Shown here: positions 1 through 64,000 of the stretch, in pieces | Position numbering within the stretch: the first letter of the stretch is position 1 | How the letters are laid out: every line of letters starts with the position of its first letter | NCBI GenBank assembly: GCA_015064245.1 | Contig: SVSQ01000001.1 | Span: forward strand, 11,433-75,432 | Source of the DNA: Oscillospiraceae bacterium | GTDB lineage: Bacteria; Bacillota; Clostridia; Oscillospirales; CAG-272 | Reading direction: 5' to 3' | DNA length: 64,000 nucleotides | Program-made: the position numbers and the translations under genes | Notes under the pieces: generated by a model | What the model was told of the DNA's origin: nothing | Database searches by the model: none | The model's input: the letters and a program-made list of their open reading frames with translations, nothing else

Positions 1-1435
1 ATCTCCTTAAAAACTTCTCTTTTTCCTGATCCTTTACGATGTGGAGATGGATAAACCAGTTCATATCCGCAGGGGCTTCAAAGGCGATGATCTCACCCCG
101 AACCGTCTCTAAAACTATCATGGCGTCGTAGATTATATGTTCCCTGTGAGCTATGATCTCGCGGCTGTATATGTCCGCGCTCTTTATCTCACAAAACTCA
201 AACATGACGTTCGACTCGGCGTTCCCCGCGCATACGGTAACACCCGTCTCCGTTCTGGGCTCTTCGCCGATCAAAAACTCCTTATAATCCTGCCCCCATT
301 CCTCGCTTTCGTACCATTTGCTGTCAAGGGTAACGTACTTGCTACCCTCCTGCGTCAGAACGACCAGCTTTCCCTTCGGGAACATTATCACTCCGTTCTG
401 AACGGCGACACACGGCGCGATCAGGAAGAACAATCTGTTTCCGACTATACTTTTCAGTATTTCTCTTCCTTTTTCGCTTATAAACATTTCGGTCCCGGCG
501 TCTGCGTTTTGCTTCGAGATCACTCTGTATATCTTTTTGAGCTCGTCTCTCACCGCAAAATCAGATACGTCTCTCGGGATCGTCTCCGCTTTATCCCCGA
601 GCAAAAGCGCGTAGATCTTCTGCAAGCTCTCTTTGCCGCCGACGTATATCTTGCTTTCACCCGCAAAGCGTTTTATGCTCTCAACGTCCTGAGAAAACAC
701 CGCGCCGTACAGGAAAGACGAGAGTTCATCGCGCCCCAAACCGTCCATTCCCATAACTCTGACGTGAAAGACCGCGGCGTTCAAGCCGTTTTGCTCCGCA
801 AAATCAGCGCCCGCATAGAACTGCTCCTCGACTAAATCGAAATCGTGCGCCACCGAGCCCGCGAGGATCGAATTCTTTATAACGATGTCAGCGATCTCGC
901 CGCTCATAGTGGTTTGGAAGCCGACGATCTCACCCGCAGCGTTCAATCTGATGACCTTATTGTGAGTACCGGGAAGCACCAGCACAGCGCCGTCCCTCAG
1001 ACCGAGGGCGTTGCATATCCCGGCAGTCTCCGTCTCCTCGCCGCGCATGATATCCATCATGCGTCCGTTCTCCATTTGCTTTAACCCGGGAACGAAGATA
1101 AACGGGATAGAGGTTATCTCACCCACGGTCTTTGAAACCACGGACTGAGCCAGCTTCATCTCACCCGCAGGCAGCGATATGTGGGGAATATTGCATATTC
1201 CGCCCTCGCTTCCCGCCATTCCCGAGACCATTATGCACTCAACGCCGCTCTCGGAAATACCTTTTTCATTCAGCACGCCGAAGATCAGCTCCCTGAGCTT
1301 GCCGTAAAGGAAATCCCGTCCTTGAAGCTTACCGCTCCGCGCGCCGAAAGCTCCCTTTACGCAGGCGATCTCCTTATCGTTATCGTACAGCCAGAGCCGC
1401 GTGTTGGTCGTACCCATATCCATTACAAAAAACAT
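1..1435 (-). CDS. DgoK-family 2-dehydro-3-deoxygalactonokinase with an extra ~180-aa C-terminal region of unknown function; the 3' end runs off the window
   Basis: The ORF is absent from the track because it has no stop inside the window. Manual minus-strand translation from the ATG at 1435 (RBS aaaaggagat) stays open to position 1. It reads MFFVMDMGTTNTRLWLYD..IMVSGMAGSEGG..DIMRGEETETAG..VLPGTHNKVI..TTMSGEIADI. These match E. coli DgoK blocks as I remember them (IDWGSTNLRAWLY, MRGEETQ, PGTHCKW, MTGE). Confidence 0.7.
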   Translation of the reverse strand, partial: MFFVMDMGTTNTRLWLYDNDKEIACVKGAFGARSGKLQGRDFLYGKLRELIFGVLNEKGISESGVECIMVSGMAGSEGGICNIPHISLPAGEMKLAQSVVSKTVGEITSIPFIFVPGLKQMENGRMMDIMRGEETETAGICNALGLRDGAVLVLPGTHNKVIRLNAAGEIVGFQTTMSGEIADIVIKNSILAGSVAHDFDLVEEQFYAGADFAEQNGLNAAVFHVRVMGMDGLGRDELSSFLYGAVFSQDVESIKRFAGESKIYVGGKESLQKIYALLLGDKAETIPRDVSDFAVRDELKKIYRVISKQNADAGTEMFISEKGREILKSIVGNRLFFLIAPCVAVQNGVIMFPKGKLVVLTQEGSKYVTLDSKWYESEEWGQDYKEFLIGEEPRTETGVTVCAGNAESNVMFEFCEIKSADIYSREIIAHREHIIYDAMIVLETVRGEIIAFEAPADMNWFIHLHIVKDQEKEKFLRR

Positions 1436-1472
1436 GATCATATCTCCTTTTGAACTCACTTTAAGCCCGCGG

Positions 1473-4040
1473 TCACTTCGAATATCTCACCCTGATACCG
1501 CCGAGAAGTCCCGATGGCGCCAGCTGCAGGAACTGCGAAAAACGGTCTCTGACCTTCTGCGCGAGGGTATTTGAAACAGTTACCACAGCCTCGTTTTCCC
1601 CGTCGTTTATAATGTCCGTGACCTCGAAAAGATACGGCTTGCAGATCCTGATACCCGCGTCACTGCCGTTCAGGGTAAGCTGAGCATTCTGGCCCACCTT
1701 GCCAAGATCAAGGAATATTCTGCCATTTTTCTTTTCCGCGTTGAACTTAAAGGTGTAGCGCATCTTGCCCGAAAAATCCGGCTTGAAATCGGGAGAATTC
1801 ACGTTAAAGAAGCGATCGAACTCACCCGCAACCTCGAATTTGCTCAGATCCTCGCAGTCCGCAAGCTCCAGCTTGTAGCTCGGTTCAAGGGAAACTCCCT
1901 CGTCTATTTCAAATTCGGGGCAAAGTCCTGCCTTGTCTCCGAAGATAACTATCTGGGACTGATTCGGCTGAAGCTCCAGCTTCAGCTCTCCGTTTTGGGT
2001 ACTGCCGCTGACGCAGATGCCGTTAAGCAGATCAAGACGGGCGTAATCTCCCGCGCAGGGAAGCTTGACCACAGTATCCGCGACCTTGGAATAATCCTCG
2101 TTTGCAAACATAAATATCTGCGTTTCCCCACGTCTGCAGTGGTAGATTCGCAGTTTCGGGAAGCCCTCGGGAACGTAAACGTCCGTCATACCAAGCCCGC
2201 GCATCTTACCAACCAGCTCGTCAGCCTTGAGCACCGTACCGCTGAAGTCCGCGTTTTCGGGAACGGCGTCCATAAACCAGACCGCAACTCCCTTTTCCTG
2301 CAAACCGAGCAGACTGTCCAGCAGACCCTTTGGCATATGATCCGCGTAAGGAACGATAAGGCAGTCAAAGCTCTCCTCGTTTATGCAGAGCTTGCCGTCC
2401 TTCGCGCTTGCCCATTCGTCAAGCATATCGGCGGAAACTATATCGTAATCTATATGCGCGTCGTAAAGACGGGTGACTATGCTTTCCATATTTGAAGCGT
2501 TACCGAAACGGCTCGCCCACTCGCCGTCAACGTGGTACAGCACAGCGGCATTGGCCTTGTGGACCGTACCTTCAAGTATATGCGCCACCTTATTGACGTA
2601 ACCCATAAGCGCGGAAAACGCCTCGAAGCTGGGATCCTTGCCCTCTGCGCCGAAGTGAGGCGGACAGTCTCCGTCGGGGAATTTGGAGCTGAAGGCGTGA
2701 GGCACGAAATGGTTGATTCCTCGAACGAGCAGGTGGTCCATAAGGAACTTCATCATGGACGAATCCTCTCCCCAGCCGTAAGCGCCAAAGACCTCGCACA
2801 TCGCTCTTCCCTTCATATCGGGGTTGAGGTGAGCGAGAGACGCGCCGAGCTTCGTCAGGACGTACTCATAGAAGGAAGCGGCGCCAACACCGGTCGAGCA
2901 GGTCACCGTGTGCAGATAATCGCTCATTCCGGGCATTACCTGGTGCAGAACTATATCTATACCGCTCATATCCTGCCATCTCAGCGCGCGGAAATAGTGA
3001 CCGACGCCGCTTCTCATATGGCAGTTCATATCCTCGATTATGTGACCGATGTACTGCACTCCGTGAGCGTGACACCAATCGGCGAGCTGCTTGTTGAAGC
3101 ACTCGCTATACAGCTGAGTGACCGTGTCCATATAGGCGTGACGGATATCGGACTGATCGTCGCCGTTACGGTCATCCTCGTACCAGAGGAGATTGAGGTG
3201 GGGGATAGGATCGTAGCCCAGCTTCTGCTTCATTCTTTCCAGCACGGTCTCGTTCCAGGGGAGCGCAAGGGAATGTTTACCGATACGCGCCTCATAGAAC
3301 CCGAAATCAAATCTTTCCTTACCGAAAACCTGATTTCCAAAGCAGGGCTCGTCGGAGAAGAAGCCGACGAAGGTGTTTCCGAAGTATTTTGCGTAATGAG
3401 CGTAGTGGCTCTCATAAACCGCGTCTATAAGAACTCGGACGGAGTCGGGATTTATCATATCGATATATTCCTTGCGCCCGCCGGTTCTTGACTTATAGTA
3501 GAAGAATATGCGGTAGACCCCTTCAGGAATATCCCAGGTCAGATAACCGCCCTTCACCTTGTCCGTGAGGTTTATGGCTTCGTAGGAGCAGGTCTCAAGG
3601 GCGTCCGCGTTTCTCTTGTAGGCGTACGCGCCGATAAAGATATTCTCAGCGTTTTCGCCCGTATGTATGACGGAAGTGTCATCCGCAGGACCGACAACGT
3701 CTATATGACGCTCGATCAGCTCCCATTGACGAAGCTCGGGGTGCTTTTTTGCGATCATTCCCGCCGCGTGTCCCGTGGGGAACTTATCGTCGTCCAGAAG
3801 CCAGACCTTCATCCCTCGCTTTTCACATTCCGCAAGGATGATGTCCATATCGCGCCACCAGGTCTCGCCCACAAAGTCGGGATGGGGGCGTGATTCAACG
3901 CAAAGCGCGCGGCATCCGCTGTCGTAGATACGCTGAATCTGCTCGGGGATAAGATGAGTATGATCCCCGTGTTGCCAGTAAAAAGGGAAAAGATAGTTGC
4001 TTTCCTTTCCGCAAAGAACGTCATATAATCTGTTATCCAT
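1473..4040 (-). CDS. large putative glycoside hydrolase (N-terminal barrel-like region, C-terminal galactose-binding-like jelly roll)
   Basis: This is an 855-aa ORF with RBS aaaggag upstream of the ATG. The N-terminal YLFPFYWQHGDH..CVESRPHPDF..WLLDDDKFPTG recalls YetA-type glycosidase-like proteins (from memory). The C-terminal LDLGKVGQNAQLTLNG..VTVSNTLA recalls GH2-type sugar-binding jelly rolls. The family assignment is unverified. Confidence 0.5.
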   Translation of the reverse strand: MDNRLYDVLCGKESNYLFPFYWQHGDHTHLIPEQIQRIYDSGCRALCVESRPHPDFVGETWWRDMDIILAECEKRGMKVWLLDDDKFPTGHAAGMIAKKHPELRQWELIERHIDVVGPADDTSVIHTGENAENIFIGAYAYKRNADALETCSYEAINLTDKVKGGYLTWDIPEGVYRIFFYYKSRTGGRKEYIDMINPDSVRVLIDAVYESHYAHYAKYFGNTFVGFFSDEPCFGNQVFGKERFDFGFYEARIGKHSLALPWNETVLERMKQKLGYDPIPHLNLLWYEDDRNGDDQSDIRHAYMDTVTQLYSECFNKQLADWCHAHGVQYIGHIIEDMNCHMRSGVGHYFRALRWQDMSGIDIVLHQVMPGMSDYLHTVTCSTGVGAASFYEYVLTKLGASLAHLNPDMKGRAMCEVFGAYGWGEDSSMMKFLMDHLLVRGINHFVPHAFSSKFPDGDCPPHFGAEGKDPSFEAFSALMGYVNKVAHILEGTVHKANAAVLYHVDGEWASRFGNASNMESIVTRLYDAHIDYDIVSADMLDEWASAKDGKLCINEESFDCLIVPYADHMPKGLLDSLLGLQEKGVAVWFMDAVPENADFSGTVLKADELVGKMRGLGMTDVYVPEGFPKLRIYHCRRGETQIFMFANEDYSKVADTVVKLPCAGDYARLDLLNGICVSGSTQNGELKLELQPNQSQIVIFGDKAGLCPEFEIDEGVSLEPSYKLELADCEDLSKFEVAGEFDRFFNVNSPDFKPDFSGKMRYTFKFNAEKKNGRIFLDLGKVGQNAQLTLNGSDAGIRICKPYLFEVTDIINDGENEAVVTVSNTLAQKVRDRFSQFLQLAPSGLLGGIRVRYSK

Positions 4041-4135
4041 ATCAGGTACTCCTTTTCTGCAAATTCGGGTTTATATAGAAAAGCTCCGTTATAAGAAACC
4101 TTCTCCAGCGGGAGAAGGGGAAAGCTTGTTCATTC

Positions 4136-4260
4136 TTGAACATTAATCTACACCAAATCTCTGCGAAGATTTCGGTCTTTTTTCGGAGCAAAGTGGAGAA
4201 AAAAGCGCTGACCGCGTCAGCGAGAAAGCTTCGAGACGTGACACCCGTAGATGTTCGCAC
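4136..4260 (-). repeat. dispersed intergenic repeat, partial copy C (inverted orientation)
   Basis: The minus strand reads gtgcgaacat ... ccgaaatcttcgcagagatttggtgtagattaatgttcaa. It shares the gtgcgaacat and tttggtgtagatt blocks with copies A and B, and a ~60-nt block with copy D. Confidence 0.65.
4197..4222 (-). terminator. rho-independent terminator after the SGNH hydrolase gene
   Basis: On the minus strand, stem cgctgac / loop gcg / gtcagcg is followed by cttttttc. It lies 52 nt after the stop at 4274. Confidence 0.65.
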
Positions 4261-4273
4261 TAAACTCGCAGTG

Positions 4274-4999
4274 TCACGAATACATCGTATCGGAACTTTC
4301 GCCGCTTTTCTGCTTACCGTCGTCAAATATCGCATCGAAAAGCATCTGAGCGAAAAGCTCGTGCATCTCGGCGCAGGGGTGATTTATACGGTTGATGAGC
4401 AGCATAGTGGTGTCCTGAGTTTCGCTCAGCTTCTTCCACTCCGAGTAGCAGTCGCAGACCTTAACGCCCATATCCTTTGCCAGCTTGACCGCCTCGGACA
4501 TATACATGTCCATTCTGCCGCCGTTCTGGTAGCCCGCAGTAACGCCCGCGTAATCGTAATGCACCTTCGCGGTGTCCTCGGCAACGTAGGTGTTCAGCAT
4601 ATTAGGCGTCATAAAGATGACTTCCGTGCCGTAATCAAGGCACTTTTCAAATATTACCTTGAGGGAAGAAAGGTACTCGTCCAGAGTTCTGTTCACGTCG
4701 TTAAGTCCGAAGCAGACGATGACAAGGTCGGGGCGGTGGGTAAGCACGTCTCTTTCGATCCTGCCAAGCGAGCCGCCGGCGGTAATTCCGCCGATACCCG
4801 CGTTTATAACGTTGACGGGAACGTAATTTCTCACAGCGTTCAGCTTCTTTTTCAGCAGATTCCAGTAAACCGTCTCGTAGTTTATCTCACCGGGACCCAG
4901 CGCTCCGTGTGTAACGCTGTCGCCAAATGCGACTATATTTATAGGTCCTTCATTTATTAGACCTGCCTTGTCCAGATTTATTTTTTCCTTGATACGCAT
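4274..4999 (-). CDS. SGNH/GDSL-family hydrolase (esterase/lipase-like)
   Basis: The track ORF 4274..5053 is trimmed to the ATG at 4999 (RBS taaaggagat). It has IVAFGDSVTHG (block I Ser), AGIGG, and VIVCFGLNDVN blocks. Confidence 0.75.
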   Translation of the reverse strand: MRIKEKINLDKAGLINEGPINIVAFGDSVTHGALGPGEINYETVYWNLLKKKLNAVRNYVPVNVINAGIGGITAGGSLGRIERDVLTHRPDLVIVCFGLNDVNRTLDEYLSSLKVIFEKCLDYGTEVIFMTPNMLNTYVAEDTAKVHYDYAGVTAGYQNGGRMDMYMSEAVKLAKDMGVKVCDCYSEWKKLSETQDTTMLLINRINHPCAEMHELFAQMLFDAIFDDGKQKSGESSDTMYS

Positions 5000-5050
5000 A
5001 TTAAAGATCTCCTTTACGGTAATTCTGCCTTTATTATAGCATAGTGAAAG

Positions 5051-5086
5051 CAAAAAAACAACCCCCGCGGAAAAATTCCGCGAGGG
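5051..5086 (-). terminator. rho-independent terminator after hpt
   Basis: The minus strand reads ccctcgcgg-aattttt-ccgcggggg followed by ttgttttttt, starting ~13 nt after the hpt stop. Confidence 0.65.
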
Positions 5087-5098
5087 TAAATACGCATT

Positions 5099-5653
5099 TT
5101 ATTCTTCGCAGTATTCCGCGATATACGGAAGATTACGAAAATATTCATTATAGTCCAGTCCATAGCCGATAACGAAATGATCGGGAATGGTGAAGAGAGC
5201 CATATCCGCATGGAAATCGACTACTCTTCTCGAGGGCTTGTCCAGCAGCGTTACCACCTTGAGCGAGAGAGGATTTCTCGTTTTAAGAAGCGCAACGATA
5301 TCCTTGAGAGTTCTGCCCGTATCTACTATATCCTCTACTATAACTACATGATAGTTCGTGATATCCTGGTTGAGATCCATGGTTATCTTGACGTTGCCCG
5401 AGGAGACCGTTCCGTCGTAATAGCTCTTTGCGCACATAAAAGCGACCTCGCATGGAACAGAGACTGCGCGGCATATGTCCGCCAGAAATACGAAAGCTCC
5501 CTTGAGTATGCTGACCAGCAGAATAGGTCTGCCGTCATACATAGCGTCTATTTCCTTACCCGCCTTTGCGATAGCCTGCTTTATTTCTTCTTCGGTGACA
5601 AGGACACGCTTTATTCTTTTGGTGTAATCATCGATTGAATTTATCTTTTTCAT
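5099..5653 (-). CDS. hpt: hypoxanthine phosphoribosyltransferase
   Basis: The ORF is trimmed to MKKINSIDDY (ATG at 5653, GGAG upstream). It has the PRPP loop VVIVEDIVDTGRTL, LKGAFVFLADL-like and FVIGYGLDY motifs over full length. Confidence 0.9.
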   Translation of the reverse strand: MKKINSIDDYTKRIKRVLVTEEEIKQAIAKAGKEIDAMYDGRPILLVSILKGAFVFLADICRAVSVPCEVAFMCAKSYYDGTVSSGNVKITMDLNQDITNYHVVIVEDIVDTGRTLKDIVALLKTRNPLSLKVVTLLDKPSRRVVDFHADMALFTIPDHFVIGYGLDYNEYFRNLPYIAEYCEE

Positions 5654-5688
5654 ACGCGCAAACTCCAATCTTAAATGTTATTAAATTG

Positions 5689-5717
5689 ATTATAGCACAT
5701 CTTATCGGAAATTGCAA
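5689..5717 (-). promoter_or_regulatory. sigma-A type promoter for hpt
   Basis: The minus strand reads TTGCAA - 17 nt - TATAAT, about 35 nt upstream of the hpt start. Confidence 0.6.
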
Positions 5718-5736
5718 CATATTTTGACAAAATCAT

Positions 5737-6783
5737 TTATTTTTCCGAGTATTTTTCCAAGGCTCTGCAGAAAGCTCGTCCCGTATTTATCAGTTTCTCT
5801 GCGGAAACCTTGTTTTTACCCTTTCCGAAATAAGTGGTCTCAAGGGTAAAGGACAGATCGCAGCCCTCTACCGTCTTGAAAAATGCCGCGCAGGTCGGGG
5901 AGTTATCCACATTCCATGCGGTATTTGGAGGCATATCGTTCTCTTTTTTGTATATCAGCGTGTTTTCGCCGCATTCGTTTTCGAAAAGCTCTCCGAATCT
6001 TTCAAATTTCGGTATCCTTTCCTCAAATTTTCGAACGATGAAGATCCTGTCGTTGACGCCGCCTATATGGTACGGCGAATGGAAGTCTATGCTCATAAAC
6101 GCCCCCTCTTCCCTCGCGACCTTCATCAGCGCCGCAGTCTCGGAATATACGGGCTCGTCTATATAATCTCGGTTGTGGTCGTGAGGATAGCGGTTCTTTC
6201 CCTGATCTCCGTCGTAAACTCCGTCGCAGTCCATAAATGGAATGATATGCAGCTTCACGCCGTCTATAGGAGAATCAATAAACTCTCTGATAAGTCCTTC
6301 CATAACGTAGGTTCCCGTAGATTCGCAGGCATGGTGGCGGGACGTCAGAAATACGTTTCTGCTTCCGTCTCCAAGGGTAAGATACGGTACTTCTCTGCCC
6401 TTTTTGCTTATACAAAACGCCTTTGGCGTAACCCCCAACTCGTCAAACACCTTAAAAAGCCTCGCGGGAGAATACATAAGGTTGTGAGCGAAATACACCT
6501 TGATTTCGTCCTCGGCGAAGGTGTAGGAGAAGGAGTTCTCTCCCTCGCGGCTCTCGCTCCAATGCCAATTCACGCCGTCGCGGCTCACCGCAGCGCCGTA
6601 GTAGCCCACCCAGTTCTTGTCAAAGGAGAAGGTCAGGCTCTGACCTTCCGCGCCCTCGACGCAGAACGCCCAGTAGAACCAGTCTCCCGTACTGTCTCTC
6701 ATATCGTTCTGCAGGAAGACGGTATTCCCGTCCTGCCCAAGGACCTTAATGTTTCCGCCTTCGAAATCAGAATGTATCTTCAT
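5737..6783 (-). CDS. M14-family zinc carboxypeptidase-like protein (cytosolic, with N-terminal beta-sandwich domain)
   Basis: This is a 348-aa ORF with RBS aggaga. SRHHACESTGTYVMEG fits the HxxE zinc motif, with a later FHSPYH. The N-terminal MKIHSDFEGGNI..WFYWAFCVEG recalls the N-domain of cytosolic carboxypeptidase-like M14 proteins. Confidence 0.6.
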   Translation of the reverse strand: MKIHSDFEGGNIKVLGQDGNTVFLQNDMRDSTGDWFYWAFCVEGAEGQSLTFSFDKNWVGYYGAAVSRDGVNWHWSESREGENSFSYTFAEDEIKVYFAHNLMYSPARLFKVFDELGVTPKAFCISKKGREVPYLTLGDGSRNVFLTSRHHACESTGTYVMEGLIREFIDSPIDGVKLHIIPFMDCDGVYDGDQGKNRYPHDHNRDYIDEPVYSETAALMKVAREEGAFMSIDFHSPYHIGGVNDRIFIVRKFEERIPKFERFGELFENECGENTLIYKKENDMPPNTAWNVDNSPTCAAFFKTVEGCDLSFTLETTYFGKGKNKVSAEKLINTGRAFCRALEKYSEK

Positions 6784-6806
6784 ATTTCTTCGGTCTCCTG
6801 TCTTAA

Positions 6807-7607
6807 TTACGGTCTGAGCCCCATGCCGCCCTCAAGCGTCAGAGTTTCACCGTTCATATACTTGAAATCGGGGTTTGCCAGCTGAACGCAGACGCGTCCG
6901 ATCTCCGTTTCGGGATCGCCGAAATGGCCAGCGGGGGGCATTTTCACGTTAGCCTTGAAGGCGTCGGGATACGCCTTTTCAAAGTTTTCAAGCTGAGCGG
7001 TCCACGCAAGCGGGCAGACTACGTTTGTGTTGATGCCGTCCTTCGCCCACTCCGTAGCGGCGACGCGGGAAAGCCCGCGGATACCTTCCTTTGCGGCAGC
7101 GTAAGAGCACTGACCGTAGTTACCGAAAAGTCCCGCGCCCGACGCGAAGTTGATAACGCTTCCCTTAGTCTCCTTGAGATAAGGATAGCAGGCTTTCATA
7201 TAGTAGAAGGTAGCGTAAAGTCCCGAATACATCGCGAGGTCGAACTGCTCCGTGGTGTGATCCTGTATCGCAACGCCCGAGGCGGAAGCCTGCGCGTTGT
7301 TGATAAGGACGTCTATGCGTCCGAACTCAGCCATAGCCGCGTCCGCGACGCCCTCGGCGATAGCCTCGTTATCCGAGCCTGCGGATATGTCCGCGGCGAG
7401 AGCCAGGACCTTTATGCCGTAGAGCTTTTCGAGCTCTTCCTTAGCTTTTTCAAGCTTTGCTACGTTTCTTCCGGTAATTACCAGATTAGCTCCCTCTTTT
7501 GCGTAAGCGGTAGCGATACCGTAACCGATGGAGCCGCAGCGTCCGTCGGAGAGAACGGCGTAGCCCGCGCCTGTGATTATTGCTGTTTTACCCTTTAAAA
7601 AACTCAT
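6807..7607 (-). CDS. short-chain dehydrogenase/reductase (SDR) family oxidoreductase
   Basis: GKTAIITGAG is a Rossmann start, NNAQ matches the NNAG block, and SYAAAKEG supplies the catalytic YxxxK. Length is 266 aa. Confidence 0.85.
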   Translation of the reverse strand: MSFLKGKTAIITGAGYAVLSDGRCGSIGYGIATAYAKEGANLVITGRNVAKLEKAKEELEKLYGIKVLALAADISAGSDNEAIAEGVADAAMAEFGRIDVLINNAQASASGVAIQDHTTEQFDLAMYSGLYATFYYMKACYPYLKETKGSVINFASGAGLFGNYGQCSYAAAKEGIRGLSRVAATEWAKDGINTNVVCPLAWTAQLENFEKAYPDAFKANVKMPPAGHFGDPETEIGRVCVQLANPDFKYMNGETLTLEGGMGLRP

Positions 7608-7703
7608 TTTTATATACTGCCTTTCGGTATTTATTTATAATTCTGTTACACTACGGATAATTTCAGATTTTCCTTTATAGGTGAGATATATACTTCAAAT
7701 TTG

Positions 7704-7776
7704 GTAGGGGAGGGCCTTGGTCCTCCCGTTATTTATTTTGTGTAACTTTTGCGGGAGGAGCAAGCCCCTCCCCTAC
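7704..7776. repeat. 25-bp near-perfect inverted repeat (GTAGGGGAG-hairpin family) with a 23-nt spacer
   Basis: The left arm is gtaggggagggccttggtcctcccg (7704-7728). The right arm is cgggaggagcaagcccctcccctac (7752-7776). 23 of 25 positions are complementary. Confidence 0.85.
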
Positions 7777-7800
7777 GAAGTTGCTGAAAATTTATTTGCG

Positions 7801-7840
7801 CAAAACACCGCTAAACACCGCTAAACACCGCTAAACACCA
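7801..7840. repeat. tandem decamer repeat, 4 units
   Basis: The sequence reads caaaacaccg ctaaacaccg ctaaacaccg ctaaacacca, in perfect 10-nt phase. Confidence 0.9.
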
Positions 7841-8025
7841 ATTTTCATTCATATAAATCTACATAGCTTTATTTACATATTTCAAGAATAGCACAAAAAA
7901 TACTGTTTGTCAATAAAAAATCCAATAATCATATTGCGTTTTGAAAAAGTATGTGATAGAATAGAAATATATAGATACTGATTTTTAATACTGAAATATA
8001 ATTTTGAAAGGAGTACGGTCCGAAT

Positions 8026-9240
8026 ATGCAAGCTTCTTTTTACTACATCTCCCGGGGAAAGCTCTTTTCCTTTTCCGACGGAAAGACCGAGGAGATCCAC
8101 TCGGGAGTTTTGAACACGTACATTTCAAAGGTGCGTGATTCCGCTCAACGAAACGAATGGAAATATACGGGCACCGGCGCGGAATTCATCGGAACGAAAC
8201 GCGAGGGCGCATCCCCCGAGGACTCGGTAAGCGCTGTCCGCTCGGCGATACACTGCTTCGGAGAACACGCAGGAGACATCATATACTCCATAAGCATAGA
8301 CGAAACAAACGGAATATACCGCAAAAGAACTGACGGAGATTCCGCGGAAGGCATCGTTCTTTGCACAGGAAACGGAGCGTACAGCGACTTCGATATACGC
8401 GGAAACCTTATGGCTGCTTCTGCGGCTTTCGCGGGAGAGAGCCATATAGGCGTTCTTGATATGACCACGCAGAATTTCACCACCTACACCGAAGGCAATT
8501 CGCGGGATACCTCTCCCGCGTGGGCGGCTTTTGATCCAAACAAGATATATTTCTGCTGTATGGGGCTTCCGATAAAGGAAGCCAAGGATCCGAATTACAA
8601 TGCGCCTCCTCGGAGCATAAGCCAGATCGTGAGCGAAATGTATGACGCGTCAACCGTTGTCCGCGGTCCATCTTCCATCTGTCTGCTCGATACGAGCCTC
8701 GGCACACTCGACGAGATACTTTCGGATGACCGTTATGACTTCACCCACCCGCAAAGCCTCGGAGACGGTTCGCTTTATTACATTCGTAAACCGTACCGTC
8801 AGAATTCCGACAAAAGAAGCTCCTTCGGCTGTCTTGCGGAGATCGCGCTGCTTCCGTTCAGACTGCTGGAAGCGCTGTTCGGATTTCTTAATGTTTTCTC
8901 AGCAAAGTATTCGGGAAAGACACTTTCTAAAAACGACGTAAAGCACCGCGATGAAAAACAGATGTATATAGACGGAAACCTGATAAACGCGGAAAAGGAG
9001 CTTCGCGCGAACGCTAAAAAAGGCGATAAAAATCCCGGCATCATACCGCGAAGCTGGGAGCTTCGACGTTTGGACAGCAGCGGAAACGACACCTTGATAA
9101 AACGCGGTGTTTCCGCCTTCAGAGTCAATGAGACGACGGGAGATATACTGCTCTCGAACGGCTCTCATATATTAAAGCTTGATAAAAACGGAAAAGAAGA
9201 AAAAATACTTTCGGCACCAAAGGTGACGTTTATAAAATAA
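8026..9240 (+). CDS. hypothetical protein, 404 aa (possibly beta-propeller-like)
   Basis: RBS gaaaggag lies 13 nt upstream of the ATG. The composition is protein-like and no signal peptide is visible. Repeated motifs of the type IYSISIDETNGIYRK / SLYYIRKP / HILKLDKNGKEE occur. I recognise no family. Confidence 0.6.
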   Translation: MQASFYYISRGKLFSFSDGKTEEIHSGVLNTYISKVRDSAQRNEWKYTGTGAEFIGTKREGASPEDSVSAVRSAIHCFGEHAGDIIYSISIDETNGIYRKRTDGDSAEGIVLCTGNGAYSDFDIRGNLMAASAAFAGESHIGVLDMTTQNFTTYTEGNSRDTSPAWAAFDPNKIYFCCMGLPIKEAKDPNYNAPPRSISQIVSEMYDASTVVRGPSSICLLDTSLGTLDEILSDDRYDFTHPQSLGDGSLYYIRKPYRQNSDKRSSFGCLAEIALLPFRLLEALFGFLNVFSAKYSGKTLSKNDVKHRDEKQMYIDGNLINAEKELRANAKKGDKNPGIIPRSWELRRLDSSGNDTLIKRGVSAFRVNETTGDILLSNGSHILKLDKNGKEEKILSAPKVTFIK

Positions 9241-9268
9241 ATACAAGTAAGAAAGGCAGAACAAAATT

Positions 9269-10120
9269 ATGGCAGATCTTTTTCCAAGAACCACAGTAGG
9301 CGGCGTATCGATGCCGCGAATGATCATGGGTATAAACTGGCTTCTCGGCTGGAGCCATACAGGCGCCGCCGCAGACGCGGGTATCAAAGAAAAATATCAG
9401 AAGCCCGAGGACTTTTTGCCGGTATTCAAGGCGTACCTTGACCGCGGAGTCGACGCGATCATGGGCCCTCTCAGCCGTAACGAGCTGGGACTTGCCGCCC
9501 TCAAGTACGCCGAGCAGAAGCTGGGTAAAAAGATCATACTTATCGACACACCCAGCCTCAACGTAGACGACACCCCCGAGGCGCGCCGCGAAGCAAAAGA
9601 GGCGATCAAGCGCAGTAAGGAAGCGGGAGCCACCTTCTCGCTGGTGTTCCACCAGTCTGCCGAGCAGCTGGTAAACAAGAATCTCCGTCAGATCCCCCGT
9701 CTTCCCGACTATCTCTATATGATGCGCGAGGAAGGACTTATCCCCGGACTTTCCGCCCACATGCCCGAGCTTGTTACGTACAGCGACGCAAACGGCTACG
9801 ACGTTGAGACCTACATACAGATATTCAACTGCATGGGCTTTTTGATGCAGGTTGAGATAGAATCCGTCGCGAGAATAATCCATAACGCAAAGAAGCCGGT
9901 CATGACGATCAAGCCTATGGCGGCAGGCAGATGCACTCCTTACGTCGGTCTGACCTTCAACTACAACGCTATCCGCGACTGCGATATGGTAACCGTCGGC
10001 GCAGGAAGCGCTCTTGAGGTGGAAGAGGACGTCGAGATCGCTCTCGCGGCTATCGAGCACCGTTTCCCCAATCTCGGCGCACGTTCCTCTCCCGTTAAGC
10101 AGGAGATCCTCGGTCACTGA
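9269..10120 (+). CDS. hypothetical protein, 283 aa
   Basis: RBS aagaaagg precedes the ATG. The composition is protein-like (MADLFPRTTVGGVSMPRMIMGINWLLGW..). The overlapping 360-aa minus-strand ORF looks like an antisense shadow. I recognise no family. Confidence 0.6.
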   Translation: MADLFPRTTVGGVSMPRMIMGINWLLGWSHTGAAADAGIKEKYQKPEDFLPVFKAYLDRGVDAIMGPLSRNELGLAALKYAEQKLGKKIILIDTPSLNVDDTPEARREAKEAIKRSKEAGATFSLVFHQSAEQLVNKNLRQIPRLPDYLYMMREEGLIPGLSAHMPELVTYSDANGYDVETYIQIFNCMGFLMQVEIESVARIIHNAKKPVMTIKPMAAGRCTPYVGLTFNYNAIRDCDMVTVGAGSALEVEEDVEIALAAIEHRFPNLGARSSPVKQEILGH

Positions 10121-10245
10121 CTTTCTTTGAAAATAAAAGTTTGATTGCCTTGCAATCCGCAAAGAAATTTCTGTAATATCAAATTGCGTAAAATTGTTTG
10201 CCTGAAGGCGCCCGCCTACCACAAAAAAGAAAGGACTGCTTAAAA

Positions 10246-10995
10246 ATGACTCCCTACGAATGGAATATGATAAGAAACAACTATTATCTCGGAATGAGAG
10301 ATACAGGCGCAAGCCGAAAGCTTACGGGAAACGTTGTAGTCATACACGTTCTCGTAAACGATATGATGAGCAACTGGATGTACCCTATCCACGTTTCCGA
10401 ATATCAGATGGCTGCGGCTCAGATGGAGATGACGTTCAGCAACGCATCCTATGGCAGTCCTCACCGTCCCTATATGCGTTCAGTATATCTGCAGATAAAC
10501 CTTCCCATGGTCGCCGATCAATCGGGAATGTGGATAAATTACGCCTTCGCAAGTCTGGGCTTTCCCAACGCCGCGGCTATGCAGTATTACTACGAGAGCA
10601 TGTATAACTGCGACGAAGCGCCCATAATCTTCGCCTTTAACCGTCCCATGCGTTCCTTCGCCTCCGCCAACAACGACCGAAGCTACTTCCGTCAGGACGA
10701 ATTTTCCGCAGTGTTCCGCCACACCTCTTACGCCTTCGAGTCGCGCGTACTGGTACACGAGCTTCTGCATCAATTCGGCGCTATAGATTATTATTATCCC
10801 CAGATTACCGTTTATGCCGCCCAGCGTTATTTCCCAAACAGCATAATGTATACAACGGGAAACGAGATCGACGATCTCACCCGCTATCTCATCGGCTGGA
10901 CGGACGAGCTTTCGGACAAAGCCGTAGCCTTTTTACGTGATACCATGAGCGTAAACGACGCGGTCATGGCTGAAGCGAGAATGAGGGGAGTTTAA
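10246..10995 (+). CDS. cytoplasmic metzincin-like zinc metallopeptidase (HExxHxxGxxD plus Met-turn)
   Basis: The track ORF (TTG at 10198) is trimmed to the ATG at 10246 (RBS gaaaggac). It has HELLHQFGAID, followed ~30 aa later by NSIMYT (Met-turn-like). No signal peptide is visible. Confidence 0.55.
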   Translation: MTPYEWNMIRNNYYLGMRDTGASRKLTGNVVVIHVLVNDMMSNWMYPIHVSEYQMAAAQMEMTFSNASYGSPHRPYMRSVYLQINLPMVADQSGMWINYAFASLGFPNAAAMQYYYESMYNCDEAPIIFAFNRPMRSFASANNDRSYFRQDEFSAVFRHTSYAFESRVLVHELLHQFGAIDYYYPQITVYAAQRYFPNSIMYTTGNEIDDLTRYLIGWTDELSDKAVAFLRDTMSVNDAVMAEARMRGV

Positions 10996-11079
10996 ATCGC
11001 TCGGAAATATGCGAACGATATTTTAAAAAACATAGTATTACATATCAGAAACAACTCTACGAAAGAGGAAACGTAAAAA

Positions 11080-12183
11080 ATGTCAACTTACTTAGGATTT
11101 CAGCCGACAAATGATCCTTTTTATTATTTTGTCAGTTATAACACCGAGGATGCTCACCGTGTGGGACCTATCGTCCAAGCTATGTCTCAATCCGGCATAA
11201 ATTTATGGTACGATCACGGAATTGAATACGGTGACTATTGGGAGATCACCATTTCCGAAAAAATCAAGAATTCGCAAGCTGTAATACTGTTTTTCACAAA
11301 AGGAATTCTGACGAAGACAAGCTCTTACGTTCAAAGGGAATATAAAATTGCAAAGATTTTTCACCGAAACGTTTATATCGTAATGCTTGACAGAATAAAA
11401 GAAGAAGAGATCCCGGTGGAAAAAGTTGCTTGGTGGGTTGAGATCACCGAGCAACAATGTATAAACGGATATGAATTCACAGATACCGCTGAACTGGCTG
11501 AAGAAATATCGAGTCCTCTTGGTATCCAAAATCAAACTCGCGATAAAAAAGATCACGAAACAACACAGGACAGTTACGAACCAACTGAGCAATACAGAAA
11601 CGCCGCTGAGCAAGGGGATGCTACTGCTCAATACAACCTCGGAAATTGCTACTACAACGGCAACGGCGTACCGCAGAATGATTCAGAAGCAGTTAATTGG
11701 TTCAGAAAAGCCGCTGAGCAAGGGCATGCAGATGCTCAATACAACCTCGGATATTGCTACTACGACGGTAAAGGCGTACCGCAGAATGATTCAGAAGCAG
11801 TTAATTGGTTCAGAAAAGCCGCCGAGCAGGGGCATGCAGAGGCTCAATACAAGCTCGGAGATTGCTACTACTACGGCGAAGGTATAACGCAGAATTATTC
11901 CGAAGCTATCAAATGGTACAAAAAAGCCGCTGAGCAGGGGGATGCCTCTGCTCAATACCACCTCGGAGATTGCTACTACTACGGCGATGGCGTAACGCAG
12001 GATCAGTCCGAAGCTATCAGATGGTACAAAAAAGCTGCTGAGCAAGGTCACATTGGTGCTCAATGTGAACTCGGAGATCATTACTACTTCAAGGATGATT
12101 TCGAAGCAGTTATGTGGTACATAAAAGCAGCCGAGCAAGGAAGCGAACATGCCAAGAATGCTCTGCATGAGCTTGGTTTTTAA
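11080..12183 (+). CDS. TIR-domain protein with C-terminal Sel1-like repeats (TIR-SLR)
   Basis: RBS aagagga precedes the ATG. The N-terminus YYFVSYNTEDAHRV..INLWYDHGIEYGDYW..SQAVILFFTKG..SSYVQREYKIA fits the TIR/TIR_2 pattern. About 5.5 repeats of 36 aa follow (AAEQGxAxAQYxLGxCYYxGxGVxQxxSEAxxWxxK), typical of Sel1. Confidence 0.8.
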   Translation: MSTYLGFQPTNDPFYYFVSYNTEDAHRVGPIVQAMSQSGINLWYDHGIEYGDYWEITISEKIKNSQAVILFFTKGILTKTSSYVQREYKIAKIFHRNVYIVMLDRIKEEEIPVEKVAWWVEITEQQCINGYEFTDTAELAEEISSPLGIQNQTRDKKDHETTQDSYEPTEQYRNAAEQGDATAQYNLGNCYYNGNGVPQNDSEAVNWFRKAAEQGHADAQYNLGYCYYDGKGVPQNDSEAVNWFRKAAEQGHAEAQYKLGDCYYYGEGITQNYSEAIKWYKKAAEQGDASAQYHLGDCYYYGDGVTQDQSEAIRWYKKAAEQGHIGAQCELGDHYYFKDDFEAVMWYIKAAEQGSEHAKNALHELGF

Positions 12184-12196
12184 TTAAAATAATATC

Positions 12197-12236
12197 AAAA
12201 AACGCTATCACGACCTAAGATCGTAATAGCGTTTTT
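12197..12236. terminator. bidirectional rho-independent terminator between convergent genes
   Basis: The sequence aaaaacgctatcacgacctaagatcgtaatagcgttttt has stem acgctat/atagcgt plus inner acga/tcgt. An A-run and a T-run flank it. Confidence 0.7.
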
Positions 12237-12237
12237 C

Positions 12238-12966
12238 TTATTTCAGAACAGTTTTCAGCGCCTCGGTGCACTTGCGGACGTTCACAATACCGACCTCAGC
12301 GTTTCCGAGAACAGAATCTGTCATAGCCCCGCAGACCTCAAACAGTTCGCGGTACTTTTCGTATTCCTCGGAGCCCGTCTGCCCGTGTTTTCTGAAGCTT
12401 ATCTTGTACTCCCGTCCCTCGTAGTCGATAATAGTCAGCGGGATAGGATCAACGAGACGGTTCGGAATATCAAGCAGCTCGTCGACGGCGTGAATGTACG
12501 TATTGCGGTTCAGCTTGACGCCCAGCAGAAGTATCGTTGCGTCCTCGTCGTAAAGCCTCGACCATACTCCGCCCACGGGGCAGGGAGAGGTCGCCTTTTC
12601 TTCGCCCTTGACGAATTCAGCCGCCCGCTTTCCGAACGCCGCTACCGAATGCGTCGGGTGCAACGATCGCACCCCGTCTTCGCGAAACGCCGCCACAGTC
12701 GGCAGAGCGCCGATGCAAGGAACGGTTTTTCTGACGTCATATACGGGCTGCGCCGCGCCGACGTTCGCCCATGTGTGAGTCGGAACGACGAAGAGTCCGT
12801 CGGAAAGATAGGACTTGAACGCGTCTATCAGACCGTCGCATCCGCCCTCAACTCCGCCGAGAGCGCGCATAGACGTATGGACCACCACCGTATCCGAGGG
12901 CGTAATTCCGTTATTTTTCAAAAATGTATGTATATCCTTGCAAGTTATCATTTCACAACCTCTCAT
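12238..12966 (-). CDS. AAC(3)-family (YokD-like) aminoglycoside N3-acetyltransferase homologue
   Basis: VVVHTSMRALGGVEGG, LFVVPTHT, HPTHSVAAFG and NTYIHAVDE blocks fit the Antibiotic_NAT family. The ATG at 12966 overlaps the upstream stop (ATGA). An alternative start is at 12951. Confidence 0.75.
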   Translation of the reverse strand: MRGCEMITCKDIHTFLKNNGITPSDTVVVHTSMRALGGVEGGCDGLIDAFKSYLSDGLFVVPTHTWANVGAAQPVYDVRKTVPCIGALPTVAAFREDGVRSLHPTHSVAAFGKRAAEFVKGEEKATSPCPVGGVWSRLYDEDATILLLGVKLNRNTYIHAVDELLDIPNRLVDPIPLTIIDYEGREYKISFRKHGQTGSEEYEKYRELFEVCGAMTDSVLGNAEVGIVNVRKCTEALKTVLK

Positions 12967-14990
12967 TCATCAACTTCTTTTTGTATAAACAGATATCCCA
13001 TCCCATCCGTATATGAGACTCCTACCCGATATCCTTTGCAGACCGCAACGTAATAGAATACGTCCCCCTCGGTAGTACCGTGGGCTTTTTCAACGTAGCC
13101 TATACGCTTCAGCATATTGGCGTAATCGCGTACCGCTTCCCTTTCAGCGTAAAGAGCTACGGTGACTATAACTTCATTCTGAGTATATTTGATCTCACAA
13201 TCAGGTCTCGGAACCGCAGAAGTGAACTCATTCTCGGGCCAGTTCTCGTCGCTCGGTATAGGACTGCCGTCGAAATTCAGATGCGACCAGCTTCCGTCCG
13301 GATAGACCGTAAAAATCCTTCTGTTCTGATTTACATAGACCTCGGTCTTATCGGGCAAAACGTATACGACCGTTCCGTTATCCGCGGTATGGCTGATAGT
13401 TCCCTCCGGAAATTCCAGACCGTAACCGGGGTACTTACTGCCGCCGTGCTCCTCTCCCTCGTTGGGCGCGGTGTCTTCTTTTTCGGGGATCTTGACCTCA
13501 ATGATCGAACCCGCATCGCCGGGTAAGCCGCTTCTTCCGTTGGAGCTTGAGCCTACGCACCTGCAGTTTTTCTTGGTGGTCCTGTGCTCTCCGCCCTCAC
13601 CGCCTTGTCCGCGGTCTCCGCCTTCTCCGCCGATGGAACCGTCACCGCCTTGTCCGCCCTTGCCGCCCGCGCCGCCGTTTCCACCCGCGCCGCCGCAAGT
13701 ACATTTTTCGCCGCCGATCTGACAGCCGTTACCAATCACGACGTCGTCGCAGGAACCGCCCGAACCTCCGTTTCCGCCTGTACCACCCGTACCGCCCTTG
13801 CCGCCTATACCGTGTGAGGACGCGCTGAGAGTGAATACTCCTCCCGTCTCCTCGCTGACGTTCACTGTATATTCAAGCTGAGAGACGTCGCTGATACCGC
13901 CGTTTCCGCCGTTTCCGCCTTCGCCTCCTTCACCGCCCTTACCGCCGTTAGAGCCGTACGTCCAGCCTACTCCGAGAAGCCAGCTTCCTTTATTGGCGTC
14001 TCCGCCCCGTCCGCCGTTTCCGCCAGTACCGCCTATACCGCCTTCGCCGCCGTTGCCGCCAGTACCGGACGACATAGCCAGCTCGCCTTGATTTACGTTC
14101 AATACGCAGGAAACGTTAAGGGGCTCTCCGCCGTTTCCGCCTGTTCCTCCGTTACCGCCCTTTTTGCCGACAGTACCCGTACCTGCGCTTTTGACGGGCT
14201 TCATAATGGTGACCCAAATATCGCCCGTTCCGTTGTAACCCGTCTCACCCTCTGCTCCTGCGCCGCCTTTACCGCCTTTACCGCCGTTGCCTCCGACTAT
14301 GCGGAGAGCTCCGCTTCCGTTCTTATCTATCTGAGAAGCGATCGCGGCGCACGCGCCTGCGCTGCCGTTTCCGCCCGTAATTCCGCTGTTTCCCGCGGCG
14401 TCGACTCCGTCTTCGCCGTTACCGCCGAAGAGCTGCATCGCAGACGAGCATTCAAAGGTAACCGTCGAGCCCGGAGCGTTCAGAGCCGGAGCTCCCGACG
14501 CGCCGAAGACCGTATTCTCTCCGCCCTCGCTCTTTATGCAGAGCGTTCTGCCGACGGAGCAATAGACGGTTCCGTTCTTTGAGCTTCCGTGCAGGCTGAA
14601 GCTTTCAAACACGAGGGTAAGAGGAAATGAATCGTGATGCTCCACCACGATATTCATATCCGAATACAGAACTCCCTCAGTACCGCGGAAGACCACCTCG
14701 CTGACGTCACCCGCAACGGTGACGGTCTTACCGATATGATGCTCCGAGCTGCCCGAGAGGTCTATCACCACTCTTTGACCTGACTTGTTTTTGTAATCCA
14801 GAAGCTCCTCCACCGTGTAAAGATATACGGTATCGTCCTTTTCGGGCTCGGTCACGTCACCGCCGTCCTCAGATCCACCGATCTGATCCACCACGTCGTC
14901 TATGATACCGCCCATATCTTCACATGAACAACAAAACGTTATAACAAGCAGGCATATTATCATCGCCTTTAGCGATGTTATCAGTCTCAT
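12963..14990 (-). CDS. secreted (possibly lipid-anchored) glycine-rich GGNGG-repeat protein, 675 aa
   Basis: The track ORF is trimmed to the ATG at 14990 (RBS ggatggagg). The signal-like N-terminus is MRLITSLKAMIICLLVITFCCSC. The central ~290 aa is dominated by GGNGGxGGxGG strings. The N- and C-terminal domains are distinct and non-repetitive. Confidence 0.7.
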   Translation of the reverse strand: MRLITSLKAMIICLLVITFCCSCEDMGGIIDDVVDQIGGSEDGGDVTEPEKDDTVYLYTVEELLDYKNKSGQRVVIDLSGSSEHHIGKTVTVAGDVSEVVFRGTEGVLYSDMNIVVEHHDSFPLTLVFESFSLHGSSKNGTVYCSVGRTLCIKSEGGENTVFGASGAPALNAPGSTVTFECSSAMQLFGGNGEDGVDAAGNSGITGGNGSAGACAAIASQIDKNGSGALRIVGGNGGKGGKGGAGAEGETGYNGTGDIWVTIMKPVKSAGTGTVGKKGGNGGTGGNGGEPLNVSCVLNVNQGELAMSSGTGGNGGEGGIGGTGGNGGRGGDANKGSWLLGVGWTYGSNGGKGGEGGEGGNGGNGGISDVSQLEYTVNVSEETGGVFTLSASSHGIGGKGGTGGTGGNGGSGGSCDDVVIGNGCQIGGEKCTCGGAGGNGGAGGKGGQGGDGSIGGEGGDRGQGGEGGEHRTTKKNCRCVGSSSNGRSGLPGDAGSIIEVKIPEKEDTAPNEGEEHGGSKYPGYGLEFPEGTISHTADNGTVVYVLPDKTEVYVNQNRRIFTVYPDGSWSHLNFDGSPIPSDENWPENEFTSAVPRPDCEIKYTQNEVIVTVALYAEREAVRDYANMLKRIGYVEKAHGTTEGDVFYYVAVCKGYRVGVSYTDGMGYLFIQKEVDE

Positions 14991-15096
14991 AAAAACCTCC
15001 ATCCCGCTGTCCTTCGGACAGCTGCACAAATAGTTGACGAATTTACTGTATTTAAAGATAATCTCGATCTAACAAATTTCTGTATATACATATTAT

Positions 15097-15125
15097 ATTA
15101 TACCATATTTTTTAAAATTCGTCAA
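15097..15125 (-). promoter_or_regulatory. sigma-A type promoter for the glycine-rich protein/AAC(3) pair
   Basis: The minus strand reads TTGACG - 17 nt - TATAAT, ~100 nt upstream of the ATG at 14990. Confidence 0.55.
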
Positions 15126-15129
15126 TAGC

Positions 15130-15168
15130 AAAAAAATAACAAGGCGTTTACTTTTAAAACGCCTCGTT
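15130..15168 (-). terminator. rho-independent terminator after the phosphodiesterase-like gene
   Basis: The minus strand reads aacgaggcgttt-taaaag-taaacgccttgtt followed by attttttt. Confidence 0.7.
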
Positions 15169-15214
15169 ATTTATCATTTACACATTGACAAAATCAATAA
15201 CACGGTCAAAAATC

Positions 15215-15988
15215 TTAAACCAACGCTCTGCCTTCCCACTGATCGTCGGGGTTTATTCCCATGATGGACGCGATGGTCGGCGCAATCTCAAGCAGGGAGA
15301 CCTCGCCCTCTATCTGCCCCGCCGTTACGTTATTTCCGCAAATGAACATGGGAACAGTCATATCCTCGGGCAAGGTTGTGCCGTGAGTTCTGTCGTGACC
15401 GCCGTGGTCCGCCATTATGATGACGGAATACTCCTCTCCGCAGCTCTCGATGACGCGCTTTACGTTATCGATCGCCATGGATACGCGGCGCAGGTACTCC
15501 TCGCTCATCCAACCGTTATCGTGACCGCCCTTCTCGTCCGTCTCCACCATATACAGGAAAACGAAATCCGGCTTATTCTCCGAAATGCACTCAAGCGCCT
15601 CGTCCGTCAGCGCCGTATCGCTGCTCTCCTTCATATACGCGTTTATGTAGGTCGCGAACTTGAGAGTACCGGGAAGAGCAATATCACGAAGAGGCTCCCA
15701 GCCGTAGAACATAGCGGAAACGCCGCCCGCGCTCTTGATCTTTTCAAAAATGCCGTCTATGGGACGCACCTGCGGGATATATGTGTTCGTAAGTATGCCG
15801 TGACGCTGAGGCGTTACCGAATGAGCCATTGAGAAATGGCAGGGAAAGGTAACGGAAGGGTTCATGGACTGCGCCGAATACGTATAAGCGCAGATCTCCT
15901 CCAGCTTGGACAGATACGGATTCCCGCAGGCCTTGAGCCCGTCGGAGCGCATACCGTCGATAGATATCAGAATCACCTTGTTTTTCAT
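15215..15988 (-). CDS. alkaline-phosphatase-superfamily nucleotide pyrophosphatase/phosphodiesterase-like protein
   Basis: The ORF is trimmed to MKNKVILISIDGMRSD (ATG at 15988, RBS aaaggag). TFPCHFSMAHSVTPQRHGI and IMADHGGHD are typical metal-site blocks of type I phosphodiesterase/ENPP-like enzymes. Confidence 0.7.
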   Translation of the reverse strand: MKNKVILISIDGMRSDGLKACGNPYLSKLEEICAYTYSAQSMNPSVTFPCHFSMAHSVTPQRHGILTNTYIPQVRPIDGIFEKIKSAGGVSAMFYGWEPLRDIALPGTLKFATYINAYMKESSDTALTDEALECISENKPDFVFLYMVETDEKGGHDNGWMSEEYLRRVSMAIDNVKRVIESCGEEYSVIIMADHGGHDRTHGTTLPEDMTVPMFICGNNVTAGQIEGEVSLLEIAPTIASIMGINPDDQWEGRALV

Positions 15989-16005
15989 TGTTTTGCACGC
16001 TCCTT

Positions 16006-16641
16006 TCACTTGACCGATGCAAGCACCTGATCCTTGATCTGGATCATTCCGAGAGGCGTCGGATGACCGTTCATCTTGTCGATTTTTTCAAGAACTATAG
16101 CCTTTCCGCCGACTCTTTCGCAAGAATTGCGTATTGCGTCCCTGACCTCGTTCTTTATATCGCAGTTGCATATACCGTAGATCTTCGCGTCGGGAAGCGT
16201 CTCGCGGAGCTTAGTGAAGAAATAGCCGACCGCAGGCAGGACGTTATAGAGATCTTTTCTCTCCCAACCCTCGCTCATCTCGTTTCCGAGGGGAGCGTTT
16301 GACCAGCTGTCGTTCGTTCCGCCGAAAACGAACACCGTATCGATCTTGTTCTCCGCGAAAAAGCCTTCCTGCGTCAGCTTTTCGAGTCTGTAAATAAATG
16401 AACTGCTTCCCGAAGTGTCGGAATTGTTGTAGCCCGTGTAACCGATGGTGGAGCCGCTCCAGCTGTCGTTGCGGACGAGGTTCGCTCCGCTCTCCTTCAC
16501 CATCAGTCCCCACCAGGACTGATCCGCGCTTTCAATATCGGGACCGCGTTCTCTTCTGCCCGAATAGTAGGCGGCGTAGCCCTGAGGGATACAGCCCGCA
16601 AAGGTGGAATAGCTGTCTCCGAATATCATTATATTTTTCAT
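16006..16641 (-). CDS. SGNH/GDSL-family hydrolase
   Basis: It has MIFGDSYS (block I), SGSTIG, and VFVFGGTNDSW blocks. Length is 211 aa. Confidence 0.7.
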   Translation of the reverse strand: MKNIMIFGDSYSTFAGCIPQGYAAYYSGRRERGPDIESADQSWWGLMVKESGANLVRNDSWSGSTIGYTGYNNSDTSGSSSFIYRLEKLTQEGFFAENKIDTVFVFGGTNDSWSNAPLGNEMSEGWERKDLYNVLPAVGYFFTKLRETLPDAKIYGICNCDIKNEVRDAIRNSCERVGGKAIVLEKIDKMNGHPTPLGMIQIKDQVLASVK

Positions 16642-16669
16642 AGTCGTTCACCTGACCTTTCTTACACTC

Positions 16670-16698
16670 ATTATATCATACGGGAATTTTTTTGTCAA
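16670..16698 (-). promoter_or_regulatory. sigma-A type promoter for the SGNH/phosphodiesterase pair
   Basis: The minus strand reads TTGACA - 17 nt - TATAAT, ~30 nt upstream of the ATG at 16641. Confidence 0.65.
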
Positions 16699-16751
16699 CA
16701 AAAAACGATCAAAGACATAAAGTCCTTGACCGTTTTATATTCAAATAATAT

Positions 16752-16952
16752 TCAAATAGCTCTGAATAACCACAGAACAAACAGCGAAAGAGCCGCAAGA
16801 ATGGCGACGGAAATTGGAACGAACACCAAAAAAGCGGATAGCATCATAGCAAAAAAGTCTTTGCCGCCGAGCTTTTCGGAGTTTTCGATCTCTCTTTTGA
16901 GATCCTCTTCCTTTTTCTTTGCGCGTTTAAAAAATCCGTTTTTATCACGCAT
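16752..16952 (-). CDS. small (66 aa) protein with charged N-terminus and one C-terminal transmembrane helix
   Basis: RBS gaaaggac lies 8 nt upstream of the ATG. The sequence is MRDKNGFFKRAKKKEEDLKREIENSEKLGG followed by FFAMMLSAFLVFVPISVAILAALSLFVLWLF. Confidence 0.45.
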   Translation of the reverse strand: MRDKNGFFKRAKKKEEDLKREIENSEKLGGKDFFAMMLSAFLVFVPISVAILAALSLFVLWLFRAI

Positions 16953-16967
16953 TCGCTTATCTGTCCT

Positions 16968-17072
16968 TTCAGGAATTATTTCGGAATTATTTCAGAAACT
17001 ATTTCAGGAATTATTTCAGAAATTTATTTCAGAAATTTATTTCAGAAATTTATTTCAGAAATTTATTTCATA
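16968..17072. repeat. imperfect tandem repeat, ~9 units of 11-13 bp (minus strand CTGAAATAAATTT)
   Basis: The sequence ttcaggaattatttcggaattatttcagaaactatttcaggaattatttcagaaatttatttcag... has its last four units identical (cagaaatttattt). It starts at the oppF-like stop codon. Confidence 0.9.
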
Positions 17073-18700
17073 ACCTCAAGCTGTTCAAGTCTGGAGGATT
17101 TCTTCTCCATCTTGGGAAGCTCAAAGAGGTACTCGCCCTTTTCATCCAGCTTCTTCTCTGCGAAGTGACAAGCCACGAAGTGACCGGGCTCCACCTCTAC
17201 CAGCGGAGGCTGAGCGCACTTGCACTTTTCGCAAGCCATAAAGCATCTGGTGTGGAACTTACAGCCGTCCGGGGGACGAATGGGGCTGGGAATGTTACCC
17301 TCAAGAATGATACGTTCCTTGTTCAGATCGTCGGGGTCTGTGGTGGGGATAGAGGAAAGGAGCGCGACGGTATAGGGATGGCGCGGATCCTTGAATATCT
17401 CCTCGGAGGGAGCAAGCTCGACTATGTTTCCAAGATACATTACGGCGATTCTGTCCGAAATGTAACGAACGACGGAAAGGTCGTGAGAGATGAACATATA
17501 AGTGAACTTCTCTTTTTGCTGAAGCTCCTGAAGCAGATTGATGATCTGGGACTGGATGGAAACGTCAAGGGCGGATACGCACTCGTCGCAAACCACGAAC
17601 TTAGGCTTGACCGCCAAAGCTCTCGCGATGCAGATACGCTGACGCTGTCCGCCGGAGAACTGGTGGGGATAACGGTGAAGCATATAATCCTGAAGACCGC
17701 AGTCGCGCATGGTCTGAAGGATGTACTCCTGCATCTTGGAAGAACCGTGCTTGAAGAAGTTGTGAGTGACAAGACCTTCCTCGATTATCTGACCGATGGT
17801 CATTCTGGGATCGAGCGAAGAATAGGGGTCCTGGAAAATGATCTGCAGGTCTTTGCGGAGATGACGCATCTCGCTGTACTTGAGGCGCGCAAGGTCGACT
17901 CCGTCGTCCAGCATCTCCTCGTACTTCGCAAATTCCGCGTTATCCGCGTGCTTAGCCTTCAGCGCGTTCAGCTCTTCCTTTATAGCGGGCTTTTTAGCCT
18001 CAAGAGCCTCAATGCTGTCAGCGATACGTTCTATTTTCGCCTGAGAAGCAGTTATCTTCTTCTCGATGGATGCAGTATCCTTGCCTTCCTCTGCGAGATC
18101 GTCCTTTTGAGTGTGAAGAAGCTCGATCTCTGCGGCAAGATCCGCGATCTTATGGTTATACTTGGCGATAGCGACGTTGATGTGATGCTCCTTGAGAAGC
18201 ACCTTAGCGCTCTGCTCCAGTTCGTCCGTAACTATAAATCCGCCCATGATCTTTACGATGTTCATAAGGGCAGAACGGGCGTTCGCAACTGCAAGATTCT
18301 TCTCCTGAAGCTTATAGAAGGTGGCGCTGTCTCCGAGAGCGTCGCATTCTGCAGTCAGCTTATCTGCCAGCGCCTGAGCATTCTTGTACTTTGTAAGATA
18401 TTTGCTTGCGTTTTTCAGCGTATGCTCGATATAGTACGGAGCGACCTCAGAAAGAGTTCTGCCGTAGTACATAGCCGAGCCTGCAGTCTGTTCGTAAAGC
18501 TGGAGAAGAACTCTTCCGAGAGTGGACTTACCGCATCCGGACTCGCCCACGATACCGACAGTCTCTCCCTCGTAAATGTCGAGAGTTATCTCCTCGTTTG
18601 CTCTGACGTAAAGGCTCTCCTTCTGGAAAAGAGAACTTTTTGCCACAGGGAAATACTTTTTAAGGTCTGTAATCGACAGTAATTTTCTTGTGTTCGGCAC
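17063..18700 (-). CDS. OppF/DppF-type ABC ATPase with ~190-aa coiled-coil insertion
   Basis: I chose the GTG start at 18700 (RBS aaggagga), because the longer track ORF would overlap the upstream gene by 236 nt. It has Walker A GESGCGKST, Q-loop IIFQDPY, signature FSGGQRQR, Walker B VVCDECVSALD, and the C-terminal CKFHTRC oligopeptide-transporter tail. Confidence 0.8.
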   Translation of the reverse strand: MPNTRKLLSITDLKKYFPVAKSSLFQKESLYVRANEEITLDIYEGETVGIVGESGCGKSTLGRVLLQLYEQTAGSAMYYGRTLSEVAPYYIEHTLKNASKYLTKYKNAQALADKLTAECDALGDSATFYKLQEKNLAVANARSALMNIVKIMGGFIVTDELEQSAKVLLKEHHINVAIAKYNHKIADLAAEIELLHTQKDDLAEEGKDTASIEKKITASQAKIERIADSIEALEAKKPAIKEELNALKAKHADNAEFAKYEEMLDDGVDLARLKYSEMRHLRKDLQIIFQDPYSSLDPRMTIGQIIEEGLVTHNFFKHGSSKMQEYILQTMRDCGLQDYMLHRYPHQFSGGQRQRICIARALAVKPKFVVCDECVSALDVSIQSQIINLLQELQQKEKFTYMFISHDLSVVRYISDRIAVMYLGNIVELAPSEEIFKDPRHPYTVALLSSIPTTDPDDLNKERIILEGNIPSPIRPPDGCKFHTRCFMACEKCKCAQPPLVEVEPGHFVACHFAEKKLDEKGEYLFELPKMEKKSSRLEQLEVMK

Positions 18701-19691
18701 TTCTTCTCTCCTCCTTCTTAGGATAAAAACATCTGATAAACTGACCGTCTGTGTTTTCACGCAGCTCCGGCTCTTGATCGATACATTTCTGTGTGCAATA
18801 CTTACATCTGGGCGCGAACTTACATCCCTTGGGAAGCGCCAGCGGATGAGGCACGTTACCGGGAATAGGCTCCAGCTTTTCTCCCATATTGTCAAGTCTT
18901 GGGATGGACATCATAAGTCCTTCCGTGTAGGGATGGCTGAACTCGCAATCCGTAAATATCATTCTTGCGGACGTCTTTTCAACTACCTGACCGCAGTACA
19001 TAACTACCACGTCGTCAGCCATCTCGTTGATAACGCCCAGGTCGTGAGTGATGAATATGATAGACGTTCCGTTATCTCGCTGCAGATCGTTCATAAGTCG
19101 AAGGATCTGAGCCTGAATGGTAACGTCAAGGGCGGTAGTAGGCTCGTCTGCGATAAGTATCTTAGGACGGCAGGCAAGCGCCATAGCGATCATAACTCTC
19201 TGGCGCATACCGCCCGAAAGCTGATGAGGATACTGACGGAGCACCGCCTCAGGGTTAGGTATCTGAACCGCCTCGAGCATTTTGAGAGCTTCCTCAGCCG
19301 CCTGCTTTTTATTCATACCCTGGTGGATCATAAAGGGCTCGGAGAGCTGCTTTTTGACCGTGAATACAGGGTTGAGCGAGGTCATGGGCTCCTGAAAGAT
19401 AACGGAAATCTTGTTGCCTCTTATGCTCTGCATATCGGCTATGGGCATTTTGGTAAGCTCTTTGACCTCTCCGTCAATGTCGAACAGTATCTCGCCGGAC
19501 TCGATATATCCGTTTCCGTCCAGAAGACGGAGGATACTCATAGCCGAAACGCTCTTTCCCGATCCGGACTCACCCACGATACCGATGGTCTTTCCGGGCT
19601 CAAGGGTATAAGAAACGTCGTTTACCGCTTTTACTATACCTTTTTTGGTAGTGAAATATGTGTGTAGATTTTTAACTTCAAGTAGTGGCAT
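18660..19691 (-). CDS. OppD/DppD-type ABC ATPase
   Basis: The start is [13 protein letters not shown] (ATG at 19691). It has [28 protein letters not shown] and the C-terminal CKFAPRC. Confidence 0.85.
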
Positions 19692-19811
19692 ATTTATGAC
19701 CATTCCTTTCTTACGCCAAACAGCGTTTTGCGGCGGTATGCCCTACGGGGCGTCTCTGAACGGGTTCAGAAGCCGCAAAAGGCGTGGTTTGAAAATTCAT
19801 TTTCAAACTAA

Positions 19812-21848
19812 TTACCTCCCTTGACTGGACTTGGGGTCCATAACGTCACGAAGCGCGTCTCCGATGATGTTGATGCAAATGGTGGTTATCATCAGGAATA
19901 TAGCGGGGAACAGCCACTGCCACCAGTAATTCTGGATAACGACGGAGTTACTGGAGCCGTTCAGCATATTACCCCAGGTAGGACGGGGGAGCGCTACGCC
20001 GAATCCCAAGTAAGAAAGCGAGGATTCCGTAAGCATACAGCTTGCAAAGTCCAGAGTCATAGAAACTATGATTATAGAAATAACGTTAGGAAGGATGTGC
20101 TTGAAAGCGATCTTCCATTCAACGACGCCCATAGCCTTTGCCGCGGTAACGAATTCCTTCTCACGCTCGGCGAGGACCTGACCTCTGACCAGACGTGCAA
20201 GTCCGGGCCATGACAGAACGCCGAGGATCACCATTATCAGAATTATTCTTGTGATCTCGGAAAGTCCCATAGTAGCGACTATCAGAGAAAGTATCAACGC
20301 AAATGGCATGAAGGGGATCGCCGAAACGACCTCAGCTATACGCATAAGCAGCATATCCAGCCATCCGCCGAAGTATCCGGACAGACATCCGACGATGATA
20401 CCGATGATGGAAGAAATGATAACAGCGATAGCGCCGACAGTCATTGTAAGACGCCCGCCGTTTACTATACGCTCCCAGATGTCTCTTCCGAAGTTATCCG
20501 TACCCATAAGGTAGCCCTTAAGTCCCCAGCTGTCGATAAGATCGCCTTCGGCATCTACCGCATACGTCTGGAAAGGTCCAACGAATATCTCTGAAACACC
20601 TGAAATACCGCTCGGAACCTTGGACTGCTTCAAAGTATTGCTACCCCAGGAGTAAACAGTTCCCTTATCCGTAAGAGCGACGTAATGCTTCTGACCGCCC
20701 ATAATATTTACGATCTTTTCGCCCTCAGCAAACTGAGGAACGATATTCTCGCCGTTCGCGCATACACCGGAAACAAGGACCGTACCGTCGTCAAGAACGA
20801 AGGCAGCAGAGCTTCCCGCAGCGCCTATATCAACGACCTTTCGGCCGTTCTCTTCGATATAATCACGGAGCTTTACACGGGTGCTTACGCCGTTCACGTC
20901 AACGTAAGTGTAATCGAAGCTCGACGTTCCGTCGGTGGAATAGGTTCCGTCCTTGAGAAGAAGAACGGCGTACTCCGTGGTGAACACCAGCTTTTCAACG
21001 TTATTATACTTTTTGACGGCTGCAAGGTTTGTAGCGCCTATACTGTGGTTACCCCAGATATAGAACTTACCGTCGTTCATAACGATACCGCTGACCTGCT
21101 TACCGCAGACTACCTGCTTGATCTGAGCGGGATCGAGATTTCCATTAAGCACGTCAGAAGGCGCGAAGGTATAAAGGAAACCGAGAGTTGCGTTGCCTTC
21201 GGGAATAGGACCGTACTGACCGTTCGCATTCTGTCCCCAGCCGTAGACCTTTCCGTCGTCACCGACAGCAATTATATGATCCGTACCTGCCGCAACGTGA
21301 ATGATATTAGCGTTCTTAACCTCTTCCGGGATCTTACTTACGTCGGAGAGCAATGTCTTTGTATGTCCCCAAACGTAGACGTTTCCGTCCTCGGAAAGAC
21401 CTACCGAGAAGGTAGAGTTTGAGGAGATAGTTTTGATCTGTCCCTTCATTTCCTTGGGAACTGACATCATATTAAGACCGGGAGCAACGTTCTGCTGAGA
21501 CGTTTCGATATACGAAAGGTCGATAGGATAGATGAACGGTCCCACCAGCATCAGAAGGAACATTGCAAAGAATACCACGAGAGCGCCTACAGCCAGCTTC
21601 TTTTGGAAGAACGCCTTGACTCTCTGCTTTCCGGGGCTTTCGATCTTTTCGACAGCGAAGATATCGTCATCCTTGTTTTCTTCGTCGTCACCGTTATTCA
21701 TTTCATTATAAAGGGCGTTAGCGCCGCCGAAAAAGGTTCTCTTGAACCAACGGCTCAGTGTAGCAAACGCGCCGGTTGTTTTCTTATTTTCAGAAGCTTT
21801 GGAGGTTACCGCGTCTTCTTTTTTGTTTTTATTCTTATTCTCTTCCAC
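19812..21848 (-). CDS. OppC/DppC-type ABC permease with RCC1-repeat domain inserted in the first extracytoplasmic loop
   Basis: The GTG start is at 21848 (RBS aaaggaggg). TM1 is LAVGALVVFFAMFLLMLVGPFIY. About 300 aa of repeats follow (GNVYVWGH, GKVYGWGQNANGQYG, GKFYIWGN, GTVYSWGSN). The canonical core comes next: GTDNFGRDIW..VGAIAVIISS..EFVTAAKAMG. Confidence 0.8.
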   Translation of the reverse strand: MEENKNKNKKEDAVTSKASENKKTTGAFATLSRWFKRTFFGGANALYNEMNNGDDEENKDDDIFAVEKIESPGKQRVKAFFQKKLAVGALVVFFAMFLLMLVGPFIYPIDLSYIETSQQNVAPGLNMMSVPKEMKGQIKTISSNSTFSVGLSEDGNVYVWGHTKTLLSDVSKIPEEVKNANIIHVAAGTDHIIAVGDDGKVYGWGQNANGQYGPIPEGNATLGFLYTFAPSDVLNGNLDPAQIKQVVCGKQVSGIVMNDGKFYIWGNHSIGATNLAAVKKYNNVEKLVFTTEYAVLLLKDGTYSTDGTSSFDYTYVDVNGVSTRVKLRDYIEENGRKVVDIGAAGSSAAFVLDDGTVLVSGVCANGENIVPQFAEGEKIVNIMGGQKHYVALTDKGTVYSWGSNTLKQSKVPSGISGVSEIFVGPFQTYAVDAEGDLIDSWGLKGYLMGTDNFGRDIWERIVNGGRLTMTVGAIAVIISSIIGIIVGCLSGYFGGWLDMLLMRIAEVVSAIPFMPFALILSLIVATMGLSEITRIILIMVILGVLSWPGLARLVRGQVLAEREKEFVTAAKAMGVVEWKIAFKHILPNVISIIIVSMTLDFASCMLTESSLSYLGFGVALPRPTWGNMLNGSSNSVVIQNYWWQWLFPAIFLMITTICINIIGDALRDVMDPKSSQGR

Positions 21849-21862
21849 GATAGATCCCTCCT

Positions 21863-22882
21863 TTACTTATTTACACGGACACGGGGGTCAACCAGACCGT
21901 ACGCAAGGTCGATGAGAAGGTTACCCGCAAGTCCAAGAACGACGTAGAACATCTGAAGAGCCATAGCGACCTCATAGTCCTTCGTATTAAGAGCGGTAAT
22001 GTAAACTTTACCGAGACCGTTCAGACCGAACATGTTCTCGATGATAAGAGAGCCGGAGAAGATTCCGAGGAACCAGCCGATAACAAGAGTAACGATCGGA
22101 ATGAGAGCGTTTCTCCATGCGTGGCTGTATATAACGACCTTTTCCTTGAGTCCCTTTGCTCTTGCCGTACGGATGCAGTCCATAGACAGAGCCTCGATCA
22201 TGGAAGAACGAACGTAACGCGTCATTCCGCCAAGAGACGAGAAGGTCATAACTATCAGAGGCAGAGCCATATAGTAGAGCTTGTCAAGAAAAGCTCTGAA
22301 TCCTGTGAAGTTTGAGTTTGGCGTGCTCATACCTGCGACGGGGAAAAGCTTTAATTGAACGGCGAAAAGCCAAATAAACAAAATAGCGATAATAAAGGAA
22401 GGAATAGAGTAGCCGACGATAGTACCTACCTGTACTGCCGTATCGCGCTTGCTTCCCTTTTTGACCGCGCAGAAAATACCCAGCGGTATAGTGATACCGA
22501 GAGCGAGAATAGTTGCGAAAATATTTATAAATACAGTATTCTTGAGAGGCTCTTTCAGAAGACCGAGCACGTCGTCGGTGCTGTAGTTATAGCTGTATCC
22601 GAAGTTACCCTGAAGAAGACCGTCAAATTGACCGTCGATAGGCGCAAGTCCCATCCAGTACAAGTATCTCATGGGAAGCGGCTCATCGAGACGCATCTTC
22701 TGTCTGAGCGCCTGATAAACTTCCTCGTATCGACCTTCCTTCTGGAGCTGGACCTCCTGACCCTGCAGACGAAGCGCCGCATAGTCGATATCTATAAAGT
22801 TATAGATCGTGTACAAAAAGAAAGAAAGAATAAATGCGACTATAACTATATATACAAGACGTTTTAGTATATATTTTAACAT
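21863..22882 (-). CDS. OppB/DppB-type ABC permease
   Basis: It starts MLKYILKRLVYIV, has the EAA-loop region IRTARAKGLKEKVV, and ends DLAYGLVDPRVR. RBS is aaaggaga. Confidence 0.85.
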   Translation of the reverse strand: MLKYILKRLVYIVIVAFILSFFLYTIYNFIDIDYAALRLQGQEVQLQKEGRYEEVYQALRQKMRLDEPLPMRYLYWMGLAPIDGQFDGLLQGNFGYSYNYSTDDVLGLLKEPLKNTVFINIFATILALGITIPLGIFCAVKKGSKRDTAVQVGTIVGYSIPSFIIAILFIWLFAVQLKLFPVAGMSTPNSNFTGFRAFLDKLYYMALPLIVMTFSSLGGMTRYVRSSMIEALSMDCIRTARAKGLKEKVVIYSHAWRNALIPIVTLVIGWFLGIFSGSLIIENMFGLNGLGKVYITALNTKDYEVAMALQMFYVVLGLAGNLLIDLAYGLVDPRVRVNK

Positions 22883-22986
22883 AAGTTCTCCTTTTATTCA
22901 AAAGAGCTACGGCGAGTTGAACCGTAGCTCTTCTGATTTCAAGTGTTCAGCAAACGGTAGGAGCCGTCTGCCCTTTGCCGTACAAA

Positions 22987-25116
22987 TTACTGAGCTGTCT
23001 TATCGTAGCAGTAAACGATTGCGTTTGCAACGCCCCAGTCGGGGTTAACCTCGTAGCCGCCGATCTTAGCGTTGTAAAGATCGTGGTAAAGGTCAGAGTA
23101 AAGTGTGATCTCGGGAAGAACGTAGTTCCAACGAACGATGTAATCCATCCAGTAGTCCTTGAACTCTTCCTTGTTTGCTGCCTTGTAAACCATATCCCAA
23201 GAAAGCTCGTCGAGCTCCTTGTCAGCGAAGTAACCCATGTTACCCTGAGACATGTACATGTTCCAGATAGCGTCGATCATCTCGTTCTCTTCTGCTGTGT
23301 ACTTGGAAGCGTCTGCCTCTGTGTAGGTAGCGCCCTCGCAAGGAGCAACACCTGCGTAAACGAGGTTGGAGTTGGAGTACTTGGTCATCCAGTAACCTGC
23401 GTAGTCGTAAATAGGAGTGAAGCCTGTAGCAAGGTTGAACATGCTGTACTTAGGCTTGGAGTAGTCACCTGTTCTGTAGATAACCTCAAGAAGAATGGAG
23501 AAGTCCATAACATCCTGGCTGATTACCATACCTGCCTGAGCTGTTGTTGTAGCTTCCTTGAGCATAACAACGAGGAGCTCGGAAACAGGGTTGTCGGGAG
23601 TGGAAGCCCAGTTGAGTGCGAGAGGCATATAGTAGTCCTCGCCAACCTTAACTGTCTTGTACTCTGTAGCGCCGCACTGATAAGTAGCGTTATCGTTAAC
23701 AGCAGCCTCAGCAGCTGTGAGCTTCTTGTAACGGATACCTGTTGTGTAAGCGGAACCGTCCTTGTTGTAAACCCATCCGTCCTCTTCGAGGAGCTCGATA
23801 GCCTTATCAACGGAGAACTCATATGCATTGAGCTTAGGATCAAGCTCATCCTTTGTTTCCTGGTACATCCAGCTAGCAAGACCGTAGGGACCCTTTACAA
23901 GGCTACCATAACCACCGGTGTATGTGGAAGCGAATGTATTCTTATCGAGAAGGTGGCTGAGAGCGTGACGAACCTTAACGAACTGTGTAGGACCGTAGTC
24001 GTTCATAAGCTGAAGCTTACCGTAACCTGCTCTGAGGTAGTTGGTAACAGCGTACTTCTCGGGGTTAGCGTTAACGAGTGCGAGAGCTGCGTTGATATCG
24101 TCGCCGCCTGCGAGGCCTGCGATAACGTCAACACCGCCGCTCTGGAACTGGTCGAGCTGAGTCTCGGAAATAACCTTAACGTAGGAAAGATCCTTGATGT
24201 GAGGCTTCTGACCCTCGAAGTTTCCGAGGTACTGATCGTTGATTGTAAGAGTAGCAACGTGTGTGCTCTTATCCCAGTTTACGAACTTGTAAGGACCGGA
24301 GCAGGGACGCTCTGTAGTAGCGTAACGAGCCTTCTCGATCTGAGCAGCCTTAACGTACTTATCAGCGCCTGTCTCGTCCTTGGTCTTCTCATACCACTTC
24401 TCTGTGAGGTATGCGCCCTGACCGTCGTCCTTAACGTCTACGTCATCGCCGATCCAAAGCTTAACGGACATAGGAGAGAATGTAGCGTAGGTTGCCTCGT
24501 AGTAGTAGGGGAAGTAGTCAGCCTTCATTGTGTAGGAGAAGGTGTAATCGTCGTAAAGTCTGATACCGGAGAAAGGAGTGGGAGCGGTAGCTGCGTTGTA
24601 CTCAGCGTGGCCAACGTAGGAAGTACCGCCAACTGCCTTAACGCCTGCGTCAAGACATACGGGAGATGCCATTACGAGAGAATAAACAACGTAATCCTTA
24701 GCGGTGATTGCAGAACCGTCGGAATACTTAAGGTTATCATTGATGGTAACCTTGAATGTCTTGGAACCGTCGTCGTTGTCGATGATTTCGTAGCTCTTAA
24801 CAACAACCTTGGTGTCCCAAACGTATTCGCCTGCTTTTGTCTGCTGTACGCAAGCGTAGCCGTTTGTGAGGTCGCGGACGTCCTTGTCAGCCGCGTTGTT
24901 ACCCCATGTGGAAGAAGCGAAGTCGCTTCCGGAGAGTTCTGTGGTGCTACCGATGATCGCGGAGCCGCCTACCTTAACGGTATCGGTCGTCTCGTCGCCA
25001 CCGGGTGTCTTATCAGGATTCTCATCCTTGTTACAGGAGATCATGCTGACTGTAGCGCCTGCAATCATAGCGAAACAGAGAAGCATGCTGATAAGCATCT
25101 TGAGAGATCTTTTCAT
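22987..25116 (-). CDS. family-5 (OppA-like) ABC substrate-binding lipoprotein, 709 aa
   Basis: The signal plus lipobox-like sequence is MKRSLKMLISMLLCFAMIAGATVSMISC. The body is typical of peptide/nickel-type binding proteins. It heads the opp-like operon. Confidence 0.8.
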   Translation of the reverse strand: MKRSLKMLISMLLCFAMIAGATVSMISCNKDENPDKTPGGDETTDTVKVGGSAIIGSTTELSGSDFASSTWGNNAADKDVRDLTNGYACVQQTKAGEYVWDTKVVVKSYEIIDNDDGSKTFKVTINDNLKYSDGSAITAKDYVVYSLVMASPVCLDAGVKAVGGTSYVGHAEYNAATAPTPFSGIRLYDDYTFSYTMKADYFPYYYEATYATFSPMSVKLWIGDDVDVKDDGQGAYLTEKWYEKTKDETGADKYVKAAQIEKARYATTERPCSGPYKFVNWDKSTHVATLTINDQYLGNFEGQKPHIKDLSYVKVISETQLDQFQSGGVDVIAGLAGGDDINAALALVNANPEKYAVTNYLRAGYGKLQLMNDYGPTQFVKVRHALSHLLDKNTFASTYTGGYGSLVKGPYGLASWMYQETKDELDPKLNAYEFSVDKAIELLEEDGWVYNKDGSAYTTGIRYKKLTAAEAAVNDNATYQCGATEYKTVKVGEDYYMPLALNWASTPDNPVSELLVVMLKEATTTAQAGMVISQDVMDFSILLEVIYRTGDYSKPKYSMFNLATGFTPIYDYAGYWMTKYSNSNLVYAGVAPCEGATYTEADASKYTAEENEMIDAIWNMYMSQGNMGYFADKELDELSWDMVYKAANKEEFKDYWMDYIVRWNYVLPEITLYSDLYHDLYNAKIGGYEVNPDWGVANAIVYCYDKTAQ

Positions 25117-25210
25117 TTTGATATCCTCCTAAATTATTCCCGAACCGCCTTTTGAGCGTATCCGGGGGCGTGTGTTTTATAAAATTTTATTTCACGCCTA
25201 AATAGTTGTT

Positions 25211-25239
25211 ATTATATCACATTTTTATTCATTTGTCAA
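25211..25239 (-). promoter_or_regulatory. sigma-A type promoter for the opp-like operon
   Basis: The minus strand reads TTGACA - 17 nt - TATAAT, ~95 nt upstream of the ATG at 25116. Confidence 0.65.
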
Positions 25240-25374
25240 GGGTTTTATCGCAAATTCTCGTATTTTTATTCGTTTTCATATATTTTACTCACCTCAATAT
25301 AATATTCTTGGCTATAAAAAAACCAATTTTTCCCAAAAAATTTCGATCAAAATCAAAAAACTTGAGAATTTCTA

Positions 25375-25403
25375 TTGCAATATTTCTCAAAATATTATAT
25401 AAT
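25375..25403 (+). promoter_or_regulatory. sigma-A type promoter for pepF
   Basis: The plus strand reads TTGCAA - 17 nt - TATAAT, ~70 nt upstream of the ATG at 25472. Confidence 0.6.
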
Positions 25404-25471
25404 TATCTAAACTGCGTTCAGCGCAGAACGTAAATACACAAATCATATAATATATAGAATGGAGAAAAAAT

Positions 25472-27232
25472 ATGTATAACGAATGGTCTCTTGAAAAGCT
25501 TTACAAAAGCGCAGATGATCCGCAGATCGAAGCGGATATGAAAAAGATAGAGGAATGCGTAGCCGAATACAAAGCGGCAGTAGCGGCTCTTGACGCCGAA
25601 AACGCGACCGCTACTTTAAGAAAAGCCATGGACATTTCCGAAACGGCAAACTTACTGCTCAGAAAGCTCGCCGGCTTCTTCAGCCTCCGCCGTTCCACAA
25701 ACGCAAGCGACACCGCAGGCGCAACGTATATGACCAAGCTGCACGCGCTCATGGCGTCCAACGCCAAGGAAAGAGTCATCTTTGACAAGTTCGTAGGCTC
25801 TCTGCCCGACCTTGACGCAGTAATAGCAAAAGATGAGGTGCTTTCTGAATATAAATTCCATTTTGAAGAGATAAAGCAGTCCGTCTCTCACAATATGAGC
25901 GACGAGGCTGAGGAGGTCTTCGCCAAGATGAGCATCAGCGGCGGAAGCGCGTGGGGAGATTTGTTCTCTTACCTTACCGCGGGAGTCGAGGTCGATTACA
26001 AGGGCGAAAAGACCACACTCTCCGCTATCCGCGGACTTGCCGAAAGCGACGACGCAACGGTGCGCCGCGAAGCATACGAGGCTGAGATCGCTTGTTATTC
26101 CAAGATCCGCGACTCCATCGCCTTCTCTCTCAACAGCATCAAGGCTCAGGTAAACACAGAAGCAGAGCTTCGCCGTTACGACTCCCCTCTCGATATGACT
26201 CTCGCAGACTCCAGAATGGACCGCGCTACCCTCGAGGCTATGCTGGAAGCGATGAGAGAATACCTGCCCAAGTTCCACGAGTATCTCCGCCACAAAGCGA
26301 AACTCCTCGGTCACGAAAACGGTCTCCCTTGGTACGACCTCTTCGCTCCCATGGGCAGATCCTCCACGGCTGAGTTCACCGTCGAGGACGCGCACAAGTA
26401 TCTGGTGGAGCATTTCAATAACTTCGCGCCTGACCTTGCCGAGATGGTCGATAGAGCGTTCAAGGAGGAATGGATAGATTTCTTCCCGAGATCGGGAAAG
26501 GTAGGCGGCGCGTTCTGCTCAAATCTTCCTTTTATTAAAGAGAGCCGTATCCTGACGAACTTCTCCGGCAGCTTCGGATCGGTAGTTACGCTTGCCCACG
26601 AGCTCGGACACGCTTACCACGGTCAGCAGATCCAGGATCACCGTCCTCTCAATACCGGTTACACCATGCCCGTAGCGGAGACCGCTTCCACCTTCAACGA
26701 GCTGATAATCGTAAACGACGCTATCGCTCAGTCCGAGGGCGAAGAGAAGATCGCTCTTATCGAAAGCCAGCTTCAGGACTGCACGCAGATAATCGCGGAC
26801 ATCTATTCCAGATTCCTCTTCGAGGACGAGGTCATCCGCCGCAGAAAGGACAAGTTCATGTTCGCTCCCGAGCTTGAGGAGATAATGCTGAACGCTCAGA
26901 AGGAAGCCTACGGCGACGGACTTGACCATAACTGTCTCCACCCGTACATGTGGTGCTGCAAGAGTCACTACTACCGCGCAGGTCTCAGCTACTACAACTT
27001 CCCTTACGCCTTCGGCGGACTCTTCGCCCGCGGACTCTACGCAAAATATCTTGAGGAGGGCGAGGCGTTCCTGCCAAAATACCGCAAGCTCCTCAACGCT
27101 ACCACCGTTGATACGGTCGAGGGCGTAGCCGGCATCGCTGGCATCGACCTTACCAAGCCTGAATTCTGGCGCGCAAGCCTGCAGACCATCGCAGACAGCA
27201 TCGACGAGTTTATAAAAGAGACGTCTAAATAA
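25472..27232 (+). CDS. pepF: M3-family oligoendopeptidase F
   Basis: This is a 586-aa ORF with the zinc site TLAHELGHAYHG and a downstream E (ETASTFNE). Length and layout are typical of PepF/M3B. Confidence 0.85.
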   Translation: MYNEWSLEKLYKSADDPQIEADMKKIEECVAEYKAAVAALDAENATATLRKAMDISETANLLLRKLAGFFSLRRSTNASDTAGATYMTKLHALMASNAKERVIFDKFVGSLPDLDAVIAKDEVLSEYKFHFEEIKQSVSHNMSDEAEEVFAKMSISGGSAWGDLFSYLTAGVEVDYKGEKTTLSAIRGLAESDDATVRREAYEAEIACYSKIRDSIAFSLNSIKAQVNTEAELRRYDSPLDMTLADSRMDRATLEAMLEAMREYLPKFHEYLRHKAKLLGHENGLPWYDLFAPMGRSSTAEFTVEDAHKYLVEHFNNFAPDLAEMVDRAFKEEWIDFFPRSGKVGGAFCSNLPFIKESRILTNFSGSFGSVVTLAHELGHAYHGQQIQDHRPLNTGYTMPVAETASTFNELIIVNDAIAQSEGEEKIALIESQLQDCTQIIADIYSRFLFEDEVIRRRKDKFMFAPELEEIMLNAQKEAYGDGLDHNCLHPYMWCCKSHYYRAGLSYYNFPYAFGGLFARGLYAKYLEEGEAFLPKYRKLLNATTVDTVEGVAGIAGIDLTKPEFWRASLQTIADSIDEFIKETSK

Positions 27233-27250
27233 TCACTTATGCAAAAAGAA

Positions 27251-27289
27251 AAAGCCCTTGTGACGCGAACGCGTCACAAGGGCTTTTTC
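27251..27289. terminator. bidirectional rho-independent terminator (pepF / permease)
   Basis: The sequence aaaaagcccttgtgacgcgaacgcgtcacaagggcttttt has a ~14-bp stem flanked by A- and T-runs. Confidence 0.85.
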
Positions 27290-27317
27290 GGCAACATAAA
27301 ATCTTAGATCTTTAATC

Positions 27318-28718
27318 TTAGATTATTGCAAGCAGAATGAAGTTCAGGAGGAAGAGAGCAGTGCAGACCCAGAGGATGGGGTTGATCTCTTTGACCTTCT
27401 TCTGGCATACCTTAACGATGATGTAGAAGATGAAGCCTGTAGCGATACCGTAAGAAATGCTGTAGCAAAGAGCCATGAAGATGCCTGCGAAGAACGCGGG
27501 AACAGCTTCCTCGAAATCGCCCCAGTCAATATCCTTGAAGGAGGACATCATCATAACACCGACAACTACGAGAGCAGGAGCAGTTGCAGCGGAAGGAACT
27601 GCACTTACGAATGTCGCGAGGAACGCAGAAAGAGCGAAGCAGATGGAAACTACGACGGATGTAAGACCTGTGCGTCCGCCCGCGCCGATACCTGCAGCGC
27701 TTTCAACGAAAGTCGTTGTGTTGGAGGTTCCGAACAGAGCGCCGACGGAAGTAGCCGTAGCGTCTGCGAAGAGAGCCTTATCCATCTTGGACTTGAAGCC
27801 TGCGCCGGACTCCATAGCCTTTTCGTCCTCCTCGGAGAAGATACCGCTGCGGCGGCCTGTTCCGATAAATGTACCGATAGTATCAAAGGTATCGGAGATA
27901 CTGAAGGAGAAGATGGTTATAAGAACGAGGGGCAGCTTGGAAACGTCTGTAAACAGACTGACTATTCCGCCCTCCTTAAAGATAGCGAGGAATGTGGAAG
28001 GAAGCTGAGAGCAAGCTTCTGTAAAGCTGATAGTATCGCCGACGGAGGTAACGCCGAAGGGGATACCAACGACGGTAGCCGCAATGATACCGATAAGGAT
28101 CGCGCCCTTTACCTTGAGAACGAGCAGAACTATCGTAAGGATCAGACCGAAGAGGAATACCCACAGAACGGGGTTGTTGAGCTTTGCAAGCTCAGGAACG
28201 ACGCCCGTGGTATTGACTCCGACGGGGCTTGTGATATCAACAGCCGCGCCCGTAAAGCCAACGAAATCGATATTAAGAAATCCTATGTACGCAACGAAGA
28301 TACCGATACCGCCGCCGATAGCGTGCTGAAGGCTGAGCGGGATCGCCTTGATGATATACTTGCGGATCTTGGTTACGGTAATGATAATGTTAAGAAGACC
28401 GCAGATAAATACCATAGAAAGCGCTTGCTGCCAGGTAAAGCCCAGCGTAAAGCATACGGTATAAACGAAGAACGCGTTAAGTCCCATACCGGGAGCCTGC
28501 GCGTAAGGAACGTTTGCAACGAGGCCCATTACCAGAGTTCCGACGATAGCGGAAATAATGGTAGCGAGGAACACTGCGCCCCACTGCATACCGGACTGCG
28601 AAAGGATTCCGGGGTTAACTACAATAATGTAGGACATTGCGAAAAAGGTAGTCAGACCAGCCATGATTTCGGTTGATACTGTAGTACCGTTTTCCTGCAG
28701 ACGAAACAGTTTTTTCAT
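27318..28718 (-). CDS. NCS2/AzgA-family purine (adenine/guanine/hypoxanthine) permease
   Basis: The N-terminus MKKLFRLQENGTTVSTEIMAGLTTFFAMSYIIVVNP is characteristic of PbuG/AzgA-like permeases. It has ~13 hydrophobic segments. RBS is aaggagg. Confidence 0.85.
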   Translation of the reverse strand: MKKLFRLQENGTTVSTEIMAGLTTFFAMSYIIVVNPGILSQSGMQWGAVFLATIISAIVGTLVMGLVANVPYAQAPGMGLNAFFVYTVCFTLGFTWQQALSMVFICGLLNIIITVTKIRKYIIKAIPLSLQHAIGGGIGIFVAYIGFLNIDFVGFTGAAVDITSPVGVNTTGVVPELAKLNNPVLWVFLFGLILTIVLLVLKVKGAILIGIIAATVVGIPFGVTSVGDTISFTEACSQLPSTFLAIFKEGGIVSLFTDVSKLPLVLITIFSFSISDTFDTIGTFIGTGRRSGIFSEEDEKAMESGAGFKSKMDKALFADATATSVGALFGTSNTTTFVESAAGIGAGGRTGLTSVVVSICFALSAFLATFVSAVPSAATAPALVVVGVMMMSSFKDIDWGDFEEAVPAFFAGIFMALCYSISYGIATGFIFYIIVKVCQKKVKEINPILWVCTALFLLNFILLAII

Positions 28719-28751
28719 GGAAAAAACCTCCTTCTTAAAATTGATGACATC

Positions 28752-28780
28752 ATTATATCACATCTTTCTGCATTTTTCAA
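28752..28780 (-). promoter_or_regulatory. sigma-A type promoter for the purine permease
   Basis: The minus strand reads TTGAAA - 17 nt - TATAAT. The leader to the ATG is only ~27-35 nt. Confidence 0.6.
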
Positions 28781-28991
28781 GATATTTTCACATTTTTTTA
28801 ATAAAATATAAAAACTTTTTTCAAGCCGCGAGTTCATTATAAAACGTAACACATAACGCGTGTAAATGTGCGATGTTTGCCATAAAATGCGGCGAAGCCG
28901 CGCACCATTCGCTTCAGCGAACATAATCAGGAAAAGCCAACATCATTTACAAAAACAAAAGATAAGTTGACAAAAAAGATACCAACACATA

Positions 28992-29114
28992 TCAGCTTTT
29001 ATACTCAAAAATATCTGTATTATAAGCAACGAAGATTTTACCCAAGTTTTTTTCTGTTACGACGATCATAGTATCACCGCGGTTTGTGAAGTTGTAAATG
29101 CCACCATCACTCAT
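28992..29114 (-). CDS. possible 40-aa small ORF (MSDGGIYNFTNRGDTMIVVTEKNLGKIFVAYNTDIFEYKS)
   Basis: I found this by manual translation; it is below the ORF-track length cut-off. The RBS is weak. It lies in an AT-rich islet downstream of the 29186 gene. Confidence 0.2.
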   Translation of the reverse strand: MSDGGIYNFTNRGDTMIVVTEKNLGKIFVAYNTDIFEYKS

Positions 29115-29185
29115 ACGGAGTCTTTCATTCCAAGTGTAAAGCATCCAAATTCAGCAAAGTGAGCTCTATATCATTTTCAGCGGTT

Positions 29186-29812
29186 TTACACCCCCATAGC
29201 GCCTTCCCAAAACCAAGAAAAACACACGATCACAGCCACTTCATATAACATAGCTGCCACCAGCATAGCGATATTTTTAACTTTTGATTCGTTATTTTTC
29301 AACGCCAAGAACTGAAAGAATACGCTTGTCGCGTTAATACCCGTCGCGGCAAAAGGATATAGGCAAAGCAGAGCTATTGAAATCCCCGAAAACACAACGT
29401 AAATACCATCCCAATTGCAAGGGACTTCCAGCAGTCCTGCGATCCACATAAAAACAGCGAACAAAGCCGCATACGCTAAATGCAGAAGCAATACGAAAAA
29501 AGCTATTTTTGTTTTGCTGACGTTTTTGGTGTTCGTTTTTACGCGGTATTTATAAATAGTTTTCTGAATTTTATCCACCAATGCAGTTTTATCTACAACT
29601 TTGATTTCTTCCAAAGGATTTTTCCAACCCTGCGCGGTGTCATCGGTAACAACGGTAATAAAATAGGCGTTCAAAGGCTCAATATACCCTACATCAATCA
29701 ACATTCCATCCCTATAATGAATCTCTATCATATCTTCATCGTCTTCTAAAATAAACGATATTTTCCCGTTCAATAAATCAAGCTTTTTATAATCGTCATG
29801 CCAAGAGGTCAT
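29186..29812 (-). CDS. hypothetical membrane protein (soluble ~95-aa N-domain plus ~4 TM helices)
   Basis: The ORF is trimmed to MTSWHDDYKK (ATG at 29812, RBS aaaggcgg). The C-terminal half is hydrophobic (IAFFVLLLHLAYAALFAVFMWIAGLL..). The region is AT-rich. I recognise no family. Confidence 0.55.
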   Translation of the reverse strand: MTSWHDDYKKLDLLNGKISFILEDDEDMIEIHYRDGMLIDVGYIEPLNAYFITVVTDDTAQGWKNPLEEIKVVDKTALVDKIQKTIYKYRVKTNTKNVSKTKIAFFVLLLHLAYAALFAVFMWIAGLLEVPCNWDGIYVVFSGISIALLCLYPFAATGINATSVFFQFLALKNNESKVKNIAMLVAAMLYEVAVIVCFSWFWEGAMGV

Positions 29813-29883
29813 TGTATCACCGCCTTTCAAACAAAATTTATAACTATCTCGCAATAAAACATTTAGAAATCTTCTCTGCGACC

Positions 29884-29912
29884 ATTATATCAGAAAAACG
29901 GAAATTTGTCAA
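29884..29912 (-). promoter_or_regulatory. sigma-A type promoter for the 29812 gene
   Basis: The minus strand reads TTGACA - 17 nt - TATAAT. The -35 directly abuts the first GATGAAAT motif. Confidence 0.6.
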
Positions 29913-30080
29913 ATGAAATCACTTACAGTGATGAAATCCTCACTTCGTTCGGATGAAATCTTCTGCGTTCCGCCTCAGATGAAATTAAATCCGCATCTCC
30001 CCCCCCCGCGAAAGCGGGATTTCATCGCGTAGCGATTTCATCCACCGCAGGTGGATTTATTCCGCATAAGGCGGATTTAG
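29913..30080. repeat. array of eight GATGAAAT-type motifs (4 direct, 4 inverted) around a C9 tract, with four mini-hairpins
   Basis: atgaaat(c/t) occurs at 29913, 29931, 29953 and 29979. C9 occupies 29999-30007. gatttcat/gatttat/gatttag occur at 30018, 30034, 30054 and 30074. Each inverted copy is preceded by a 5-6 bp hairpin (30005-18, 30024-36, 30041-55, 30061-75). Confidence 0.85.
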
Positions 30081-30082
30081 TT

Positions 30083-30119
30083 AAAAAAAGAGAGCAAGTC
30101 CAAAGACTTGCTCTCTTTT
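30083..30119 (-). terminator. rho-independent terminator of the tRNA operon
   Basis: The minus strand reads gagagcaagtc-tttg-gacttgctctc followed by ttttttt, directly after tRNA-Cys. Confidence 0.8.
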
Positions 30120-30123
30120 ATTC

Positions 30124-30198
30124 TGGAGGCGCCTGCGGGATTTGCACCCGCGAATAACGGTGTTGCAGACCGGGGCCTTACTGCTTGGCTAAGGCGCC
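30124..30198 (-). tRNA. tRNA-Cys (GCA), atypical D-loop/T-loop
   Basis: The acceptor is GGCGCCT/AGGCGCC, the discriminator is U and CCA is encoded. The anticodon loop is CTGCAAC. The T-arm is GCGGG-TGCAAAT-CCCGC (TGC instead of TTC). The D-loop is AAGCAGTAA (no GG). The anticodon stem has one mismatch. Confidence 0.7.
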
Positions 30199-30235
30199 TA
30201 ACAATTTGGCACACCGATGAGGTGTGCCATTTGTA

Positions 30236-30311
30236 TGGAGCGGATTACGGGGCTCGAACCCGCCACCTCGACCTTGGCAAGGTCGCGCTCTACCAAATGA
30301 GCTAAATCCGC
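30236..30311 (-). tRNA. tRNA-Gly (GCC)
   Basis: The sequence is GCGGATTTAGCTCATTTGGTAGAGCGCGACCTTGCCAAGGTCGAGGTGGCGGGTTCGAGCCCCGTAATCCGCTCCA. The anticodon loop is TTGCCAA. Confidence 0.9.
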
Positions 30312-30315
30312 AAAA

Positions 30316-30391
30316 TGGTGCCTCCGGTCGGAATTGAACCAACGACACGGGGATTTTCAGTCCCCTGCTCTACCAACTGAGCTACAGAGGC
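30316..30391 (-). tRNA. tRNA-Phe (GAA)
   Basis: The sequence is GCCTCTGTAGCTCAGTTGGTAGAGCAGGGGACTGAAAATCCCCGTGTCGTTGGTTCAATTCCGACCGGAGGCACCA. The anticodon loop is CTGAAAA. Confidence 0.9.
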
Positions 30392-30406
30392 TCATCACAA
30401 GAAAAA

Positions 30407-30483
30407 TGGCGACCCGGAAGGGACTCGAACCCTCGACCTCTAGCGTGACAGGCTAGCGTTCTAACCAACTGAACTACCGGGCC
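30407..30483 (-). tRNA. tRNA-Asp (GTC)
   Basis: The sequence is GGCCCGGTAGTTCAGTTGGTTAGAACGCTAGCCTGTCACGCTAGAGGTCGAGGGTTCGAGTCCCTTCCGGGTCGCCA. The anticodon loop is CTGTCAC. Confidence 0.9.
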
Positions 30484-30485
30484 AT

Positions 30486-30561
30486 TGGTGGAAACAATAG
30501 GGCTCGAACCTATGACCCTCTGCTTGTAAGGCAGATGCTCTCCCAGCTGAGCTATGCTTCC
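30486..30561 (-). tRNA. tRNA-Val (TAC)
   Basis: The sequence is GGAAGCATAGCTCAGCTGGGAGAGCATCTGCCTTACAAGCAGAGGGTCATAGGTTCGAGCCCTATTGTTTCCACCA. The anticodon loop is CTTACAA. Confidence 0.9.
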
Positions 30562-30591
30562 ATTAAACCATTCGTTCTTGCGACGGGTATT

Positions 30592-30620
30592 ATTATATCA
30601 TATTTGTTTTCATTTGTCAA
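30592..30620 (-). promoter_or_regulatory. sigma-A consensus promoter of the tRNA operon
   Basis: The minus strand reads TTGACA - 17 nt - TATAAT, ~30 nt upstream of the tRNA-Val 5' end. Confidence 0.75.
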
Positions 30621-30678
30621 GGGGTTTTTGAAAATTTCTCAAAAAAATTTTTCAGGACGTTTTTCCCGTATTTTTCGG

Positions 30679-31449
30679 CTATTTTTCATAGGGACAACGG
30701 ACGACGAAAAACCACTTTTCATCCCTCTCCCCAGCCTGCTCCATATCAAATCCGGAATAGACCGCCACAGTCTCAAGTCCCGCCTCCGCGATCATCTCTT
30801 CAAGCTGAGCGCGCGTCCAGATCTTCTCCGTCTGAACCTCTTCGCGCTTTGTATAGGTACCGTCCTCGTTCTCTATAAATAACGTAAGAAGCAGATCGCA
30901 CTCTCCGCTCTTTTCGTCTACGTCGCTCCGCCAGCCGAGATAAACGCCGTCCTCTTCAAGAAAATAATCACGTTTTGCAAATACCTCGTAAAAACGGTAT
31001 ACGGAATTCACGTCGAACAAGAACAGCGCTCCCGGATTCAGATAGTTACGCACCAGCCTCAGACATTTCAGAACGTCCTCGCGGCTGTATAGGTAGCTCA
31101 CCCCGTCCAGGGCGCAGATGATGGCGTCAACCGTACCGTAGAGCTCAAAGGAACGCATATCCTGAAGCAGATAAAGTATGCTCTGCTCCGACTCGTACGC
31201 CCGCATAGACGCCTCTGAAAGCATATCGGGGGAAATATCGACGCCTATCATGTCGTAGCCCCGCTTCGCCATCTCCGAGGTCAGCTCGCCCGTTCCGCAT
31301 CCGAGATCCAGAATAAGCTCCTCCTTCCCGCTTCCGTGCTTTGCAAATACCTTCTTTATGTAATCGCAATACACGGGATAATCGGCGCCGTTCAGACGGT
31401 CGTAATACCCCGCCAGCGCCGAGAACTGAATATTGTCATCCTTTTTCAT
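30679..31449 (-). CDS. class I SAM-dependent methyltransferase
   Basis: It has motif I ILDLGCGTGELT, GVDISPDML and IICALDGVSY. Length is 256 aa. Confidence 0.8.
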   Translation of the reverse strand: MKKDDNIQFSALAGYYDRLNGADYPVYCDYIKKVFAKHGSGKEELILDLGCGTGELTSEMAKRGYDMIGVDISPDMLSEASMRAYESEQSILYLLQDMRSFELYGTVDAIICALDGVSYLYSREDVLKCLRLVRNYLNPGALFLFDVNSVYRFYEVFAKRDYFLEEDGVYLGWRSDVDEKSGECDLLLTLFIENEDGTYTKREEVQTEKIWTRAQLEEMIAEAGLETVAVYSGFDMEQAGERDEKWFFVVRCPYEK

Positions 31450-31522
31450 AACGTCACCATTCTTATACAGCGAAGTCTCGCCGCTTACTTTTACAGCTCC
31501 TGCTCAAAAGAACTTGCCCTTG

Positions 31523-31762
31523 TCAGGCTTCCAATACCGCGAGCACCGGCGTTCCCTCGGAGACCTTGTCTCCTGGCTTGAAGAAGCTGGCTATCACGGT
31601 TCCGATCAGCACGGAGGTCTCCTCAAGTATCGCGCCGTCCGACTCGTAAGCGAACAGCACGTCCCCGACGCCGACCTTATCACCGACTCTTTTGAATACC
31701 GCCTTGAGCACCGGCAGAGGAAGCTCCGGCATCTGCGACGGTATTTTAACCATTCCGATCAT
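31523..31762 (-). CDS. small lipoyl/biotinyl-domain-like protein lacking the modifiable lysine
   Basis: VGDKVGVGDVLFAYESDGAILEETSVLIGTVIASFFKPGDKVSEGTPVLAVLE fits the lipoyl-domain hybrid-barrel pattern. It has ESDGA where ETDKA/EAMKM is expected. Confidence 0.5.
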   Translation of the reverse strand: MIGMVKIPSQMPELPLPVLKAVFKRVGDKVGVGDVLFAYESDGAILEETSVLIGTVIASFFKPGDKVSEGTPVLAVLEA

Positions 31763-31891
31763 AAAAAACTCTTTCTGCGCTCATTCATAGCGCAAGGCAG
31801 GCTTGCAGACGCTTTTCATCGCGTCCGCAAAGCCGATTTTTGCTATATTCCTTAACTGTGAAATGTTCGCTCGCCTACAAACACTCCAAGT

Positions 31892-34159
31892 TTACACACA
31901 AGTAACCACCGTATCAGAAAGATCGTCTTTTCCCGAAACGGTTATCAAAGATACCCCGTTCTTCGCCGAGATCACAGCCTCAGCAATGCGGTCCTCAACG
32001 TTAGTCTGCATATAACGTCTCATGTTTCTCGCGCCGAAACGCTGAGAATAGGAGTTTTTCGCAACGGTCTTTACCGCCTTTTCGTCGTAGCTTATACCGT
32101 AATTCTTACTGCGAAGCGCGTCGCAAAGCTCATCAAGCATTATAACGGCGATCTTTTCAAAGTCTTCCTCGCTGAGCGAGCGGAAGGTGATGACCTCGTC
32201 AACACGGTTGAGGAACTCGGGGCGCAGGAATTCCGAAAGCGCCGCCATAGTCTTGCCCTCGTTCTGTGTCTGAGCGTTCTCGCCGAAGCCGAGAACACCG
32301 TTTCCGCTCTGAGAACCCGCGTTGGTGGTCATAATGATAACAGTATTTTCAAAGTTGACGGTCCTGCCCTGAGCGTCCGTCACACGTCCGTCGTCAAGTA
32401 TCTGAAGCAGAATATTCATAACGTCGGGGTGCGCCTTCTCTATCTCGTCGAAAAGAACGACGGAATAAGGCTTGCGGCGGATCTTCTCGGTAAGCTGTCC
32501 CGCGTCGTCGTAACCAACGTATCCGGGAGGCGCGCCGATGATCCTGGAGACCGCGTGCTTTTCCATAAACTCCGACATATCAAGTCTTATCAAGGATTCG
32601 GGCGCATTGAAAAGCTCCGCGGCAAGACGTTTTACAAGCTCCGTCTTTCCAACGCCCGTCGGACCTGCGAAAATGAAGGACGTGGGCTTTCTCTTTGCGC
32701 TTACGCCTACGCGCGAACGCTTCACCGCGCGGCAAACAGCCCCAACCGCCTGATCCTGTCCGATTATGTGCTTTTTAAGCGAGTCCTCAAGCTTCGCCAG
32801 CTTGGCAAACTCCTGCTCCGTGATACTGCTGGCGGGAATACCCGTCCATATCTCGATGACCTTCGCCAGTTCCTCTTCCGTAAGCACCAGAGCATCCACC
32901 TTGGCTTTGTTTTCGGAAACTTTTCCCTCGGCGTTCATTATGCCGCTCTTAAGCTCAGCCATATGCTGATAGAACTCGTTCTCCTTATCCTTGAAGGCTT
33001 CAACGCCCTTTTCCTCCAGCTCTCTTTCCTCCGCCTTCAGCTTGGAAAGCTCAGCCTCCGCCTCGGAAAGCTTATCTATCTCGGGCGAGTTCAGGGCAAG
33101 ACGGGAGCAAGCCTCGTCCAGCAGATCTATCGCCTTGTCGGGCAGGAACCTGTCCGTTATATACCTCTCCGCCAGAACTACCGTCTTTTCAAGGATACTT
33201 GCGGGAACGGTGAGTCTGTGGAAGCTTTCATAATAGTGCTTGACGCCCTTCAGTATCTGAATGGTATCGTCGATGCTGGACTCCTCTACTATTATTGGCT
33301 GGAAACGTCTCTCAAGAGCCGAATCCTTCTCTATATACTTTCTGTACTCCGCCAGCGTCGTGGCGCCGATAAGCTGTATCTCGCCTCTGGACAATGCGGG
33401 CTTGAGAATGTTGGCGGCGTTCATAGAGCCCTCCGCGTCACCCGCGCCGACGATACTGTGTACCTCGTCGATAACGAGAATGATGTTACCCTCAGCCTTG
33501 ACTTCGCCGATAAGAGCCTTCATTCTGCCCTCGAACTGACCTCTGAACTGCGTTCCCGCAACGAGAGCCGTCATATCGACCAGCAGTATCTCCTTGTTCT
33601 TCAGCTTGTAGGGGACGTCACCCGCTACTATCTTCTGCGCAAGCGCCTCCGCGATAGCAGTCTTACCTACTCCGGGCTCGCCTATGAGACAGGGATTGTT
33701 CTTCTGACGGCGGCAGAGTATCTGCATAAGTCTGCCAAGCTCGCGCTCGCGTCCGATGACCTTGTCCAGCTTGCCCTCCTTGGCTCTGTCCGTAAGGTTT
33801 ATGCAGAACTGCTCGATGGATTTTCTCTGATTCTGGGGCGCGCTCTTCTGCTGAGCTCCCGGCTGACCGCCCGGTCTTTTACCGCCGCTTGCCTGAGGTC
33901 CCGCGCCGCCCGTAAGCTTTGAAAACAGCTCGTCAAAGTTTATCATTGGCGCTTTGCCGTCGCCGCCTTCCATCATGCTCTGCATGCTTTCGTTAAAGCT
34001 CTGCAGTATATCCCCCGCGTTTTCGACCTGCGGGGGCAGTTTTATTCCAAGCTCCTTGGCGCAGGAATAGCATATTCCCTCGCTCTTGGTCCCGTTCTGA
34101 TCCTGACGGGTTATATACACCATAGCAGGAGCGTTTTTACATCTTGAACACATTTCCAT
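31892..34159 (-). CDS. clpE: ClpE-type Clp/Hsp100 ATPase (N-terminal zinc ribbon, two AAA+ modules)
   Basis: The N-terminus is [14 protein letters not shown]. It has Walker [10 protein letters not shown] and GPTGVGKTE, a coiled-coil middle region, a LGFG ClpP-docking-like loop and sensor motifs. Length is 755 aa. Confidence 0.8.
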
Positions 34160-34261
34160 AAATTATATGACCGTACCTTTCGCTGTATTCCTATAATCAG
34201 TCATTTTCGTTGTTTATTATTGGCTCCGTCACTCAATATGACTTATATTTTCCCAAAAACG

Positions 34262-34355
34262 GTCATTCTGAGCGAAGCACCGCCGAGATTCCGCCTACTG
34301 CGATTTTGCTTACGCAAAATTTCGACTTCGGACTACGTCCTACGCTCAGAATGAC
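34262..34355. repeat. 13-bp inverted repeat (gtcattctgagcg / cgctcagaatgac) enclosing a 68-nt structured spacer
   Basis: The arms are at 34262-34274 and 34343-34355. The inner hairpin is attttgc-ttac-gcaaaat. It lies between the whiA stop and the clpE start. Confidence 0.85.
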
Positions 34356-34441
34356 AACGGCGGCGCGAAGTCGAACCCGCAGGGCGAGGCATAGCCTCGG
34401 GATCTTGTCCAAAATCATCCGTTTAATATGACAGAGCTTTT

Positions 34442-35281
34442 TTATTTCAAATAACCCTTCTTCTCCGCGAACTCAACTATTTTTTTGAGGCGGTGATTTA
34501 CCCCTGAACGGCTGATCTCGCCGCCGTGAAGCTCGGTAATATCATCAAGTGAGTCCATTGGGTGGGCAAGGCGTATCTCCGCGGTCTGACGCAGGGTGCG
34601 AGGCAGATCCTTCAAAGCCCCGAATTCGATTATGGCTTTTATGGCATCGGTCTGGCGCATAGCCGCGTCAACGGTCTTCTGTATGTTACCCGTATCGCAG
34701 TTTCTCTGCCTGTTCACAGAGGTACGGAGCTCGCTCATTATAGCGCTGTTCATAAGATCGAGGGTGGACGCGGACGCGCCGATATAGGTCAGAAAGTCCT
34801 CCACCGTCTCGTATTTTTTGTAGTACAGAAGTATCTCGCCCCGTCTGATCGCTTCCTTCGGGACGAAACCCAGCTCCGAAAGATACTCCGAGAGCAGCAT
34901 TCTCGCCTCACGGCTGGGCATTACCATCTCAAGATGGAGGTTCTTCTCGCTCTTACTGGCTCTTCCGCAAACGAGGAACGCGCCCCGTATCAGATTTGCA
35001 AAGCAGGACGGACATATCCGCCCGCTGGAAACGGGGAGCTTTAAACCGCTTTCTTCATCGACGACGTAACCCGCAGGCTCGCTATCCTCGAAAAACGCCT
35101 TGCGCTTCTTGCGGCTGAGCTTTTCTTTATATTCGTTTATAGCATCGGTAAATTCGTTTTTTCTGCTTCTGGCGAAGATCTCCGTCCCCGTTATGAACGA
35201 GCGCTTACAGCAATCGGATTTTATCTCCATTGAAAGAAGCTGATGCTTTATACTTTGAACAAATGTTATATTTTCTTCCAT
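34442..35281 (-). CDS. whiA: DNA-binding protein WhiA
   Basis: This is a 279-aa ORF. It has the C-terminal HTH region LRLAHPMDSLDDITELHGGEISRSGVNHRLKKI and a LAGLIDADG-like middle domain by layout. The RBS is weak. Confidence 0.75.
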   Translation of the reverse strand: MEENITFVQSIKHQLLSMEIKSDCCKRSFITGTEIFARSRKNEFTDAINEYKEKLSRKKRKAFFEDSEPAGYVVDEESGLKLPVSSGRICPSCFANLIRGAFLVCGRASKSEKNLHLEMVMPSREARMLLSEYLSELGFVPKEAIRRGEILLYYKKYETVEDFLTYIGASASTLDLMNSAIMSELRTSVNRQRNCDTGNIQKTVDAAMRQTDAIKAIIEFGALKDLPRTLRQTAEIRLAHPMDSLDDITELHGGEISRSGVNHRLKKIVEFAEKKGYLK

Positions 35282-35350
35282 TTTTATTTTGGTCTCAAAA
35301 TAAGGTTTTTCTATAATTTTTAGTTTGAGTATATTTTTTACTAATTTTTA

Positions 35351-35790
35351 ATTATTCTTTATGTTTAATAGATGCCTATTTCTTTCCTTTTCTTTCTGAA
35401 GAAAAAGAAATGAAGTTTTGCATTCTTCGAATGCGGCGAAAGAAAGAAAAAGAAACAGGTGCGAACATACCGAGAAAAACGCTCGCATAACGCGGCTCGC
35501 GTTTTTGAGGGTGTAGAATATTGCTTGTGCGATCATTTCAATAAAAATGCTCGTAAAACACTCGCATTTTCGGGATATTTGGTGTAGATTTTGCCCTCTT
35601 CGTCACCTTCGGTGCCACCTCTCCCAGAGTGAGAGGCTCCGTTACGGATGTTTTGTGGGTGGAAAATGTACGCTCTGTTTTGAAAAGGATGAACCCCTTT
35701 TCGAAGAAAACATCCAAATATTCAATTACGCTGATGCCTTCATGGTATCGGCGTAATTGAAGTTTTTGCGCAGCTTTTTTCTAAAAAGCG
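35351..35790 (+). repeat. dispersed intergenic repeat, copy A (~440 bp, contains an internal ~65-bp duplication)
   Basis: It shares ordered blocks with copy B: attattctttatgtt, gtgcgaacat, aaaaatgctcg, tcgcattttcggg, ggtgtagattt, aatattcaa, ttgaagtttttgcg and agctttttt. Confidence 0.8.
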
Positions 35791-35810
35791 CGTTTTCCCC
35801 TTCAAAAAGC

Positions 35811-36653
35811 TCACTTCTTACCCTTAAGACGAGCGGCTTTGAGAGTGTTGGTGAGGAGCATAGCGATGGTCATAGGACCGACGCCTCCGGGAACGGGAGT
35901 GATCGCGCCCGCAACCTCGGAAACACCTGCGAAATCAACGTCACCGCAGAGCTTGCCGTTTTCGTCTCTGTCCATACCGACGTCGATGACGACAGCGCCG
36001 GGCTTGACGTAATCGGCGGTAATGAACTTGGCTTTGCCGATAGCCACGACGAGAATATCCGCCTGCAGACACTCCTTTTTAAGGTCAGAAGTGCGGGAAT
36101 GACAGATGGTAACGGTACCGTTCTTCTGGAGAAGAAGCATAGCCATAGGCTTGCCGACGATGTTGGAGCGTCCGATAACGACGCACTTTTTGCCCGAAAC
36201 GTCTATCCCCGTCTCGCTGATAAGTCTCATAACGCCGGCGGGAGTGCAGGGCAGGAAATCGTAATCGCCGATCATGATCTTACCCGTATTTACGGGATGG
36301 AAGGCATCAACGTCCTTATCGGCGCGGATAGCGTTGATAACAGCCTTCTCGTCGAGGTGCTTCGGAAGAGGAAGCTGACAGAGGATGCCGTCGATCTTGT
36401 CGCTCTCGTTCAGCTTTTCGATCAAAGCGAGAAGCTCTTCCTCGGTGGTCTGCTCGGGAAGACGGTGTACCTCGGAATAAAATCCAACCTCCTCGCAGCC
36501 CTTAGCCTTGTTTCTTACGTAGACCTGAGACGCGGGATCCTCGCCGACGATAATGACCGCCAGCCCCGGCTTGACCGCCATCTTCTCAACTTCTTCTTTT
36601 ATCTCGTTCCTTACCTTAGCGGATATCGCTTTTCCATCGATTATAGTTGCCAT
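35811..36653 (-). CDS. folD: bifunctional methylenetetrahydrofolate dehydrogenase/methenyl-THF cyclohydrolase
   Basis: The ORF is trimmed to [15 protein letters not shown] (ATG at 36653, RBS acggaga). It has [28 protein letters not shown] and [10 protein letters not shown]. Confidence 0.9.
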
Positions 36654-36707
36654 TTTTATGTTCTCCGTTTCTTTTTTTATCAAAATTTCGTGTTGCGGGT
36701 CACATCG

Positions 36708-37691
36708 TCACCCGTTGTTTTCGTCTTTTTTTGCGTCCTTTTCGCCGTCTGCGATCGGAACGTAATCATCGTCGCTCTCGGTATCCTCAACGCTCTCCTC
36801 CGTAACAGCGGTCTCGCCGAAGATCCTTGCGAAAAGTCCCTTCTCCTTCGGCTCGTCCTTGTATGAAGCGGAAGCGTAACGCTTACCCTTCTTCAAGAAA
36901 TATATCAGCGCCGCCGTGGAGATCAGGAAGGACAAGAGCCCTACCACCTGGGATATTCTGAAGGGACCGACGTACAGACTATCCGTCCTCAGCCCCTCGA
37001 TGAACATTCTGCCGAAGCCGTACCAAGCGAAATAGGTCAGGGTTATCTGCCCGTCAAACTTACGCTTGTTGTAGAAAATATTTATAAGTATGAATCCAAG
37101 CAGATTCCAAAGGGATTCGTAAAGGAAGGTGGGATGCACTGCGCCGATGTACTGCGAAACGCCGTTTTCATAGAGATGTGAAAGCTCCATTCTCAAAAAT
37201 GACGCCGTCTCTCCGCCGTGGGCTTCGCCGTTCATAAAGTTGCCCCATCTGCCGATAGCCTGAGCTATCATCACCGCAGGCGCAAGCATATCGCAAAAGC
37301 ACTGCGGACGTATCTTCTTCACAAGGCACACCGCAACAGCCGTCGCAGCGCCGAAGATTATACCGCCGTAAATGGCAAGTCCGCCCTCCCATATCGCGAA
37401 TATCTCGCCAAAGGAATAGTTATGCCCCGATGTCAGAACGTAATAGAGCCTTGCGCCGATAACGCCGAAAAGCACCACGAATATGGCGAAATCCAGCACG
37501 TCATCCGCGATTATGCCTTTATAGCGCCTTGTCCTGAACATAACGTACCCTACCGCGACCATCATTCCGATCGCGATTATGATACCGTACCACATTACGG
37601 GATGACCTCCGACGCTGAACGCCGCGCGGTCAACTATAAAACTATCTATCCCCAAACCGGGGAAACCGATTTCAACCGAGGTATATGTCAT
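36708..37691 (-). CDS. lgt: prolipoprotein diacylglyceryl transferase with acidic C-terminal tail
   Basis: The ORF is trimmed to the ATG at 37691 (RBS gagggagga). It has GARLYYV, WEGGLAIYGGII, IGRWGNFMNGEAHG and HPTFLYESLWN. Confidence 0.9.
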   Translation of the reverse strand: MTYTSVEIGFPGLGIDSFIVDRAAFSVGGHPVMWYGIIIAIGMMVAVGYVMFRTRRYKGIIADDVLDFAIFVVLFGVIGARLYYVLTSGHNYSFGEIFAIWEGGLAIYGGIIFGAATAVAVCLVKKIRPQCFCDMLAPAVMIAQAIGRWGNFMNGEAHGGETASFLRMELSHLYENGVSQYIGAVHPTFLYESLWNLLGFILINIFYNKRKFDGQITLTYFAWYGFGRMFIEGLRTDSLYVGPFRISQVVGLLSFLISTAALIYFLKKGKRYASASYKDEPKEKGLFARIFGETAVTEESVEDTESDDDYVPIADGEKDAKKDENNG

Positions 37692-37692
37692 A

Positions 37693-38988
37693 TCAAACCG
37701 TTCCTCCCTCATGATTTTTCGGATATATCACGCTGAGCGCGAAGCGTCTTTCGTCCAGGACTCTCTTCGCCATCTCGGATACCTGACCGTAGGTGACGGA
37801 AGCGTAGGACTCGGCTTTGTCAAGCCCCTTTTCGCCCACCAGAAAGCTCTCGAACATAGTCTCCGCTATATTCTCGGACGACTCAAAATTTCCAACACAT
37901 TCGCTGTAAAGAGCGCGTTTTGCAAGCTCCACAGCCTCCTCCGAGATGCCGTTTTTCAGCTTTTCTTCAAGGTACTGACAGAACTTGGCGTAGACGGCTT
38001 CAGGATCGTCCGAATGACCGCCTACAACGAAATAAGAGCACACGCGGCAAAAATCGTAATAGTTCGTATAGCCGGATACCATTCCGCTCTCGTAGACCTC
38101 TTGGTAGAAATCCTCGCACTCGCCGAAAAGGGATTCCCACAGAATGTCGCACACCGCTTCGTCCTCCGCCTTTGCCTCGGGAAACTTCACTCCGATGCGG
38201 AATATCGGTCTTGATACCTCAAATTCAGCCGTAATGCGCTTCTGATATACCTCGGCAGGCTCGTCTATCACCTCAAACGCGACCTCGCTCTGCGCCGTTT
38301 CGGGTATCATCTCGTCAACGATGTCCATGACCTTCTCCGCGTCGACCTTACCGCAAACGCACAGCGCCATATTATTCATTCTGTAAAATATGTTGTAACA
38401 ATGGTAAAGCAGCTCGGGGGTGATCTCGGCGATGGACTCTATCGTACCCGCGATAGGTATCCTGATGGGATTGGTCTCGTACATCGCCTTGAAAAGATTG
38501 AAAGTGATGACGCTTCCTGCTCTGTCCTCGCTCATTTTGATCTCCTGACCGATGATGCCCTGCTCCTTTGCGACGTTTTCGTCGGTAAAATGAGGAGTGA
38601 GCACCATATTTATCAGAACTCGGAGAGCCTCGTAAAAATTTTCCGTACAGGAAAAAAGGTACGCGGTCCTGTCAATGGACGTGTAAGCGTTGGCGTCCGC
38701 GCCGATAGCGGCGTACTCCTCGAAGGCGTCCGTCCCCTCAAGGCTCTCGAACATCTTATGCTCAAGAAAGTGAGCTATACCCGCGGGGACCGTGTATTCC
38801 TTGCCGTCCGCCGTGAATTTATTGTCGTAAGAGCCGTATCTCGTTCCGAAAATAGCGTAAAATCCCGAAAACTCCTTCTCGGTGATATAGACCTCAAGTC
38901 CGCTCTTGTGGACGTACTTGACGCATTTTTCGCCGATATAAGCGTTTTCAAGTATCTCTGTATTTCTCTTTTTCATTTCCGATCTCAT
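37693..38988 (-). CDS. M16-family (pitrilysin-like) zinc peptidase, catalytic subunit
   Basis: It has the inverted zinc motif GIAHFLEHKMFE (HxxEH). Length is 431 aa. It is paired with a second M16-like gene upstream. Confidence 0.8.
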   Translation of the reverse strand: MRSEMKKRNTEILENAYIGEKCVKYVHKSGLEVYITEKEFSGFYAIFGTRYGSYDNKFTADGKEYTVPAGIAHFLEHKMFESLEGTDAFEEYAAIGADANAYTSIDRTAYLFSCTENFYEALRVLINMVLTPHFTDENVAKEQGIIGQEIKMSEDRAGSVITFNLFKAMYETNPIRIPIAGTIESIAEITPELLYHCYNIFYRMNNMALCVCGKVDAEKVMDIVDEMIPETAQSEVAFEVIDEPAEVYQKRITAEFEVSRPIFRIGVKFPEAKAEDEAVCDILWESLFGECEDFYQEVYESGMVSGYTNYYDFCRVCSYFVVGGHSDDPEAVYAKFCQYLEEKLKNGISEEAVELAKRALYSECVGNFESSENIAETMFESFLVGEKGLDKAESYASVTYGQVSEMAKRVLDERRFALSVIYPKNHEGGTV

Positions 38989-39046
38989 ATTTATGACTAT
39001 CCCTTTCTTACACCCAAAAGCGTGTCTGAAAAAATGTTTTCAGACA

Positions 39047-40330
39047 TTATTTCTCCGTTCCGTGCAAGAAGTAGCTTACGTTGAGCCTGCAGCCTCTCGC
39101 AACTCTCGCGATATCCGCGGCGGTAACGGCGTTTACCGTTCTCTTGCATTTTTCAAGGTCGATATGACGGGCGTACACAGTTCTGTTGATGTACCACTCC
39201 GCAAGATTGCTTATATTATCCTCAAGCGAGGTGAGTGAGCCGCAGATATCCAGCTTTGCCGCCTCAAGCTCCTCCTCGGAAACGTTCTTTTCGTCACAGA
39301 GCAGACCGAGCTGACGCTCTATCTCCTCTATCGCCACCGATTTTTTGTCTATATCAAGCCCGCTTCGTACCGTCATAAGCCCCGTGACGGTGCTGGCAGA
39401 GGACATACAGTAATAGCAGAGCTGCAGACGCTCGCGGACGTTTGCAAAAAGTCTGCTTATAGGAGACGCTCCGAATATGTGATTGAACACCTCCACGCCG
39501 CTTAACTCGGGATCGTATCCGGGAATGGTGTAAGAAAGCACCATTCTTCCCTGCTTCGCGCTGATCTCCTCGTAGACCTCTCTGACCTGGTCGTATTTAC
39601 GGACGCCGATCTGCGGAGCTTTCAGCTCCATGGGCTCTTCTCTGTCGGGACAAAGTCTGTTTATAAAGGAGACCAGAGTATTTTCCACCTCTTCCGTCAC
39701 TCTGCCCGCGTACACCGCCTCAAGTCTGCTTTTTTTAAGTATCTCACCGAAAAGTGCGTAGATCGCCGTCGGCGTGACCGCGCTGATGCTGTCAATGGTT
39801 CCGTCCATATCGTGGCGCATAGGCGTACCCTCGTACACCACGGAAGCAAAACGCTTCAGAGCGTAAACGTCCTTATTGTTTATCTGCGCATTGATCTTGT
39901 CCGTTTGGAATTTCTTTTCCTGCTCCGTGTATTCTGCGGAAAGTCCGCCGTTTTCAACTATGGGACGGGAAAGAAGCTGGTAGAGCACCTCGGTCATCTC
40001 ACCGAGAATGTCCATCTTCTCTCCCTTGGGCAGAAAATGACCGTCCAGAAAGCCCGCGCATATCTTCAGCGAGAACTTATCTCCAAAGTCTCCCGCGGTA
40101 AAGCTTACGTTGGCGCCGTAAAGCATACCCAGCTTTTTATTTATGCTCTTGATGTCGGGGTACATTTCCGAGCCTCGCGCAAGAACTCTTGCGAGTATCA
40201 CCGCGGACGCGATATTCTCCTCCGTCTTAGGCAGAAGGAAATTCAGCGCCAAGTAGTTAAACTTGAACTTATCCGTACCGATAACGCCCAGGGTTTTGCC
40301 TTTGCCGATCTTCTTTACTTCTATGTTCAT
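39047..40330 (-). CDS. M16-family peptidase-like protein, non-catalytic partner (no HxxEH)
   Basis: Its 427-aa length and layout match its neighbour but it lacks the zinc motif. RBS is aaagga. Confidence 0.65.
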   Translation of the reverse strand: MNIEVKKIGKGKTLGVIGTDKFKFNYLALNFLLPKTEENIASAVILARVLARGSEMYPDIKSINKKLGMLYGANVSFTAGDFGDKFSLKICAGFLDGHFLPKGEKMDILGEMTEVLYQLLSRPIVENGGLSAEYTEQEKKFQTDKINAQINNKDVYALKRFASVVYEGTPMRHDMDGTIDSISAVTPTAIYALFGEILKKSRLEAVYAGRVTEEVENTLVSFINRLCPDREEPMELKAPQIGVRKYDQVREVYEEISAKQGRMVLSYTIPGYDPELSGVEVFNHIFGASPISRLFANVRERLQLCYYCMSSASTVTGLMTVRSGLDIDKKSVAIEEIERQLGLLCDEKNVSEEELEAAKLDICGSLTSLEDNISNLAEWYINRTVYARHIDLEKCKRTVNAVTAADIARVARGCRLNVSYFLHGTEK

Positions 40331-40554
40331 TACAAAATTATTCCTTTCAAAACAGACTTTTCCGTAACTGAAAAGCCTACTTTTCCTTATACATATTTAG
40401 TATATCATTATTTATATATAAATTCAAGTATTAACTGCAAATTTTTATTTAACTCCACTCGCTATATCATATTATTGATTTAACATATTGTTGTTTTACA
40501 GTACGGTGACCGCGGGCTTTTAATTTCAAATTTGATTAAGACGGATATTTTCAT

Positions 40555-40747
40555 AATATTTTCTTTTTTTATGTTACTTTCCGCTTCGCCTCCGCGCAAC
40601 ATTCAAACGCAAAGTGCGAACATAGAGGTCAATTCGCCGCTTCGCAACCGCGCTCCGCACCGTTTGCGGCGATTGGTTGAACATGTTTTCCCTTATTTGG
40701 AACATATTCCTACACCAAATCTCTGCGAAAATTTCGGGCTTTTTTTG
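40555..40747. repeat. dispersed intergenic repeat, partial/rearranged copy D
   Basis: It starts ttctttttttatgtt and contains gtgcgaacat in the plus orientation. Then comes the inverted core block ttggaacatattcctacaccaaatctctgcgaaaatttcgg, which matches copy C. Confidence 0.65.
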
Positions 40748-40750
40748 AAG

Positions 40751-40800
40751 AAAAACAAAAAAATCTCTTCCACCGATAGTTTTTGCTATCGGTGGAAGAG
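40751..40800 (-). terminator. rho-independent terminator of the 7-gene operon
   Basis: The minus strand has a 15-bp stem ctcttccaccgatag / ctatcggtggaagag with loop caaaaa, followed by atttttttgttttt. Confidence 0.85.
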
Positions 40801-40879
40801 AAGTTTTGCGGTTTACCGAAGGCATGCAGCTTGACGTAGGCATGCATGCTTTCCTTTCAAAAGCGACCGTACTTTCTTT

Positions 40880-41944
40880 TTAACCCGTAATACCGGAACG
40901 CTCAATTCCTTCAACGAGGTATCTCTGACAGAACAGATATACAACGATCAGGGGAGCGATGATCATAAGACCAACGGTGTTCTGGATAGCAGCGGAGTAA
41001 AGGTTACCACCTTCGTACTGCGTATCGAGAGAACGGGGAGACTGACCTACAAGGTGAGGAAGCAGGTACATCTTAGACTTGTTATAGAACAGTCCTGTAT
41101 AGAACTCGTCTGTCCACTGCCATGAGAATGCGAACAGGAATACTGTGATCATCATAGGAACGGAAAGAGGAAGAACGATAAAGACGAAAGTCTTGAATAT
41201 ACCGTAACCGTCGATATAGGAGGACTCTTCGAGCTCATCCGGTACACCCTTGAAGAACTGTCTCATCATGTAGATGTAAAGACCGTTCTTGAACGCAAGT
41301 CCGCCCAGTGAAAGGAGAACGAGAGGCCAGAGTGTATTGGAGAAGTCGAGGTATGCGTGCTTACCGGGGATAATATCAAGTCCGGGGAACACTCCGCCGC
41401 CGAGAAGGTTAATGATTCCGTAAACGTCGAAATACTTAAACTTCATGAACAGAGAAAGCTGAATGGTGGAGTGAGGAACGATCATCGTAAGAAGAACGCA
41501 AGCGAACAGCAGCTTGGAGCCGCGGAACTTAAACTTAGCGAATCCGTAACCGATGATACTGCAGATAAGTGTCTGAACTATTGCAGATACCAAGGAAAGC
41601 AGGAAGCTGTTAAAGAGAGCCTCGAAATAACGAAGGTCAACTATAATAGCCTTGTATGTATCCCAAGTAGGATATTTAGGAATAAGCTTTACCGTAACGT
41701 CAACGAAGTCCTCAGGGCTCATGAAGGAGGAGGTGATCTTCGAGAAGAAGGGGTAAAGAATAACGTAAGAAACACCGAGAAGAAGAAGGAAACGGAAGAA
41801 TCTCCACATAATGTTCGCAAAGTACGACACTCTGAGGTACTTCATCTTCATTCTTTCTTTTCTGGAGGTTCTCTCAAAGTCTACGACTATCTTGTTTTTG
41901 GACTCCTTGACAACCTTTGGAGCCTCATTTACCTGATTATCCAT
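40880..41944 (-). CDS. MalG-type carbohydrate ABC permease (pair 1), with ~60-aa N-terminal extension
   Basis: This is a 354-aa ORF with RBS gaggagg. It has six hydrophobic segments and an EAA-like region DELEESSYIDGYG. Confidence 0.75.
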   Translation of the reverse strand: MDNQVNEAPKVVKESKNKIVVDFERTSRKERMKMKYLRVSYFANIMWRFFRFLLLLGVSYVILYPFFSKITSSFMSPEDFVDVTVKLIPKYPTWDTYKAIIVDLRYFEALFNSFLLSLVSAIVQTLICSIIGYGFAKFKFRGSKLLFACVLLTMIVPHSTIQLSLFMKFKYFDVYGIINLLGGGVFPGLDIIPGKHAYLDFSNTLWPLVLLSLGGLAFKNGLYIYMMRQFFKGVPDELEESSYIDGYGIFKTFVFIVLPLSVPMMITVFLFAFSWQWTDEFYTGLFYNKSKMYLLPHLVGQSPRSLDTQYEGGNLYSAAIQNTVGLMIIAPLIVVYLFCQRYLVEGIERSGITG

Positions 41945-41962
41945 CTTTGAAAACCTCCTCTC

Positions 41963-42931
41963 TTAGTCTCTTCTCTGATAGAATACGAACGCCGACATTG
42001 CAACGACGACAACGAGAACTATCAGAATAATGATTGCAAAGTAGATCCAAGCCATCGCAGCGGAAAGAACGTTACCGCCCGCCTCATTATACTTGGCGGT
42101 GATGAACACCATTACGGAGTTATCAGCAGAAGTAAAGGAGTCGATGACCGTATAGATCGTAGCAACGAGGATCATGGGGCTGATCATAGGAAGTGTGATC
42201 TTCCAGAAAGTCTCCCAAGTCGTTGCTCCGTCGATGGAGCAAGACTCGTAGATAGCGGGAGAAATAGACTGGAGCGCTGCGAGAAGGATAAGCATCTGAA
42301 CACCGCAACGGTCGATGATGCTGGAGATTCGTCCAACAGCTCCGACAACGAAGTCCGTGATCTCAGTACCTATCTTCATGCTCTCGAACAGACGTGTAAG
42401 GTTTCCAACACCGAGGTTGAAGCCGCTGTCCAGCGCACCTGTCGTAATACCTGCATCCTGGTTCATCATGTAATCGTCGTACGCGGAGGATGCAGCTGCG
42501 ATAGATCCCATAAGACCTGTCGCGCAGATGACGGGAATGAAGAAGATCGCTCTGAACGCTGCGCGTCCGAGAACCTTCTGGTTAAGGATAACTGCGATAA
42601 ACAGTGAGAAGATTACTATCGAAGGAATATCGATAATAAGGTTTTTAATACCGCTTGTAAGCGTCTGAACGAACTTAGGGTCAACGAACAGCGCTTCCTG
42701 GTAGTTCTCAAGACCTACGAATTCTATAACGAATCCCTGTGTTTTATCAAAAGTCATCGATGAAAGAGAATACTTGAAGGAATCCACTATAACGGGGAAA
42801 TAGATGAGGATAAGTCCGATAACGAAGGGCATTACGAACAGCCATCCACCCATTGCCTTACGCTTATCAAGAGAGGCTGCTCTGCGTCGTCTCGGAGCTG
42901 CCGTCCTCGACATTGATATTTTTCTATCCAT
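41963..42931 (-). CDS. MalF-type sugar ABC permease (pair 1)
   Basis: This is a 322-aa ORF with RBS aaaggaga. The basic N-terminus is followed by WLFVMPFVIGLILIYFPV. The EAA-like region is YESCSIDGATTWETFWKITLP. Confidence 0.75.
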   Translation of the reverse strand: MDRKISMSRTAAPRRRRAASLDKRKAMGGWLFVMPFVIGLILIYFPVIVDSFKYSLSSMTFDKTQGFVIEFVGLENYQEALFVDPKFVQTLTSGIKNLIIDIPSIVIFSLFIAVILNQKVLGRAAFRAIFFIPVICATGLMGSIAAASSAYDDYMMNQDAGITTGALDSGFNLGVGNLTRLFESMKIGTEITDFVVGAVGRISSIIDRCGVQMLILLAALQSISPAIYESCSIDGATTWETFWKITLPMISPMILVATIYTVIDSFTSADNSVMVFITAKYNEAGGNVLSAAMAWIYFAIIILIVLVVVVAMSAFVFYQRRD

Positions 42932-42950
42932 TTATATATCCTCTCCTTTC

Positions 42951-45900
42951 TTATGCGTTAGCCTTGGAATCATAGAAATCCATAGGCTCTACACTAATGG
43001 TCTGACCGTTGATCTCAACGTCAACTACGAATGTGTTGTAGTTGAGGATGAACCAGTGGCCGTTTTCGTACTCAACGTACACAACGGAACCGTCTGTAAT
43101 AGTTCTGTCGATTCTTGCAGCTTCTTTTGCCTCGTACTCTTCGAGCTTGATCTTATCCTGTCTGTCCTGATAGATCTTTCTGCACGCTTCGAGCACTGCA
43201 AGGTTACCCTGCTCTACGATCGCCGCTACCTCTTCGGGAGCCATGAACACGTAAAGTGTCGCGCTGTTATCGTAGATGTTGTACTGCTGGAGATAGATGT
43301 CTCTCTCCTCGCCTGTGTACTGGTTGCAGATTCTGTTGTAGTCGTTGATTCTTGCAGTCCAGTAGTCGATGAGCTTCTGCTCAACCGCCATATCTGCCAT
43401 CCATGCGATCTTAGCGTCACCCTTCAAGCTTTCAAGCTCAGAGTCTGTAAACTTACGTGTACAGTCGATGAAGAGGTGGTTTTCGATGCGGGATGTCTGA
43501 ACGTCTGCAAGAGCGTTGTTAAGCTTGTCATAAAGACCTTCGGAAACAACGTTGCCAGCCTCGTCGTACTGTGTAAGGAGGTGCTCCTTCCAGATATCGT
43601 AGGAGATAGCGTAGTACTTGGAGAGCCTGGGATCTTCCTTAAGAAGCTCAACGTTCTGATATGAGAGCATCATATAGAGTGTTGCGCCGTTTTCAAGGAT
43701 CTTAAGTGTTTCGTACTTGATATCGCCCGCCATGTTTGTGGGAGAACCTGCAAATACGATGTAGCCGTGGTAAACAAGTCCGAAGAATGGAACCGTCTCG
43801 GATGTGTTAAGGAAACGGCTGGAGTCCAGAGGAGCGTTGAGAACTACGGATGCGTAAGGTACTGCGTAAGCGTTACCGCAGTCAACGAGTATCTTGCCGT
43901 AGCTTTCGTTTACTGTGAACTGCTTGAGCATTTCTTCAGTAAACACCTTAGCGTCCTCACGGTTGTAAGGAGCGTCCTCGTCGAAGTCGGAGTTGAGGTC
44001 GGATCCGAGAGAGGAAAGAGAAACGTTCGTTGTCTTTCCGTCAAGGAGCTTAGTCATGGACTTATTGAACTTCGCGAAGAAGTCTCTGTAAACGCAGGGG
44101 GAGATACAGATCTTACCTGTTGTGGTAAATGTCTGGAGGACCGCGTCGTACTCTCTCTTTGTGATGTAACGGTTGTCGATCGTCTTGACTGCGTCTCTGT
44201 CATAAGAGAAGCCGTCGAAGAGTGAAACTGCCGTCATATACGCAAATTCGAATTCGGGGTAAACGTCGATACCGTGAGTAGCGGCGTAATCAAGGAAATC
44301 AAGGAATCCGGAGTTACCGCCGGTAACCTTCTCGAACTTTACCTTGGTGGGCATGGTGGGAACCATACCTTCGTTGATAAAGCCTGTGAGCTTGAAGTTG
44401 ATATTTGTGATGGGGGACTTAGCTGTGCCCAGCTCGTCGACCATCGCCTTGAGGTTTTCGAAGGATGTAAGAGCCTTCTTAACGGTTACAGGGATACTGA
44501 GGACCGTCTCGTCTGTTTCTGTAAGACCGAATACCTCAACGAAGAGCGGAATGTCCTTCTTGGTCTCCTCGATCTTTGTGATCTTTCCGGAAGTTTCCAG
44601 ATAGTCACGGTAAGCCTTAGCCATACCTACGTACGTAGGCTCGTAGTATGTTCTGTCGGCTCTTCTGTCCTTGGTATTATCGGGGTCTGTGAGCATTATG
44701 TAGTTGATTCTGAAGGAACCTGTGTACTTACGCTCGGAAACGACCGTATACTTTGTATTGGAACCGATGGAGATAGCCTCTGCAAGGTTGTAGGAGTCCT
44801 TAGGTCTGGGGTTGAAGGAGCAGAATACGGAGTTGTAGAAATGCTCACCCTTGTTCTTTGCGTTGGAACCACCGTGAGAGGATGTGATGTTCGTAAGAGC
44901 GTCACCCTCTGTTACGATAGCAACGTAACCGGAATCGTACTTCTTGATCTTGTTAGAGGGGATAAGGGAGCCTTCCTGAGGTGTGTTTGTGGAAACTACA
45001 CCGAAGACAGGCATACGGTAGACCTCCTGGTTTGCGTTACCGATCTCCTGGTAAGCGTAGTCCTGACCGTAGACCTTACCGCTGAGGTCGAAGGTCTTGA
45101 ACGTATCCTCGAATCTGATCAGCGTACCGGAACCGTCGGGAATGAAGGTATAGCCGTTGTAATCGTTGATACCTGCGCCCATGTACTGAAGAACTTCAAT
45201 AGAAGAGAGCTGGTAAAGGGACTCATCGAAACGGAGACCGCTCGCGGGGAAACGAACCTGAACGCCGTTATCCGTAAGGTAGTACTCCAGCGCCATCTTG
45301 AAGTTAGCGGGAGCCTTATCCTTATTTGTGTAGCCTGTTTCTCTGTGGTCTTTGTCAAGCTCCTCGAAGGTGTACTTAGGACAATATGTCTTGATGTAAC
45401 CCTCAACGAGCTTGATCTCACGAGCCTTTGCGGACTCGTCGAAGACGTAGATAGGAGTTGTTCTTGTGATAGGATATGCTTCGTACATCTGTTCCTTGGA
45501 CTGATCTGCGACCTTCTCGGGATCCTTCAGAGTGTACCAAGCTGTAGTACGGATGTAAAGACGGTTTTCTACACCGCCGGGAAGATTTGCAAGGAGCTGA
45601 CCGATGATCATCTCTTCAAATCTTGCCTGTGTGATCTGTCTGGGAACAAGAGTTCTGGACTCTTCTTCACCGATGGAGTACTCAATACGCACACCGCCGC
45701 TCAGCTTCTTTACCTTGATCTGCTCAAGGAGAGCAGCGTCGGTGAAGGAGTTGTAATGCTTAACGACGTCGTTATCGAGATAGTAGATATAAACTTGGCT
45801 GAGAAGCTTTCTCTTGGTTACGGCAGCGATCTGGTTATCGGGGATCTCCGTGATATTGAAGGGGTTTGTGAAGAGGATGTCACCTGTTGTGATATCCTTT

Positions 45901-46226
45901 ACAGCAACCTCACCCGTGATCTTATCAACGTAGAGCTCGAAGTCGCCTTTTGTGTACTGGAGAGTCATAGCGGCGATTCTCTTAGCTTCGGTTGAGAAGT
46001 CGGGGTTTTCAATACCTGCTTCCTTTTCTGCCTCGGTGGGAACGAATTCCGGCTTCAGATAGTACGCCTCGTACAGCTCTGAGAACGGGCGGATCTGCTC
46101 TTCCTCTTCCTCTTCTGCTGCAAATACCGGCAGCATCGAGAGCGAAGCCAGGATTCCGACTATTGTGAGGAGCGCGAGTAAACCGGAAAGCGATCTTGTA
46201 AATATATTATGTGTACTTTTTCTCAT
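42951..46226 (-). CDS. 1091-aa secreted/anchored protein of unknown function (possibly DUF5696-type, glycosidase-like barrel)
   Basis: The signal anchor is LSGLLALLTIVGILASLSMLPVFA, then AEEEEEEQ. There are no further TM segments. RBS is aggaagga. The family label is from memory only. Confidence 0.6.
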   Translation of the reverse strand: MRKSTHNIFTRSLSGLLALLTIVGILASLSMLPVFAAEEEEEEQIRPFSELYEAYYLKPEFVPTEAEKEAGIENPDFSTEAKRIAAMTLQYTKGDFELYVDKITGEVAVKDITTGDILFTNPFNITEIPDNQIAAVTKRKLLSQVYIYYLDNDVVKHYNSFTDAALLEQIKVKKLSGGVRIEYSIGEEESRTLVPRQITQARFEEMIIGQLLANLPGGVENRLYIRTTAWYTLKDPEKVADQSKEQMYEAYPITRTTPIYVFDESAKAREIKLVEGYIKTYCPKYTFEELDKDHRETGYTNKDKAPANFKMALEYYLTDNGVQVRFPASGLRFDESLYQLSSIEVLQYMGAGINDYNGYTFIPDGSGTLIRFEDTFKTFDLSGKVYGQDYAYQEIGNANQEVYRMPVFGVVSTNTPQEGSLIPSNKIKKYDSGYVAIVTEGDALTNITSSHGGSNAKNKGEHFYNSVFCSFNPRPKDSYNLAEAISIGSNTKYTVVSERKYTGSFRINYIMLTDPDNTKDRRADRTYYEPTYVGMAKAYRDYLETSGKITKIEETKKDIPLFVEVFGLTETDETVLSIPVTVKKALTSFENLKAMVDELGTAKSPITNINFKLTGFINEGMVPTMPTKVKFEKVTGGNSGFLDFLDYAATHGIDVYPEFEFAYMTAVSLFDGFSYDRDAVKTIDNRYITKREYDAVLQTFTTTGKICISPCVYRDFFAKFNKSMTKLLDGKTTNVSLSSLGSDLNSDFDEDAPYNREDAKVFTEEMLKQFTVNESYGKILVDCGNAYAVPYASVVLNAPLDSSRFLNTSETVPFFGLVYHGYIVFAGSPTNMAGDIKYETLKILENGATLYMMLSYQNVELLKEDPRLSKYYAISYDIWKEHLLTQYDEAGNVVSEGLYDKLNNALADVQTSRIENHLFIDCTRKFTDSELESLKGDAKIAWMADMAVEQKLIDYWTARINDYNRICNQYTGEERDIYLQQYNIYDNSATLYVFMAPEEVAAIVEQGNLAVLEACRKIYQDRQDKIKLEEYEAKEAARIDRTITDGSVVYVEYENGHWFILNYNTFVVDVEINGQTISVEPMDFYDSKANA

Positions 46227-46250
46227 ATTTAATATGCCATCCTTCCTGGT

Positions 46251-48488
46251 TTACATTCGGTACGTAATTTCCGTGATGATGTTCTTAACAAGACCAAACA
46301 TATCGGAAACGAGAGTTGCGAACAAAATAACGATAAACATTATGAATGCCATTCCCACGATTGTACCTATACACATCGCCGCGTTCTTTATGATGGAGTA
46401 GTCGTGAGTTACCATGATTCCGAAGAAGATGAGAAGTCCGACCCATATCCATGCAAAGGAGTTGAGCAGTGTGATGATTCCTGATTCGGAAGAAGCAAGA
46501 ATGTGTGTGAGAAGTGTTGCGGGAATGATCATGAGAGGCAGAGGAGTGAGCGAGTAGGAGGTAGCGATGAAGATGTCCTTCAGGCTTCCTTCACCCTCGA
46601 ACAGTGTGGTAAGACACCAGTTGGATACTACCCAAAGAGCGATCGGAATAAGTACCGCGCCCATCTGAGTACCGATACTGGAGTAAGTACCTCTCGGGTT
46701 ATACATATAGGAACGTCCTACGCTCTGGTATGTAAATACCAGGATCGTAACAGCCGCGTAGAAGATCGCGCCTCTTACCGATCCGCGTTTTTCGTGCTTG
46801 AGGTCCCAATATCCGTCGAAGGGATGGAACATCAGGTGGAATGCGAAGAGGATCTCCTGAGCGAAGGTTCTCTTTCCGGACGTTACAGCTGTCTTTGCGT
46901 TGACCTTTGCAGCGTACTTGAAGAAGAACGTAAGTCCTACTACAACTACTACCACAACGATCGGAACGATCACGATATACTTAGATACCCAGTCTTTTCT
47001 GTACATCTTGAATGCCTGAGAATAACCGTCGGTATTGTAAGCGAAGGAGTACTGCTCCATAGCCTCGGTGTAGTTACCGCCTCTGTAAAGAGACTTTGCC
47101 TTACCGATGTAAGCCGTATCGAAGTTGATATTTCTCTGAAGGATATTATCGTAGTCGGTTACAGCCAGCTCGTATTTTCTTTCGTTATCGTGCTTAAGAG
47201 CTGTAATGAGCAGGTCGCCGTACTCTGTTCTCTTATACTTTGTGATAGAGCAGGTCTGCTTGTCGAGAAGGATGATGTTATCTGTTCCGTTGAAGTTCTG
47301 ATAAGCGATGGACTCGATGGACTCGAGGTTACCGAGCTGCTTACCGCTGTCACCGAATGCGAACAGGAGGTTACCGTTCTTATCGTAGGTAAATACTCTC
47401 TGGCGCTTCTCGTCGATGATAGACCACGTTCCCTCCGGTCCTACTGCAACGTCGATGATACGGGAAGGTCCTGTTGCCTCGTTGTTACGGGAGACGTTTG
47501 CGACCTTGACCTCACCTGACGGAGGATAGAAACCGTTACGGTTCATGATGTCATCACCGTTGGTGTTGAGCTTCTTAACGGGAGCGTACGTAGATGACTT
47601 ATCTTTCTTGTTGATAGCGTTCTGCTGGTCCTTATCCTTAATAGACGATGTGGTTACGTAGATGAAGCCCTTCTCGTCCATTACGATATTGTTAAGCTCG
47701 GTAGCGACGATCTTCTGGGACTGCGCTTTCTGCTCCTCTGTCTGGAAAAGTCTCCAGAAAAGTGTGAGCGCGCTGACGGAAACCTTCTGAGCTCCGACAA
47801 ATCCCTGGAATTCGCCCTGCATATTCATGGAGATAACTCCCATGTACGTTGTAGAGGATACGACGTAGATATGGTTGTCATCGGATGCAACTGCGATCGG
47901 CTTATAGATAGAGCCGTCCGGGAAAACGTCTGCCTCGGGCTCCTTGATTATACGGTCAAAAGTAGGATGTGTACGACCTCCGTCGGAGCGGTTGAATACG
48001 ACGATTCTCTTGTTATCCGTATCAGCTATGTAGATCTTGTCGTTTGTAACGCACATACCGCTGGGATTGTTAAAGGAGTCGGTAGCGCCCATGTCGTTTT
48101 CAAAGTTTGTGATCTGATATCTGAACTGGAAATAAGGGTCGAGACAAACAACTCTGTGGAGCTTTTCGGTTCTCGTGGTAGGGTTACCGCTTGAATCGTA
48201 GTCGTCGAGCTCTCTGGTAGCAACGTCAACGATGTAGATGTTACCGTCAACGTCGACTACTATATCCTGGGGCTCTGTAAGGTTAAAACCTGTATTCTGA
48301 TAGATTTTGGTAGCTTCCGAATTGTAGAGCTTATCGGGCTCGTACGCATTGGGAGAATCCAGCTGTGTTCCATCTATCGAATAGGTGTACGAAGAGTATG
48401 CTGTTGCGTAAATGGGGAGTAACGTTACCAATATAGTAACAAGACACATCAGCATTCCCGCAGCAATTCTTAAACTTTTCTTGTTCAC
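46251..48488 (-). CDS. NHL-repeat beta-propeller / TPR-like / Yip1-type multi-pass membrane fusion protein
   Basis: The GTG start is at 48488 (RBS aagggaga). It has a signal anchor and NHL-like blades (NIYIVDVATRE, KIYIADTDNKRIVVFNR, HIYVVSSTT, FIYVTTSS). The C-terminal ~250 aa has 5-6 TM helices in a Yip1-like layout. Confidence 0.65.
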   Translation of the reverse strand: MNKKSLRIAAGMLMCLVTILVTLLPIYATAYSSYTYSIDGTQLDSPNAYEPDKLYNSEATKIYQNTGFNLTEPQDIVVDVDGNIYIVDVATRELDDYDSSGNPTTRTEKLHRVVCLDPYFQFRYQITNFENDMGATDSFNNPSGMCVTNDKIYIADTDNKRIVVFNRSDGGRTHPTFDRIIKEPEADVFPDGSIYKPIAVASDDNHIYVVSSTTYMGVISMNMQGEFQGFVGAQKVSVSALTLFWRLFQTEEQKAQSQKIVATELNNIVMDEKGFIYVTTSSIKDKDQQNAINKKDKSSTYAPVKKLNTNGDDIMNRNGFYPPSGEVKVANVSRNNEATGPSRIIDVAVGPEGTWSIIDEKRQRVFTYDKNGNLLFAFGDSGKQLGNLESIESIAYQNFNGTDNIILLDKQTCSITKYKRTEYGDLLITALKHDNERKYELAVTDYDNILQRNINFDTAYIGKAKSLYRGGNYTEAMEQYSFAYNTDGYSQAFKMYRKDWVSKYIVIVPIVVVVVVVGLTFFFKYAAKVNAKTAVTSGKRTFAQEILFAFHLMFHPFDGYWDLKHEKRGSVRGAIFYAAVTILVFTYQSVGRSYMYNPRGTYSSIGTQMGAVLIPIALWVVSNWCLTTLFEGEGSLKDIFIATSYSLTPLPLMIIPATLLTHILASSESGIITLLNSFAWIWVGLLIFFGIMVTHDYSIIKNAAMCIGTIVGMAFIMFIVILFATLVSDMFGLVKNIITEITYRM

Positions 48489-48505
48489 TTGCTTTTCTCC
48501 CTTCT

Positions 48506-49378
48506 TTAGTCTTTCATACCTGAAGATCCCATCGTTTCAACGATCTTACTCTGGGAGATCAGGAATACAATGATCGGAACGCTCATCATGATTACCGCTG
48601 CCGCAGAGCCTGCGCCCTGAGTACCGGAAGCGGAGATGATGGAGTTGATAGACTCGTCGAACGTTTTGAGGTTCTCGGAGTAAACGTAGCCGGATGCACC
48701 TGTATTCCAGACGTTCTGGAAGACGGTGATCATAAGTGTCAGCCAAGCGGGCTTAACCAGCGGCATTACGAGTGTGAGGTAGATTCTGAACTCAGAACAA
48801 CCCTCGATACGGGCAGCCTCGATCATGGAGTCGTGAATAGAACCGTCGATAAAGTTCTTCATCAGGTAAAGTCCGAGGGTAGATGCCCAGATAGGCACGA
48901 TAGAGATCGTGTATGTATTCAGCCAGTTGAGCGCTACGTAGATGATGAAGTGCGCGATACCGGTTACCGTTGACGAGATCATCAGGGAGTAAACGATAAG
49001 GTTGAACACCAGCTTAGAACCGGGGAAACGTACCTTGGATATAGAGTACGCAGCCATTGAACCGATGATAAGACATCCTACTGTTGCGCCCAGTGAAATG
49101 AACACTGTGTTGAAAAAATATCTTGAAAGCGGAACCCACGTGGAGGTCATGGACGCGAACAAGTCTATGAAGTTCTGGAACGTAGGCTTGATTACGTAGA
49201 ACAGCGGAGGTGTAAGGAACATCTCACCGATAGGCTTGAATGCTGTGATGACCAGCAGGTATGTGGGAAGGAACATGAATACACCGAAAATAAGAAGTAC
49301 TATTGTAATAGTAAGGTCACCGCCGACGCTTCGGTTAAGAACGACGGCGTGTTTTCTGGTTCTTAGTCTTTTAGCCAT
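48506..49378 (-). CDS. MalG-type carbohydrate ABC permease (pair 2)
   Basis: This is a 290-aa ORF. It has the EAA-like region IEAARIEGCSEFRIYLTLVMP and six hydrophobic segments. Confidence 0.8.
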   Translation of the reverse strand: MAKRLRTRKHAVVLNRSVGGDLTITIVLLIFGVFMFLPTYLLVITAFKPIGEMFLTPPLFYVIKPTFQNFIDLFASMTSTWVPLSRYFFNTVFISLGATVGCLIIGSMAAYSISKVRFPGSKLVFNLIVYSLMISSTVTGIAHFIIYVALNWLNTYTISIVPIWASTLGLYLMKNFIDGSIHDSMIEAARIEGCSEFRIYLTLVMPLVKPAWLTLMITVFQNVWNTGASGYVYSENLKTFDESINSIISASGTQGAGSAAAVIMMSVPIIVFLISQSKIVETMGSSGMKD

Positions 49379-49380
49379 GA

Positions 49381-50349
49381 TTACTTACCTACCTTACCTA
49401 AAGCATTCTTGATGAACAAGTTAGCGCCGAACATCAGCACGAACAAGAGCATCGAAATACAGGAAGCGTAACCGACCTCGAAACGGGAGCCCAGATAGTC
49501 CTGCATATGGTGCTGGAGCGTCCAAGCGACGTAGTCTGTCGAGGGGTTTCCGCAGAGAGCGTTTACGACTCCACCGAATCCGAACGCGCCTGTGATGGAA
49601 AGGACCGCACCGAACATAAGGATGGATTTCATCGAAGGAAGCGTTATGTACCAGAGCTCCTGCCAACGGTTCTTGACACCGTCAACGGCGCCTGCCTCGT
49701 AAAGGCTTCTGTCAACGCCCTGAAGACCTGCGATAAAGGAAAGGAACGCAGTACCGAGGGACGTCCATACAGAAACGATGATACAAAGGGGTACGATGTA
49801 ATCGGTATTCTGGAAGAATACGATAGGCTTTGAAATAACACCCAGCTTCATGAGCCAACCGTTTGCGATACCGTAGATATCTCCCTGGAAGATGAGCTTC
49901 CATACGAGGTAAGCGGATCCGGAAATGGAAGGTCCGTAGAAAATGAACGTTATAGCCGCTCTTACCTTAGGTCCCAGCTCGTTGATGAACCAAGCGAGAA
50001 GGAAGGAAAGGATGTAGGACAGAGGTCCTGTTGTGAGAGCGAATATCATTGTATTCTGGAATGCCGTAAGGAACAGGTCGTCTTCGAGGAAAAGACGGAT
50101 GTAGTTATCCATGAAACAGAATTCGGGCAATTCCAGCATATTAAAGTGTGTAAAACTGAGGAAGAATGTCATTACGACCGGGACAACGGTAAATGTAAGA
50201 AACATTATAAGGAAAGGACCAACCATTGCGTATCCAGCCCATTTTTTCTTCATCTCACGTCTTGTATACTGCCATCTTGTTACCTGTCTGTTCGAAGGCT
50301 GGTAATCCTCTTCAGGCATTTCCTGTGCAGCAACTACGTTATCTGACAT
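49381..50349 (-). CDS. MalF-type sugar ABC permease (pair 2)
   Basis: This is a 322-aa ORF with RBS taggaga. The EAA-like region is YEAGAVDGVKNRWQELWYITLP. It is separated by 2 nt from the next gene. Confidence 0.8.
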   Translation of the reverse strand: MSDNVVAAQEMPEEDYQPSNRQVTRWQYTRREMKKKWAGYAMVGPFLIMFLTFTVVPVVMTFFLSFTHFNMLELPEFCFMDNYIRLFLEDDLFLTAFQNTMIFALTTGPLSYILSFLLAWFINELGPKVRAAITFIFYGPSISGSAYLVWKLIFQGDIYGIANGWLMKLGVISKPIVFFQNTDYIVPLCIIVSVWTSLGTAFLSFIAGLQGVDRSLYEAGAVDGVKNRWQELWYITLPSMKSILMFGAVLSITGAFGFGGVVNALCGNPSTDYVAWTLQHHMQDYLGSRFEVGYASCISMLLFVLMFGANLFIKNALGKVGK

Positions 50350-50455
50350 ATGCTATCTCCTATTCTTAAATTTAATTTCCGGCCACCCGTCCGCATTGGC
50401 ATACGGACGGATAGCGATTACTTTATTTTTTTCTTTAAGGATACTTACGTTTTAA

Positions 50456-53400
50456 TTAACCGTAGTAATCGATAAAGGGCAGGTGATACTCTTCGCGCTT
50501 ACGGGAGAGCTCCTTGTTGATATCAACAACATAGTTGAGCAAGCTGTCAACTGCGTTTGCGTTGCTGTTATAAACTGCCAGGAATGCGAAGTTTACGTAA
50601 CGGCTGATATTATAATCACCGGGGTTGAAGGGAAGTCCCTTAAGGTGAGGGATCTGTTCCTTGATAGCTGCGAGCTCTTCGGATGTCCAAGCCTGCTCAA
50701 GGAGAGCGTTGAGGTTTGCGGAGTTGTACTTTTCAGTAGTATTCGCAGCTGTTGCCAGACGCTGTCTTGCGAGTCTCTTCTGAGCATCGAAGCCTGCGTA
50801 CCACTTCATGTACTTCCATACGTGCTGAGGATTATCGGAGCCTCTGGGGATTACGATACCTTCAACGTTCAGGATGGAAGAACGGTCAACGTGTCCGTCC
50901 TCGTGCTCCCAACCGATGAGGGATTCCATGGTCCAGAGACCACGGAGCTCGTAGTAGTCCATGAAGCTGTTGTACGTTGTCCAGTTAGCGACAACGATCG
51001 GGATCTCACCTGTACGGAAACGGGTAAGGTCGTAAGAGATAGGCAGAGAATAGTCGTTAAACAGAGAGCAGAGAGTATCGAAAGCTGCAAGGCACGTTGT
51101 AGACTGGTTGAATTCCTGATAGTCGTTTGCGTACATTGTCTCGCCCATCTGATACAGGAGCATCTGATAACCTGCAAGGGATGTCTGCATACCCATCGTC
51201 ATGTGCTGAGTTGTGAGAGTAGGAAGGATAGCGTAGAGCTCCTGCCATGTTCTCGGAGGCTTGAGATCGTACTTAGCGAAGATATCAATGCGGTAGAACG
51301 ACATCTCGAAGTTCATCGTACAAGGAAGCAGGTAAGTGATACCGTCAAGGGAAACTGCCTCGAGCGCTGCGTGAGAGAACTCAAGATCGGTAGTACCCGT
51401 GATATCCATGAACTTGCCCTTTTCCTCATTATAATAAGGAACGATGAATTCGCCGTCCTCGCCTCTGGGGCAGAGCTTGTCGAAATCCTCGTAGATCTCG
51501 TCGCCAACGCTCTTGCCTTCGGGGATAAGACCCTTATCTGCGTGCTCCTGGGTGTAGTCGGCGCTGAGCTTTTCAACACCGCTTCTGAGTCCCCAGTTGA
51601 CCGCAGTACCGGAGCCCATCATTGCAACGTCAGGTCCGACGCCTGCAAGAACGGATTCCTGAAGACCCTGCGCAACGTATCTGATGTTGACCGCAACGTT
51701 ACTTACGGGAGTAAACGCTGAGTCGATCATGGTACGGAGAATGAGGGCGTCCTCACGGGAGGTGGTGTTCCACATAAGGATCGTGCCTTCGTATTCGGAA
51801 GCATCCTTATCGGTCTTGAATCCGATTACGTTATAATCTTTAAAGAAGGAAGCGAAGAACGCCTTTGCCTCAAAGTAAGCCGCGTAGAATACGGTAGGCT
51901 TAGATCTCGGAACCTTAGTCTCGGGAGACTGGATACGGAGATGGTCGAGCTTCAGGGGCTGAGACAGAGACGTATACAGCCAGTTCTGAAGAGACGTGAT
52001 ATAGTTCTTAAAGGAAAGGAAGTTCGGCGCGATCTCGTACTCGTCTACCGCCATTCTCGCAACGAGCTGACGGATAGTATCCAGAGTAGCGATGTGCTGA
52101 CCTGTAGCGCCTGTGGTCTCAACGAGAGCGTTGTAGATTCTGTCGAGCTCAAGAGCGGAGTCAGCGAGGTTACCGATAACGTCGGGGATAAGGCTTGCGA
52201 ACATGTAGTCACGGCCTGTATCGGGGTTTGTACCGGTGATCTGGAGTATCTTCTGATACGAGGACGTCATCTTATTGATTACGGCTGCGATATCGTAAAT
52301 ATATTCAGCCATATCTCCGAGGACGACCTCCACCTCAACGGTATTCCAACCTTCTTTGAAGTAGAACAAGTAGTCCTGCTCGCCGTTTCCGAGCAATTCA
52401 TTCTGGAAGGAGGTGTCATAATTAAATCTGAGGAAACTCGCTTCACGGAACTGGATGTCTCCGTTGATCCTGATACGTCTGGACGAGAACATACCTGCTC
52501 TCGTGTTCTGACGGAAACGAGTCATAATGTTGTAAAGTCCCTCTTCCTTTATGTATACCTGGTAGGTCATGTACTGACCGACAACGCTGGAGTTGATGAG
52601 GTTGTAGACCAGGTTTGCGGGGTGGGAAGGAGAGTTGATACAGGAAGTACGGTCGGTACCGGGGAAGAGACACTGGTCAGAAACTCTGATCGGGCTCTCT
52701 GCCTCGACTATGTAAACGTCCTCGCCTGTATAGATCTCGATACCTGTACCGAGCCATCTCTGGAGCTGATAATCGTAGGAGTCCTCGGGCTTGTAGCCGT
52801 AAACTCTGATATCTTCAATAACGAGAGGCTCTCTGGTCGCCTCGAACGTAAGGTAATGATCGCCTTCGGTGAGGTAGAACTGGAAGGGTTCGACTGTGTA
52901 TCCCAGCCAGTCACGGATGAAGTAGGTTCTGAGCTGAGAAGCCTCAAGACGGTCGGGACGGATATCGTTATCCTGGATATCAAGGTCCCAAACGTAGTTA
53001 CCGGATCCGCCGGTAGCCTCTGCCCACGTCTGGTAAGCCGCCTCGTACTCAGCGTCGCTTTCGAAGCTGTCTCTCTTAGGCTCGTCTATACGGTAAAGGA
53101 TACTTGTACCGTCTGTACCAACGTACTCCCAGCTTCTGGGAATGTAGAGGTAACGGCACTCGTTGAAGGGAAGCTTACCGTCGATGTAGAACATACGCTC
53201 GATGGTTGTCTTCGTACTTACGATCTCATCGATTCCGTCGCCGTCGTAGTCGAAATACTCAACGGGAAGGTAATCGATATCTACGGAATACATACCCGCT
53301 TCCTTAACAGTGATCTTAAACGTCGTCTTTCCTCTTGCAGGCGTGTAAAGACCTGTAATGTTCAACTTACTGTCGTAATAGGTTTTGGGGTTTGAATCCG

Positions 53401-53755
53401 TCCAAGGCAGTCCGGTATTCGGGTCAACCAGGTGCTCGAAATACTTTCCGGTCTCAGGATCGATCGTAGCCTGCGGAACGAGCATGTTTACCGCAGTGCC
53501 TTTGATTTCCGATTCGTCACTTGCTACCGGGATAGCTCCCCATTTGCTGAGATACGTATCATAGGTCGTACCGCTGATAAGCGTAAGGATCTCTGCAAAG
53601 GTTCTGCCGCCGTATGTGTCTTCAACTTCTTCAACGTTCTCGATGTCTTCTGCAACGTCAGCTGCCGAAACAGCAGTAGCGAGGGGCATCACACTGAAGA
53701 GAGTCGCGACCAACAGAAGCACAGCAACAAATCTGCGTTTTTGCCAATGTTTCAT
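50456..53755 (-). CDS. 1099-aa extracellular solute-binding protein with N-terminal CBM-like beta-sandwich domains
   Basis: The signal peptide is MKHWQKRRFVAVLLLVATLFSVMPLATAVSA. There are two CBM6/35-like segments (KITVKEAGMYSVDIDY.., YQVYIKEEGLYNIMTRF..WNTVEVEVVLG). The C-terminal ~450 aa has a family-1 binding-protein layout. RBS is aggagga. Confidence 0.65.
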   Translation of the reverse strand: MKHWQKRRFVAVLLLVATLFSVMPLATAVSAADVAEDIENVEEVEDTYGGRTFAEILTLISGTTYDTYLSKWGAIPVASDESEIKGTAVNMLVPQATIDPETGKYFEHLVDPNTGLPWTDSNPKTYYDSKLNITGLYTPARGKTTFKITVKEAGMYSVDIDYLPVEYFDYDGDGIDEIVSTKTTIERMFYIDGKLPFNECRYLYIPRSWEYVGTDGTSILYRIDEPKRDSFESDAEYEAAYQTWAEATGGSGNYVWDLDIQDNDIRPDRLEASQLRTYFIRDWLGYTVEPFQFYLTEGDHYLTFEATREPLVIEDIRVYGYKPEDSYDYQLQRWLGTGIEIYTGEDVYIVEAESPIRVSDQCLFPGTDRTSCINSPSHPANLVYNLINSSVVGQYMTYQVYIKEEGLYNIMTRFRQNTRAGMFSSRRIRINGDIQFREASFLRFNYDTSFQNELLGNGEQDYLFYFKEGWNTVEVEVVLGDMAEYIYDIAAVINKMTSSYQKILQITGTNPDTGRDYMFASLIPDVIGNLADSALELDRIYNALVETTGATGQHIATLDTIRQLVARMAVDEYEIAPNFLSFKNYITSLQNWLYTSLSQPLKLDHLRIQSPETKVPRSKPTVFYAAYFEAKAFFASFFKDYNVIGFKTDKDASEYEGTILMWNTTSREDALILRTMIDSAFTPVSNVAVNIRYVAQGLQESVLAGVGPDVAMMGSGTAVNWGLRSGVEKLSADYTQEHADKGLIPEGKSVGDEIYEDFDKLCPRGEDGEFIVPYYNEEKGKFMDITGTTDLEFSHAALEAVSLDGITYLLPCTMNFEMSFYRIDIFAKYDLKPPRTWQELYAILPTLTTQHMTMGMQTSLAGYQMLLYQMGETMYANDYQEFNQSTTCLAAFDTLCSLFNDYSLPISYDLTRFRTGEIPIVVANWTTYNSFMDYYELRGLWTMESLIGWEHEDGHVDRSSILNVEGIVIPRGSDNPQHVWKYMKWYAGFDAQKRLARQRLATAANTTEKYNSANLNALLEQAWTSEELAAIKEQIPHLKGLPFNPGDYNISRYVNFAFLAVYNSNANAVDSLLNYVVDINKELSRKREEYHLPFIDYYG

Positions 53756-53960
53756 TTAGGGTTTCCTCCTGCCAAAAATAGGTATTGGGTTTATATTGCT
53801 TGAACGCGCCCGCGCGTCAAACTTTATGCCGGCTGACTTTTGCTCCTCTGAGCCGGTACGCCGATGACCGCTTCCAAAAACGTGCGTCCGCCGCCGTCCT
53901 TTTTCCCGGTCCGGCAAGCGCGTTACAACGCAGCATCACGAAAGTTTTTATTACTCCAAA

Positions 53961-53989
53961 ATTATATCATATAAAATATAAAAAGTCAA
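53961..53989 (-). promoter_or_regulatory. sigma-A type promoter of the 7-gene operon
   Basis: The minus strand reads TTGACT - 17 nt - TATAAT, ~200 nt upstream of the ATG at 53755. Confidence 0.6.
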
Positions 53990-54372
53990 GAAGAATTTCC
54001 CGTTTTTTCGCTTTGCCGTCACACGCTTATCACGTTGATTTCGCCCCTCGTTCACACTTTTCCGCCATTTGGTGATACCGCCGATACCATTCGTTTAGCC
54101 CTTTGTTTTTGCATTATTTTTCTTTTTTCATTGATTTTTCGTAAAAAAAGCAAATTATTTCACCCCTATTTCGAGATTTTTCATCAAATAACACGGAAGT
54201 CCTTCCTTTTTCTCCCTCGGATACGCAGCTTTTCACTTTGTGCATTTCTAACAAAAATCTGCGTATTTTTTCTACACTTAGACATTTTGCACAATTTTTG
54301 TTTTTTTAACATTCTTTTTACAAAACAGCCCCTTTTTGTTTACACAATTCCCTGTCCGATCCGCTTTTTCGC

Positions 54373-54403
54373 AAAAAACAAAAAGGCGGGAAGTTCTCCC
54401 GCC
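54373..54403 (-). terminator. rho-independent terminator after the Gfo/Idh/MocA gene
   Basis: The minus strand reads ggcggga-gaact-tcccgcc followed by tttttgtttttt. Confidence 0.75.
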
Positions 54404-54452
54404 TTGATTTCAGCTCGACTGTTTACGCCCTTTATGCTTATGATCTTTATGC

Positions 54453-55499
54453 TCAATCAAAGAATACTGTCTTTCCGGTCTGCGCGGATTCGTAGATCGC
54501 TCTGATGAGACGTACCGCCTTCATAGACTCCTTAGGCATGATCTGGGGATCTCTGTCCTCGATAACAGCGTCTACCATATCCTCTACCTGAGTGACGTGA
54601 CCGTACTTACTGCCGTCGTAGGCGCAAGCGACGCGGTTACCTCTGCCGTATCTGTCCATCATGTCCTCTTCGTCTCTCTCGTCCTGACCTTCGATCTTCC
54701 ACAGCTTGAGAACGTCCGCGTTCACCTCGACCGCGCCCTTTGTTCCGTAGACCTGGATATCCGTGGAAAGTCCGGGATAGCAGCATGTACTTGAGACGAA
54801 AGTAGCCGTCGCGCCGCTCTTGAAGCGGATGATGGACGCCGTAAGGTCCTCAGTTTCGATATCGTGGTTGTTTATGGACATAGTCGACTGGACGCTGACG
54901 GGCTCACCCATGAGCCACTGCATGATATCCAGAGTATGTACCGCCTGATTGATAAGCGATCCGCCTCCGTCCATAGCCCAGGTTCCGTGCCAAGCCTGAG
55001 CGCCCTCGTAGTAGCTCTGCGCTCTGAACCACTTGACCGCAAAGGTTCCGAGGAACACCTTACCCAGCTTACCCGAATCTATCGCCTCTTTGAGAGGCTT
55101 CATTACCGCGTTATTACGGTTCTGGTAGATGCCGCCCGCCTTCTTACCCGTACGGATACGGGCGTCCTCTATCTTCTGCGCAGCCTCAACGGAAATATCG
55201 ATAGGCTTTTCGACCAGGACGTGCTTGCCCGCCTCCATAGCCTTCACCGCGTACTCCGCGTGCATACCGCTGGGCAGACAAATACTTACGATGTCGATTT
55301 CGAGATTTTTCAGCATTTCATCAAAATCCGTATAAGCTAAAACCTCAGGATGCGCATCAGTGACCTTCTGCATCTTTTCGGGAACTATATCGCAGACTGC
55401 GACCAGCTCGCATTTATCGTATCCGAGAGCCGCCTCGACGTGAGCCTTTCCGACTCCGAGTCCCGCTACCGCATAACCTATCTTATTGTTCTTCGTCAT
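54453..55499 (-). CDS. Gfo/Idh/MocA-family NAD(P)-dependent oxidoreductase
   Basis: The N-terminal Rossmann region is IGYAVAGLGVGKAH and the EKP motif is VLVEKPI. Length is 348 aa. Confidence 0.8.
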   Translation of the reverse strand: MTKNNKIGYAVAGLGVGKAHVEAALGYDKCELVAVCDIVPEKMQKVTDAHPEVLAYTDFDEMLKNLEIDIVSICLPSGMHAEYAVKAMEAGKHVLVEKPIDISVEAAQKIEDARIRTGKKAGGIYQNRNNAVMKPLKEAIDSGKLGKVFLGTFAVKWFRAQSYYEGAQAWHGTWAMDGGGSLINQAVHTLDIMQWLMGEPVSVQSTMSINNHDIETEDLTASIIRFKSGATATFVSSTCCYPGLSTDIQVYGTKGAVEVNADVLKLWKIEGQDERDEEDMMDRYGRGNRVACAYDGSKYGHVTQVEDMVDAVIEDRDPQIMPKESMKAVRLIRAIYESAQTGKTVFFD

Positions 55500-55538
55500 A
55501 ACTAAAATTCCTTTCTTACGCTTACCGCGTTTTTTGGA

Positions 55539-56144
55539 CTATATTTCCTGCTGTTGATCCAGAGTCAGATCAAAGGCGGGTAAAAATTTCTCCATAAAAT
55601 ATTCAAGCTCAGGAAGCTCCTTCTTGGTCTCCTCCAGCTTCTCCTCTATTCCTTTTCTCGCGCTGGAAAATTCCGAATTGTTATATTTTTCCTCTTCCAT
55701 ACACTTGATATAGGCGCAAAGTCTGTCCGCCGCCTTCAGCAGACGGTAGCACTCGCTGTCCTTTTCGATATTTTCAAATATTTCTGAAAACCCACTTTTC
55801 AGCTCTACCGGAAGCTTAGCGAGAAGGTTCTCCGTGCTCTGCTCCTCTATCTCCGCGAACTCTTTTCTGATTACGGGGTTGGCGTATTTAACGGGGGTGG
55901 GCATATCGCCCGTGAACACCTCGGGAACGTCGTGGAACAAAGCCATGGTAACGATCTTCCCCGTATCGTAGCTTTTGCCGTACAGCTTGTTTCCGATGAC
56001 TGCCAGCGAGTGGGCTATCATGGCGCATTCCGAGGAATGCTGCGCAAGCGTTTCGGGGAATATGTTGCGCATAAGCCCCCAACGCTGAATATGCTTCTGT
56101 CTGAAAACAAGCGCGTAAAATGAGCTTATATTTTTATCTAACAT
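55539..56144 (-). CDS. HD-domain 5'-deoxynucleotidase (YfbR-like)
   Basis: It has RWGLMRN..ETLAQHS..MALFHDVPEVFTGDMPTPVKY, giving the HD metal-site pattern. Length is 201 aa. Confidence 0.75.
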   Translation of the reverse strand: MLDKNISSFYALVFRQKHIQRWGLMRNIFPETLAQHSSECAMIAHSLAVIGNKLYGKSYDTGKIVTMALFHDVPEVFTGDMPTPVKYANPVIRKEFAEIEEQSTENLLAKLPVELKSGFSEIFENIEKDSECYRLLKAADRLCAYIKCMEEEKYNNSEFSSARKGIEEKLEETKKELPELEYFMEKFLPAFDLTLDQQQEI

Positions 56145-56203
56145 TTCTTTTTTTGTAACCTTTCTGTCCGAAACAATTTTTAGTCAAACTCCATCAATGT
56201 TTA

Positions 56204-56962
56204 TCAAAGCTTTTCAAACTGCGCTCTTACCTCTTTCATCTTACCGCAGCTCATACTGCCCTCGGGACATTTACCTCCGAGGCAGGAAGGTCCCGCGTTT
56301 GCAAACAGTATGGGAGCCGCTTCTCTGCAGAGACGGAGCATCTCCGTCGCCACGGCTCTTATCTCCCACTGAGCGCGTCTGCAGCATCTCTGACGGAAGA
56401 AGTTACGAAGCGAGCGGACGTTCATGGTGACGATCATTCTTGTATCGCAGGCGTTTGGAAGCACGAATCGCGCGTCCTCGTTCGCCGCCTTTTCCGCCGC
56501 CTTTGTTGCGGCTTCCTCGGGCATACCGTCCGCCATCATCTTTTCCTTGCGCGCCTTGACGAGTATTGCTTTGAGTCTTGCGTAATGCTCGGCGTCCTCC
56601 GCCATAGCTCTGTTGAACTCCTCCAGCGCCTCGGGAACGTCTGCGATCTCAGGCGGGGTGATGAAGTCGAATCCGCTCTTATCGACGTATCTCTGGCTCT
56701 GGACTGAAAAGGACGCTATTCTGTGTCTGGTTATCTGAGCGAGAAGGGCTCTTGAAACGCCTTCGATACCGAAGGTAAAGGATGCGTGCTCGACCGGACT
56801 CTCATGACCGAGAGTTTCGAGCATTTCGAGGAAGCTTTCCACCTTTTCTGGAGTCAGCTTATCCATGAGCGTATCTATATCGCTTTTCGCGTAGCAGAGC
56901 TTTGCCGCTGCTGCGACCAGTTTATCGGCGTTTGGAGTATATGCAAGAAGTTCTACTTTCAT
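56204..56962 (-). CDS. thyX: FAD-dependent thymidylate synthase
   Basis: It has the ThyX signature RHRIASFSVQSQRY (RHRxxSxxxxSxR). Length is 252 aa. Confidence 0.9.
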   Translation of the reverse strand: MKVELLAYTPNADKLVAAAAKLCYAKSDIDTLMDKLTPEKVESFLEMLETLGHESPVEHASFTFGIEGVSRALLAQITRHRIASFSVQSQRYVDKSGFDFITPPEIADVPEALEEFNRAMAEDAEHYARLKAILVKARKEKMMADGMPEEAATKAAEKAANEDARFVLPNACDTRMIVTMNVRSLRNFFRQRCCRRAQWEIRAVATEMLRLCREAAPILFANAGPSCLGGKCPEGSMSCGKMKEVRAQFEKL

Positions 56963-56994
56963 AATTATTATTCCTTATCTGAGTTTTCAAGAAT

Positions 56995-57023
56995 ATTCTA
57001 TCATTTTTGAGACTGCTTGTCAA
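56995..57023 (-). promoter_or_regulatory. sigma-A type promoter for thyX
   Basis: The minus strand reads TTGACA - 17 nt - TAGAAT, ~30 nt upstream of the ATG at 56962. Confidence 0.6.
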
Positions 57024-57099
57024 GAGGAATGGGAAAATTGAGTCTATTTTATTATTTTTCGCCACCGTGGCGTTTAGCGTAGATTTGATATTTTTTTAA

Positions 57100-57463
57100 A
57101 TTATTCTTTATGTTGAAGATCCGCATTTTTCTTCCTTCTTTCGCAAAAGAAAGAAGAAAAACGGCTCGCAAAAAGAAGAAAGAAAGACCGTGGTAGCACG
57201 GAAAGGCTCACTTTCATAGGTGCAAAAGGATGTTTGTGCGAACATTTCTACAAAAATGCTCGCCCACGCTTCGCATTTTCGGGGTGTGAGGTGTAGATTT
57301 GCAATTTGAGAAGATTCTATTGTTTGTGGGTTAAATAATGTGCGCTCTTTTTTGAAGGGGAGCACGGACGATTTCCGAAGGAAACACCCAATATTCAAAT
57401 ACGCCGATACCTTTACAGGTGTCGGCGTATTTGAAGTTTTTGCGGAGCTTTTTTCAAAAAGCG
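57100..57463 (+). repeat. dispersed intergenic repeat, copy B (~364 bp)
   Basis: It has the same ordered blocks as copy A. It ends in hairpin tacgccgatacc-tttaca-ggtgtcggcgta and palindrome gcttttttcaaaaagc, directly abutting the purL stop. Confidence 0.8.
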
Positions 57464-57474
57464 ACCGTATCTTC

Positions 57475-60400
57475 CTATTTAAAATACTTCACAGCGGACT
57501 GGAACATTTTCATATCGTATTCGCCGTAGACGTTACGGTAGAGACCGTTACCGATACGCTCGGAGTGACCCATCTTACCGAAAACTCGGCCGTCGGGAGA
57601 GGTGATACCCTCGATAGCGTACATGGAGTTATTGGGATTGAAGTGAATATCGGTGGTGGCGTTGCCGTCGAAATCGACGTACTGAGTAGCGATCTGACCG
57701 TTCTCTGCGAGCTCCTTGATGAAGGCGTCGGGAGCGATAAAGCGTCCCTCGCCGTGAGATATAGCAACGTTATAGACGTCACCTACGTTTGTCTGAGCAA
57801 GCCAAGGAGACTTATTTGAAGCGATCCTTGTGCGAACGATCTTGGACTGATGGCGCGCGATAGTATTGAAGGTAAGGGTAGGACAGTTTTCGTCCGTATC
57901 GATTATCTTACCGTAAGGAACGAGACCAAGCTTGATGAGCGCCTGGAAGCCGTTACAGATACCGCACATAAGTCCGCCGCGGGCGTCGAGCAGGTTGGTG
58001 ACCTCCTCCTTGATAGCCGCTGAACGGAAGAAGGCGGTAATGAACTTACCGGAGCCGTCGGGCTCATCACCGCCGGAGAATCCGCCGGGAATGAATACCA
58101 TCTGAGCGTCCTTAAGCTCGCGGGCGAAGTTCTCAACGCTTCTCTCGATTCCCGCGCCGCTCAGGTTGTTCAGAACCATGATCTTAGCTTCAGCCCCTGC
58201 GTCCATCATAACCTTAGCGGAGTCGAACTCGCAGTTGGTTCCGGGGAACACGGGGATGAGCACCTTAGGCTTTGCGCACTTGACGGCGGGAGCAACTCGA
58301 GTTTCAGCCTTATAGGAGAAGTTCTCGTAGATCTTATTGTCCTTCTTTTCAAGTGTGGGGAATACGCCCTCCAGCTTGCCCTCGTAGAGAGCGTCAAGCT
58401 CTTCGAAGGAAACCGTTTCGTCCCCGCGGGAGATACAACCGTCGTCAGTGAAATAACCGACGGTCATACCCTCGGCATCAGCGTCGACCTCGAGAAGGAA
58501 CGCGCCGTAGCAATAGCTGAATATCGCCTTGTTGCACATAGACTCGTCGTACTTGAAGCCGAGTCCGTTACCGATACACATTTTATATACAGCCTCGGCG
58601 ATACCGCCCATAGTGGGCGTATAAGCCGAATATACCTTGCCTGCGCGCATAAGAGCCGTCACCTTATTAAACGTCTCGATAAGGGAGCTTGCGACGGGCA
58701 GATTGTCCTCGCCGTACTTAGGAGCGATGCAGATGAGCTTATGTCCCGCAGCCTTCGCGTCGTTTGTGATGACCTCATCGGTCTTGCCCGTAGTAACTGC
58801 AAAGGATACAAGCGTAGGCGGAACGTCCAGCTTTTCAAAGGAGCCGCTCATGGAGTCCTTACCGCCGATAGCGGCTATACCAAGCTCTACCTGAGCTCTG
58901 AACGCGCCGAGGAGAGCGGCGAAGGGCTTGCCCCATCTCGCGCCGTCCTTCATGGGCTTTTCAAAGTATTCCTGGAAGGTCAGATATACGTCTTCGTAGG
59001 ACGCGCCTGCCGCGATAAGCTTGGACGCGCTCTCTACTACCGCCAGATAAGCGGAATGGTAAGGAGACTTTTCTGCGATATAGGGGTTATATCCCCAGGA
59101 CATATAGGAGCAGGTATCCGTGTGCTTCTGCTCGACGGAGATCTTATGTACCATAGCCTGGATAGGAGTCTTCTGGTTCTTTCCGCCGAAGGGCATGAGA
59201 ACCGTTCCCGCGCCGATGGTGGAGTCGAATCTCTCGCTCAGACCTCTCTTGGAGCAGACGTTGAGGTCGGAAGCCAGCGCCTTGTAGCCCTCAGCGAAAT
59301 CAGCTACGGGAGCTTTGTCGTAGTCGCATACTGCTGCCGCAGGAGCGACGTTGATGTGCTTTTCAGCTCCGTTGGAGTTCAAGAACTCGCGGGAGATGTC
59401 GATAATGGTATTTCCGTTCCAATGGACGCGGAGTCTGGGCTCTTCGGTAACTCTCGCCACCACGGTAGCCTCAAGGTTCTCGCTGTCTGCAAGAGCCATA
59501 AATCTTTCGATATTTTCCTTTTCGATAACGCAAGCCATTCTTTCCTGAGACTCGGAAATAGCCAGCTCCGTACCGTCAAGTCCCTCGTATTTCTTGGGGA
59601 CTTTATTAAGATCGATGTCAAGACCGTCGGCAAGCTCGCCGATAGCGACGGAAACACCGCCCGCGCCAAAGTCGTTACATCTCTTGATCATTCTGCAAGC
59701 CTCGGCGTTTCTGAAGAGACGCTGGAGCTTTCTTTCCTCGGGAGCGTTACCCTTCTGTACCTCAGCGCCGCAGGTCTCAACTGAGTGAGAGTCGTGCGCC
59801 TTAGAAGAACCCGTCGCGCCGCCGACGCCGTCGCGTCCCGTACGTCCTCCGAGAAGGATAACGACGTCTCCGTCCTCGGGGCACTCACGGCGAACGTTCG
59901 CCTCGGGAGCCGCCGCTATGACCGCGCCGATCTCCATTCTCTTTGCCGCATATCCGGGGTGGTAGAGCTCGTCGACCATACCCGTCGCAAGACCTATCTG
60001 GTTACCGTAAGAGGAGTAACCTGCCGCAGCAGTCTGAACGATCTTTCTCTGAGGAAGCTTACCGGGAATGGTCTCGCTTACGGGAACGGTGGGATCCGCC
60101 GCGCCCGTTACGCGCATAGCCGCGTAAACGTAAGAACGTCCCGACAGAGGGTCACGGATAGCGCCGCCGATACAAGTCGCCGCGCCGCCGAAGGGCTCGA
60201 TCTCGGTGGGGTGGTTATGTGTTTCGTTTTTGAAGAGGAGGAGCCAGGGCTCGTCCTTTCCGTCAACGTTGACCGTCATTTTAACTGTGCAGGCGTTGAT
60301 CTCCTCGCTCTCGTCCAGCTTTTTGAGCTGACCGGTAGCTTTAAGGTACTTGCCTGCGAGAGTGCCGATATCCATAAGGTTGATGGGCTTGGTCCTGCCC

Positions 60401-61164
60401 AGCTTCTTTCTGGTCTCGACGTACTGCTCGTAGGTCTTTGCAAGGAGCTCGTCCTCGAACTTGACGCTGTCTACCGTCGTAAGGAAGGTGGTGTGACGGC
60501 AGTGGTCGGACCAATACGTATCTATCATTCTGATCTCGGTGATGGTGGGATCTCTCTTCTCGGAGATAAAGTACTGCTGACAGAAGGCGATATCGTCGTT
60601 ATCCATAGCGAGTCCCATTGTCTTGACGAAATCTGCAAGTCCCGCCTTATCCAGCTTTGTAAAGCCAACGAGAGTCTCGACCGTCTCGGGGATATCGTAA
60701 ACGGTTTTCAGAGTCTCCTTCTTTTCAAGGGACGCCTCTCTTGCCTCTACGGGGTTGATGACGTACTTCTTGATCTTGTCGATCTCCTCTGCCGTCAGCG
60801 AACCGTAAAGCAGATATACCTTAGCGGTCGCGACAGCGGGCTTCTCGCCGCGGGAGATGATCTGAATACACTGAGATGCGGAATCCGCTCTCTGGTCGAA
60901 CTGACCGGGCAGGTATTCCGTTGCGAAAACGTACGCGCCGTCCGTATCCAGCTCTTCCGTAACTATATCGAGCTGAGGCTCGGAAAGAACGGTCTTGACT
61001 GCGTAGTCGAACATATCCTTTTCAAGATTTTCAACGTCGTAACGGTTGAAAAGGCGAACCTTTTCAAGAGACTTGATCTGAAGCAGGGAAACGAGGTCGT
61101 TTTTCAGACCGTCCGCTTCAAGAGTGAGTCCTTCCTTTTTTTCAACGTATATACGGTAAACCAT
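57475..61164 (-). CDS. purL: phosphoribosylformylglycinamidine synthase, single-chain large form
   Basis: This is a 1229-aa ORF. It has AIR-synthase-like repeats (HNHPTEIEPFGGAATCIGG) and a C-terminal glutaminase domain with GICNGFQ. Confidence 0.9.
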   Translation of the reverse strand: MVYRIYVEKKEGLTLEADGLKNDLVSLLQIKSLEKVRLFNRYDVENLEKDMFDYAVKTVLSEPQLDIVTEELDTDGAYVFATEYLPGQFDQRADSASQCIQIISRGEKPAVATAKVYLLYGSLTAEEIDKIKKYVINPVEAREASLEKKETLKTVYDIPETVETLVGFTKLDKAGLADFVKTMGLAMDNDDIAFCQQYFISEKRDPTITEIRMIDTYWSDHCRHTTFLTTVDSVKFEDELLAKTYEQYVETRKKLGRTKPINLMDIGTLAGKYLKATGQLKKLDESEEINACTVKMTVNVDGKDEPWLLLFKNETHNHPTEIEPFGGAATCIGGAIRDPLSGRSYVYAAMRVTGAADPTVPVSETIPGKLPQRKIVQTAAAGYSSYGNQIGLATGMVDELYHPGYAAKRMEIGAVIAAAPEANVRRECPEDGDVVILLGGRTGRDGVGGATGSSKAHDSHSVETCGAEVQKGNAPEERKLQRLFRNAEACRMIKRCNDFGAGGVSVAIGELADGLDIDLNKVPKKYEGLDGTELAISESQERMACVIEKENIERFMALADSENLEATVVARVTEEPRLRVHWNGNTIIDISREFLNSNGAEKHINVAPAAAVCDYDKAPVADFAEGYKALASDLNVCSKRGLSERFDSTIGAGTVLMPFGGKNQKTPIQAMVHKISVEQKHTDTCSYMSWGYNPYIAEKSPYHSAYLAVVESASKLIAAGASYEDVYLTFQEYFEKPMKDGARWGKPFAALLGAFRAQVELGIAAIGGKDSMSGSFEKLDVPPTLVSFAVTTGKTDEVITNDAKAAGHKLICIAPKYGEDNLPVASSLIETFNKVTALMRAGKVYSAYTPTMGGIAEAVYKMCIGNGLGFKYDESMCNKAIFSYCYGAFLLEVDADAEGMTVGYFTDDGCISRGDETVSFEELDALYEGKLEGVFPTLEKKDNKIYENFSYKAETRVAPAVKCAKPKVLIPVFPGTNCEFDSAKVMMDAGAEAKIMVLNNLSGAGIERSVENFARELKDAQMVFIPGGFSGGDEPDGSGKFITAFFRSAAIKEEVTNLLDARGGLMCGICNGFQALIKLGLVPYGKIIDTDENCPTLTFNTIARHQSKIVRTRIASNKSPWLAQTNVGDVYNVAISHGEGRFIAPDAFIKELAENGQIATQYVDFDGNATTDIHFNPNNSMYAIEGITSPDGRVFGKMGHSERIGNGLYRNVYGEYDMKMFQSAVKYFK

Positions 61165-61281
61165 TTTTTACAGTTCCTTTCGGTTATTATATGCGATGTT
61201 ATTTTCGGATCGGTGATGGAGAACACTCCCAATAATGTAGGGAAAAGCTCCTCATCAAATCCAATTTGTAAGAAAATTAAA

Positions 61282-62547
61282 TCACTTCAGCGCCTTCAAA
61301 GCTCTCTGACCGATATCTTTTCTGCAGTAAGCGTTTGCAAAGCTGATCTGATTAACCTTTGCGTAAGCGGCGTTTATAGCGCCCTCAAGGGTATCGGCGG
61401 TAGCCGTAACGCCCAGAACTCTTCCGCCTGCGGTCTTAAGCTTACCGTCATCGAGCTTAGCTCCCGCAACGTAAACGCTGTCCGCGATCTCCGCGGGAAT
61501 GTCGATCTCAAAGCCGCTCTCGTACTTCTGGGGATAGCCCTTTGAAGCCATAACGACGCAGCAAGCGTGACCGTCCGAGAACTTGACCTCGGTATCCGCA
61601 AGAGTCTCGTTCGTTACTGCCTGCATAACGGTAAGCAGGTCGCTTTCCAGCAGAGGAAGAACTACCTGAGTTTCGGGATCGCCGAAGCGGCAGTTATATT
61701 CAATGACCTTAGGTCCTTTTTCCGTTATCATAAGTCCGAAGTACAGACAGCCCTTGAAGGTCCTGCCCTCGGCGTTCATAGCGTTCATAGTGGGAATGAA
61801 GATCTTCTCCATACATTCCTTTGCAACGCTTTCGGTGTAGTAAGGGTTGGGAGCGACCGTACCCATACCGCCGGTGTTGAGTCCCGTGTCGTTGTCGCCC
61901 GCTCTCTTATGGTCCATAGATGAGACCATGGGCTTCAAGGTCTTGCCGTCGGTGAACGCCAGAACCGATACCTCGGGACCCGTGAGGAACTCCTCGATAA
62001 CGATATTGCTTCCGCTCTCTCCAAAGACCTTGTCCTCCATCATGCTCTTTACCGCGTCAACGGCTGTCTCTCTGTCCTCGGCGATTATAACGCCCTTACC
62101 GAGGGCAAGTCCGTCCGCCTTGATAACTGTGGGCAGGGGCGCGGTCTTGATGAACTCCAGAGCGTCTGAGGGGTTTGTAAACACGTTGTAGTCCGCGGTG
62201 GGAATACCGTATTTCTTCATGAGGTTCTTTGAAAAGACCTTGCTTCCCTCGATTATAGCCGCCGCTTTGTTCGGGCCGAAGCAGGGAATACCGATGGCGT
62301 TCAGCGCGTCGACAGCTCCGAGGACCAGCGGATCGTCGGGAGCAACTACAGCGTAATCTATCTTGTTTTCCTTCGCAAAGGCGACGATGCCGTCTATATC
62401 CTTAGCGCCGATCTGAACGCAGGTAGCGTCCGCCGCAATACCGCCGTTACCGGGGAGCGCGAAGATCTCCTCTACGTTCTTGTTTTCTTTGATCTTTTTG
62501 ATTATTGTATGCTCGCGTCCGCCGCCGCCGACAACTAATATTTTCAT
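61282..62547 (-). CDS. purD: phosphoribosylamine-glycine ligase
   Basis: The ORF is trimmed to MKILVVGGGGREH (ATG at 62547, RBS aaaggaaa). The extra 28 N-terminal codons of the track ORF lie in the hairpin-repeat region. Confidence 0.9.
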   Translation of the reverse strand: MKILVVGGGGREHTIIKKIKENKNVEEIFALPGNGGIAADATCVQIGAKDIDGIVAFAKENKIDYAVVAPDDPLVLGAVDALNAIGIPCFGPNKAAAIIEGSKVFSKNLMKKYGIPTADYNVFTNPSDALEFIKTAPLPTVIKADGLALGKGVIIAEDRETAVDAVKSMMEDKVFGESGSNIVIEEFLTGPEVSVLAFTDGKTLKPMVSSMDHKRAGDNDTGLNTGGMGTVAPNPYYTESVAKECMEKIFIPTMNAMNAEGRTFKGCLYFGLMITEKGPKVIEYNCRFGDPETQVVLPLLESDLLTVMQAVTNETLADTEVKFSDGHACCVVMASKGYPQKYESGFEIDIPAEIADSVYVAGAKLDDGKLKTAGGRVLGVTATADTLEGAINAAYAKVNQISFANAYCRKDIGQRALKALK

Positions 62548-62585
62548 AGTTTTATTTCCTTTTTTATGATACTTGATGTTGGTTT

Positions 62586-62734
62586 GCGGGCGAACACAGT
62601 TCGCCCCTACGAGTTCAGCGTAAGATTTCACCTATCTGTAGGGGAGATCTGCGATCTCCCGTTTGGTATGGGGTTCCCTACGAGTTCAGCGCAGATTTTT
62701 CACCGTATCCGTAGGGGAGACCTGCGGTCTCCCG
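62586..62734. repeat. GTAGGGGAG-hairpin repeat cluster (three hairpins, 71-bp direct repeat period)
   Basis: The three hairpins are gcgggcgaacacagttcgcccctac (62586-62610), gtaggggagatctgcgatctcccg (62638-62661) and gtaggggagacctgcggtctcccg (62711-62734). ccctacgagttcagcg occurs at 62605 and 62676. Confidence 0.85.
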
Positions 62735-62804
62735 TAAAATACACAAGACAACCGTCTTACGCAAATCAAATTTTTGCCTGCGGGGCGTTCCCCGCTTCGT
62801 CTGC

Positions 62805-63428
62805 TTACTTTATATAAACCTTATCGCCCACAACGGTTATCTTACCGTCGCAGAACAGTCTTACCGCCTCGGGCAGTATCTTCCACTCCGCCTCCTCCAT
62901 TATGCGTCTCTGGAGAGTTTCGGGAGTATCGTCCTGCTTTACCTCTACCGCCTTCTGAAGCACGATAGGTCCTGCGTCACATTCGGGGGTGACTATATGT
63001 ACCGTCGCGCCCGAGACCTTAACGCCCTTTGCAAGCGCAGCCTCGTGAACGTGAAGTCCGTAAAAACCCTTTCCGCAGAAGGAAGGGATCAGCGCGGGGT
63101 GAACGTTGAGTATTCTGTTCGGAAACGCCTCGTAGACCTGCTCGTCGATTATGGTGAGGAAGCCTGCCAGCACCACGAGGTCTATGCCCGCGTCCGTCAT
63201 AGTATCCGCAAGCGCCTTGGAATACGCCGCTATGCTTTCGTAGTCCTTGCGGGCGAGGACTCTGCCATCGATACCTGCCTTCGCCGCTCTTTCAAGAGCG
63301 TAAACGCCCGGCTTGGACGCAATAACGAGAGTTATCTTGCCGTCTCCCAGCTCTCCTCTCTTTTCCGCATCGATGAGAGCCTGGAGATTAGTACCGCCGC
63401 CCGATACCAAAACTGCTATTTTTGTCAT
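62805..63428 (-). CDS. purN: phosphoribosylglycinamide formyltransferase
   Basis: It has IAVLVSGGGTNLQALID, NVHPALIPSFCG and a folate-binding D (GATVHIVTPECDAGPI). Length is 207 aa. Confidence 0.9.
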   Translation of the reverse strand: MTKIAVLVSGGGTNLQALIDAEKRGELGDGKITLVIASKPGVYALERAAKAGIDGRVLARKDYESIAAYSKALADTMTDAGIDLVVLAGFLTIIDEQVYEAFPNRILNVHPALIPSFCGKGFYGLHVHEAALAKGVKVSGATVHIVTPECDAGPIVLQKAVEVKQDDTPETLQRRIMEEAEWKILPEAVRLFCDGKITVVGDKVYIK

Positions 63429-63598
63429 AAATATGCTCTTCCTTTCTTACACAAAAGGCGTTTTTCGTTTTCTTGTTCAAAACTCCCTGCTCGTTTAAGA
63501 AGCAAACGAGACAAGGCGTACCGCAACAAGCAAAGCGAAGGCGTAGTTTTACCTACGTCGAGCTGCTTGCGAGGAACAACGCAGTATCGTGAAGCTTA

Positions 63599-64000
63599 TT
63601 AAACGAGCTCAACCCCTTCGTCGCCCTTGACGATCTCACCTATAACGTAAGCGTCCTCGCCGTGAGCCTTGAGCAGCTCGATAGCCGCGTCAACGTCCTC
63701 TTTTGCAACGACGATGGACATGCCGACACCCATATTGTAGGTGTTATACATATCTCTTTCGGGAATATCGCCGACCTTCGCGATAACGTCAAAGATAGGA
63801 AGCACCTTGATAGCGCTCTTATCGATCTTAGCCATAAGTCCGTCCGGGATACTTCTCGGAATGTTCTCGTAGAAGCCGCCGCCCGTGATGTGGCTGATAC
63901 CCTTGACATTTACCTTTTCAAGCAGAGCAAGAACGGGCTTAACGTAGATCCTCGTAGGAACGAGAAGCGCTTCCGCAATTGTCTTTCCGCCCAGATCCTC
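63599..64000 (-). CDS. purM: phosphoribosylformylglycinamidine cyclo-ligase, C-terminal part (5' end outside the window)
   Basis: The frame stays open to the window edge. It reads ..LLVPTRIYVKPVLALLEKVNVKGISHITGGGFYENIPRSIPDGLMAKID..MGVGMSIVV.. Confidence 0.85.
   Translation of the reverse strand, partial: EDLGGKTIAEALLVPTRIYVKPVLALLEKVNVKGISHITGGGFYENIPRSIPDGLMAKIDKSAIKVLPIFDVIAKVGDIPERDMYNTYNMGVGMSIVVAKEDVDAAIELLKAHGEDAYVIGEIVKGDEGVELV

Follow-up and report, generated by a model that had tools for sequence, protein, structure and literature searches.

A TIR-Sel1 protein encoded in a Clostridia core chromosome: a candidate ligand-activated NADase with a variable repeat module

The gene described here lies on the plus strand at 11080..12183 of a 64-kb stretch of DNA from an Oscillospiraceae bacterium, analysed as a whole and referred to below as the window. 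The coding sequence, stop codon included, specifies 367 aa, with an N-terminal TIR domain and C-terminal Sel1 repeats (ORF list; Pfam TIR_2 and Sel1). An earlier, sequence-only reading of this DNA had placed an ORF of this length exactly there, and the motifs it quoted, FVSYNTEDAHRV, LWYDHGIEYGDYW, AVILFFTKG and SSYVQREYKIA, are all present in the translation. We favour the ATG at 11080 as the start codon because a Shine-Dalgarno-like AAAGAGGA (11062..11069, plus strand) is found 10 nt upstream of it. Public gene calls (P0001, 333 aa) begin at Met35, which would remove strand βA of the TIR domain. Residues 1-34 are conserved across the family, as seen in alignments of relatives for M1, L5, G6, F7, P9, F17, S19 and Y20. 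A hydropathy scan detected neither a transmembrane helix nor a signal peptide; the protein is therefore taken to be cytoplasmic.

The gene is surrounded by a GDSL lipase, an SDR, an M14-like peptidase, an AAC(3)-like acetyltransferase and an Opp transporter, and the wider window is core chromosome with purL, purD, a Clp ATPase and tRNAs. Between the TIR-Sel1 gene and the convergent AAC(3)-like gene stands a long hairpin (12197..12237), with a stem of 19 bp bordered by runs of A and T. A terminator scan calls it on the minus strand, and the plus strand also shows a T-rich tail: it is a probable bidirectional terminator. The ORF upstream (10198-10995), previously described as a protease, does carry an HExxH motif, but has no match in Pfam, NCBIfam or PADLOC; it is not kept beside the TIR gene outside the source species.

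The base composition of the gene is atypical. GC content is 37.5% in its first 80 nt and 51.7% in the 60 nt that end the upstream gene, close to the earlier estimates of ~38% and ~53%. Over the whole gene, GC3 is 42.7%, compared with 60.0 ± 5.7% for 41 ORFs of the window (z = -3.1, the second lowest value); in the TIR segment, 11080..11529, GC is 39.1% and GC3 38.7%. The anomaly itself thus holds, but the foreign origin once read from it is less secure, as low expression could also explain the low GC3.

The TIR domain covers aa 1-150 (11080..11529, plus strand), including a clade-specific N-terminal extension, MSxYLGFxPT (aa 1-15). Pfam TIR_2 (PF13676) matches aa 17-123 with 46.9 bits, against a gathering score of 28. 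The domain had been recognized before, although its extent, then given as ~125 aa, falls short of the fold predicted by AF2. The model used here was built on a 37-sequence alignment and reaches a pLDDT of 93.9 and a pTM of 0.89; in single-sequence AF2 of the full protein, the TIR half stayed below a pLDDT of 50. The chain runs through βA (16-19), αA (22-37), βB, αB (52-64) and βC (67-72), followed by αC (83-93), βD (97-102), αD (113-124), βE (127-129) and αE (136-147). Altogether, this is a five-stranded, flavodoxin-like β/α fold that superimposes on solved TIR structures. The top match of the model in the PDB, found with Foldseek, is AbTir bound to 3AD (7uxu; TMq 0.70, TMt 0.78), with RPP1, BtpA, SPARTA and SARM1 among the further top matches. 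Foldseek probability is 1.00 for 7uxu, 4lzp, 7dfv, 8isy, 9ugj and others, and 75 matches have E<=1e-3. The model is closest to the active, substrate-analogue-bound filament form of AbTir and to other NADase TIRs.

NADase activity of AbTir needs residues S140, D167, W204 and E208 (PMC11374754). They map to S19, D45, Y83 and E87 of the TIR-Sel1 protein; across 145 relatives, S19, D45 and E87 show either full invariance or conservation above 90%. An equivalent of AbTir R151 is not clearly conserved: G29 occupies its place, with R27 nearby. The putative catalytic glutamate, E87 (GAA codon at 11338..11340, plus strand), belongs to the C-helix motif Y83-x-x-x-E87. It is invariant in family alignments of 9, 28, 37, 116 and 145 sequences and stands in register with the [W/F/Y]xxxE-phi-xxA motif of diverse TIR_2 proteins. 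In a gapped MAFFT alignment it shares a column with the glutamates of AbTir (E208), BtTir and Cat1, whereas the ungapped registers of HMMER and hhalign, of low posterior confidence at this point, set E208 over the variable Q85, two residues earlier. By conservation and motif logic rather than by superposition, we take E87, not Q85, as the putative catalytic position. The proposal of a catalytic glutamate in SYVQREY is supported by family invariance and by MAFFT, but not by the two other, low-confidence alignments. The tryptophan of WxxxE is replaced by Tyr83; the W204A mutant of AbTir is inactive, while the equivalent TcpC mutant is active (PMC11374754). The BB-loop, W43-Y44-D45-x-G47-I-x-Y-G51, is highly conserved in the family.

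AbTir, BtTir and TcpB (BtpA) are the best matches of this TIR domain in both sequence and structure, and the first shares with it the conserved equivalents of S140, D167 and E208 together with a [W/Y]xxxE motif in the C-helix. Identity to these proteins is nevertheless only ~15-20%, the loop before the C-helix is two residues longer in the TIR-Sel1 protein, and Tyr stands for Trp. Unlike the TIR-Sel1 protein, all three have N-terminal coiled coils and lack both the C-terminal Sel1 repeats and the MSxYLGFxPT extension.

A hydrophilic linker, NQTRDKKDHETTQDSYEPTE (aa 151-170; 11530..11589, plus strand), follows the TIR domain; its pLDDT is below 50 in the full-length model and it contains no hydrophobic segment. 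The rest of the chain, aa 171-367 (11590..12180, plus strand), is a Sel1 solenoid, identified by Pfam (PF08238, 213.7 bits in 5 stretches) and by the paired helices of the AF2 full-length model (aa 170-364, pLDDT about 87-97). The Sel1-like repeats proposed earlier are thereby confirmed as an α/α solenoid. It comprises four canonical 36-aa repeats in the register AAEQG...A.Y.LG.CYY.G.GV.Q, then a fifth, shortened one, and is capped by a C-terminal helix, making ~12-13 helices in all. At the DNA level, tandem repeats with a 108-nt period extend over 11487..12134 (plus strand) as 5 overlapping 216-nt copies of 65-100% identity, copies 2 and 3 being 88% identical. A 45-mer that had been reported as duplicated occurs exactly twice (11668-11712 and 11776-11820), with 0 occurrences expected in shuffles.

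The repeat module differs between strains. On a second contig of the same species (L001), the flanks are ~98% identical and the TIR domain 98.7% identical to those of the window gene, but the allele is shorter by exactly 324 nt, in frame, which equals three Sel1 repeats. The window allele has 5.5 repeats and the other 2.5, a difference of six helices. The same contig carries a second paralog, whose TIR domain is 82.7% and Sel1 region 63.5% identical. Scanning metagenomes for more alleles of this species returned only relatives at 75% identity or below.

By an exhaustive search (E<=1e-30), the TIR clade comprises no fewer than 241 clusters (50% identity), almost all from herbivore-gut Clostridia MAGs. 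A word-indexed search with the TIR domain alone had suggested a tiny family, of 11 and then 51 proteins; we discarded this estimate as a prefilter artefact. At the family level, the protein cannot be called an orphan: its architecture of TIR plus Sel1 is recurrent. All 116 relatives that we scanned match Pfam TIR_2. In the clade the TIR domain always occupies aa 1-150 and is followed by one of a set of interchangeable modules, namely LRR, Sel1, TPR, MORN, FHA, FtsK and kinase domains. Among the 116, we counted LRR_5 in 14, LRR_8 in 10, Sel1 and TPR in 5 each, FtsK in 4, MORN and FHA in 3 each, and kinase and PP2C in 2 each. Tandem TIR arrays are present in 13 of 55 clade loci.

Relatives were also sought on mobile DNA. 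A pattern scan of IMG/VR for phage-borne relatives found none. The single tblastn match in INPHARED, MT836178, was rejected as a phage copy: this contig is flagged UNVERIFIED and contains bacterial housekeeping genes, and its TIR is C-terminal and of another type. The plasmid search gave only distant, generic TIR matches at 24-32% identity.

The surroundings of the genes vary. Those of the window, L001, L002 and L003 are of housekeeping type, with no known defence systems or mobile elements. Elsewhere we find recombinase fragments and an HTH gene (L004), AAA_15/21 and a Schlafen-like helicase (L053), or multi-TIR arrays with DUF4062 and AAA_14 (L052 and L055). These individual loci are suggestive of variable, multi-TIR or mobile-looking contexts, in contrast to the housekeeping context of the window gene. 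The refuting observation named in the sequence-only reading, that homologues never turn up in defence islands, largely applies to this locus. Since the window locus is of housekeeping type and only some relatives sit in mobile-looking contexts, we infer the defensive role rather than observe it.

Such surroundings raise the question of a non-immune function, in which the TIR domain would be a scaffold or a regulated hydrolase of NAD+, NAD-caps or nucleotides, and the Sel1 part an adaptor as in ExoR, MotX, AlgK or PodJ. The position between housekeeping genes is the same in two strains, relatives (L002, L003) are likewise found among housekeeping genes, the window bears no defence-island signature, and the partial NCBIfam matches are all to regulatory Sel1 proteins. 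Module swapping, tandem paralogs, copy-number variation between strains and atypical codon composition are, on the other hand, untypical of housekeeping genes. So is the patchy distribution, with a best match of 65% identity among 185,579 species representatives. We regard a housekeeping or regulatory function as rather unlikely.

We looked for partners of the protein at several scales. With PADLOC, no defence system was detected among the 5 flanking proteins and 10 other large proteins of the window; the sole matches in the latter set are generic AAA+ ones, on the Clp-type ATPase. The TIR-Sel1 protein itself gives weak, generic TIR matches (ThsB, E 9e-4 and 1.4e-3; PDC-S66, 6e-5). PADLOC on these 15 other proteins and Pfam on the neighbours revealed no ThsA, SIR2, SLOG, cyclase or nuclease partner in the window, in agreement with what had been claimed from the letters. 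The window also has no Macro or RyR gene and no detected CRISPR genes, and neither APAZ nor pAgo was found with Pfam and PADLOC. All-versus-all BLAST of the ORFs lying up to 6 kb from the TIR genes at 43 loci yielded no conserved partner, recovering generic ABC ATPases and lineage-specific synteny only. With no neighbour conserved across loci, the TIR-Sel1 protein must act alone.

These results bear on Thoeris, with which the protein shares a TIR domain with an intact catalytic Glu position and a weak similarity to the ThsB profile. It differs in that the window has no ThsA, be it SIR2-SLOG or Macro-TM, and in that ThsB proteins are devoid of Sel1 repeats. With weak ThsB matches and no ThsA match in the 15 other window proteins, it does not belong to Thoeris. 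Nor is it a TIR effector of CBASS, Pycsar or type III CRISPR (TIR-SAVED, TIR-STING, PycTIR, Cat1), as Sel1 is its only other domain; its likeness to SPARTA is confined to the TIR fold, without APAZ or Argonaute.

The protein could still be a sensor in the manner of ThsB, making a cyclic or modified ADPR nucleotide that activates an effector encoded elsewhere, rather than depleting NAD+ itself. Besides the ThsB matches, the residue required in AbTir for 2'cADPR formation, W204, is Tyr here, which suggests a different product (PMC11374754); BcTpr makes a cADPR isomer (preprint, 10.1101/2023.05.26.542521); and RyR-domain genes, whose products could bind a nucleotide, adjoin clade TIR genes in four relatives (L019, L020, L035, L052). 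The lack of ThsA, SLOG, SIR2, Macro and RyR genes in the 64-kb window speaks against this, as does the absence of any neighbour kept across loci, because effectors of Thoeris type normally adjoin the TIR gene. Signal production of this kind is in our opinion quite unlikely.

The structural similarity of the TIR domain to BtpA/TcpB and the restriction of the clade to gut bacteria may also evoke an offensive effector: a Tcp-like TIR disturbing TLR signalling of the host gut, or a secreted inter-bacterial NADase toxin. One relative adjoins an FtsK/SpoIIIE ATPase and small ORFs in a type VII-like arrangement, and FHA or FtsK domains occur in some members. The window protein, however, lacks a signal peptide and a transmembrane helix and bears no delivery domain such as LXG or Rhs; no secretion system genes lie near its gene, and no immunity-like gene is conserved beside it. 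Its TIR domain is N-terminal, whereas polymorphic toxins have the toxin domain at the C-terminus. An offensive role therefore appears very improbable.

Sel1 motifs are TPR-like repeats. The closest described architecture is TIR-II of E. coli, a single-protein combination of TIR and TPR with validated anti-phage activity that requires the TIR active site (PMC11350192). Among the new TIR systems, TIR-II has the widest distribution, its TIR and TPR domains either sharing one chain or being split between two proteins; ~30% of the systems carry an ATPase, and they are found in Proteobacteria and phages (PMC11350192). The earlier view that the gene fits no known system layout is thus outdated (PMC11350192). 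The likeness is one of architecture only: TIR and TPR-class repeats on one chain, with no obligatory partner. The ATPase of ~30% of TIR-II systems is absent at the TIR-Sel1 locus, and the TIR-Sel1 clade, in place of Proteobacteria and phages, occurs in gut Clostridia, with none in the viral contigs searched.

BcTpr of Bacillus cereus, which occurs in Firmicutes, joins an N-terminal NAD+ glycohydrolase of ~190 aa to a C-terminal 12-helix TPR, and the products it forms vary with how many TPR helices it has (preprint, bioRxiv 10.1101/2023.05.26.542521). Compared by architecture, it resembles the TIR-Sel1 protein in coupling a NADase to helical repeats, and helix tuning is relevant to the three-repeat, six-helix difference between our alleles. 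The BcTir/BcTpr system, whose description is not peer reviewed, differs in having two genes, and there the NADase activity belongs to the TPR protein rather than to the separate TIR protein. In Avs5, C-terminal TPR/Sel1 repeats act as sensor and autoinhibitor (PMC12931631). STAND, Avs and TIR-NLR proteins with TIR or SIR2 effectors share with ours an N-terminal NADase effector, a C-terminal helical-repeat sensor/autoinhibitor and a hypervariable sensor region; they differ by their central STAND NTPase, in place of which the TIR-Sel1 protein joins its domains by a ~20-aa linker.

The TIR-Sel1 protein is best read as a ligand-activated TIR NADase, probably with a role in defence, for which we infer the activity, the ligand, the oligomerisation and the defensive role. 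The specific form that we prefer, at a rough probability of 0.45, is a cytoplasmic, stand-alone TIR enzyme that cleaves NAD+, with the Sel1 solenoid as a ligand-binding and autoinhibitory module. At rest, the protein would be an inactive monomer. Once the Sel1 groove binds a protein ligand, which would most plausibly come from a phage, the TIR domains would be relieved or clustered and would self-associate through the conserved BB-loop to form composite active sites. There, E87 would catalyse NAD+ cleavage. The outcome would be abortive infection, in which NAD+ is depleted and growth stops, an ADPR-derived product, or both. The repeat module would evolve fast, through recombination of the 108-nt unit and through gain and loss of paralogs, with the TIR domain kept constant; a receptor that follows changing ligands would be expected to show this pattern. 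Variation in repeat number is also typical of non-immune Sel1 proteins and of surface proteins.

Neither the architecture of TIR-Sel1 nor its likely logic is new, and the present evidence changes no concepts: sensors of this kind have been shown to work in E. coli, and by analogy the protein is a plausible single-gene anti-virus sensor. A broader and rather doubtful reading sees the whole clade as single-chain, NTPase-less pattern-recognition receptors of gut Clostridia, built from a constant TIR "warhead" with its MSxYLGFxPT extension and interchangeable sensors. Most sensors would be cytoplasmic Sel1, TPR, MORN, FHA or LRR modules; ~12% of members would bear an extracellular domain behind a transmembrane helix, in a topology like that of Toll-like receptors. 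The family would expand by tandem arrays and diversify by recombination of repeat units, the number and surface of the Sel1 repeats would set specificity, and adjacent RyR-domain proteins would read the output in some genomes.

The alleles of 5.5 and 2.5 repeats with near-identical TIR domains, together with the diverged tandem paralog, constitute a natural series on repeat tuning. If the receptor model is true, sensor swapping on one TIR domain would offer a compact model for TIR activation without a STAND NTPase. To our knowledge, the phage-defence repertoire of uncultured rumen and hindgut Clostridia is almost unknown. Should the protein prove to be an active, ligand-gated NADase, single-protein TIR-plus-repeat defences would extend from Proteobacteria to these uncultured Clostridia.

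The TIR-Sel1 gene lies at 11080..12183 (+), exactly where the sequence-only reading had placed it, and encodes 367 aa. The proposed fusion of a TIR domain to Sel1 repeats is recovered by Pfam: TIR_2 (PF13676) matches aa 17-123 with 46.9 bits (gathering score, 28), and Sel1 (PF08238) matches five separate stretches at 213.7 bits. Between the two halves lie about 20 aa of hydrophilic linker. The public call of this gene (P0001, 333 aa) starts at Met35, and its ortholog on L001, a syntenic ENA contig of the same species, is likewise called short, at 225 aa instead of 259. The long start is the right one: a Shine-Dalgarno sequence, AAAGAGGA, is read 10 nt upstream of it on the same strand, and residues 1-34 contain strand bA together with the family-wide conserved M1, L5, G6, F7, P9, F17, S19 and Y20. 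By omitting 11080-11181 in the window and L001:9167-9268, the Met35 starts cut strand bA off the TIR; such N-terminal truncation may be systematic among database entries of the clade.

The DNA of the C-terminal half repeats in tandem every 108 nt (36 codons), with five overlapping copies of 65-100% identity at 11487-12134. The 45-mer quoted as a repeat in the sequence-only reading occurs exactly twice, 108 nt apart, and not once in shuffles. Low GC at the 5' end, also noticed then, is real: the first 80 nt are at 37.5%, versus 51.7% at the end of the preceding ORF. A fairer measure than GC of such short end samples is GC3, which is 42.7% in the TIR-Sel1 gene versus 60.0 ± 5.7% in 41 long window ORFs (z = -3.1, second lowest); the deviation is strongest in the TIR half, at 38.7%. 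Of the window's ORFs, the one at 29186-29854 (-) (222 aa) has the lowest GC (38.6%, GC3 41.3%). It has no Pfam or PADLOC match and sits within a low-GC stretch at 28.5-30 kb, adjoining five tRNA genes (30124-30561). It may be of foreign origin, at a hotspot formed by the tRNA genes.

Predicted from the single sequence, AlphaFold2 models the Sel1 half confidently, as helix pairs over aa 170-364 with pLDDT of about 90-97, and does not model the TIR half confidently. Given an alignment of 37 sequences, the TIR domain (aa 1-150) is modelled in the canonical topology at pLDDT 93.9 and pTM 0.89. The top Foldseek matches of this model in the PDB are all TIR domains: AbTir in complex with the NAD+ analogue 3AD (7uxu, TM 0.70/0.78) ranks first, ahead of plant RPP1 and RPS4, Brucella BtpA, SPARTA TIR-APAZ and SARM1. 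The Sel1 solenoid comprises 12-13 helices. No signal peptide or transmembrane helix was found in the protein, which is therefore placed in the cytoplasm; that it is an offensive effector or toxin we consider very improbable.

The NADase activity of bacterial TIRs relies on a glutamate in the WxxxE motif of the C-helix, E208 in AbTir, which also requires S140, D167 and W204 (PMC11374754). Numbered from the aligned AbTir sequence, S140, D167, W204 and E208 correspond to S19, D45, Y83 and E87 of the window protein. E87 is invariant across alignments of 9, 28, 37, 116 and 145 family members, as is D45; conservation of S19 exceeds 90%. When 12 diverse TIRs are aligned by MAFFT with gaps, E87 shares an invariant column with the glutamates of AbTir, BtTir and Cat1, and its surroundings, S-Y-V-x-x-E-phi-x-x-A, fit the [W/F/Y]xxxE-phi-xxA of unrelated TIR_2 proteins. 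The ungapped registers of HMMER profile-versus-PDB and hhalign differ, placing AbTir E208 over Q85, where hhalign confidence is only about 4/9. We rejected Q85 as the equivalent: position 85 varies between Q, R, E, K and Y in the family and so cannot be the catalytic residue. The register slips because the loop before the helix is two residues shorter in AbTir, with two extra residues after the glutamate. We conclude that the putative catalytic glutamate is E87, the very residue of SYVQREY singled out beforehand, with the tryptophan of the motif replaced by tyrosine.

L001 and the window belong to the same species: their flanks share about 98% nucleotide identity, with hardly any difference between the neighbouring proteins. 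In the same slot L001 carries two TIR-Sel1 genes versus one, so strains differ in paralog number. The TIR of the first is 98.7% identical to that of the window and exactly 108 aa, or three Sel1 repeats, are absent in frame; the second (P0005) is a paralog with 82.7% identity in the TIR and 63.5% in the Sel1 region. Unit recombination thus alters the repeat module, which also diverges more rapidly than the TIR. At least two TIR ORFs occur in 13 of 55 fetched loci, where tandem arrays with differing C-termini recur. A second strain-variable spot lies 4.5 kb from the TIR slot: an extra insertion of ~1.45 kb in L001 (15490-16923, versus window ~16637-16656) codes for a 477-aa HTH_3 protein that is not in the window.

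A word-indexed search had indicated a tiny family. HMMER, run exhaustively over 1.84 billion representatives, overturned this: 241 clusters match at E<=1e-30, and 754 do so at E<=1e-10. Because the match spans residues 1-150 in nearly all of them, these proteins constitute a clade of their own, with the TIR at the N-terminus and MSxYLGFxPT as its characteristic extension. They are between 130 and about 1300 aa long. On a TIR that stays constant, the clade exchanges modules of sensor type: in a Pfam census of 116 members, the interchangeable C-termini include BspA-type LRR_5 (14), LRR_8 (10), Sel1, TPR and DUF6273 (5 each), FtsK/SpoIIIE (4), MORN and FHA (3 each), protein kinase and PP2C (2 each), and many have no Pfam match. 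A single transmembrane helix is predicted right behind the TIR (around aa 172-196) in 17 of 145 members (about 12%). These members, P0176, P0178, P0179 and P0132 among them, have long C-terminal regions beyond it, a cytoplasmic TIR with an extracellular domain that recalls Toll-like receptors. Among GTDB species representatives we found 38 clade loci, all in MAGs of uncultured Clostridia or Erysipelotrichales from the guts of ruminants or other herbivores, the closest only 65% identical to the window TIR; a few relatives at about 75% come from human-gut metagenomes. Searches of viral sequences found no phage copies.

The window is core chromosome, with genes for an Opp transporter, oligopeptidase F, a xanthine permease, a five-tRNA cluster, a Clp-type AAA+ ATPase, purL and purD, and PADLOC detects no defence system among the window proteins scanned. 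A non-immune role, regulatory or scaffold, is nonetheless unlikely in our estimate. Elsewhere in the clade, L002 and L003 also have housekeeping surroundings, and four loci look variable or mobile: L004 (recombinase fragments, an HTH gene), L053 (AAA_15/21 ATPase, Schlafen-like helicase), L052 (FtsK, RyR-domain proteins, DUF4062, three TIR genes) and L055 (three TIR genes, a 791-aa TPR protein, AAA_14). Comparison of the ORFs around the TIR genes of 43 loci revealed no neighbour conserved beyond lineage-level synteny, hence no dedicated partner. In four independent genomes, ORFs with an RyR domain (PF02026) are found next to clade TIR genes or near them (L019:886-1173, L020:20-1522, L035:14270-14548, L052:9107-11464). 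Some lineages may use them as a functional partner; the window has none. A conserved 118-aa ORF without Pfam match, which in two contigs (L002:7677-8033, L003:1652-2008) overlaps P0122, a TIR-TPR gene, at its 3' end, could be a small accessory gene.

Upstream of the TIR-Sel1 gene, 8026-10995 (+) holds three consecutive ORFs (404, 283 and 242-265 aa) unassigned by Pfam, NCBIfam and PADLOC; the first has a faint TolB beta-propeller match and the third carries a HELLH (HExxH) motif. The trio is kept in L001 and does not adjoin TIR genes of other genomes. Downstream lies an AAC(3)-like acetyltransferase gene in convergent orientation; a long hairpin between it and the TIR-Sel1 gene is the probable terminator of both. 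Further on, a 688-aa ORF at 12963-15029 (-), kept in L001, has a lipoprotein-like N-terminus (…LLVITFCCSCED), a long Gly-rich GGNGG/GGxGG repeat region, local GC up to about 60% and no match in Pfam, NCBIfam or PADLOC. At 19812-21848 (-) lies an OppC-type ABC permease (678 aa), whose L001 ortholog is annotated with an unusual architecture, RCC1/WD40_RLD beta-propeller repeats being inserted between OppC_N and BPD_transp_1. The 90-nt tRNA-Arg(tct) that ARAGORN predicts at 45538-45627 (+), within and antisense to a 1091-aa DUF5696 ORF (42951-46226, -), is probably a false positive.

Twelve TIR systems have been validated in E. coli, several of them single proteins; in TIR-II, reported as the most widespread, TIR and TPR domains share one protein (or two) and the TIR active site is needed (PMC11350192). 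The TIR-Sel1 protein resembles TIR-II in architecture, as a TIR with TPR-class repeats in one chain. In BcTpr, an N-terminal NADase precedes a 12-helix TPR whose helix number tunes product output (preprint 10.1101/2023.05.26.542521, on BcTir/BcTpr), and in Avs5, TPR/Sel1 repeats serve as sensor and autoinhibitor (PMC12931631). What the sequence-only reading observed is confirmed, and its interpretation survives in part. The fusion and the glutamate stand; 'fits no known layout' is outdated by the validated single-protein systems, and the 'protease' upstream was so labelled from its HExxH motif alone, with no family assignment. Membership of other systems fails: there is no APAZ or pAgo as in SPARTA, no NTPase as in STAND/Avs, no nucleotide-sensor domain as in CBASS, Pycsar or type III CRISPR, and no ThsA as in Thoeris. 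A ThsB-like signal generator with a remotely encoded effector is, to our mind, a rather poor candidate. Judged by its sequence, the TIR-Sel1 protein is instead an uncharacterised TIR NADase-type protein fused to TPR-class repeats, a kind already known, and there is no evidence for a new principle.

The gene stands alone, and its product combines a TIR fold that retains the residues for NAD+ cleavage with a tethered, strain-variable Sel1 solenoid. TIR enzymes need to self-associate, forming composite active sites. From this rule and the TIR-II, BcTpr and Avs5 precedents, we infer that the Sel1 module would bind a protein ligand and thereby gate TIR self-association. Once activated, the TIR would cleave NAD+, leading to depletion and growth arrest and/or to a nucleotide signal. 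We estimate the probability that the protein is an active NADase at about 0.7; an anti-phage function is a tentative assignment, at slightly less than even odds. Altogether, the clade is attractive for its modular sensors, its tandem arrays and a natural allele series in repeat number.

Follow-up and report, generated by a model that had tools for sequence, protein, structure and literature searches.

A predicted seven-bladed RCC1-like β-propeller in the first extracytoplasmic loop of an OppC-type permease

Organisation of the locus

The 64,000-nucleotide stretch of DNA analysed here (the window) contains a minus-strand operon of five genes encoding, in operon order, a substrate-binding lipoprotein, an OppB-type permease, an OppC-type permease, and two ATPases of the OppD and OppF types (Table 1). 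The single 678-residue open reading frame of the OppC-type gene falls into three parts: the first transmembrane (TM) helix, belonging to an OppC_N domain, ~320 residues of RCC1 repeats, and a normal OppC core. The protein is identical to the cluster representative P0001, and its 90%-identity cluster also holds NCBI MBE6609065.1 (‘ABC transporter permease subunit’).

Table 1. Features of the operon and its flank. Coordinates refer to the window; residue numbers (aa) refer to the protein in question.
Feature	Coordinates	Strand	Length or residues	Remarks
OppF-type ATPase	17063..18700	minus	545 aa	true start GTG 18700, ribosome-binding site AAGGAGGAG before it
OppF helical insert	17915..18454	minus	~180 aa (aa 83–262)	between Walker A region and Q-loop
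OppD-type ATPase	18660..19703	minus	347 aa	oligo_HPY C-terminal domain
OppC-type permease with propeller insert	19812..21848	minus	678 aa	
Canonical OppC core	19815..20516	minus	aa 445–678	GTD motif, TM2–TM6, EAA-type coupling loop
Seven-bladed RCC1-like / BLIP-II-like β-propeller (predicted)	20517..21458	minus	aa 131–444	
Extracytoplasmic linker, TM1 to propeller	21459..21527	minus	aa 108–130	partly conserved
TM1	21528..21596	minus	aa 85–107	part of OppC_N domain, aa 71–123; AF2 helix 84–106
N-terminal cytoplasmic tail	21597..21848	minus	aa 1–84	K/E/N-rich
OppB/DppB-type permease	21863..22882	minus	339 aa	canonical TM1–TM2 region (Pfam BPD_transp_1_N)
Family-5 substrate-binding lipoprotein	22987..25116	minus	709 aa	lipobox ...SMISC; first operon gene
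M3 oligoendopeptidase F	25472..27232	plus		divergent from operon

The binding protein is 150–200 residues longer than usual. Those of related loci are also large (median ~740 aa, from first-ATG estimates), with a lipobox in 62 of the 68. Its closest solved relative is a peptide-binding OppA (9p48_A; E 5e-21), and alignment to this chain revealed no discrete extra domain, the additional length being spread over several segments. Both ATPases carry the oligo_HPY C-terminal domain. The insert of the OppF-type ATPase is modelled by AF2 as a confident helical bundle (pLDDT 90–97); all matches in a Foldseek search with the OppF model were ATPase domains, of plain OppF, DppF or other proteins, none of them a solved counterpart of the insert.

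The order binding protein, OppB, OppC-propeller, OppD, OppF is fixed in every related locus with enough flanking sequence; all five genes were recovered at 67 of 80 loci, and two further loci (L083 and L084) show the same order. The OppF helical insert is strictly co-conserved with the OppC propeller, and the history of the two ATPase genes seems partly separate from that of the permease and binding-protein genes. Beyond the five genes, clustering of 441 flanking ORFs from the 80 loci identified no conserved neighbour and no conserved regulator gene. The commonest neighbour is an M3 oligoendopeptidase gene (6 loci), and related M3 peptidase genes flank the operon at a minority of loci (~6–9 of 80); nagA and nagB lie directly upstream of it in one lineage only. 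The M3 oligoendopeptidase F in the window may be a functional partner of the transporter, the substrates of which are probably oligopeptides, as hinted by the peptide-binding OppA relative and by the adjoining peptidase.

Domain structure of the permease

An RCC1-repeat propeller inserted in an OppC-type permease had been proposed for positions 20523–21437 from the DNA sequence. This stretch, equivalent to aa 138–442, does hold an RCC1 insert within the 678-residue frame, and each of the motifs cited in the original prediction is present in the protein (GNVYVWGHTK at aa 155, HVAAGTDHIIAVGDDGKVYGWGQNANGQYG at aa 184, GKFYIWGNHS at aa 260, HYVALTDKGTVYSWGSNTLKQ at aa 388 and GTDNFGRDIWERIV at aa 449). 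Pfam OppC_N (PF12911) matches aa 71–123 over its entire length (profile positions 1–53 of 53; 32.1 bits, cutoff 23.9), and BPD_transp_1 (PF00528) covers aa 483–673 of the core (E 2.3e-34). Between TM1 and the canonical core, where the repeats had been placed, the insert is matched by RCC1_2 in three stretches (E 1.2e-24; 85.8 bits, cutoff 22), by RCC1 (E 1.4e-07; 32.4 bits, cutoff 21.7), and by WD40_RLD (E 7.4e-35; 121.4 bits, which is under the whole-domain cutoff of 150). These E-values rule out chance as the origin of the matches, and the assignment of the repeats to the RCC1 type is borne out.

The segment aa 85–107 is the sole hydrophobic segment upstream of the core, with none located inside the insert. 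Within the N-terminal tail, aa 1–26 and 53–69 are predicted to be disordered (AF2 pLDDT <50). In the linker joining TM1 and the propeller, residue P123 never varies; P108, Y113, Q118, N120 and V130 are each conserved at a level of at least 90%. The AF2 helices in the core agree with TM2–TM6, and the EAA-type coupling loop, which bears a TAA-x3-G-x10-ILP motif, occupies aa 568–587 between helices 4 and 5.

Comparison with E. coli OppC (8z21_B; 302 aa) aligns aa 444–674 with residues 80–301 (phmmer E 8.5e-52), and Foldseek reports 42% identity with a TM-score of 0.64 (normalised to the target). The E. coli core starts ~20 residues past the first helix, such that the ~320 additional residues represent a true insertion; the premise that canonical OppC has only a short loop at this site is therefore correct. 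None of the NCBIfam profiles reached its equivalog cutoff with the window protein, the best being Opp4C (293.7 bits against 350), and the E. coli OppC profile scored 193 against a cutoff of 433. Judged by sequence, the protein is a member of the Opp/Dpp family but not an equivalog of any named OppC, DppC or NikC transporter.

Fold and orientation of the propeller

The insert contains seven ‘DG-x-v-y-x-WG’ units, which start at aa 155, 199, 260, 301, 355, 396 and 435. The AF2 model has seven groups of strands (~aa 138–161, 182–205, 243–267, 284–326, 338–361, 379–402 and 420–442), with pLDDT values of 90–95 across aa 130–450. Foldseek searches with the propeller gave a probability of 1.00 for matches to BLIP-II, UVR8, HERC2, RPGR and RCC1 (E 8e-16 to 1e-11), with TM-scores to solved RCC1-like domains of 0.4–0.6 (normalised to the target). 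The confidence of the model, together with the matches to BLIP-II, UVR8, HERC2 and RCC1, supports the proposal that the repeats fold as a seven-bladed propeller; that the seven blades close into a ring is likely from the matches to seven-bladed structures.

Three lines of evidence place the propeller outside the cell, namely the distribution of basic residues around TM1 (5 K/R in the 15 residues before it, 0 after), the position of the EAA-type loop (aa 568–587), and known OppC/DppC structures. The predicted topology thus puts the TM1–TM2 loop on the extracytoplasmic side, and a cytoplasmic propeller, which would have been fatal to the original prediction, is not what we find. At its C-terminal end the propeller leads directly into the conserved GTD motif, where TM2 begins on the outer side, and so lies on the external surface of the translocator's C half. 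Taken together, the locus of this gut Clostridia bacterium almost certainly encodes a five-component Opp/Dpp importer whose rigid OppC propeller is located there, beside the docking site for the binding protein.

Distribution and conservation

A survey of its spread showed that the propeller insertion is not rare, but characterises a large protein family that public data annotate in generic terms. The arrangement of OppC_N, propeller and core occurs in all of the best 120 protein clusters and in at least 80 species-representative genomes. The carriers are gut and rumen Oscillospiraceae, Lachnospiraceae and Christensenellales, including many uncultured gut Clostridia, and the family spans many 50%-identity clusters in three orders of Clostridia. 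Contigs in ENA, NCBI, JGI and Logan also encode it. A chimeric RCC1–oppC product of assembly or annotation was considered and rejected as scarcely conceivable: the architecture recurs in the best 120 clusters and 80 independent assemblies, a single frame runs from OppC_N through the insert to the core, and the arrangement is likewise uninterrupted in the contigs from ENA, NCBI, JGI and Logan.

Each of the 53 homologues that were aligned has an insert of 327–350 residues. Their mean pairwise identity is 46% for the propeller compared with 77% for the core, and blade 4 is markedly more variable (33%) than the other blades (41–53%). The fixed length of the insert, the many 50%-identity clusters and the occurrence in at least 80 genomes argue that the propeller is maintained by selection. 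The invariant propeller residues are mostly generic RCC1 structural consensus (WG, GQ-G and AAG-DH), and no obvious family-specific interface stands out among the conserved residues of the homologue alignment. The closest proteins that are not transporters are giants of 2,000–7,000 residues with many RCC1 repeats, which from their size and repeat content are presumably surface proteins. Other OppC lineages (P0242, P0248, P0253, P0268 and P0269) carry unrelated inserts of 250–400 residues without a Pfam match in the same loop, indicating that the first loop of OppC tolerates insertions. Longer proteins of 773–1142 residues, in which there are additional RCC1 repeats, also exist.

A full-text literature search returned no paper describing an RCC1-like propeller within an OppC permease, and databases label the protein merely ‘ABC transporter permease subunit’. 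The earlier remark that no described example was known therefore stands for the searchable literature, as an argument from absence of evidence only.

Comparison with known systems

The window protein shares its core fold, the OppC_N helix and the EAA-type loop with canonical OppC and DppC (E. coli OppC 8z21_B, DppC 8z1v_B and M. tuberculosis OppC 8j5q_C), and its operon partners OppB, OppD, OppF and family-5 binding protein with canonical Opp/Dpp systems. It differs in having a ~320-residue propeller in place of a ~20-residue loop, and its system differs in the ~180-residue insert of OppF and in the longer binding protein. Amongst solved propellers, BLIP-II (1jtd_B, 3qhy_B; Foldseek E 8e-16) has the same seven-bladed RCC1-type fold with short blades of ~45 residues; the likeness is in fold only (23% identity over the alignment), and we do not class the insert as a BLIP-II, a protein defined by its tight inhibitory binding to class A β-lactamases. 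For RCC1-like propellers as a group (BLIP-II, UVR8, the HERC2 RLDs and RCC1) identity is merely 16–23%, and these are soluble whereas the OppC propeller sits in a loop of a membrane protein; no function in binding Ran or β-lactamase, or in UV-B perception, is implied.

The P2 loop of E. coli MalF is an Ig-like domain (residues 91–276) that binds MalE throughout the transport cycle (PMC6906923); the Kd of P2 for MalE is 7–22 µM. With P2 the propeller has in common its large size, its folded nature and its place in an extracytoplasmic loop of a type I ABC importer permease, close to where the binding protein docks; unlike P2, it is a propeller rather than Ig-like, lies between TM1 and TM2 of OppC rather than between TM3 and TM4 of MalF, and belongs to a different transporter family. 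There were no MalF or Ig-like chains among the best 50 Foldseek matches listed, which comprised RCC1-like propellers and Opp/Dpp C subunits. A second parallel is provided by the extracellular domains ECD1 and ECD2 of pneumococcal AmiC (residues 31–278), which are a large extracellular insertion in the same TM1–TM2 loop in the same transporter family, in a Gram-positive setting with lipoprotein binding proteins, and which are predicted to wedge and clamp (PMC11192437). AmiC, however, is an OppB-type and not an OppC-type subunit, the ECDs are not called an RCC1 propeller in that work, and their role is itself a prediction from AlphaFold-Multimer (PMC11192437). The resemblance of the propeller to MalF P2 and to the AmiC ECDs is one of functional analogy, not homology.

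Possible functions of the propeller

Propellers are classic interaction scaffolds, and the solved RCC1-like relatives are protein-binding propellers, as in the BLIP-II/β-lactamase, RCC1/Ran and UVR8/COP1 pairs. The original prediction offered two possible roles, contact with the 709-residue binding lipoprotein and recognition of a surface ligand; support for the first is indirect. Our tentatively favoured reading, which we rank as the most likely role but stop short of calling probable, is that the operon's binding protein docks on the propeller. The propeller would act as a protein–protein interaction platform on the outer side of OppC, capturing the large lipid-anchored binding protein and orienting it on that side, in a manner likened to the holding of MalE by the MalF P2 loop and to the predicted clamping of pneumococcal oligopeptide-binding proteins by the extracellular domains of AmiC; the canonical-looking TM1–TM2 region of OppB may still provide a ‘scoop’ element. 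MalF P2 is a well-established case of an additional domain that contacts the binding protein (PMC6906923), and the TM1–TM2 region of E. coli DppB engages DppA in DppABCDF (PMC12136057). In an AlphaFold-Multimer model of Ami, the TM1–TM2 connection of the OppC-type AmiD touches lobe 2 of the binding protein, and AmiC is proposed to clamp that protein with its large TM1–TM2 extracellular domains (PMC11192437). When the distances of OppB and the OppC core were controlled for, propeller and binding-protein distances were correlated (partial Mantel r = 0.19, p = 0.002); the same analysis gave r = 0.21 for the OppC TM1 segment, so the propeller signal is small and non-specific, and r = −0.09 for the fast-evolving cytoplasmic insert of OppF. 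Docking also draws on the constrained length of the insert, the fixed operon and the consistently large binding proteins; against it count the generic RCC1 character of the invariant propeller residues and the spread of the binding protein's additional length, which forms no separate domain to pair with the propeller. If docking is the true role, the family would represent an independent invention of the MalF P2 solution with a different fold, and would lend itself well to studies of the recruitment of lipid-anchored binding proteins.

RCC1-type propellers are common in the giant surface proteins that match the insert, and other ligands are thus possible. The propeller might bind a wall or surface polymer and so position the transporter, a protein, glycan or other macromolecule that serves as a source of substrate, or a hydrolase that is secreted or bound to the wall. 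A hydrolase partner, such as a peptidase or an enzyme of the PBP fold, would tie degradation outside the cell directly to uptake. We regard this reading as a whole as unlikely, though it deserves serious weight. In its favour, the top structural match of the propeller is BLIP-II, which bacteria secrete and which binds an enzyme of the PBP fold, the closest proteins that are not transporters are the giant, presumably surface-located RCC1-repeat proteins, the variability of blade 4 is as expected of a diversifying ligand surface, and M3 peptidase or nagA/nagB genes adjoin some loci. The flanks nevertheless vary, with no candidate partner gene conserved beside the operon, and the fixed insert length and rigid fusion to the entry of TM2 are easier to reconcile with a part in the transport cycle than with a flexible capture tether. 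Were such a partner to exist, the propeller would form a physical link between uptake and a partner at the surface; on either this or the docking reading, the family merits its own annotation in place of ‘ABC transporter permease subunit’. We give little credence to the view that the propeller binds nothing specific and has a structural part only, for example as a cap that shields the translocator or a spacer across the gap beneath a thick wall, or persists by inertia as an aid to folding or assembly. The largely structural nature of the conserved residues and the tolerance of the loop for unrelated inserts in other OppC lineages are in keeping with it, but an insert kept at near-constant length in three orders, and over many 50%-identity clusters, points to a function under selection, and propellers are well known as interaction scaffolds.

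The strict co-conservation of the propeller with the OppF insert raises the further possibility of a transmembrane regulatory axis along the C–F half, in which the propeller would sense an external cue or the occupancy of the binding protein and the OppF insert would gate the ATPase or signal to a cytoplasmic partner, the transporter doubling as a receptor. By analogy with E. coli DppBCDF, in which C pairs specifically with F (PMC12136057), both inserts would lie on the same half of the transporter, and the helical bundle of the OppF insert is confidently predicted and without counterpart in solved Opp/Dpp ATPases. Between propeller and OppF insert, however, no co-evolution remained in the partial Mantel tests (r = −0.13 and 0.01), the ATPase pair appears partly separate in history from the permease and binding-protein genes, and no regulator gene is conserved nearby; we consider a regulatory axis quite improbable.

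Gram-positive bacteria depend in large part on Opp-type transporters for peptide nutrition, for the recycling of wall peptides and for peptide signalling, and the gut Oscillospiraceae, Lachnospiraceae and Christensenellales that carry the variant described here are abundant and mostly uncultured. That a 35-kDa propeller, a helical OppF domain and an oversized binding lipoprotein are kept together suggests a variation on the type I importer that lies outside all solved Opp or Dpp structures. The broader proposal that propeller-OppC and helical-insert OppF define a distinct, widespread Opp-type class with a C–F coupling axis, functioning as a receptor or as a degradation–uptake hub, has in our view a slim prospect of being right. 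In such an axis the cytoplasmic helical domain would gate ATP hydrolysis or relay a signal inward, and the propeller would recognise a macromolecular partner: a particular group of binding proteins, a hydrolase bound to the wall, or a host or dietary ligand.

Domain architecture and topology of the OppC insert

The window carries a five-gene Opp-type operon on its minus strand; its third gene encodes a 678-aa OppC-type permease, hereafter OppC-propeller, in which positions 20523–21437 correspond to aa 138–442. Pfam assigns OppC_N to aa 71–123, RCC1_2 (E 1e-24), RCC1 (E 1e-07) and WD40_RLD (E 7e-35) to aa 131 to ~440, and BPD_transp_1 to aa 483–673; thus the repeats lie between TM1 and a normal OppC core, as the original prediction held, and every motif quoted there is found in the protein. 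Seven 'DG-x-V-Y-x-WG' units start at aa 155, 199, 260, 301, 355, 396 and 435. By hydropathy, a single hydrophobic segment (aa 85–107) precedes the core and none occurs within the insert. In E. coli OppC (PDB 8z21_B, 302 aa), the first residue aligned to aa 444–674 of OppC-propeller is residue 80, only ~20 residues past the first helix, in keeping with the short loop expected of canonical OppC; therefore ~320 further residues are inserted in OppC-propeller. The inserted stretch lies between P123, where OppC_N ends, and K-G-Y-L-M-G-T-D, which leads into TM2.

Features of the operon and its upstream neighbour in the window
Feature	Position	Strand	Remark
Family-5 substrate-binding lipoprotein, 709 aa	22987–25116	−	lipobox ...SMISC
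OppB/DppB-type permease, 339 aa	21863–22882	−	
OppC-propeller, 678 aa	19812–21848	−	
OppD-type ATPase, 347 aa	18660–19703	−	
OppF-type ATPase, 545 aa	17063–18700	−	true start GTG 18700
OppF helical insert, ~180 aa	17915–18454	−	between Walker A region and Q-loop
M3 oligoendopeptidase F	25472–27232		divergent, upstream of operon

An AlphaFold2 model of OppC-propeller, computed from a 53-sequence alignment of homologues (A1), has a mean pLDDT of 79.8 and a pTM of 0.71. Across aa 130–450 the pLDDT is 90–95 and the strands form seven sets, confirming the seven blades originally proposed; in the model, the outer end of TM2 in the OppC-type subunit is joined directly to a rigid propeller. Foldseek matches (PDB) to the insert are BLIP-II (1jtd_B, E 8e-16), UVR8, the RCC1-like domains of HERC2, HERC1 and RPGR, and RCC1, whilst those to the core are E. 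coli and M. tuberculosis OppC and DppC. At ~45 aa the blades are short, like those of BLIP-II. OppC-propeller belongs to the Opp/Dpp permease family by every structural feature tested, and the insert to the RCC1-like propeller superfamily; the protein falls under every cutoff of the NCBIfam equivalogs.

Clostridia have one membrane, so a propeller outside the cell would sit between membrane and wall. Three arguments place it there, on the outer face that had been predicted: five of the 15 residues preceding TM1 are K/R, against none of the 15 that follow it; an EAA-type coupling loop (T568-A-A-x3-G574 ... I585-L-P587), which must face the ATPase, separates predicted helices 4 and 5, leaving the TM1–TM2 loop outside; and solved Opp/Dpp structures, whose TM1–TM2 regions are called periplasmic, share this topology (PMC12136057).

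Distribution and conservation

When full-length OppC-propeller was searched against 5.8 billion proteins, all 120 clusters among the matches listed had RCC1 and BPD_transp_1 domains (51–79% identity), nearly all with 95–100% query coverage (64% for the longer P0054, 820 aa), and the sole name among them was 'ABC transporter permease subunit'. One representative (P0001) is identical to the window protein; NCBI MBE6609065.1, from a Ruminococcaceae/Oscillospiraceae metagenome-assembled genome, shares its 90%-identity cluster. The spread of the insertion, which the original prediction had marked for survey, proved wide: a scan that took a single genome from each species confirmed at least 581 relatives, and the insert is spanned in all of the best 80 of these, from gut and rumen Oscillospiraceae, Lachnospiraceae (Acetatifactor, Eisenbergiella, Butyrivibrio), Christensenellales, Faecousia and others, the closest being Candidatus Scatosoma (69%). 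An exhaustive HMMER scan over 1.84 billion cluster representatives gave ~35–40 separate 50%-identity clusters of about 600–730 aa, aligning end to end with the query at identities as low as 39%, plus longer forms with more RCC1 repeats. The latter (773–1142 aa; P0134, P0142, P0146, P0148, P0149 and locus L081 1011–4439) keep OppC_N and the core; much more of their loop is RCC1-repeat sequence, possibly forming a pair of propellers or additional domains.

The insert measures 327–350 aa in each of the 53 homologues aligned; mean pairwise identity is 46% for the propeller and 77% for the membrane core, with blade 4 most variable (33%). The propeller domain is clearly kept by selection. An assembly artefact was excluded.

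Unrelated inserts of 250–400 aa, none of them matching Pfam, separate OppC_N from the core in five other OppC-type permeases (P0242, P0248, P0253, P0268, P0269; 551–691 aa); the first extracellular loop of OppC therefore seems to be a recurrent insertion hotspot. P0268 (locus L082 5120–7195), the sole such locus checked, adjoins an 888-aa family-5 binding protein.

Operon organisation and the OppF insert

All five genes were recovered in 67 of the 80 related loci, and the order binding protein, OppB, OppC-propeller, OppD, OppF is constant wherever there is enough flank; no further conserved flanking gene was found among these loci. The GTG start of window OppF has a ribosome-binding site (AAGGAGGAG) ahead of it. 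Binding proteins are large (median ~740 aa, by first-ATG estimates), with a lipobox in 62 of 68. The nearest solved one is the peptide-binding OppA 9p48_A (E 5e-21), and peptides are the likeliest candidate substrate; in a minority of loci, the operon has a related M3 peptidase gene beside it. In one lineage (L083 152–2110, L084 66–1978, L038 134–2014) nagB and nagA (glucosamine-6-phosphate deaminase and N-acetylglucosamine-6-phosphate deacetylase) lie immediately upstream, preceded in L083 by a ROK-family gene, a hint that the substrates imported by some members may contain amino sugars instead of being plain peptides.

The OppF insert is predicted to be a helical bundle (AlphaFold2 pLDDT 90–97) with only weak Pfam matches (SMC_N, AAA_13, Cluap1) and no counterpart in any solved Opp/Dpp ATPase. 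It occurs in at least 120 protein clusters (534–582 aa) and, among related loci, always accompanies a propeller-bearing OppC; by analogy with the E. coli DppC–DppF pairing, it would lie under the same transporter half. Distance matrices for 67 related loci and the window resolve two modules: binding protein, OppB and OppC (r 0.66–0.87), and OppD with OppF (r 0.75–0.89). The weaker correlation between modules (0.22–0.65) suggests exchange of the ATPase gene pair between operons, or a different evolutionary regime for it.

Possible roles of the propeller

Our tentative reading, held at a little under even confidence, is that the propeller docks the binding protein, serving as a protein-interaction platform for this lipid-anchored partner. 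We propose it because of contacts and precedents in related importers, and because the known structures related to the fold belong to proteins that bind other proteins. In an AlphaFold-Multimer model of pneumococcal Ami, the TM1–TM2 loop of the OppC-type subunit touches lobe 2 of the binding protein, and that of AmiC (OppB-type) bears two large extracellular domains, for which a role in wedging and clamping it is proposed (PMC11192437); in E. coli DppABCDF, a TM1–TM2 'scoop' of DppB inserts into DppA (PMC12136057); and the extra domain of the MalF P2 loop is experimentally established to hold MalE throughout the cycle (PMC6906923). The MalF P2 and AmiC domains resemble the propeller in position and probable role, without homology. 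After controlling for OppB and the OppC core, a small residual correlation links propeller and binding-protein divergence (partial Mantel r = 0.19, p = 0.002), whereas the cytoplasmic OppF insert has none with the binding protein (r = -0.09); we count the signal as weak and non-specific since the OppC TM1 segment gives one of equal size (r = 0.21).

Alternatively, the propeller may bind a secreted hydrolase, a polymer of the wall or a macromolecule that serves as substrate source, a reading that we consider rather unlikely; it is compatible with the likeness to BLIP-II, the variability of blade 4 and the matches of the query to giant proteins rich in RCC1 repeats. Less probable still is a transmembrane regulatory axis between OppC and OppF: the two inserts are strictly co-conserved and, on the DppC–DppF analogy, share a half-transporter, but residual co-evolution lends no support. 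We give an equally low probability to a merely structural cap.

Extra domains on importer permeases have precedents; what sets this one apart is its fold, the subunit that bears it, the ATPase insert conserved alongside it, and how common it is in gut bacteria that are themselves abundant and uncultured. Among the openly accessible papers searched, none described an ABC importer permease carrying an RCC1 propeller; propeller-bearing OppC is plentiful in sequence databases under generic annotation and is uncharacterised.

Elsewhere in the window, a 688-aa ORF (12963–15029, minus strand) has a lipoprotein-like hydrophobic N-terminal stretch ending in cysteines and a long central region of GGNGG/GGxGG glycine-rich repeats, with zero Pfam matches at E up to 0.001; it lies downstream of a small phosphodiesterase (15215–16009) and a GDSL-like hydrolase (16006–16641).

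Follow-up and report, generated by a model that had tools for sequence, protein, structure and literature searches.

Gut and soil Firmicutes are major fiber degraders, and to our knowledge their uptake of glycans has been understood solely as one binding protein (SBP) plus two permeases. In Bacteroidota, SusC/SusD systems pair a conserved uptake core with enzymes and binding proteins that vary with the substrate. CUT1 transporters (TC 3.A.1.1) are built from MalF/MalG-type permease heterodimers with EAA loops and a MalE-like oligosaccharide-binding protein, and in Firmicutes, for example S. pneumoniae, they commonly have no linked ATPase and share MsmK or MsmX (PMC3302838). Gram-positive polysaccharide utilization loci, such as the β-mannan loci of Roseburia intestinalis (PMC6385246), join surface capture and cleavage to ABC-type oligosaccharide import and intracellular breakdown; the described loci have one ordinary SBP, one permease pair, and a CBM-bearing endo-enzyme. 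Relevant to single components are the retaining α-glycosidases of families GH129 (ZgGH129, 5OPQ; NagBb, 5WZN) and GH101 (SpGH101, 5A55; EngBF, 2ZXQ), and YknW, a Yip1-family accessory protein that modulates the B. subtilis ABC transporter YknWXYZ (PMC4338810).

We analyzed a stretch of 64,000 nucleotides from an Oscillospiraceae bacterium (the window), which encodes a seven-gene cassette. The cassette has the same MalF/MalG-type heterodimers, EAA loops, and MalE-like domain as CUT1 systems, likewise without an ATPase in the operon. Unlike in described CUT1 systems, its single operon encodes two permease pairs along with three obligatory extras that those systems lack, namely an NHL propeller, a Yip1 domain, and DUF5696. 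Its organizational logic is like that of SusC/SusD, by analogy only, given that neither the proteins nor the envelope is related. A literature search found no paper describing the cassette. We put at roughly one in two the probability that it is an undescribed, self-contained glycan-uptake machine composed of two CUT1 channels and three conserved surface proteins.

All seven ORFs lie on the minus strand (40880–53755), with successive gaps of 106, 2, 17, 24, 19, and 18 nt. The coordinates, protein lengths, and 2–106-nt spacing in an earlier note on this DNA match ours, as does its estimate that 8.8 of 12.7 kb of coding length lies in three giant proteins (8,814 of 12,690 nt upon recomputation), and Pfam assignments agree with its domain descriptions of the seven proteins. 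The promoter it had proposed is indeed near consensus, is the top-scoring match of the region in a promoter scan, and has hexamers that are kept across 6–7 related species. The terminator occurs where it had been placed, with a longer stem than the 15 bp claimed; its hairpin spans 40764–40801. Within the operon, promoter-like matches (17, versus 17.2 expected) and terminator-like matches (16, versus 14.7 expected) occur at the level of chance, without a strong one among them, in keeping with a single transcription unit, and the seven genes are probably transcribed together. No cre (catabolite-responsive) site was found at the operon promoter.

Features of the cassette and its transcription unit (window positions)
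Feature	Coordinates	Strand	Evidence
Giant binding protein (SBP), 1099 aa	50456..53755	-	Pfam, AF2 model, Foldseek
Permease P1a, 322 aa, UgpA/MalF-like CUT1 subunit, EAA loop	49381..50349	-	
Permease P1b, 290 aa, UgpE/MalG-like CUT1 subunit, EAA loop	48506..49378	-	
NHL/Yip1 protein, 745 aa, GTG start	46251..48488	-	Pfam, PDB NHL matches, hydropathy
DUF5696 protein, 1091 aa	42951..46226	-	Pfam, AF2 model, Foldseek PDB, residue conservation
Permease P2a, 322 aa, UgpA/MalF-like, EAA loop	41963..42931	-	
Permease P2b, 354 aa, MalG-like, EAA loop	40880..41944	-	
Sigma-70-type promoter, TTGACT-17-TATAAT, TG extension	53961..53989	-	11/12 match
Leader element, GGAAGCGGU...ACCGGCUCAGAGGAGCAAA...AGCC	53822..53877	-	Conservation, covariance model
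Intrinsic terminator, 16-bp stem, 8 GC pairs, 6-nt loop, T-run	40754..40801	-	

The 5' leader of the operon contains an element, which includes the segment CCGGCUCAGAGGAGC, whose core does not vary between the window and 8 relatives. A covariance model of the element located 2 further copies, and all copies lie upstream of a giant SBP gene. The element is a candidate hairpin or pseudoknot; the whole leader folds no more stably than shuffled sequences (z = -0.35), and no Rfam family matched across 40–55 kb of the window, the leader element included. Conservation of the element suggests that expression is regulated, not constitutive.

The cassette is widespread in Bacillota, being carried by hundreds of gut Clostridia and by cultured Bacilli (Paenibacillus, Gracilibacillus), which bears out the neighborhoods that the earlier note had mentioned from Paenibacillus and Clostridia. 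Co-conservation, which the note had named as a test, holds almost absolutely. We compared 83 window-type loci (40–100% DUF5696 identity; L001 and L002 are duplicates of one place), and the order SBP>P1a>P1b>NHL/Yip1>DUF5696>P2a>P2b is identical in 67/67 complete loci. Every incomplete locus is interrupted by a contig end, and the flanking genes vary between loci. The cassette is still recognizable in Bacilli at about 25–30% identity, and an independent query with distant giant-SBP homologs recovered the same cassette in 5/5 loci checked.

BPD_transp_1 scores above the Pfam cut-off in all four permeases, each of which has the EAA coupling loop, as is characteristic of CUT1 membrane subunits; their top NCBIfam similarities are to UgpA, UgpE, and MalG, under the equivalog cut-offs. 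P2a is 25% identical to P1a, and P2b is 22% identical to P1b. The earlier claim that no ATPase is present stands for the operon and fails for the window, whose sole ABC ATPases (18660–19703 and 17063–18895, with ABC_tran and oligo_HPY domains) are part of another operon, of the Opp/Dpp type, some 21 kb distant. A search for Walker A and LSGGQ motifs found no MalK/MsmK-type ATPase within the operon or flanking any of 171 loci; an ABC ATPase ORF occurs in 7 of 172 sources (these loci and the window), in none of them adjacent to the cassette. The missing linked ATPase is unremarkable, because Firmicute CUT1 systems share MsmK (PMC3302838), and by analogy the permeases of the cassette would draw on a shared ATPase of the MsmK/MsmX type whose gene lies elsewhere. 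Two other roles were considered and set aside: an exporter or EPS-synthesis role by the importer-type, SBP-dependent TMDs, and a sensor-only role by the intact EAA loops and the lack of a kinase or other signaling domain in the cassette.

The giant binding protein is extracytoplasmic and about 2.5 times the size of the CUT1 norm, with extra domains, and it begins with a hydrophobic helix that, unlike the norm, has no lipobox. Its SBP_bac_8/1 Pfam match is confined to amino acids 778–998 (47.7 bits). The AF2 model (pLDDT 86.8) predicts two CBM-like β-sandwich domains (about 124–320 and 348–478), a helical bundle or stalk (482–597), and a MalE-like oligosaccharide-binding domain (about 600–1099), the last being of the SBP_bac_1/8 type expected of the cognate binding protein of a CUT1 transporter. 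The C-terminal half of the model resembles oligosaccharide SBPs (Foldseek, target-normalized TM 0.65–0.79), and homologs of the protein have weak CBM_35/Golvesin_C matches. A PDB sequence search returned generic SBP matches and nothing more useful, and NCBIfam has no family for this protein or for the DUF5696 protein.

The 745-amino acid protein consists of a predicted NHL β-propeller (44.1 bits, cut-off 20), a TPR-like region, a transmembrane helix (505–523), a conserved motif, HPFDG(Y/F)WDLK(H/Y)E, and a Yip1 multi-pass domain (551–720; 51.2 bits, cut-off 28.6). Five hydrophobic segments were detected by hydropathy between 505 and 727, so both the Pfam match and the multi-pass topology of the Yip1 family are present. 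In the PDB, sequence matches of the NHL region were to NHL domains of TRIM71, Thin, and Brat, and were generic, with nothing more useful found. We identified 1,184 representatives of NHL-Yip1 proteins (50% identity level, E≤1e-30); NHL and Yip1 are fused in the window lineage and are two separate genes in Bacilli. Literature searches on NHL with Yip1, on Yip1 with ABC, SBP, or GH, and on "YIP1 family protein" with Paenibacillus yielded no relevant paper. It shares with YknW its Yip1-family membership, its multiple membrane passes, and its genetic linkage to an ABC transporter (PMC4338810). However, YknWXYZ belongs to the MacB-type exporters and includes a membrane fusion protein, whereas the permeases of the cassette are importer-type, and, unlike YknW, the Yip1 domain of the cassette has an extracellular NHL propeller fused to it or encoded next to it.

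The DUF5696 protein matches PF18952 (E = 2.5e-122; 409.9 bits, cut-off 25.6). Following an N-terminal signal or anchor, its AF2 model (pLDDT 82.7, pTM 0.78) has an N-terminal domain, a β-sandwich, a (β/α)8 barrel (about 530–870), a coiled-coil extension (928–1038), and a small C-terminal β domain. In Foldseek searches of the PDB, the model matched GH129 structures best (5opq, E = 1.8e-23, target-normalized TM 0.69; NagBb, E = 7e-17, with 6.8e-17 for 5wzr), followed by GH101 (E = 1e-11, with 1.3e-11 for 5a58) and GH36/GH31 (E = 1e-9 to 1e-7). The model has the β-sandwich and GH13-like (β/α)8 barrel that define the GH129/GH101 architecture, along with C-terminal β domains (Foldseek probability 1.0), and in this respect resembles these α-glycosidases, with E = 1.8e-23 to 1e-10 yet just 8–12% identity. 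It is unlike them in its extra N-terminal and coiled-coil regions, its obligatory transporter context, and its β-linked-glycan neighbors. At the sequence level, no link to GH129/GH101 emerged, as neither the single sequence nor a 54-sequence profile gave a PDB match above noise, and 8 DUF5696 members had no match to GH Pfam families even at E≤10. A literature search found no paper naming DUF5696. The giant proteins, which the earlier note had called uncharacterized, thus retain that status: sequence and profile searches place none of them in a characterized family, and the likeness of DUF5696 is one of fold.

On the reading that we favor, the membrane-tethered giant SBP would use its CBM-like modules to capture large oligosaccharides or glycan chains, and its MalE-like domain would hand oligosaccharides to P1a/P1b. 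The DUF5696 protein at the surface, with its GH129/GH101-like barrel, would cleave or trim the glycan once captured. With its propeller facing outward, the Yip1 membrane domain may keep these surface parts in a complex beside P2a/P2b, which would import the trimmed products. The substrate here would likewise be a glycan. Such capture, processing, and import, as the earlier note had suggested, is made likelier by the GH-like fold, the CBM-like modules of the SBP, and the hemicellulase and regulator neighbors in Bacilli. GH129, GH101, GH31, and GH36 cleave α linkages, and the neighboring enzymes target β-linked xylan or mannan, which makes cleavage of the backbone by DUF5696 unlikely.

It is also conceivable, though rather unlikely, that the uptake role is the same and DUF5696 is a non-catalytic pseudo-glycosidase, which would bind glycan or act as a scaffold that keeps chains at the membrane, like the surface glycan-binding proteins of Sus systems. 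Consistent with this, backbone-cleaving and debranching enzymes are already supplied by flanking loci, a single DUF5696 family is found alongside enzymes for polymers of differing chemistry, and sequence and profiles provide no link to any GH family. Active-site candidates, judged by conservation at barrel strand ends, bear on both sides. The canonical acids at the ends of β4 and β5 are not kept across the family: D747 (after β4) is kept in 36/39 sequences, and D782 (after β5) is invariant in the window's subfamily alone. Against a mere scaffold, each subfamily has its own invariant acidic or polar residues near barrel strand ends, and D743/D747/D749 in the window subfamily precede D782 by 33–39 residues, a spacing similar to that of the catalytic pair D764/E796 named in GH101 PDB entries. 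Furthermore, D364 of the PDGSG loop, D747, R756, N785, N831, and E845, the only residues that persist in both subfamilies, do so at 25–30% identity, which is beyond the usual constraint on a scaffold.

The genomic neighborhoods of the cassette differ between lineages. In Bacilli, it adjoins LacI/AraC regulators and variable sets of xylan-, mannan-, or other glycan-directed glycosidases. The flanks of 79 non-redundant compact-type loci encode GH10 (16), GH43 (14), GH26 (8), and GH130 (6), along with GH3, GH5, GH18, GH30, and GH95, and AraC, response-regulator, and LacI regulators. Among cultured organisms, the cassette lies next to GH26/GH113/GH9 in P. silvisoli, GH10/GH10/GH43 in Gracilibacillus oryzae, and GH30 in Paenibacillus sp. 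KS-LC4. Bacilli and other compact-type relatives thus have the co-located transporter, regulator, and GH of a polysaccharide utilization locus, and resemble the R. intestinalis loci in placing the cassette beside GH26/GH130 or GH10/GH43 and regulators. They differ from described Gram-positive loci in that a conserved core is reused with differing enzyme sets. In the window clade the core stands alone, and this combination is absent from the flanks. In 82 window-type loci the cassette adjoins neither a regulator nor a glycosidase nor a small SBP, which leaves P2a/P2b without an obvious binding protein. The neighbors are housekeeping genes (lgt, folD, whiA, pur genes, thyX), and conservation of these flanks reflects lineage-level housekeeping synteny.

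These lone cores, a near-consensus promoter without a cre site, and the presence of the window-type cassette in at least 529 species genomes would fit a role in envelope housekeeping in this clade, for example turnover or recycling of the cell's own capsule or wall polysaccharide, or uptake of a ubiquitous glycan from the host or from the cell itself, instead of nutrition. We consider this improbable, given that every transport part is importer-type, with SBP-dependent TMDs and EAA loops, that the homologous cassette of Bacilli sits in classic hemicellulose loci, and that the conserved leader element points to regulated expression.

The cassette comprises two modules that are separable yet linked: module A (the giant SBP and P1a/P1b) and module B (NHL/Yip1, DUF5696, and P2a/P2b). 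Module A is present in 80/84 loci (46/46 and 34/38), and the order of the modules is swapped in seven (L088, L138, L146, L147, L159, L162, and L170). Where contigs allow, DUF5696 is preceded by NHL and Yip1 in 142/142 loci (74/74 and 68/68) and followed by P2a and P2b in 141/141 (72/72 and 69/69). An ordinary lipoprotein SBP is a further part of module B in most other lineages and has been lost in the clade of the window; Bacilli cassettes have two SBPs for two permease pairs. Between xylan-type and mannan-type cassettes, and with host phylogeny as a confounder of these within/between identity ratios, the small SBP diverges most (1.59), P1a/P1b least (1.06/1.14), and the components of module B in step (1.28–1.32). 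Two ordinary, independent sugar ABC importers beside unrelated surface proteins would account for the standard CUT1 character of each permease pair, the paired SBPs of Bacilli, and the swapped module order, but are very improbable given this parallel divergence within module B, the fusion of NHL and Yip1 in one lineage and their separation in another, and unbroken co-occurrence across Clostridia and Bacilli, down to about 25% identity, amid unrelated flanks.

A bolder version of the glycan-uptake machine, which we hold tentatively and below even odds, is that the two translocons are physically coupled through the Yip1 scaffold to the propeller and that DUF5696 founds a new glycosidase family with a distant relationship to GH129/GH101. 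The giant-SBP module would then be generic and the small SBP and P2 substrate-specific, so that the logic of the cassette would parallel, in Firmicutes, that of Sus-like systems, with one design serving xylan, mannan, and other glycans. The cassette adds a second translocon and three conserved, uncharacterized surface components to the known uptake scheme. If it is one machine, it would change how Gram-positive polysaccharide utilization loci are defined and predicted, give a function to DUF5696 and bacterial NHL-Yip1 proteins, and might define a new GH family. Paenibacillus and Gracilibacillus, which are cultured and amenable to genetics and carry the cassette by known xylanase and mannanase genes, allow a direct test of the hypothesis. 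Across lineages the core comprises seven to nine genes, and the compact type occurs in at least 563 metagenome stretches.

The seven minus-strand reading frames of the operon matched the coordinates of the earlier note exactly, with intergenic gaps of 106, 2, 17, 24, 19, and 18 nt in order, and the three large genes (745–1099 codons) make up 8,814 of the 12,690 coding nt, as claimed there. Its domain calls were borne out by Pfam, which placed SBP_bac_1/8 in the giant binding protein (giant SBP; amino acids 778–998 only of 1099), BPD_transp_1 in all four permeases, NHL and Yip1 in the 745-amino acid protein, and DUF5696 (E = 2.5e-122) in the 1091-amino acid protein. Promoter-like and terminator-like matches inside the operon are weak and occur at chance frequency, so its sequence is consistent with a single transcription unit. 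The neighboring genes are of housekeeping type (M16 peptidases, lgt, folD, and whiA on one side; a GFO/IDH/MocA oxidoreductase, yfbR, thyX, purL, and purD on the other). The oxidoreductase is also a neighbor in six of the closest relatives, and could be a cassette-linked sugar dehydrogenase or reflect only lineage synteny.

Positions of features in the window and, where a locus handle (L) precedes the positions, in loci of relatives.
Feature	Position	Strand	Description
Promoter	53989-53961	minus	TTGACT-17-TATAAT with TG extension; best promoter-like site of the region
Conserved leader element	53822-53877	minus	within ~200-nt leader of giant-SBP gene
Terminator	40801-40764	minus	16-bp stem, T-tailed; 3' of last gene
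GFO/IDH/MocA-family oxidoreductase	54453-55499	minus	directly upstream of operon
Terminator of oxidoreductase gene	54383-54405		
Opp/Dpp-type ABC operon	17063-25116	minus	SBP_bac_5 protein (709 aa), OppB-like and OppC-like permeases, OppD-like and OppF-like ATPases
OppC-like permease	19812-21848		678 aa
Glyco_hydro_106-like gene	1473-4040	minus	855 aa
688-aa ORF	12963-15029	minus	
Leader element copies	L004:2433-2487, L005:2167-2220, L006:2370-2425, L008:2379-2432, L009:2378-2431, L010:2359-2412, L013:2314-2368, L020:2433-2488, L017:2792-2848, L051:2794-2851		
Extra upstream genes, distant cassette	L084:72-3029		506-aa protein containing CBM6; unannotated 481-aa protein
Extra upstream gene, distant cassette	L086:169-1551		460-aa protein; no precomputed Pfam match; tblastn match to small-SBP query

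A scan with one genome per species located relatives of the DUF5696 protein in at least 529 genomes, and the best 80 of these loci belong nearly all to uncultured gut or digester Clostridia. Among 83 loci close to that of the window (window-type, 40–100% identity), the neighborhood of the 1091-amino acid protein has the order giant SBP, P1a, P1b, NHL/Yip1, DUF5696, P2a, P2b in 67 of the 67 complete loci, where P1 and P2 are the two MalF/MalG-like CUT1 permease pairs; all deviations are contig ends. The seven genes thus form a fixed cassette. Starting independently from the most distant homologs of the giant SBP (~30% identity) led to the same cassette in five of five look-ups. The flanks of window-type loci vary, with no recurring ATPase, regulator, or enzyme; the commonest flanking family is a cysteine desulfurase-type aminotransferase (19 of 82 loci).

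A compact, 877-amino acid DUF5696 query extended the cassette to cultured Bacilli (many Paenibacillus, Gracilibacillus oryzae, Bacillus sp. JCM 19034, Lederbergia, and Alkalicoccobacillus), and a metagenome scan added 80 further loci. In all loci with enough flank, P2a and P2b directly follow DUF5696 (window-type 72/72, compact-type 69/69) and NHL plus Yip1 directly precede it (74/74 and 68/68), and the giant SBP with P1a/P1b is present in 46/46 and 34/38, respectively. An additional ordinary SBP of ~470 amino acids with a classic lipobox is near-constant in compact-type cassettes (36/38) and has been lost from the window's clade (1/46 window-type loci). The two halves of the cassette occur in swapped order in loci L088, L138, L146, L147, L159, L162, and L170, and therefore behave as modules: A (giant SBP and P1a/P1b) and B (NHL, Yip1, DUF5696, and P2a/P2b). 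Four compact-type loci (L140, L141, L143, and L144) carry module B without the giant-SBP module in their contig flanks, two of them (L141 and L144) still with the small SBP; module A may therefore be dispensable for the function of module B. Seven window-type loci (L030, L037, L043, L047, L063, L064, and L071) have ~1.7 kb extra between the DUF5696 match and P2a, which could be a longer C-terminal extension or an inserted gene. The cassette on a contig labeled Methanocorpusculum sp., an archaeon (L054, JAGARL010000319.1), resembles that of an Oscillospiraceae MAG contig (L055) in layout and in identities to the window proteins, and is probably a binning contaminant of the archaeal MAG.

No ABC ATPase adjoins the cassette in any of 171 loci. 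An orphan MsmK/MsmX ATPase is common to Firmicute CUT1 systems, in which a linked ATPase gene is normally absent (PMC3302838). The EAA loop, to which the ABC ATPase docks, is kept in all four permeases, indicating that both pairs would depend on an MsmK/MsmX-type partner. The pairs are old paralogs, with identities of 25% for P1a/P2a and 22% for P1b/P2b. The window itself was said to hold no ATPase, which is incorrect: two ABC ATPases lie in the Opp/Dpp-type operon at 17–25 kb.

The giant SBP is predicted (pLDDT 86.8) to consist of an N-terminal helix, two β-sandwiches, a four-helix stalk, and a MalE-like domain, the nearest solved relatives of which bind oligosaccharides (cyclo-isomaltooligosaccharides, cycloalternan, lacto-N-tetraose, and sophoro-oligosaccharides). 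The sandwiches of homologs give weak CBM_35/Golvesin_C matches, and invariant residues are as numerous in the N-terminal half as in the SBP domain. In contrast to the small SBPs, no member of this family has a lipobox. The NHL/Yip1 protein has a signal peptide, an NHL propeller (from Pfam and PDB NHL matches), a TPR-like segment, one TM helix, a conserved cytoplasmic motif, and a five-helix Yip1 domain. NHL and Yip1 are fused in the window type and separate genes in most compact-type loci, where the split NHL protein carries a C-terminal TM helix equivalent to TM 505–523 of the fusion; both lineages have the motif HPFDG(F/Y)WDLK(Y/H)E ahead of the Yip1 bundle. Proteins of the fused type account on their own for 1,184 representatives at E<=1e-30 after clustering at 50% identity.

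An AlphaFold2 model of the DUF5696 protein, which has an N-terminal signal or anchor helix (a lipobox in some Bacilli), was built with 54 homologs (pLDDT 82.7, pTM 0.78). In the PDB, Foldseek matched it to the GH129 3,6-anhydro-D-galactosidase 5OPQ (E = 1.8e-23, target-normalized TM 0.69), the GH129 α-N-acetylgalactosaminidase NagBb (E = 7e-17), GH101 endo-α-GalNAc-ases (E = 1e-11 to 1e-10), and several GH36 and GH31 entries (E = 1e-9 to 1e-6), at 8–12% identity throughout. The catalytic domains of GH101 and GH129 are barrels of GH13-like type that are partially broken (PMC8106489). Since no sequence method used linked DUF5696 to GH129, GH101, GH36, or GH31, the model identifies it as a fold-level relative of GH129/GH101 rather than a family member. 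The window's subfamily has invariant aspartates in the loops after β4 (D743/D747/D749) and β5 (D782), 33–39 residues apart, a spacing resembling that of the D764/E796 pair named in GH101 PDB entries. The two subfamilies (25–31% identity) together keep only D364 (in a PDGSG motif), D747 (36/39), R756, N785, N831, and E845, and position 782 varies. Catalysis is therefore plausible, and a non-catalytic DUF5696, although the less favored reading, carries appreciable weight. Backbone cleavage is unlikely because GH129-like folds cut α linkages, whereas the partner enzymes' targets have β-linked backbones; debranching, transglycosylation, or pure binding are possible roles.

Those enzymes lie downstream of the cassette in cultured Bacilli, in sets that differ (DUF5060/GH26/GH113/GH9 in P. 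silvisoli, GH10/GH10/GH43 in G. oryzae, and GH30 in Paenibacillus sp. KS-LC4), with a LacI or AraC/response-regulator gene upstream; further variants adjoin GH35, GH3, or GH130. Among 299 flanking ORFs of 79 non-redundant compact-type loci, Pfam identified GH10 (16), GH43 (14), GH26 (8), GH130 (6), CBM6, CBM35, GH3, GH5, GH18, GH30, GH31, GH67, GH95, GH1, GH88, α-galactosidase, and sulfatases, along with AraC-type (11), response-regulator (8), and LacI-type (10) regulators. Such differing sets beside one core imply reuse of the core for chemically different polymers, and this context favors a role in glycan uptake in which specificity can be exchanged. For 12 xylan-type and 15 mannan-type loci, within-class identity divided by between-class identity, confounded in absolute terms by host phylogeny, was 1.59 for the small SBP, 1.28–1.32 for module B parts, 1.23 for the giant SBP, 1.14 for P1b, and 1.06 for P1a. 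As the bias is common to all components, the ranking is still informative, suggesting that specificity is set mainly by the small SBP and that module A is the most generic part. The window's clade is without the small SBP, regulators, and neighboring enzymes, and there the cassette might instead serve envelope housekeeping; set beside the enzyme-rich loci of its relatives, we consider this improbable.

The cassette is most likely for glycan uptake, with two CUT1 translocons and three obligatory surface or membrane accessories; that unrelated parts are merely adjacent is very unlikely given a gene order kept in every complete window-type locus. The tethered giant SBP would catch chains or large oligosaccharides for P1a/P1b, and DUF5696 would trim or cleave glycan at the surface. 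The Yip1 domain and propeller would arrange module B for entry of the products via P2a/P2b, a step helped in most lineages by the small lipoprotein SBP. A Yip1-family ABC-transporter accessory has precedent in B. subtilis YknW (PMC4338810). The cassette resembles the CUT1 importer set of Gram-positive polysaccharide utilization loci, as in Roseburia (PMC6385246), but adds a second permease pair, an NHL propeller, a Yip1 domain, and DUF5696, and its binding protein is oversized, multi-domain, and lipobox-less. We found no published description of it in the literature searched; it is widespread, uncharacterized, and experimentally tractable, on a familiar transport chassis.

The leader element (pattern GGAAGCGGU..GGC..ACCGGCUCAGAGGAGCAAA..AGCC) has a core, CCGGCUCAGAGGAGC, that is invariant in nine species despite the diverged surrounding leader. 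In a more remote subclade, a covariance model located two more copies, which likewise lie just 5' of the giant-SBP gene. The element may fold as a hairpin plus pseudoknot, a model with 95.6% of cells paired and two compensatory pairs, for which support is modest (covariation score reached by 19 of 500 shuffles). It matched no Rfam family, and could be an operon-specific cis-regulatory RNA or protein-binding site.

Elsewhere in the window, the 688-amino acid ORF had no Pfam match at E<=1e-5, and the only glycosidase-like gene among the ORFs scanned matched Glyco_hydro_106 (α-L-rhamnosidase) weakly (E = 2.5e-10). The OppF-like ATPase is oversized (610 amino acids), and the OppC-like permease has an RCC1-like β-propeller inserted between its N-terminal TM and permease domain, the second β-propeller attached to an ABC importer in the source genome.
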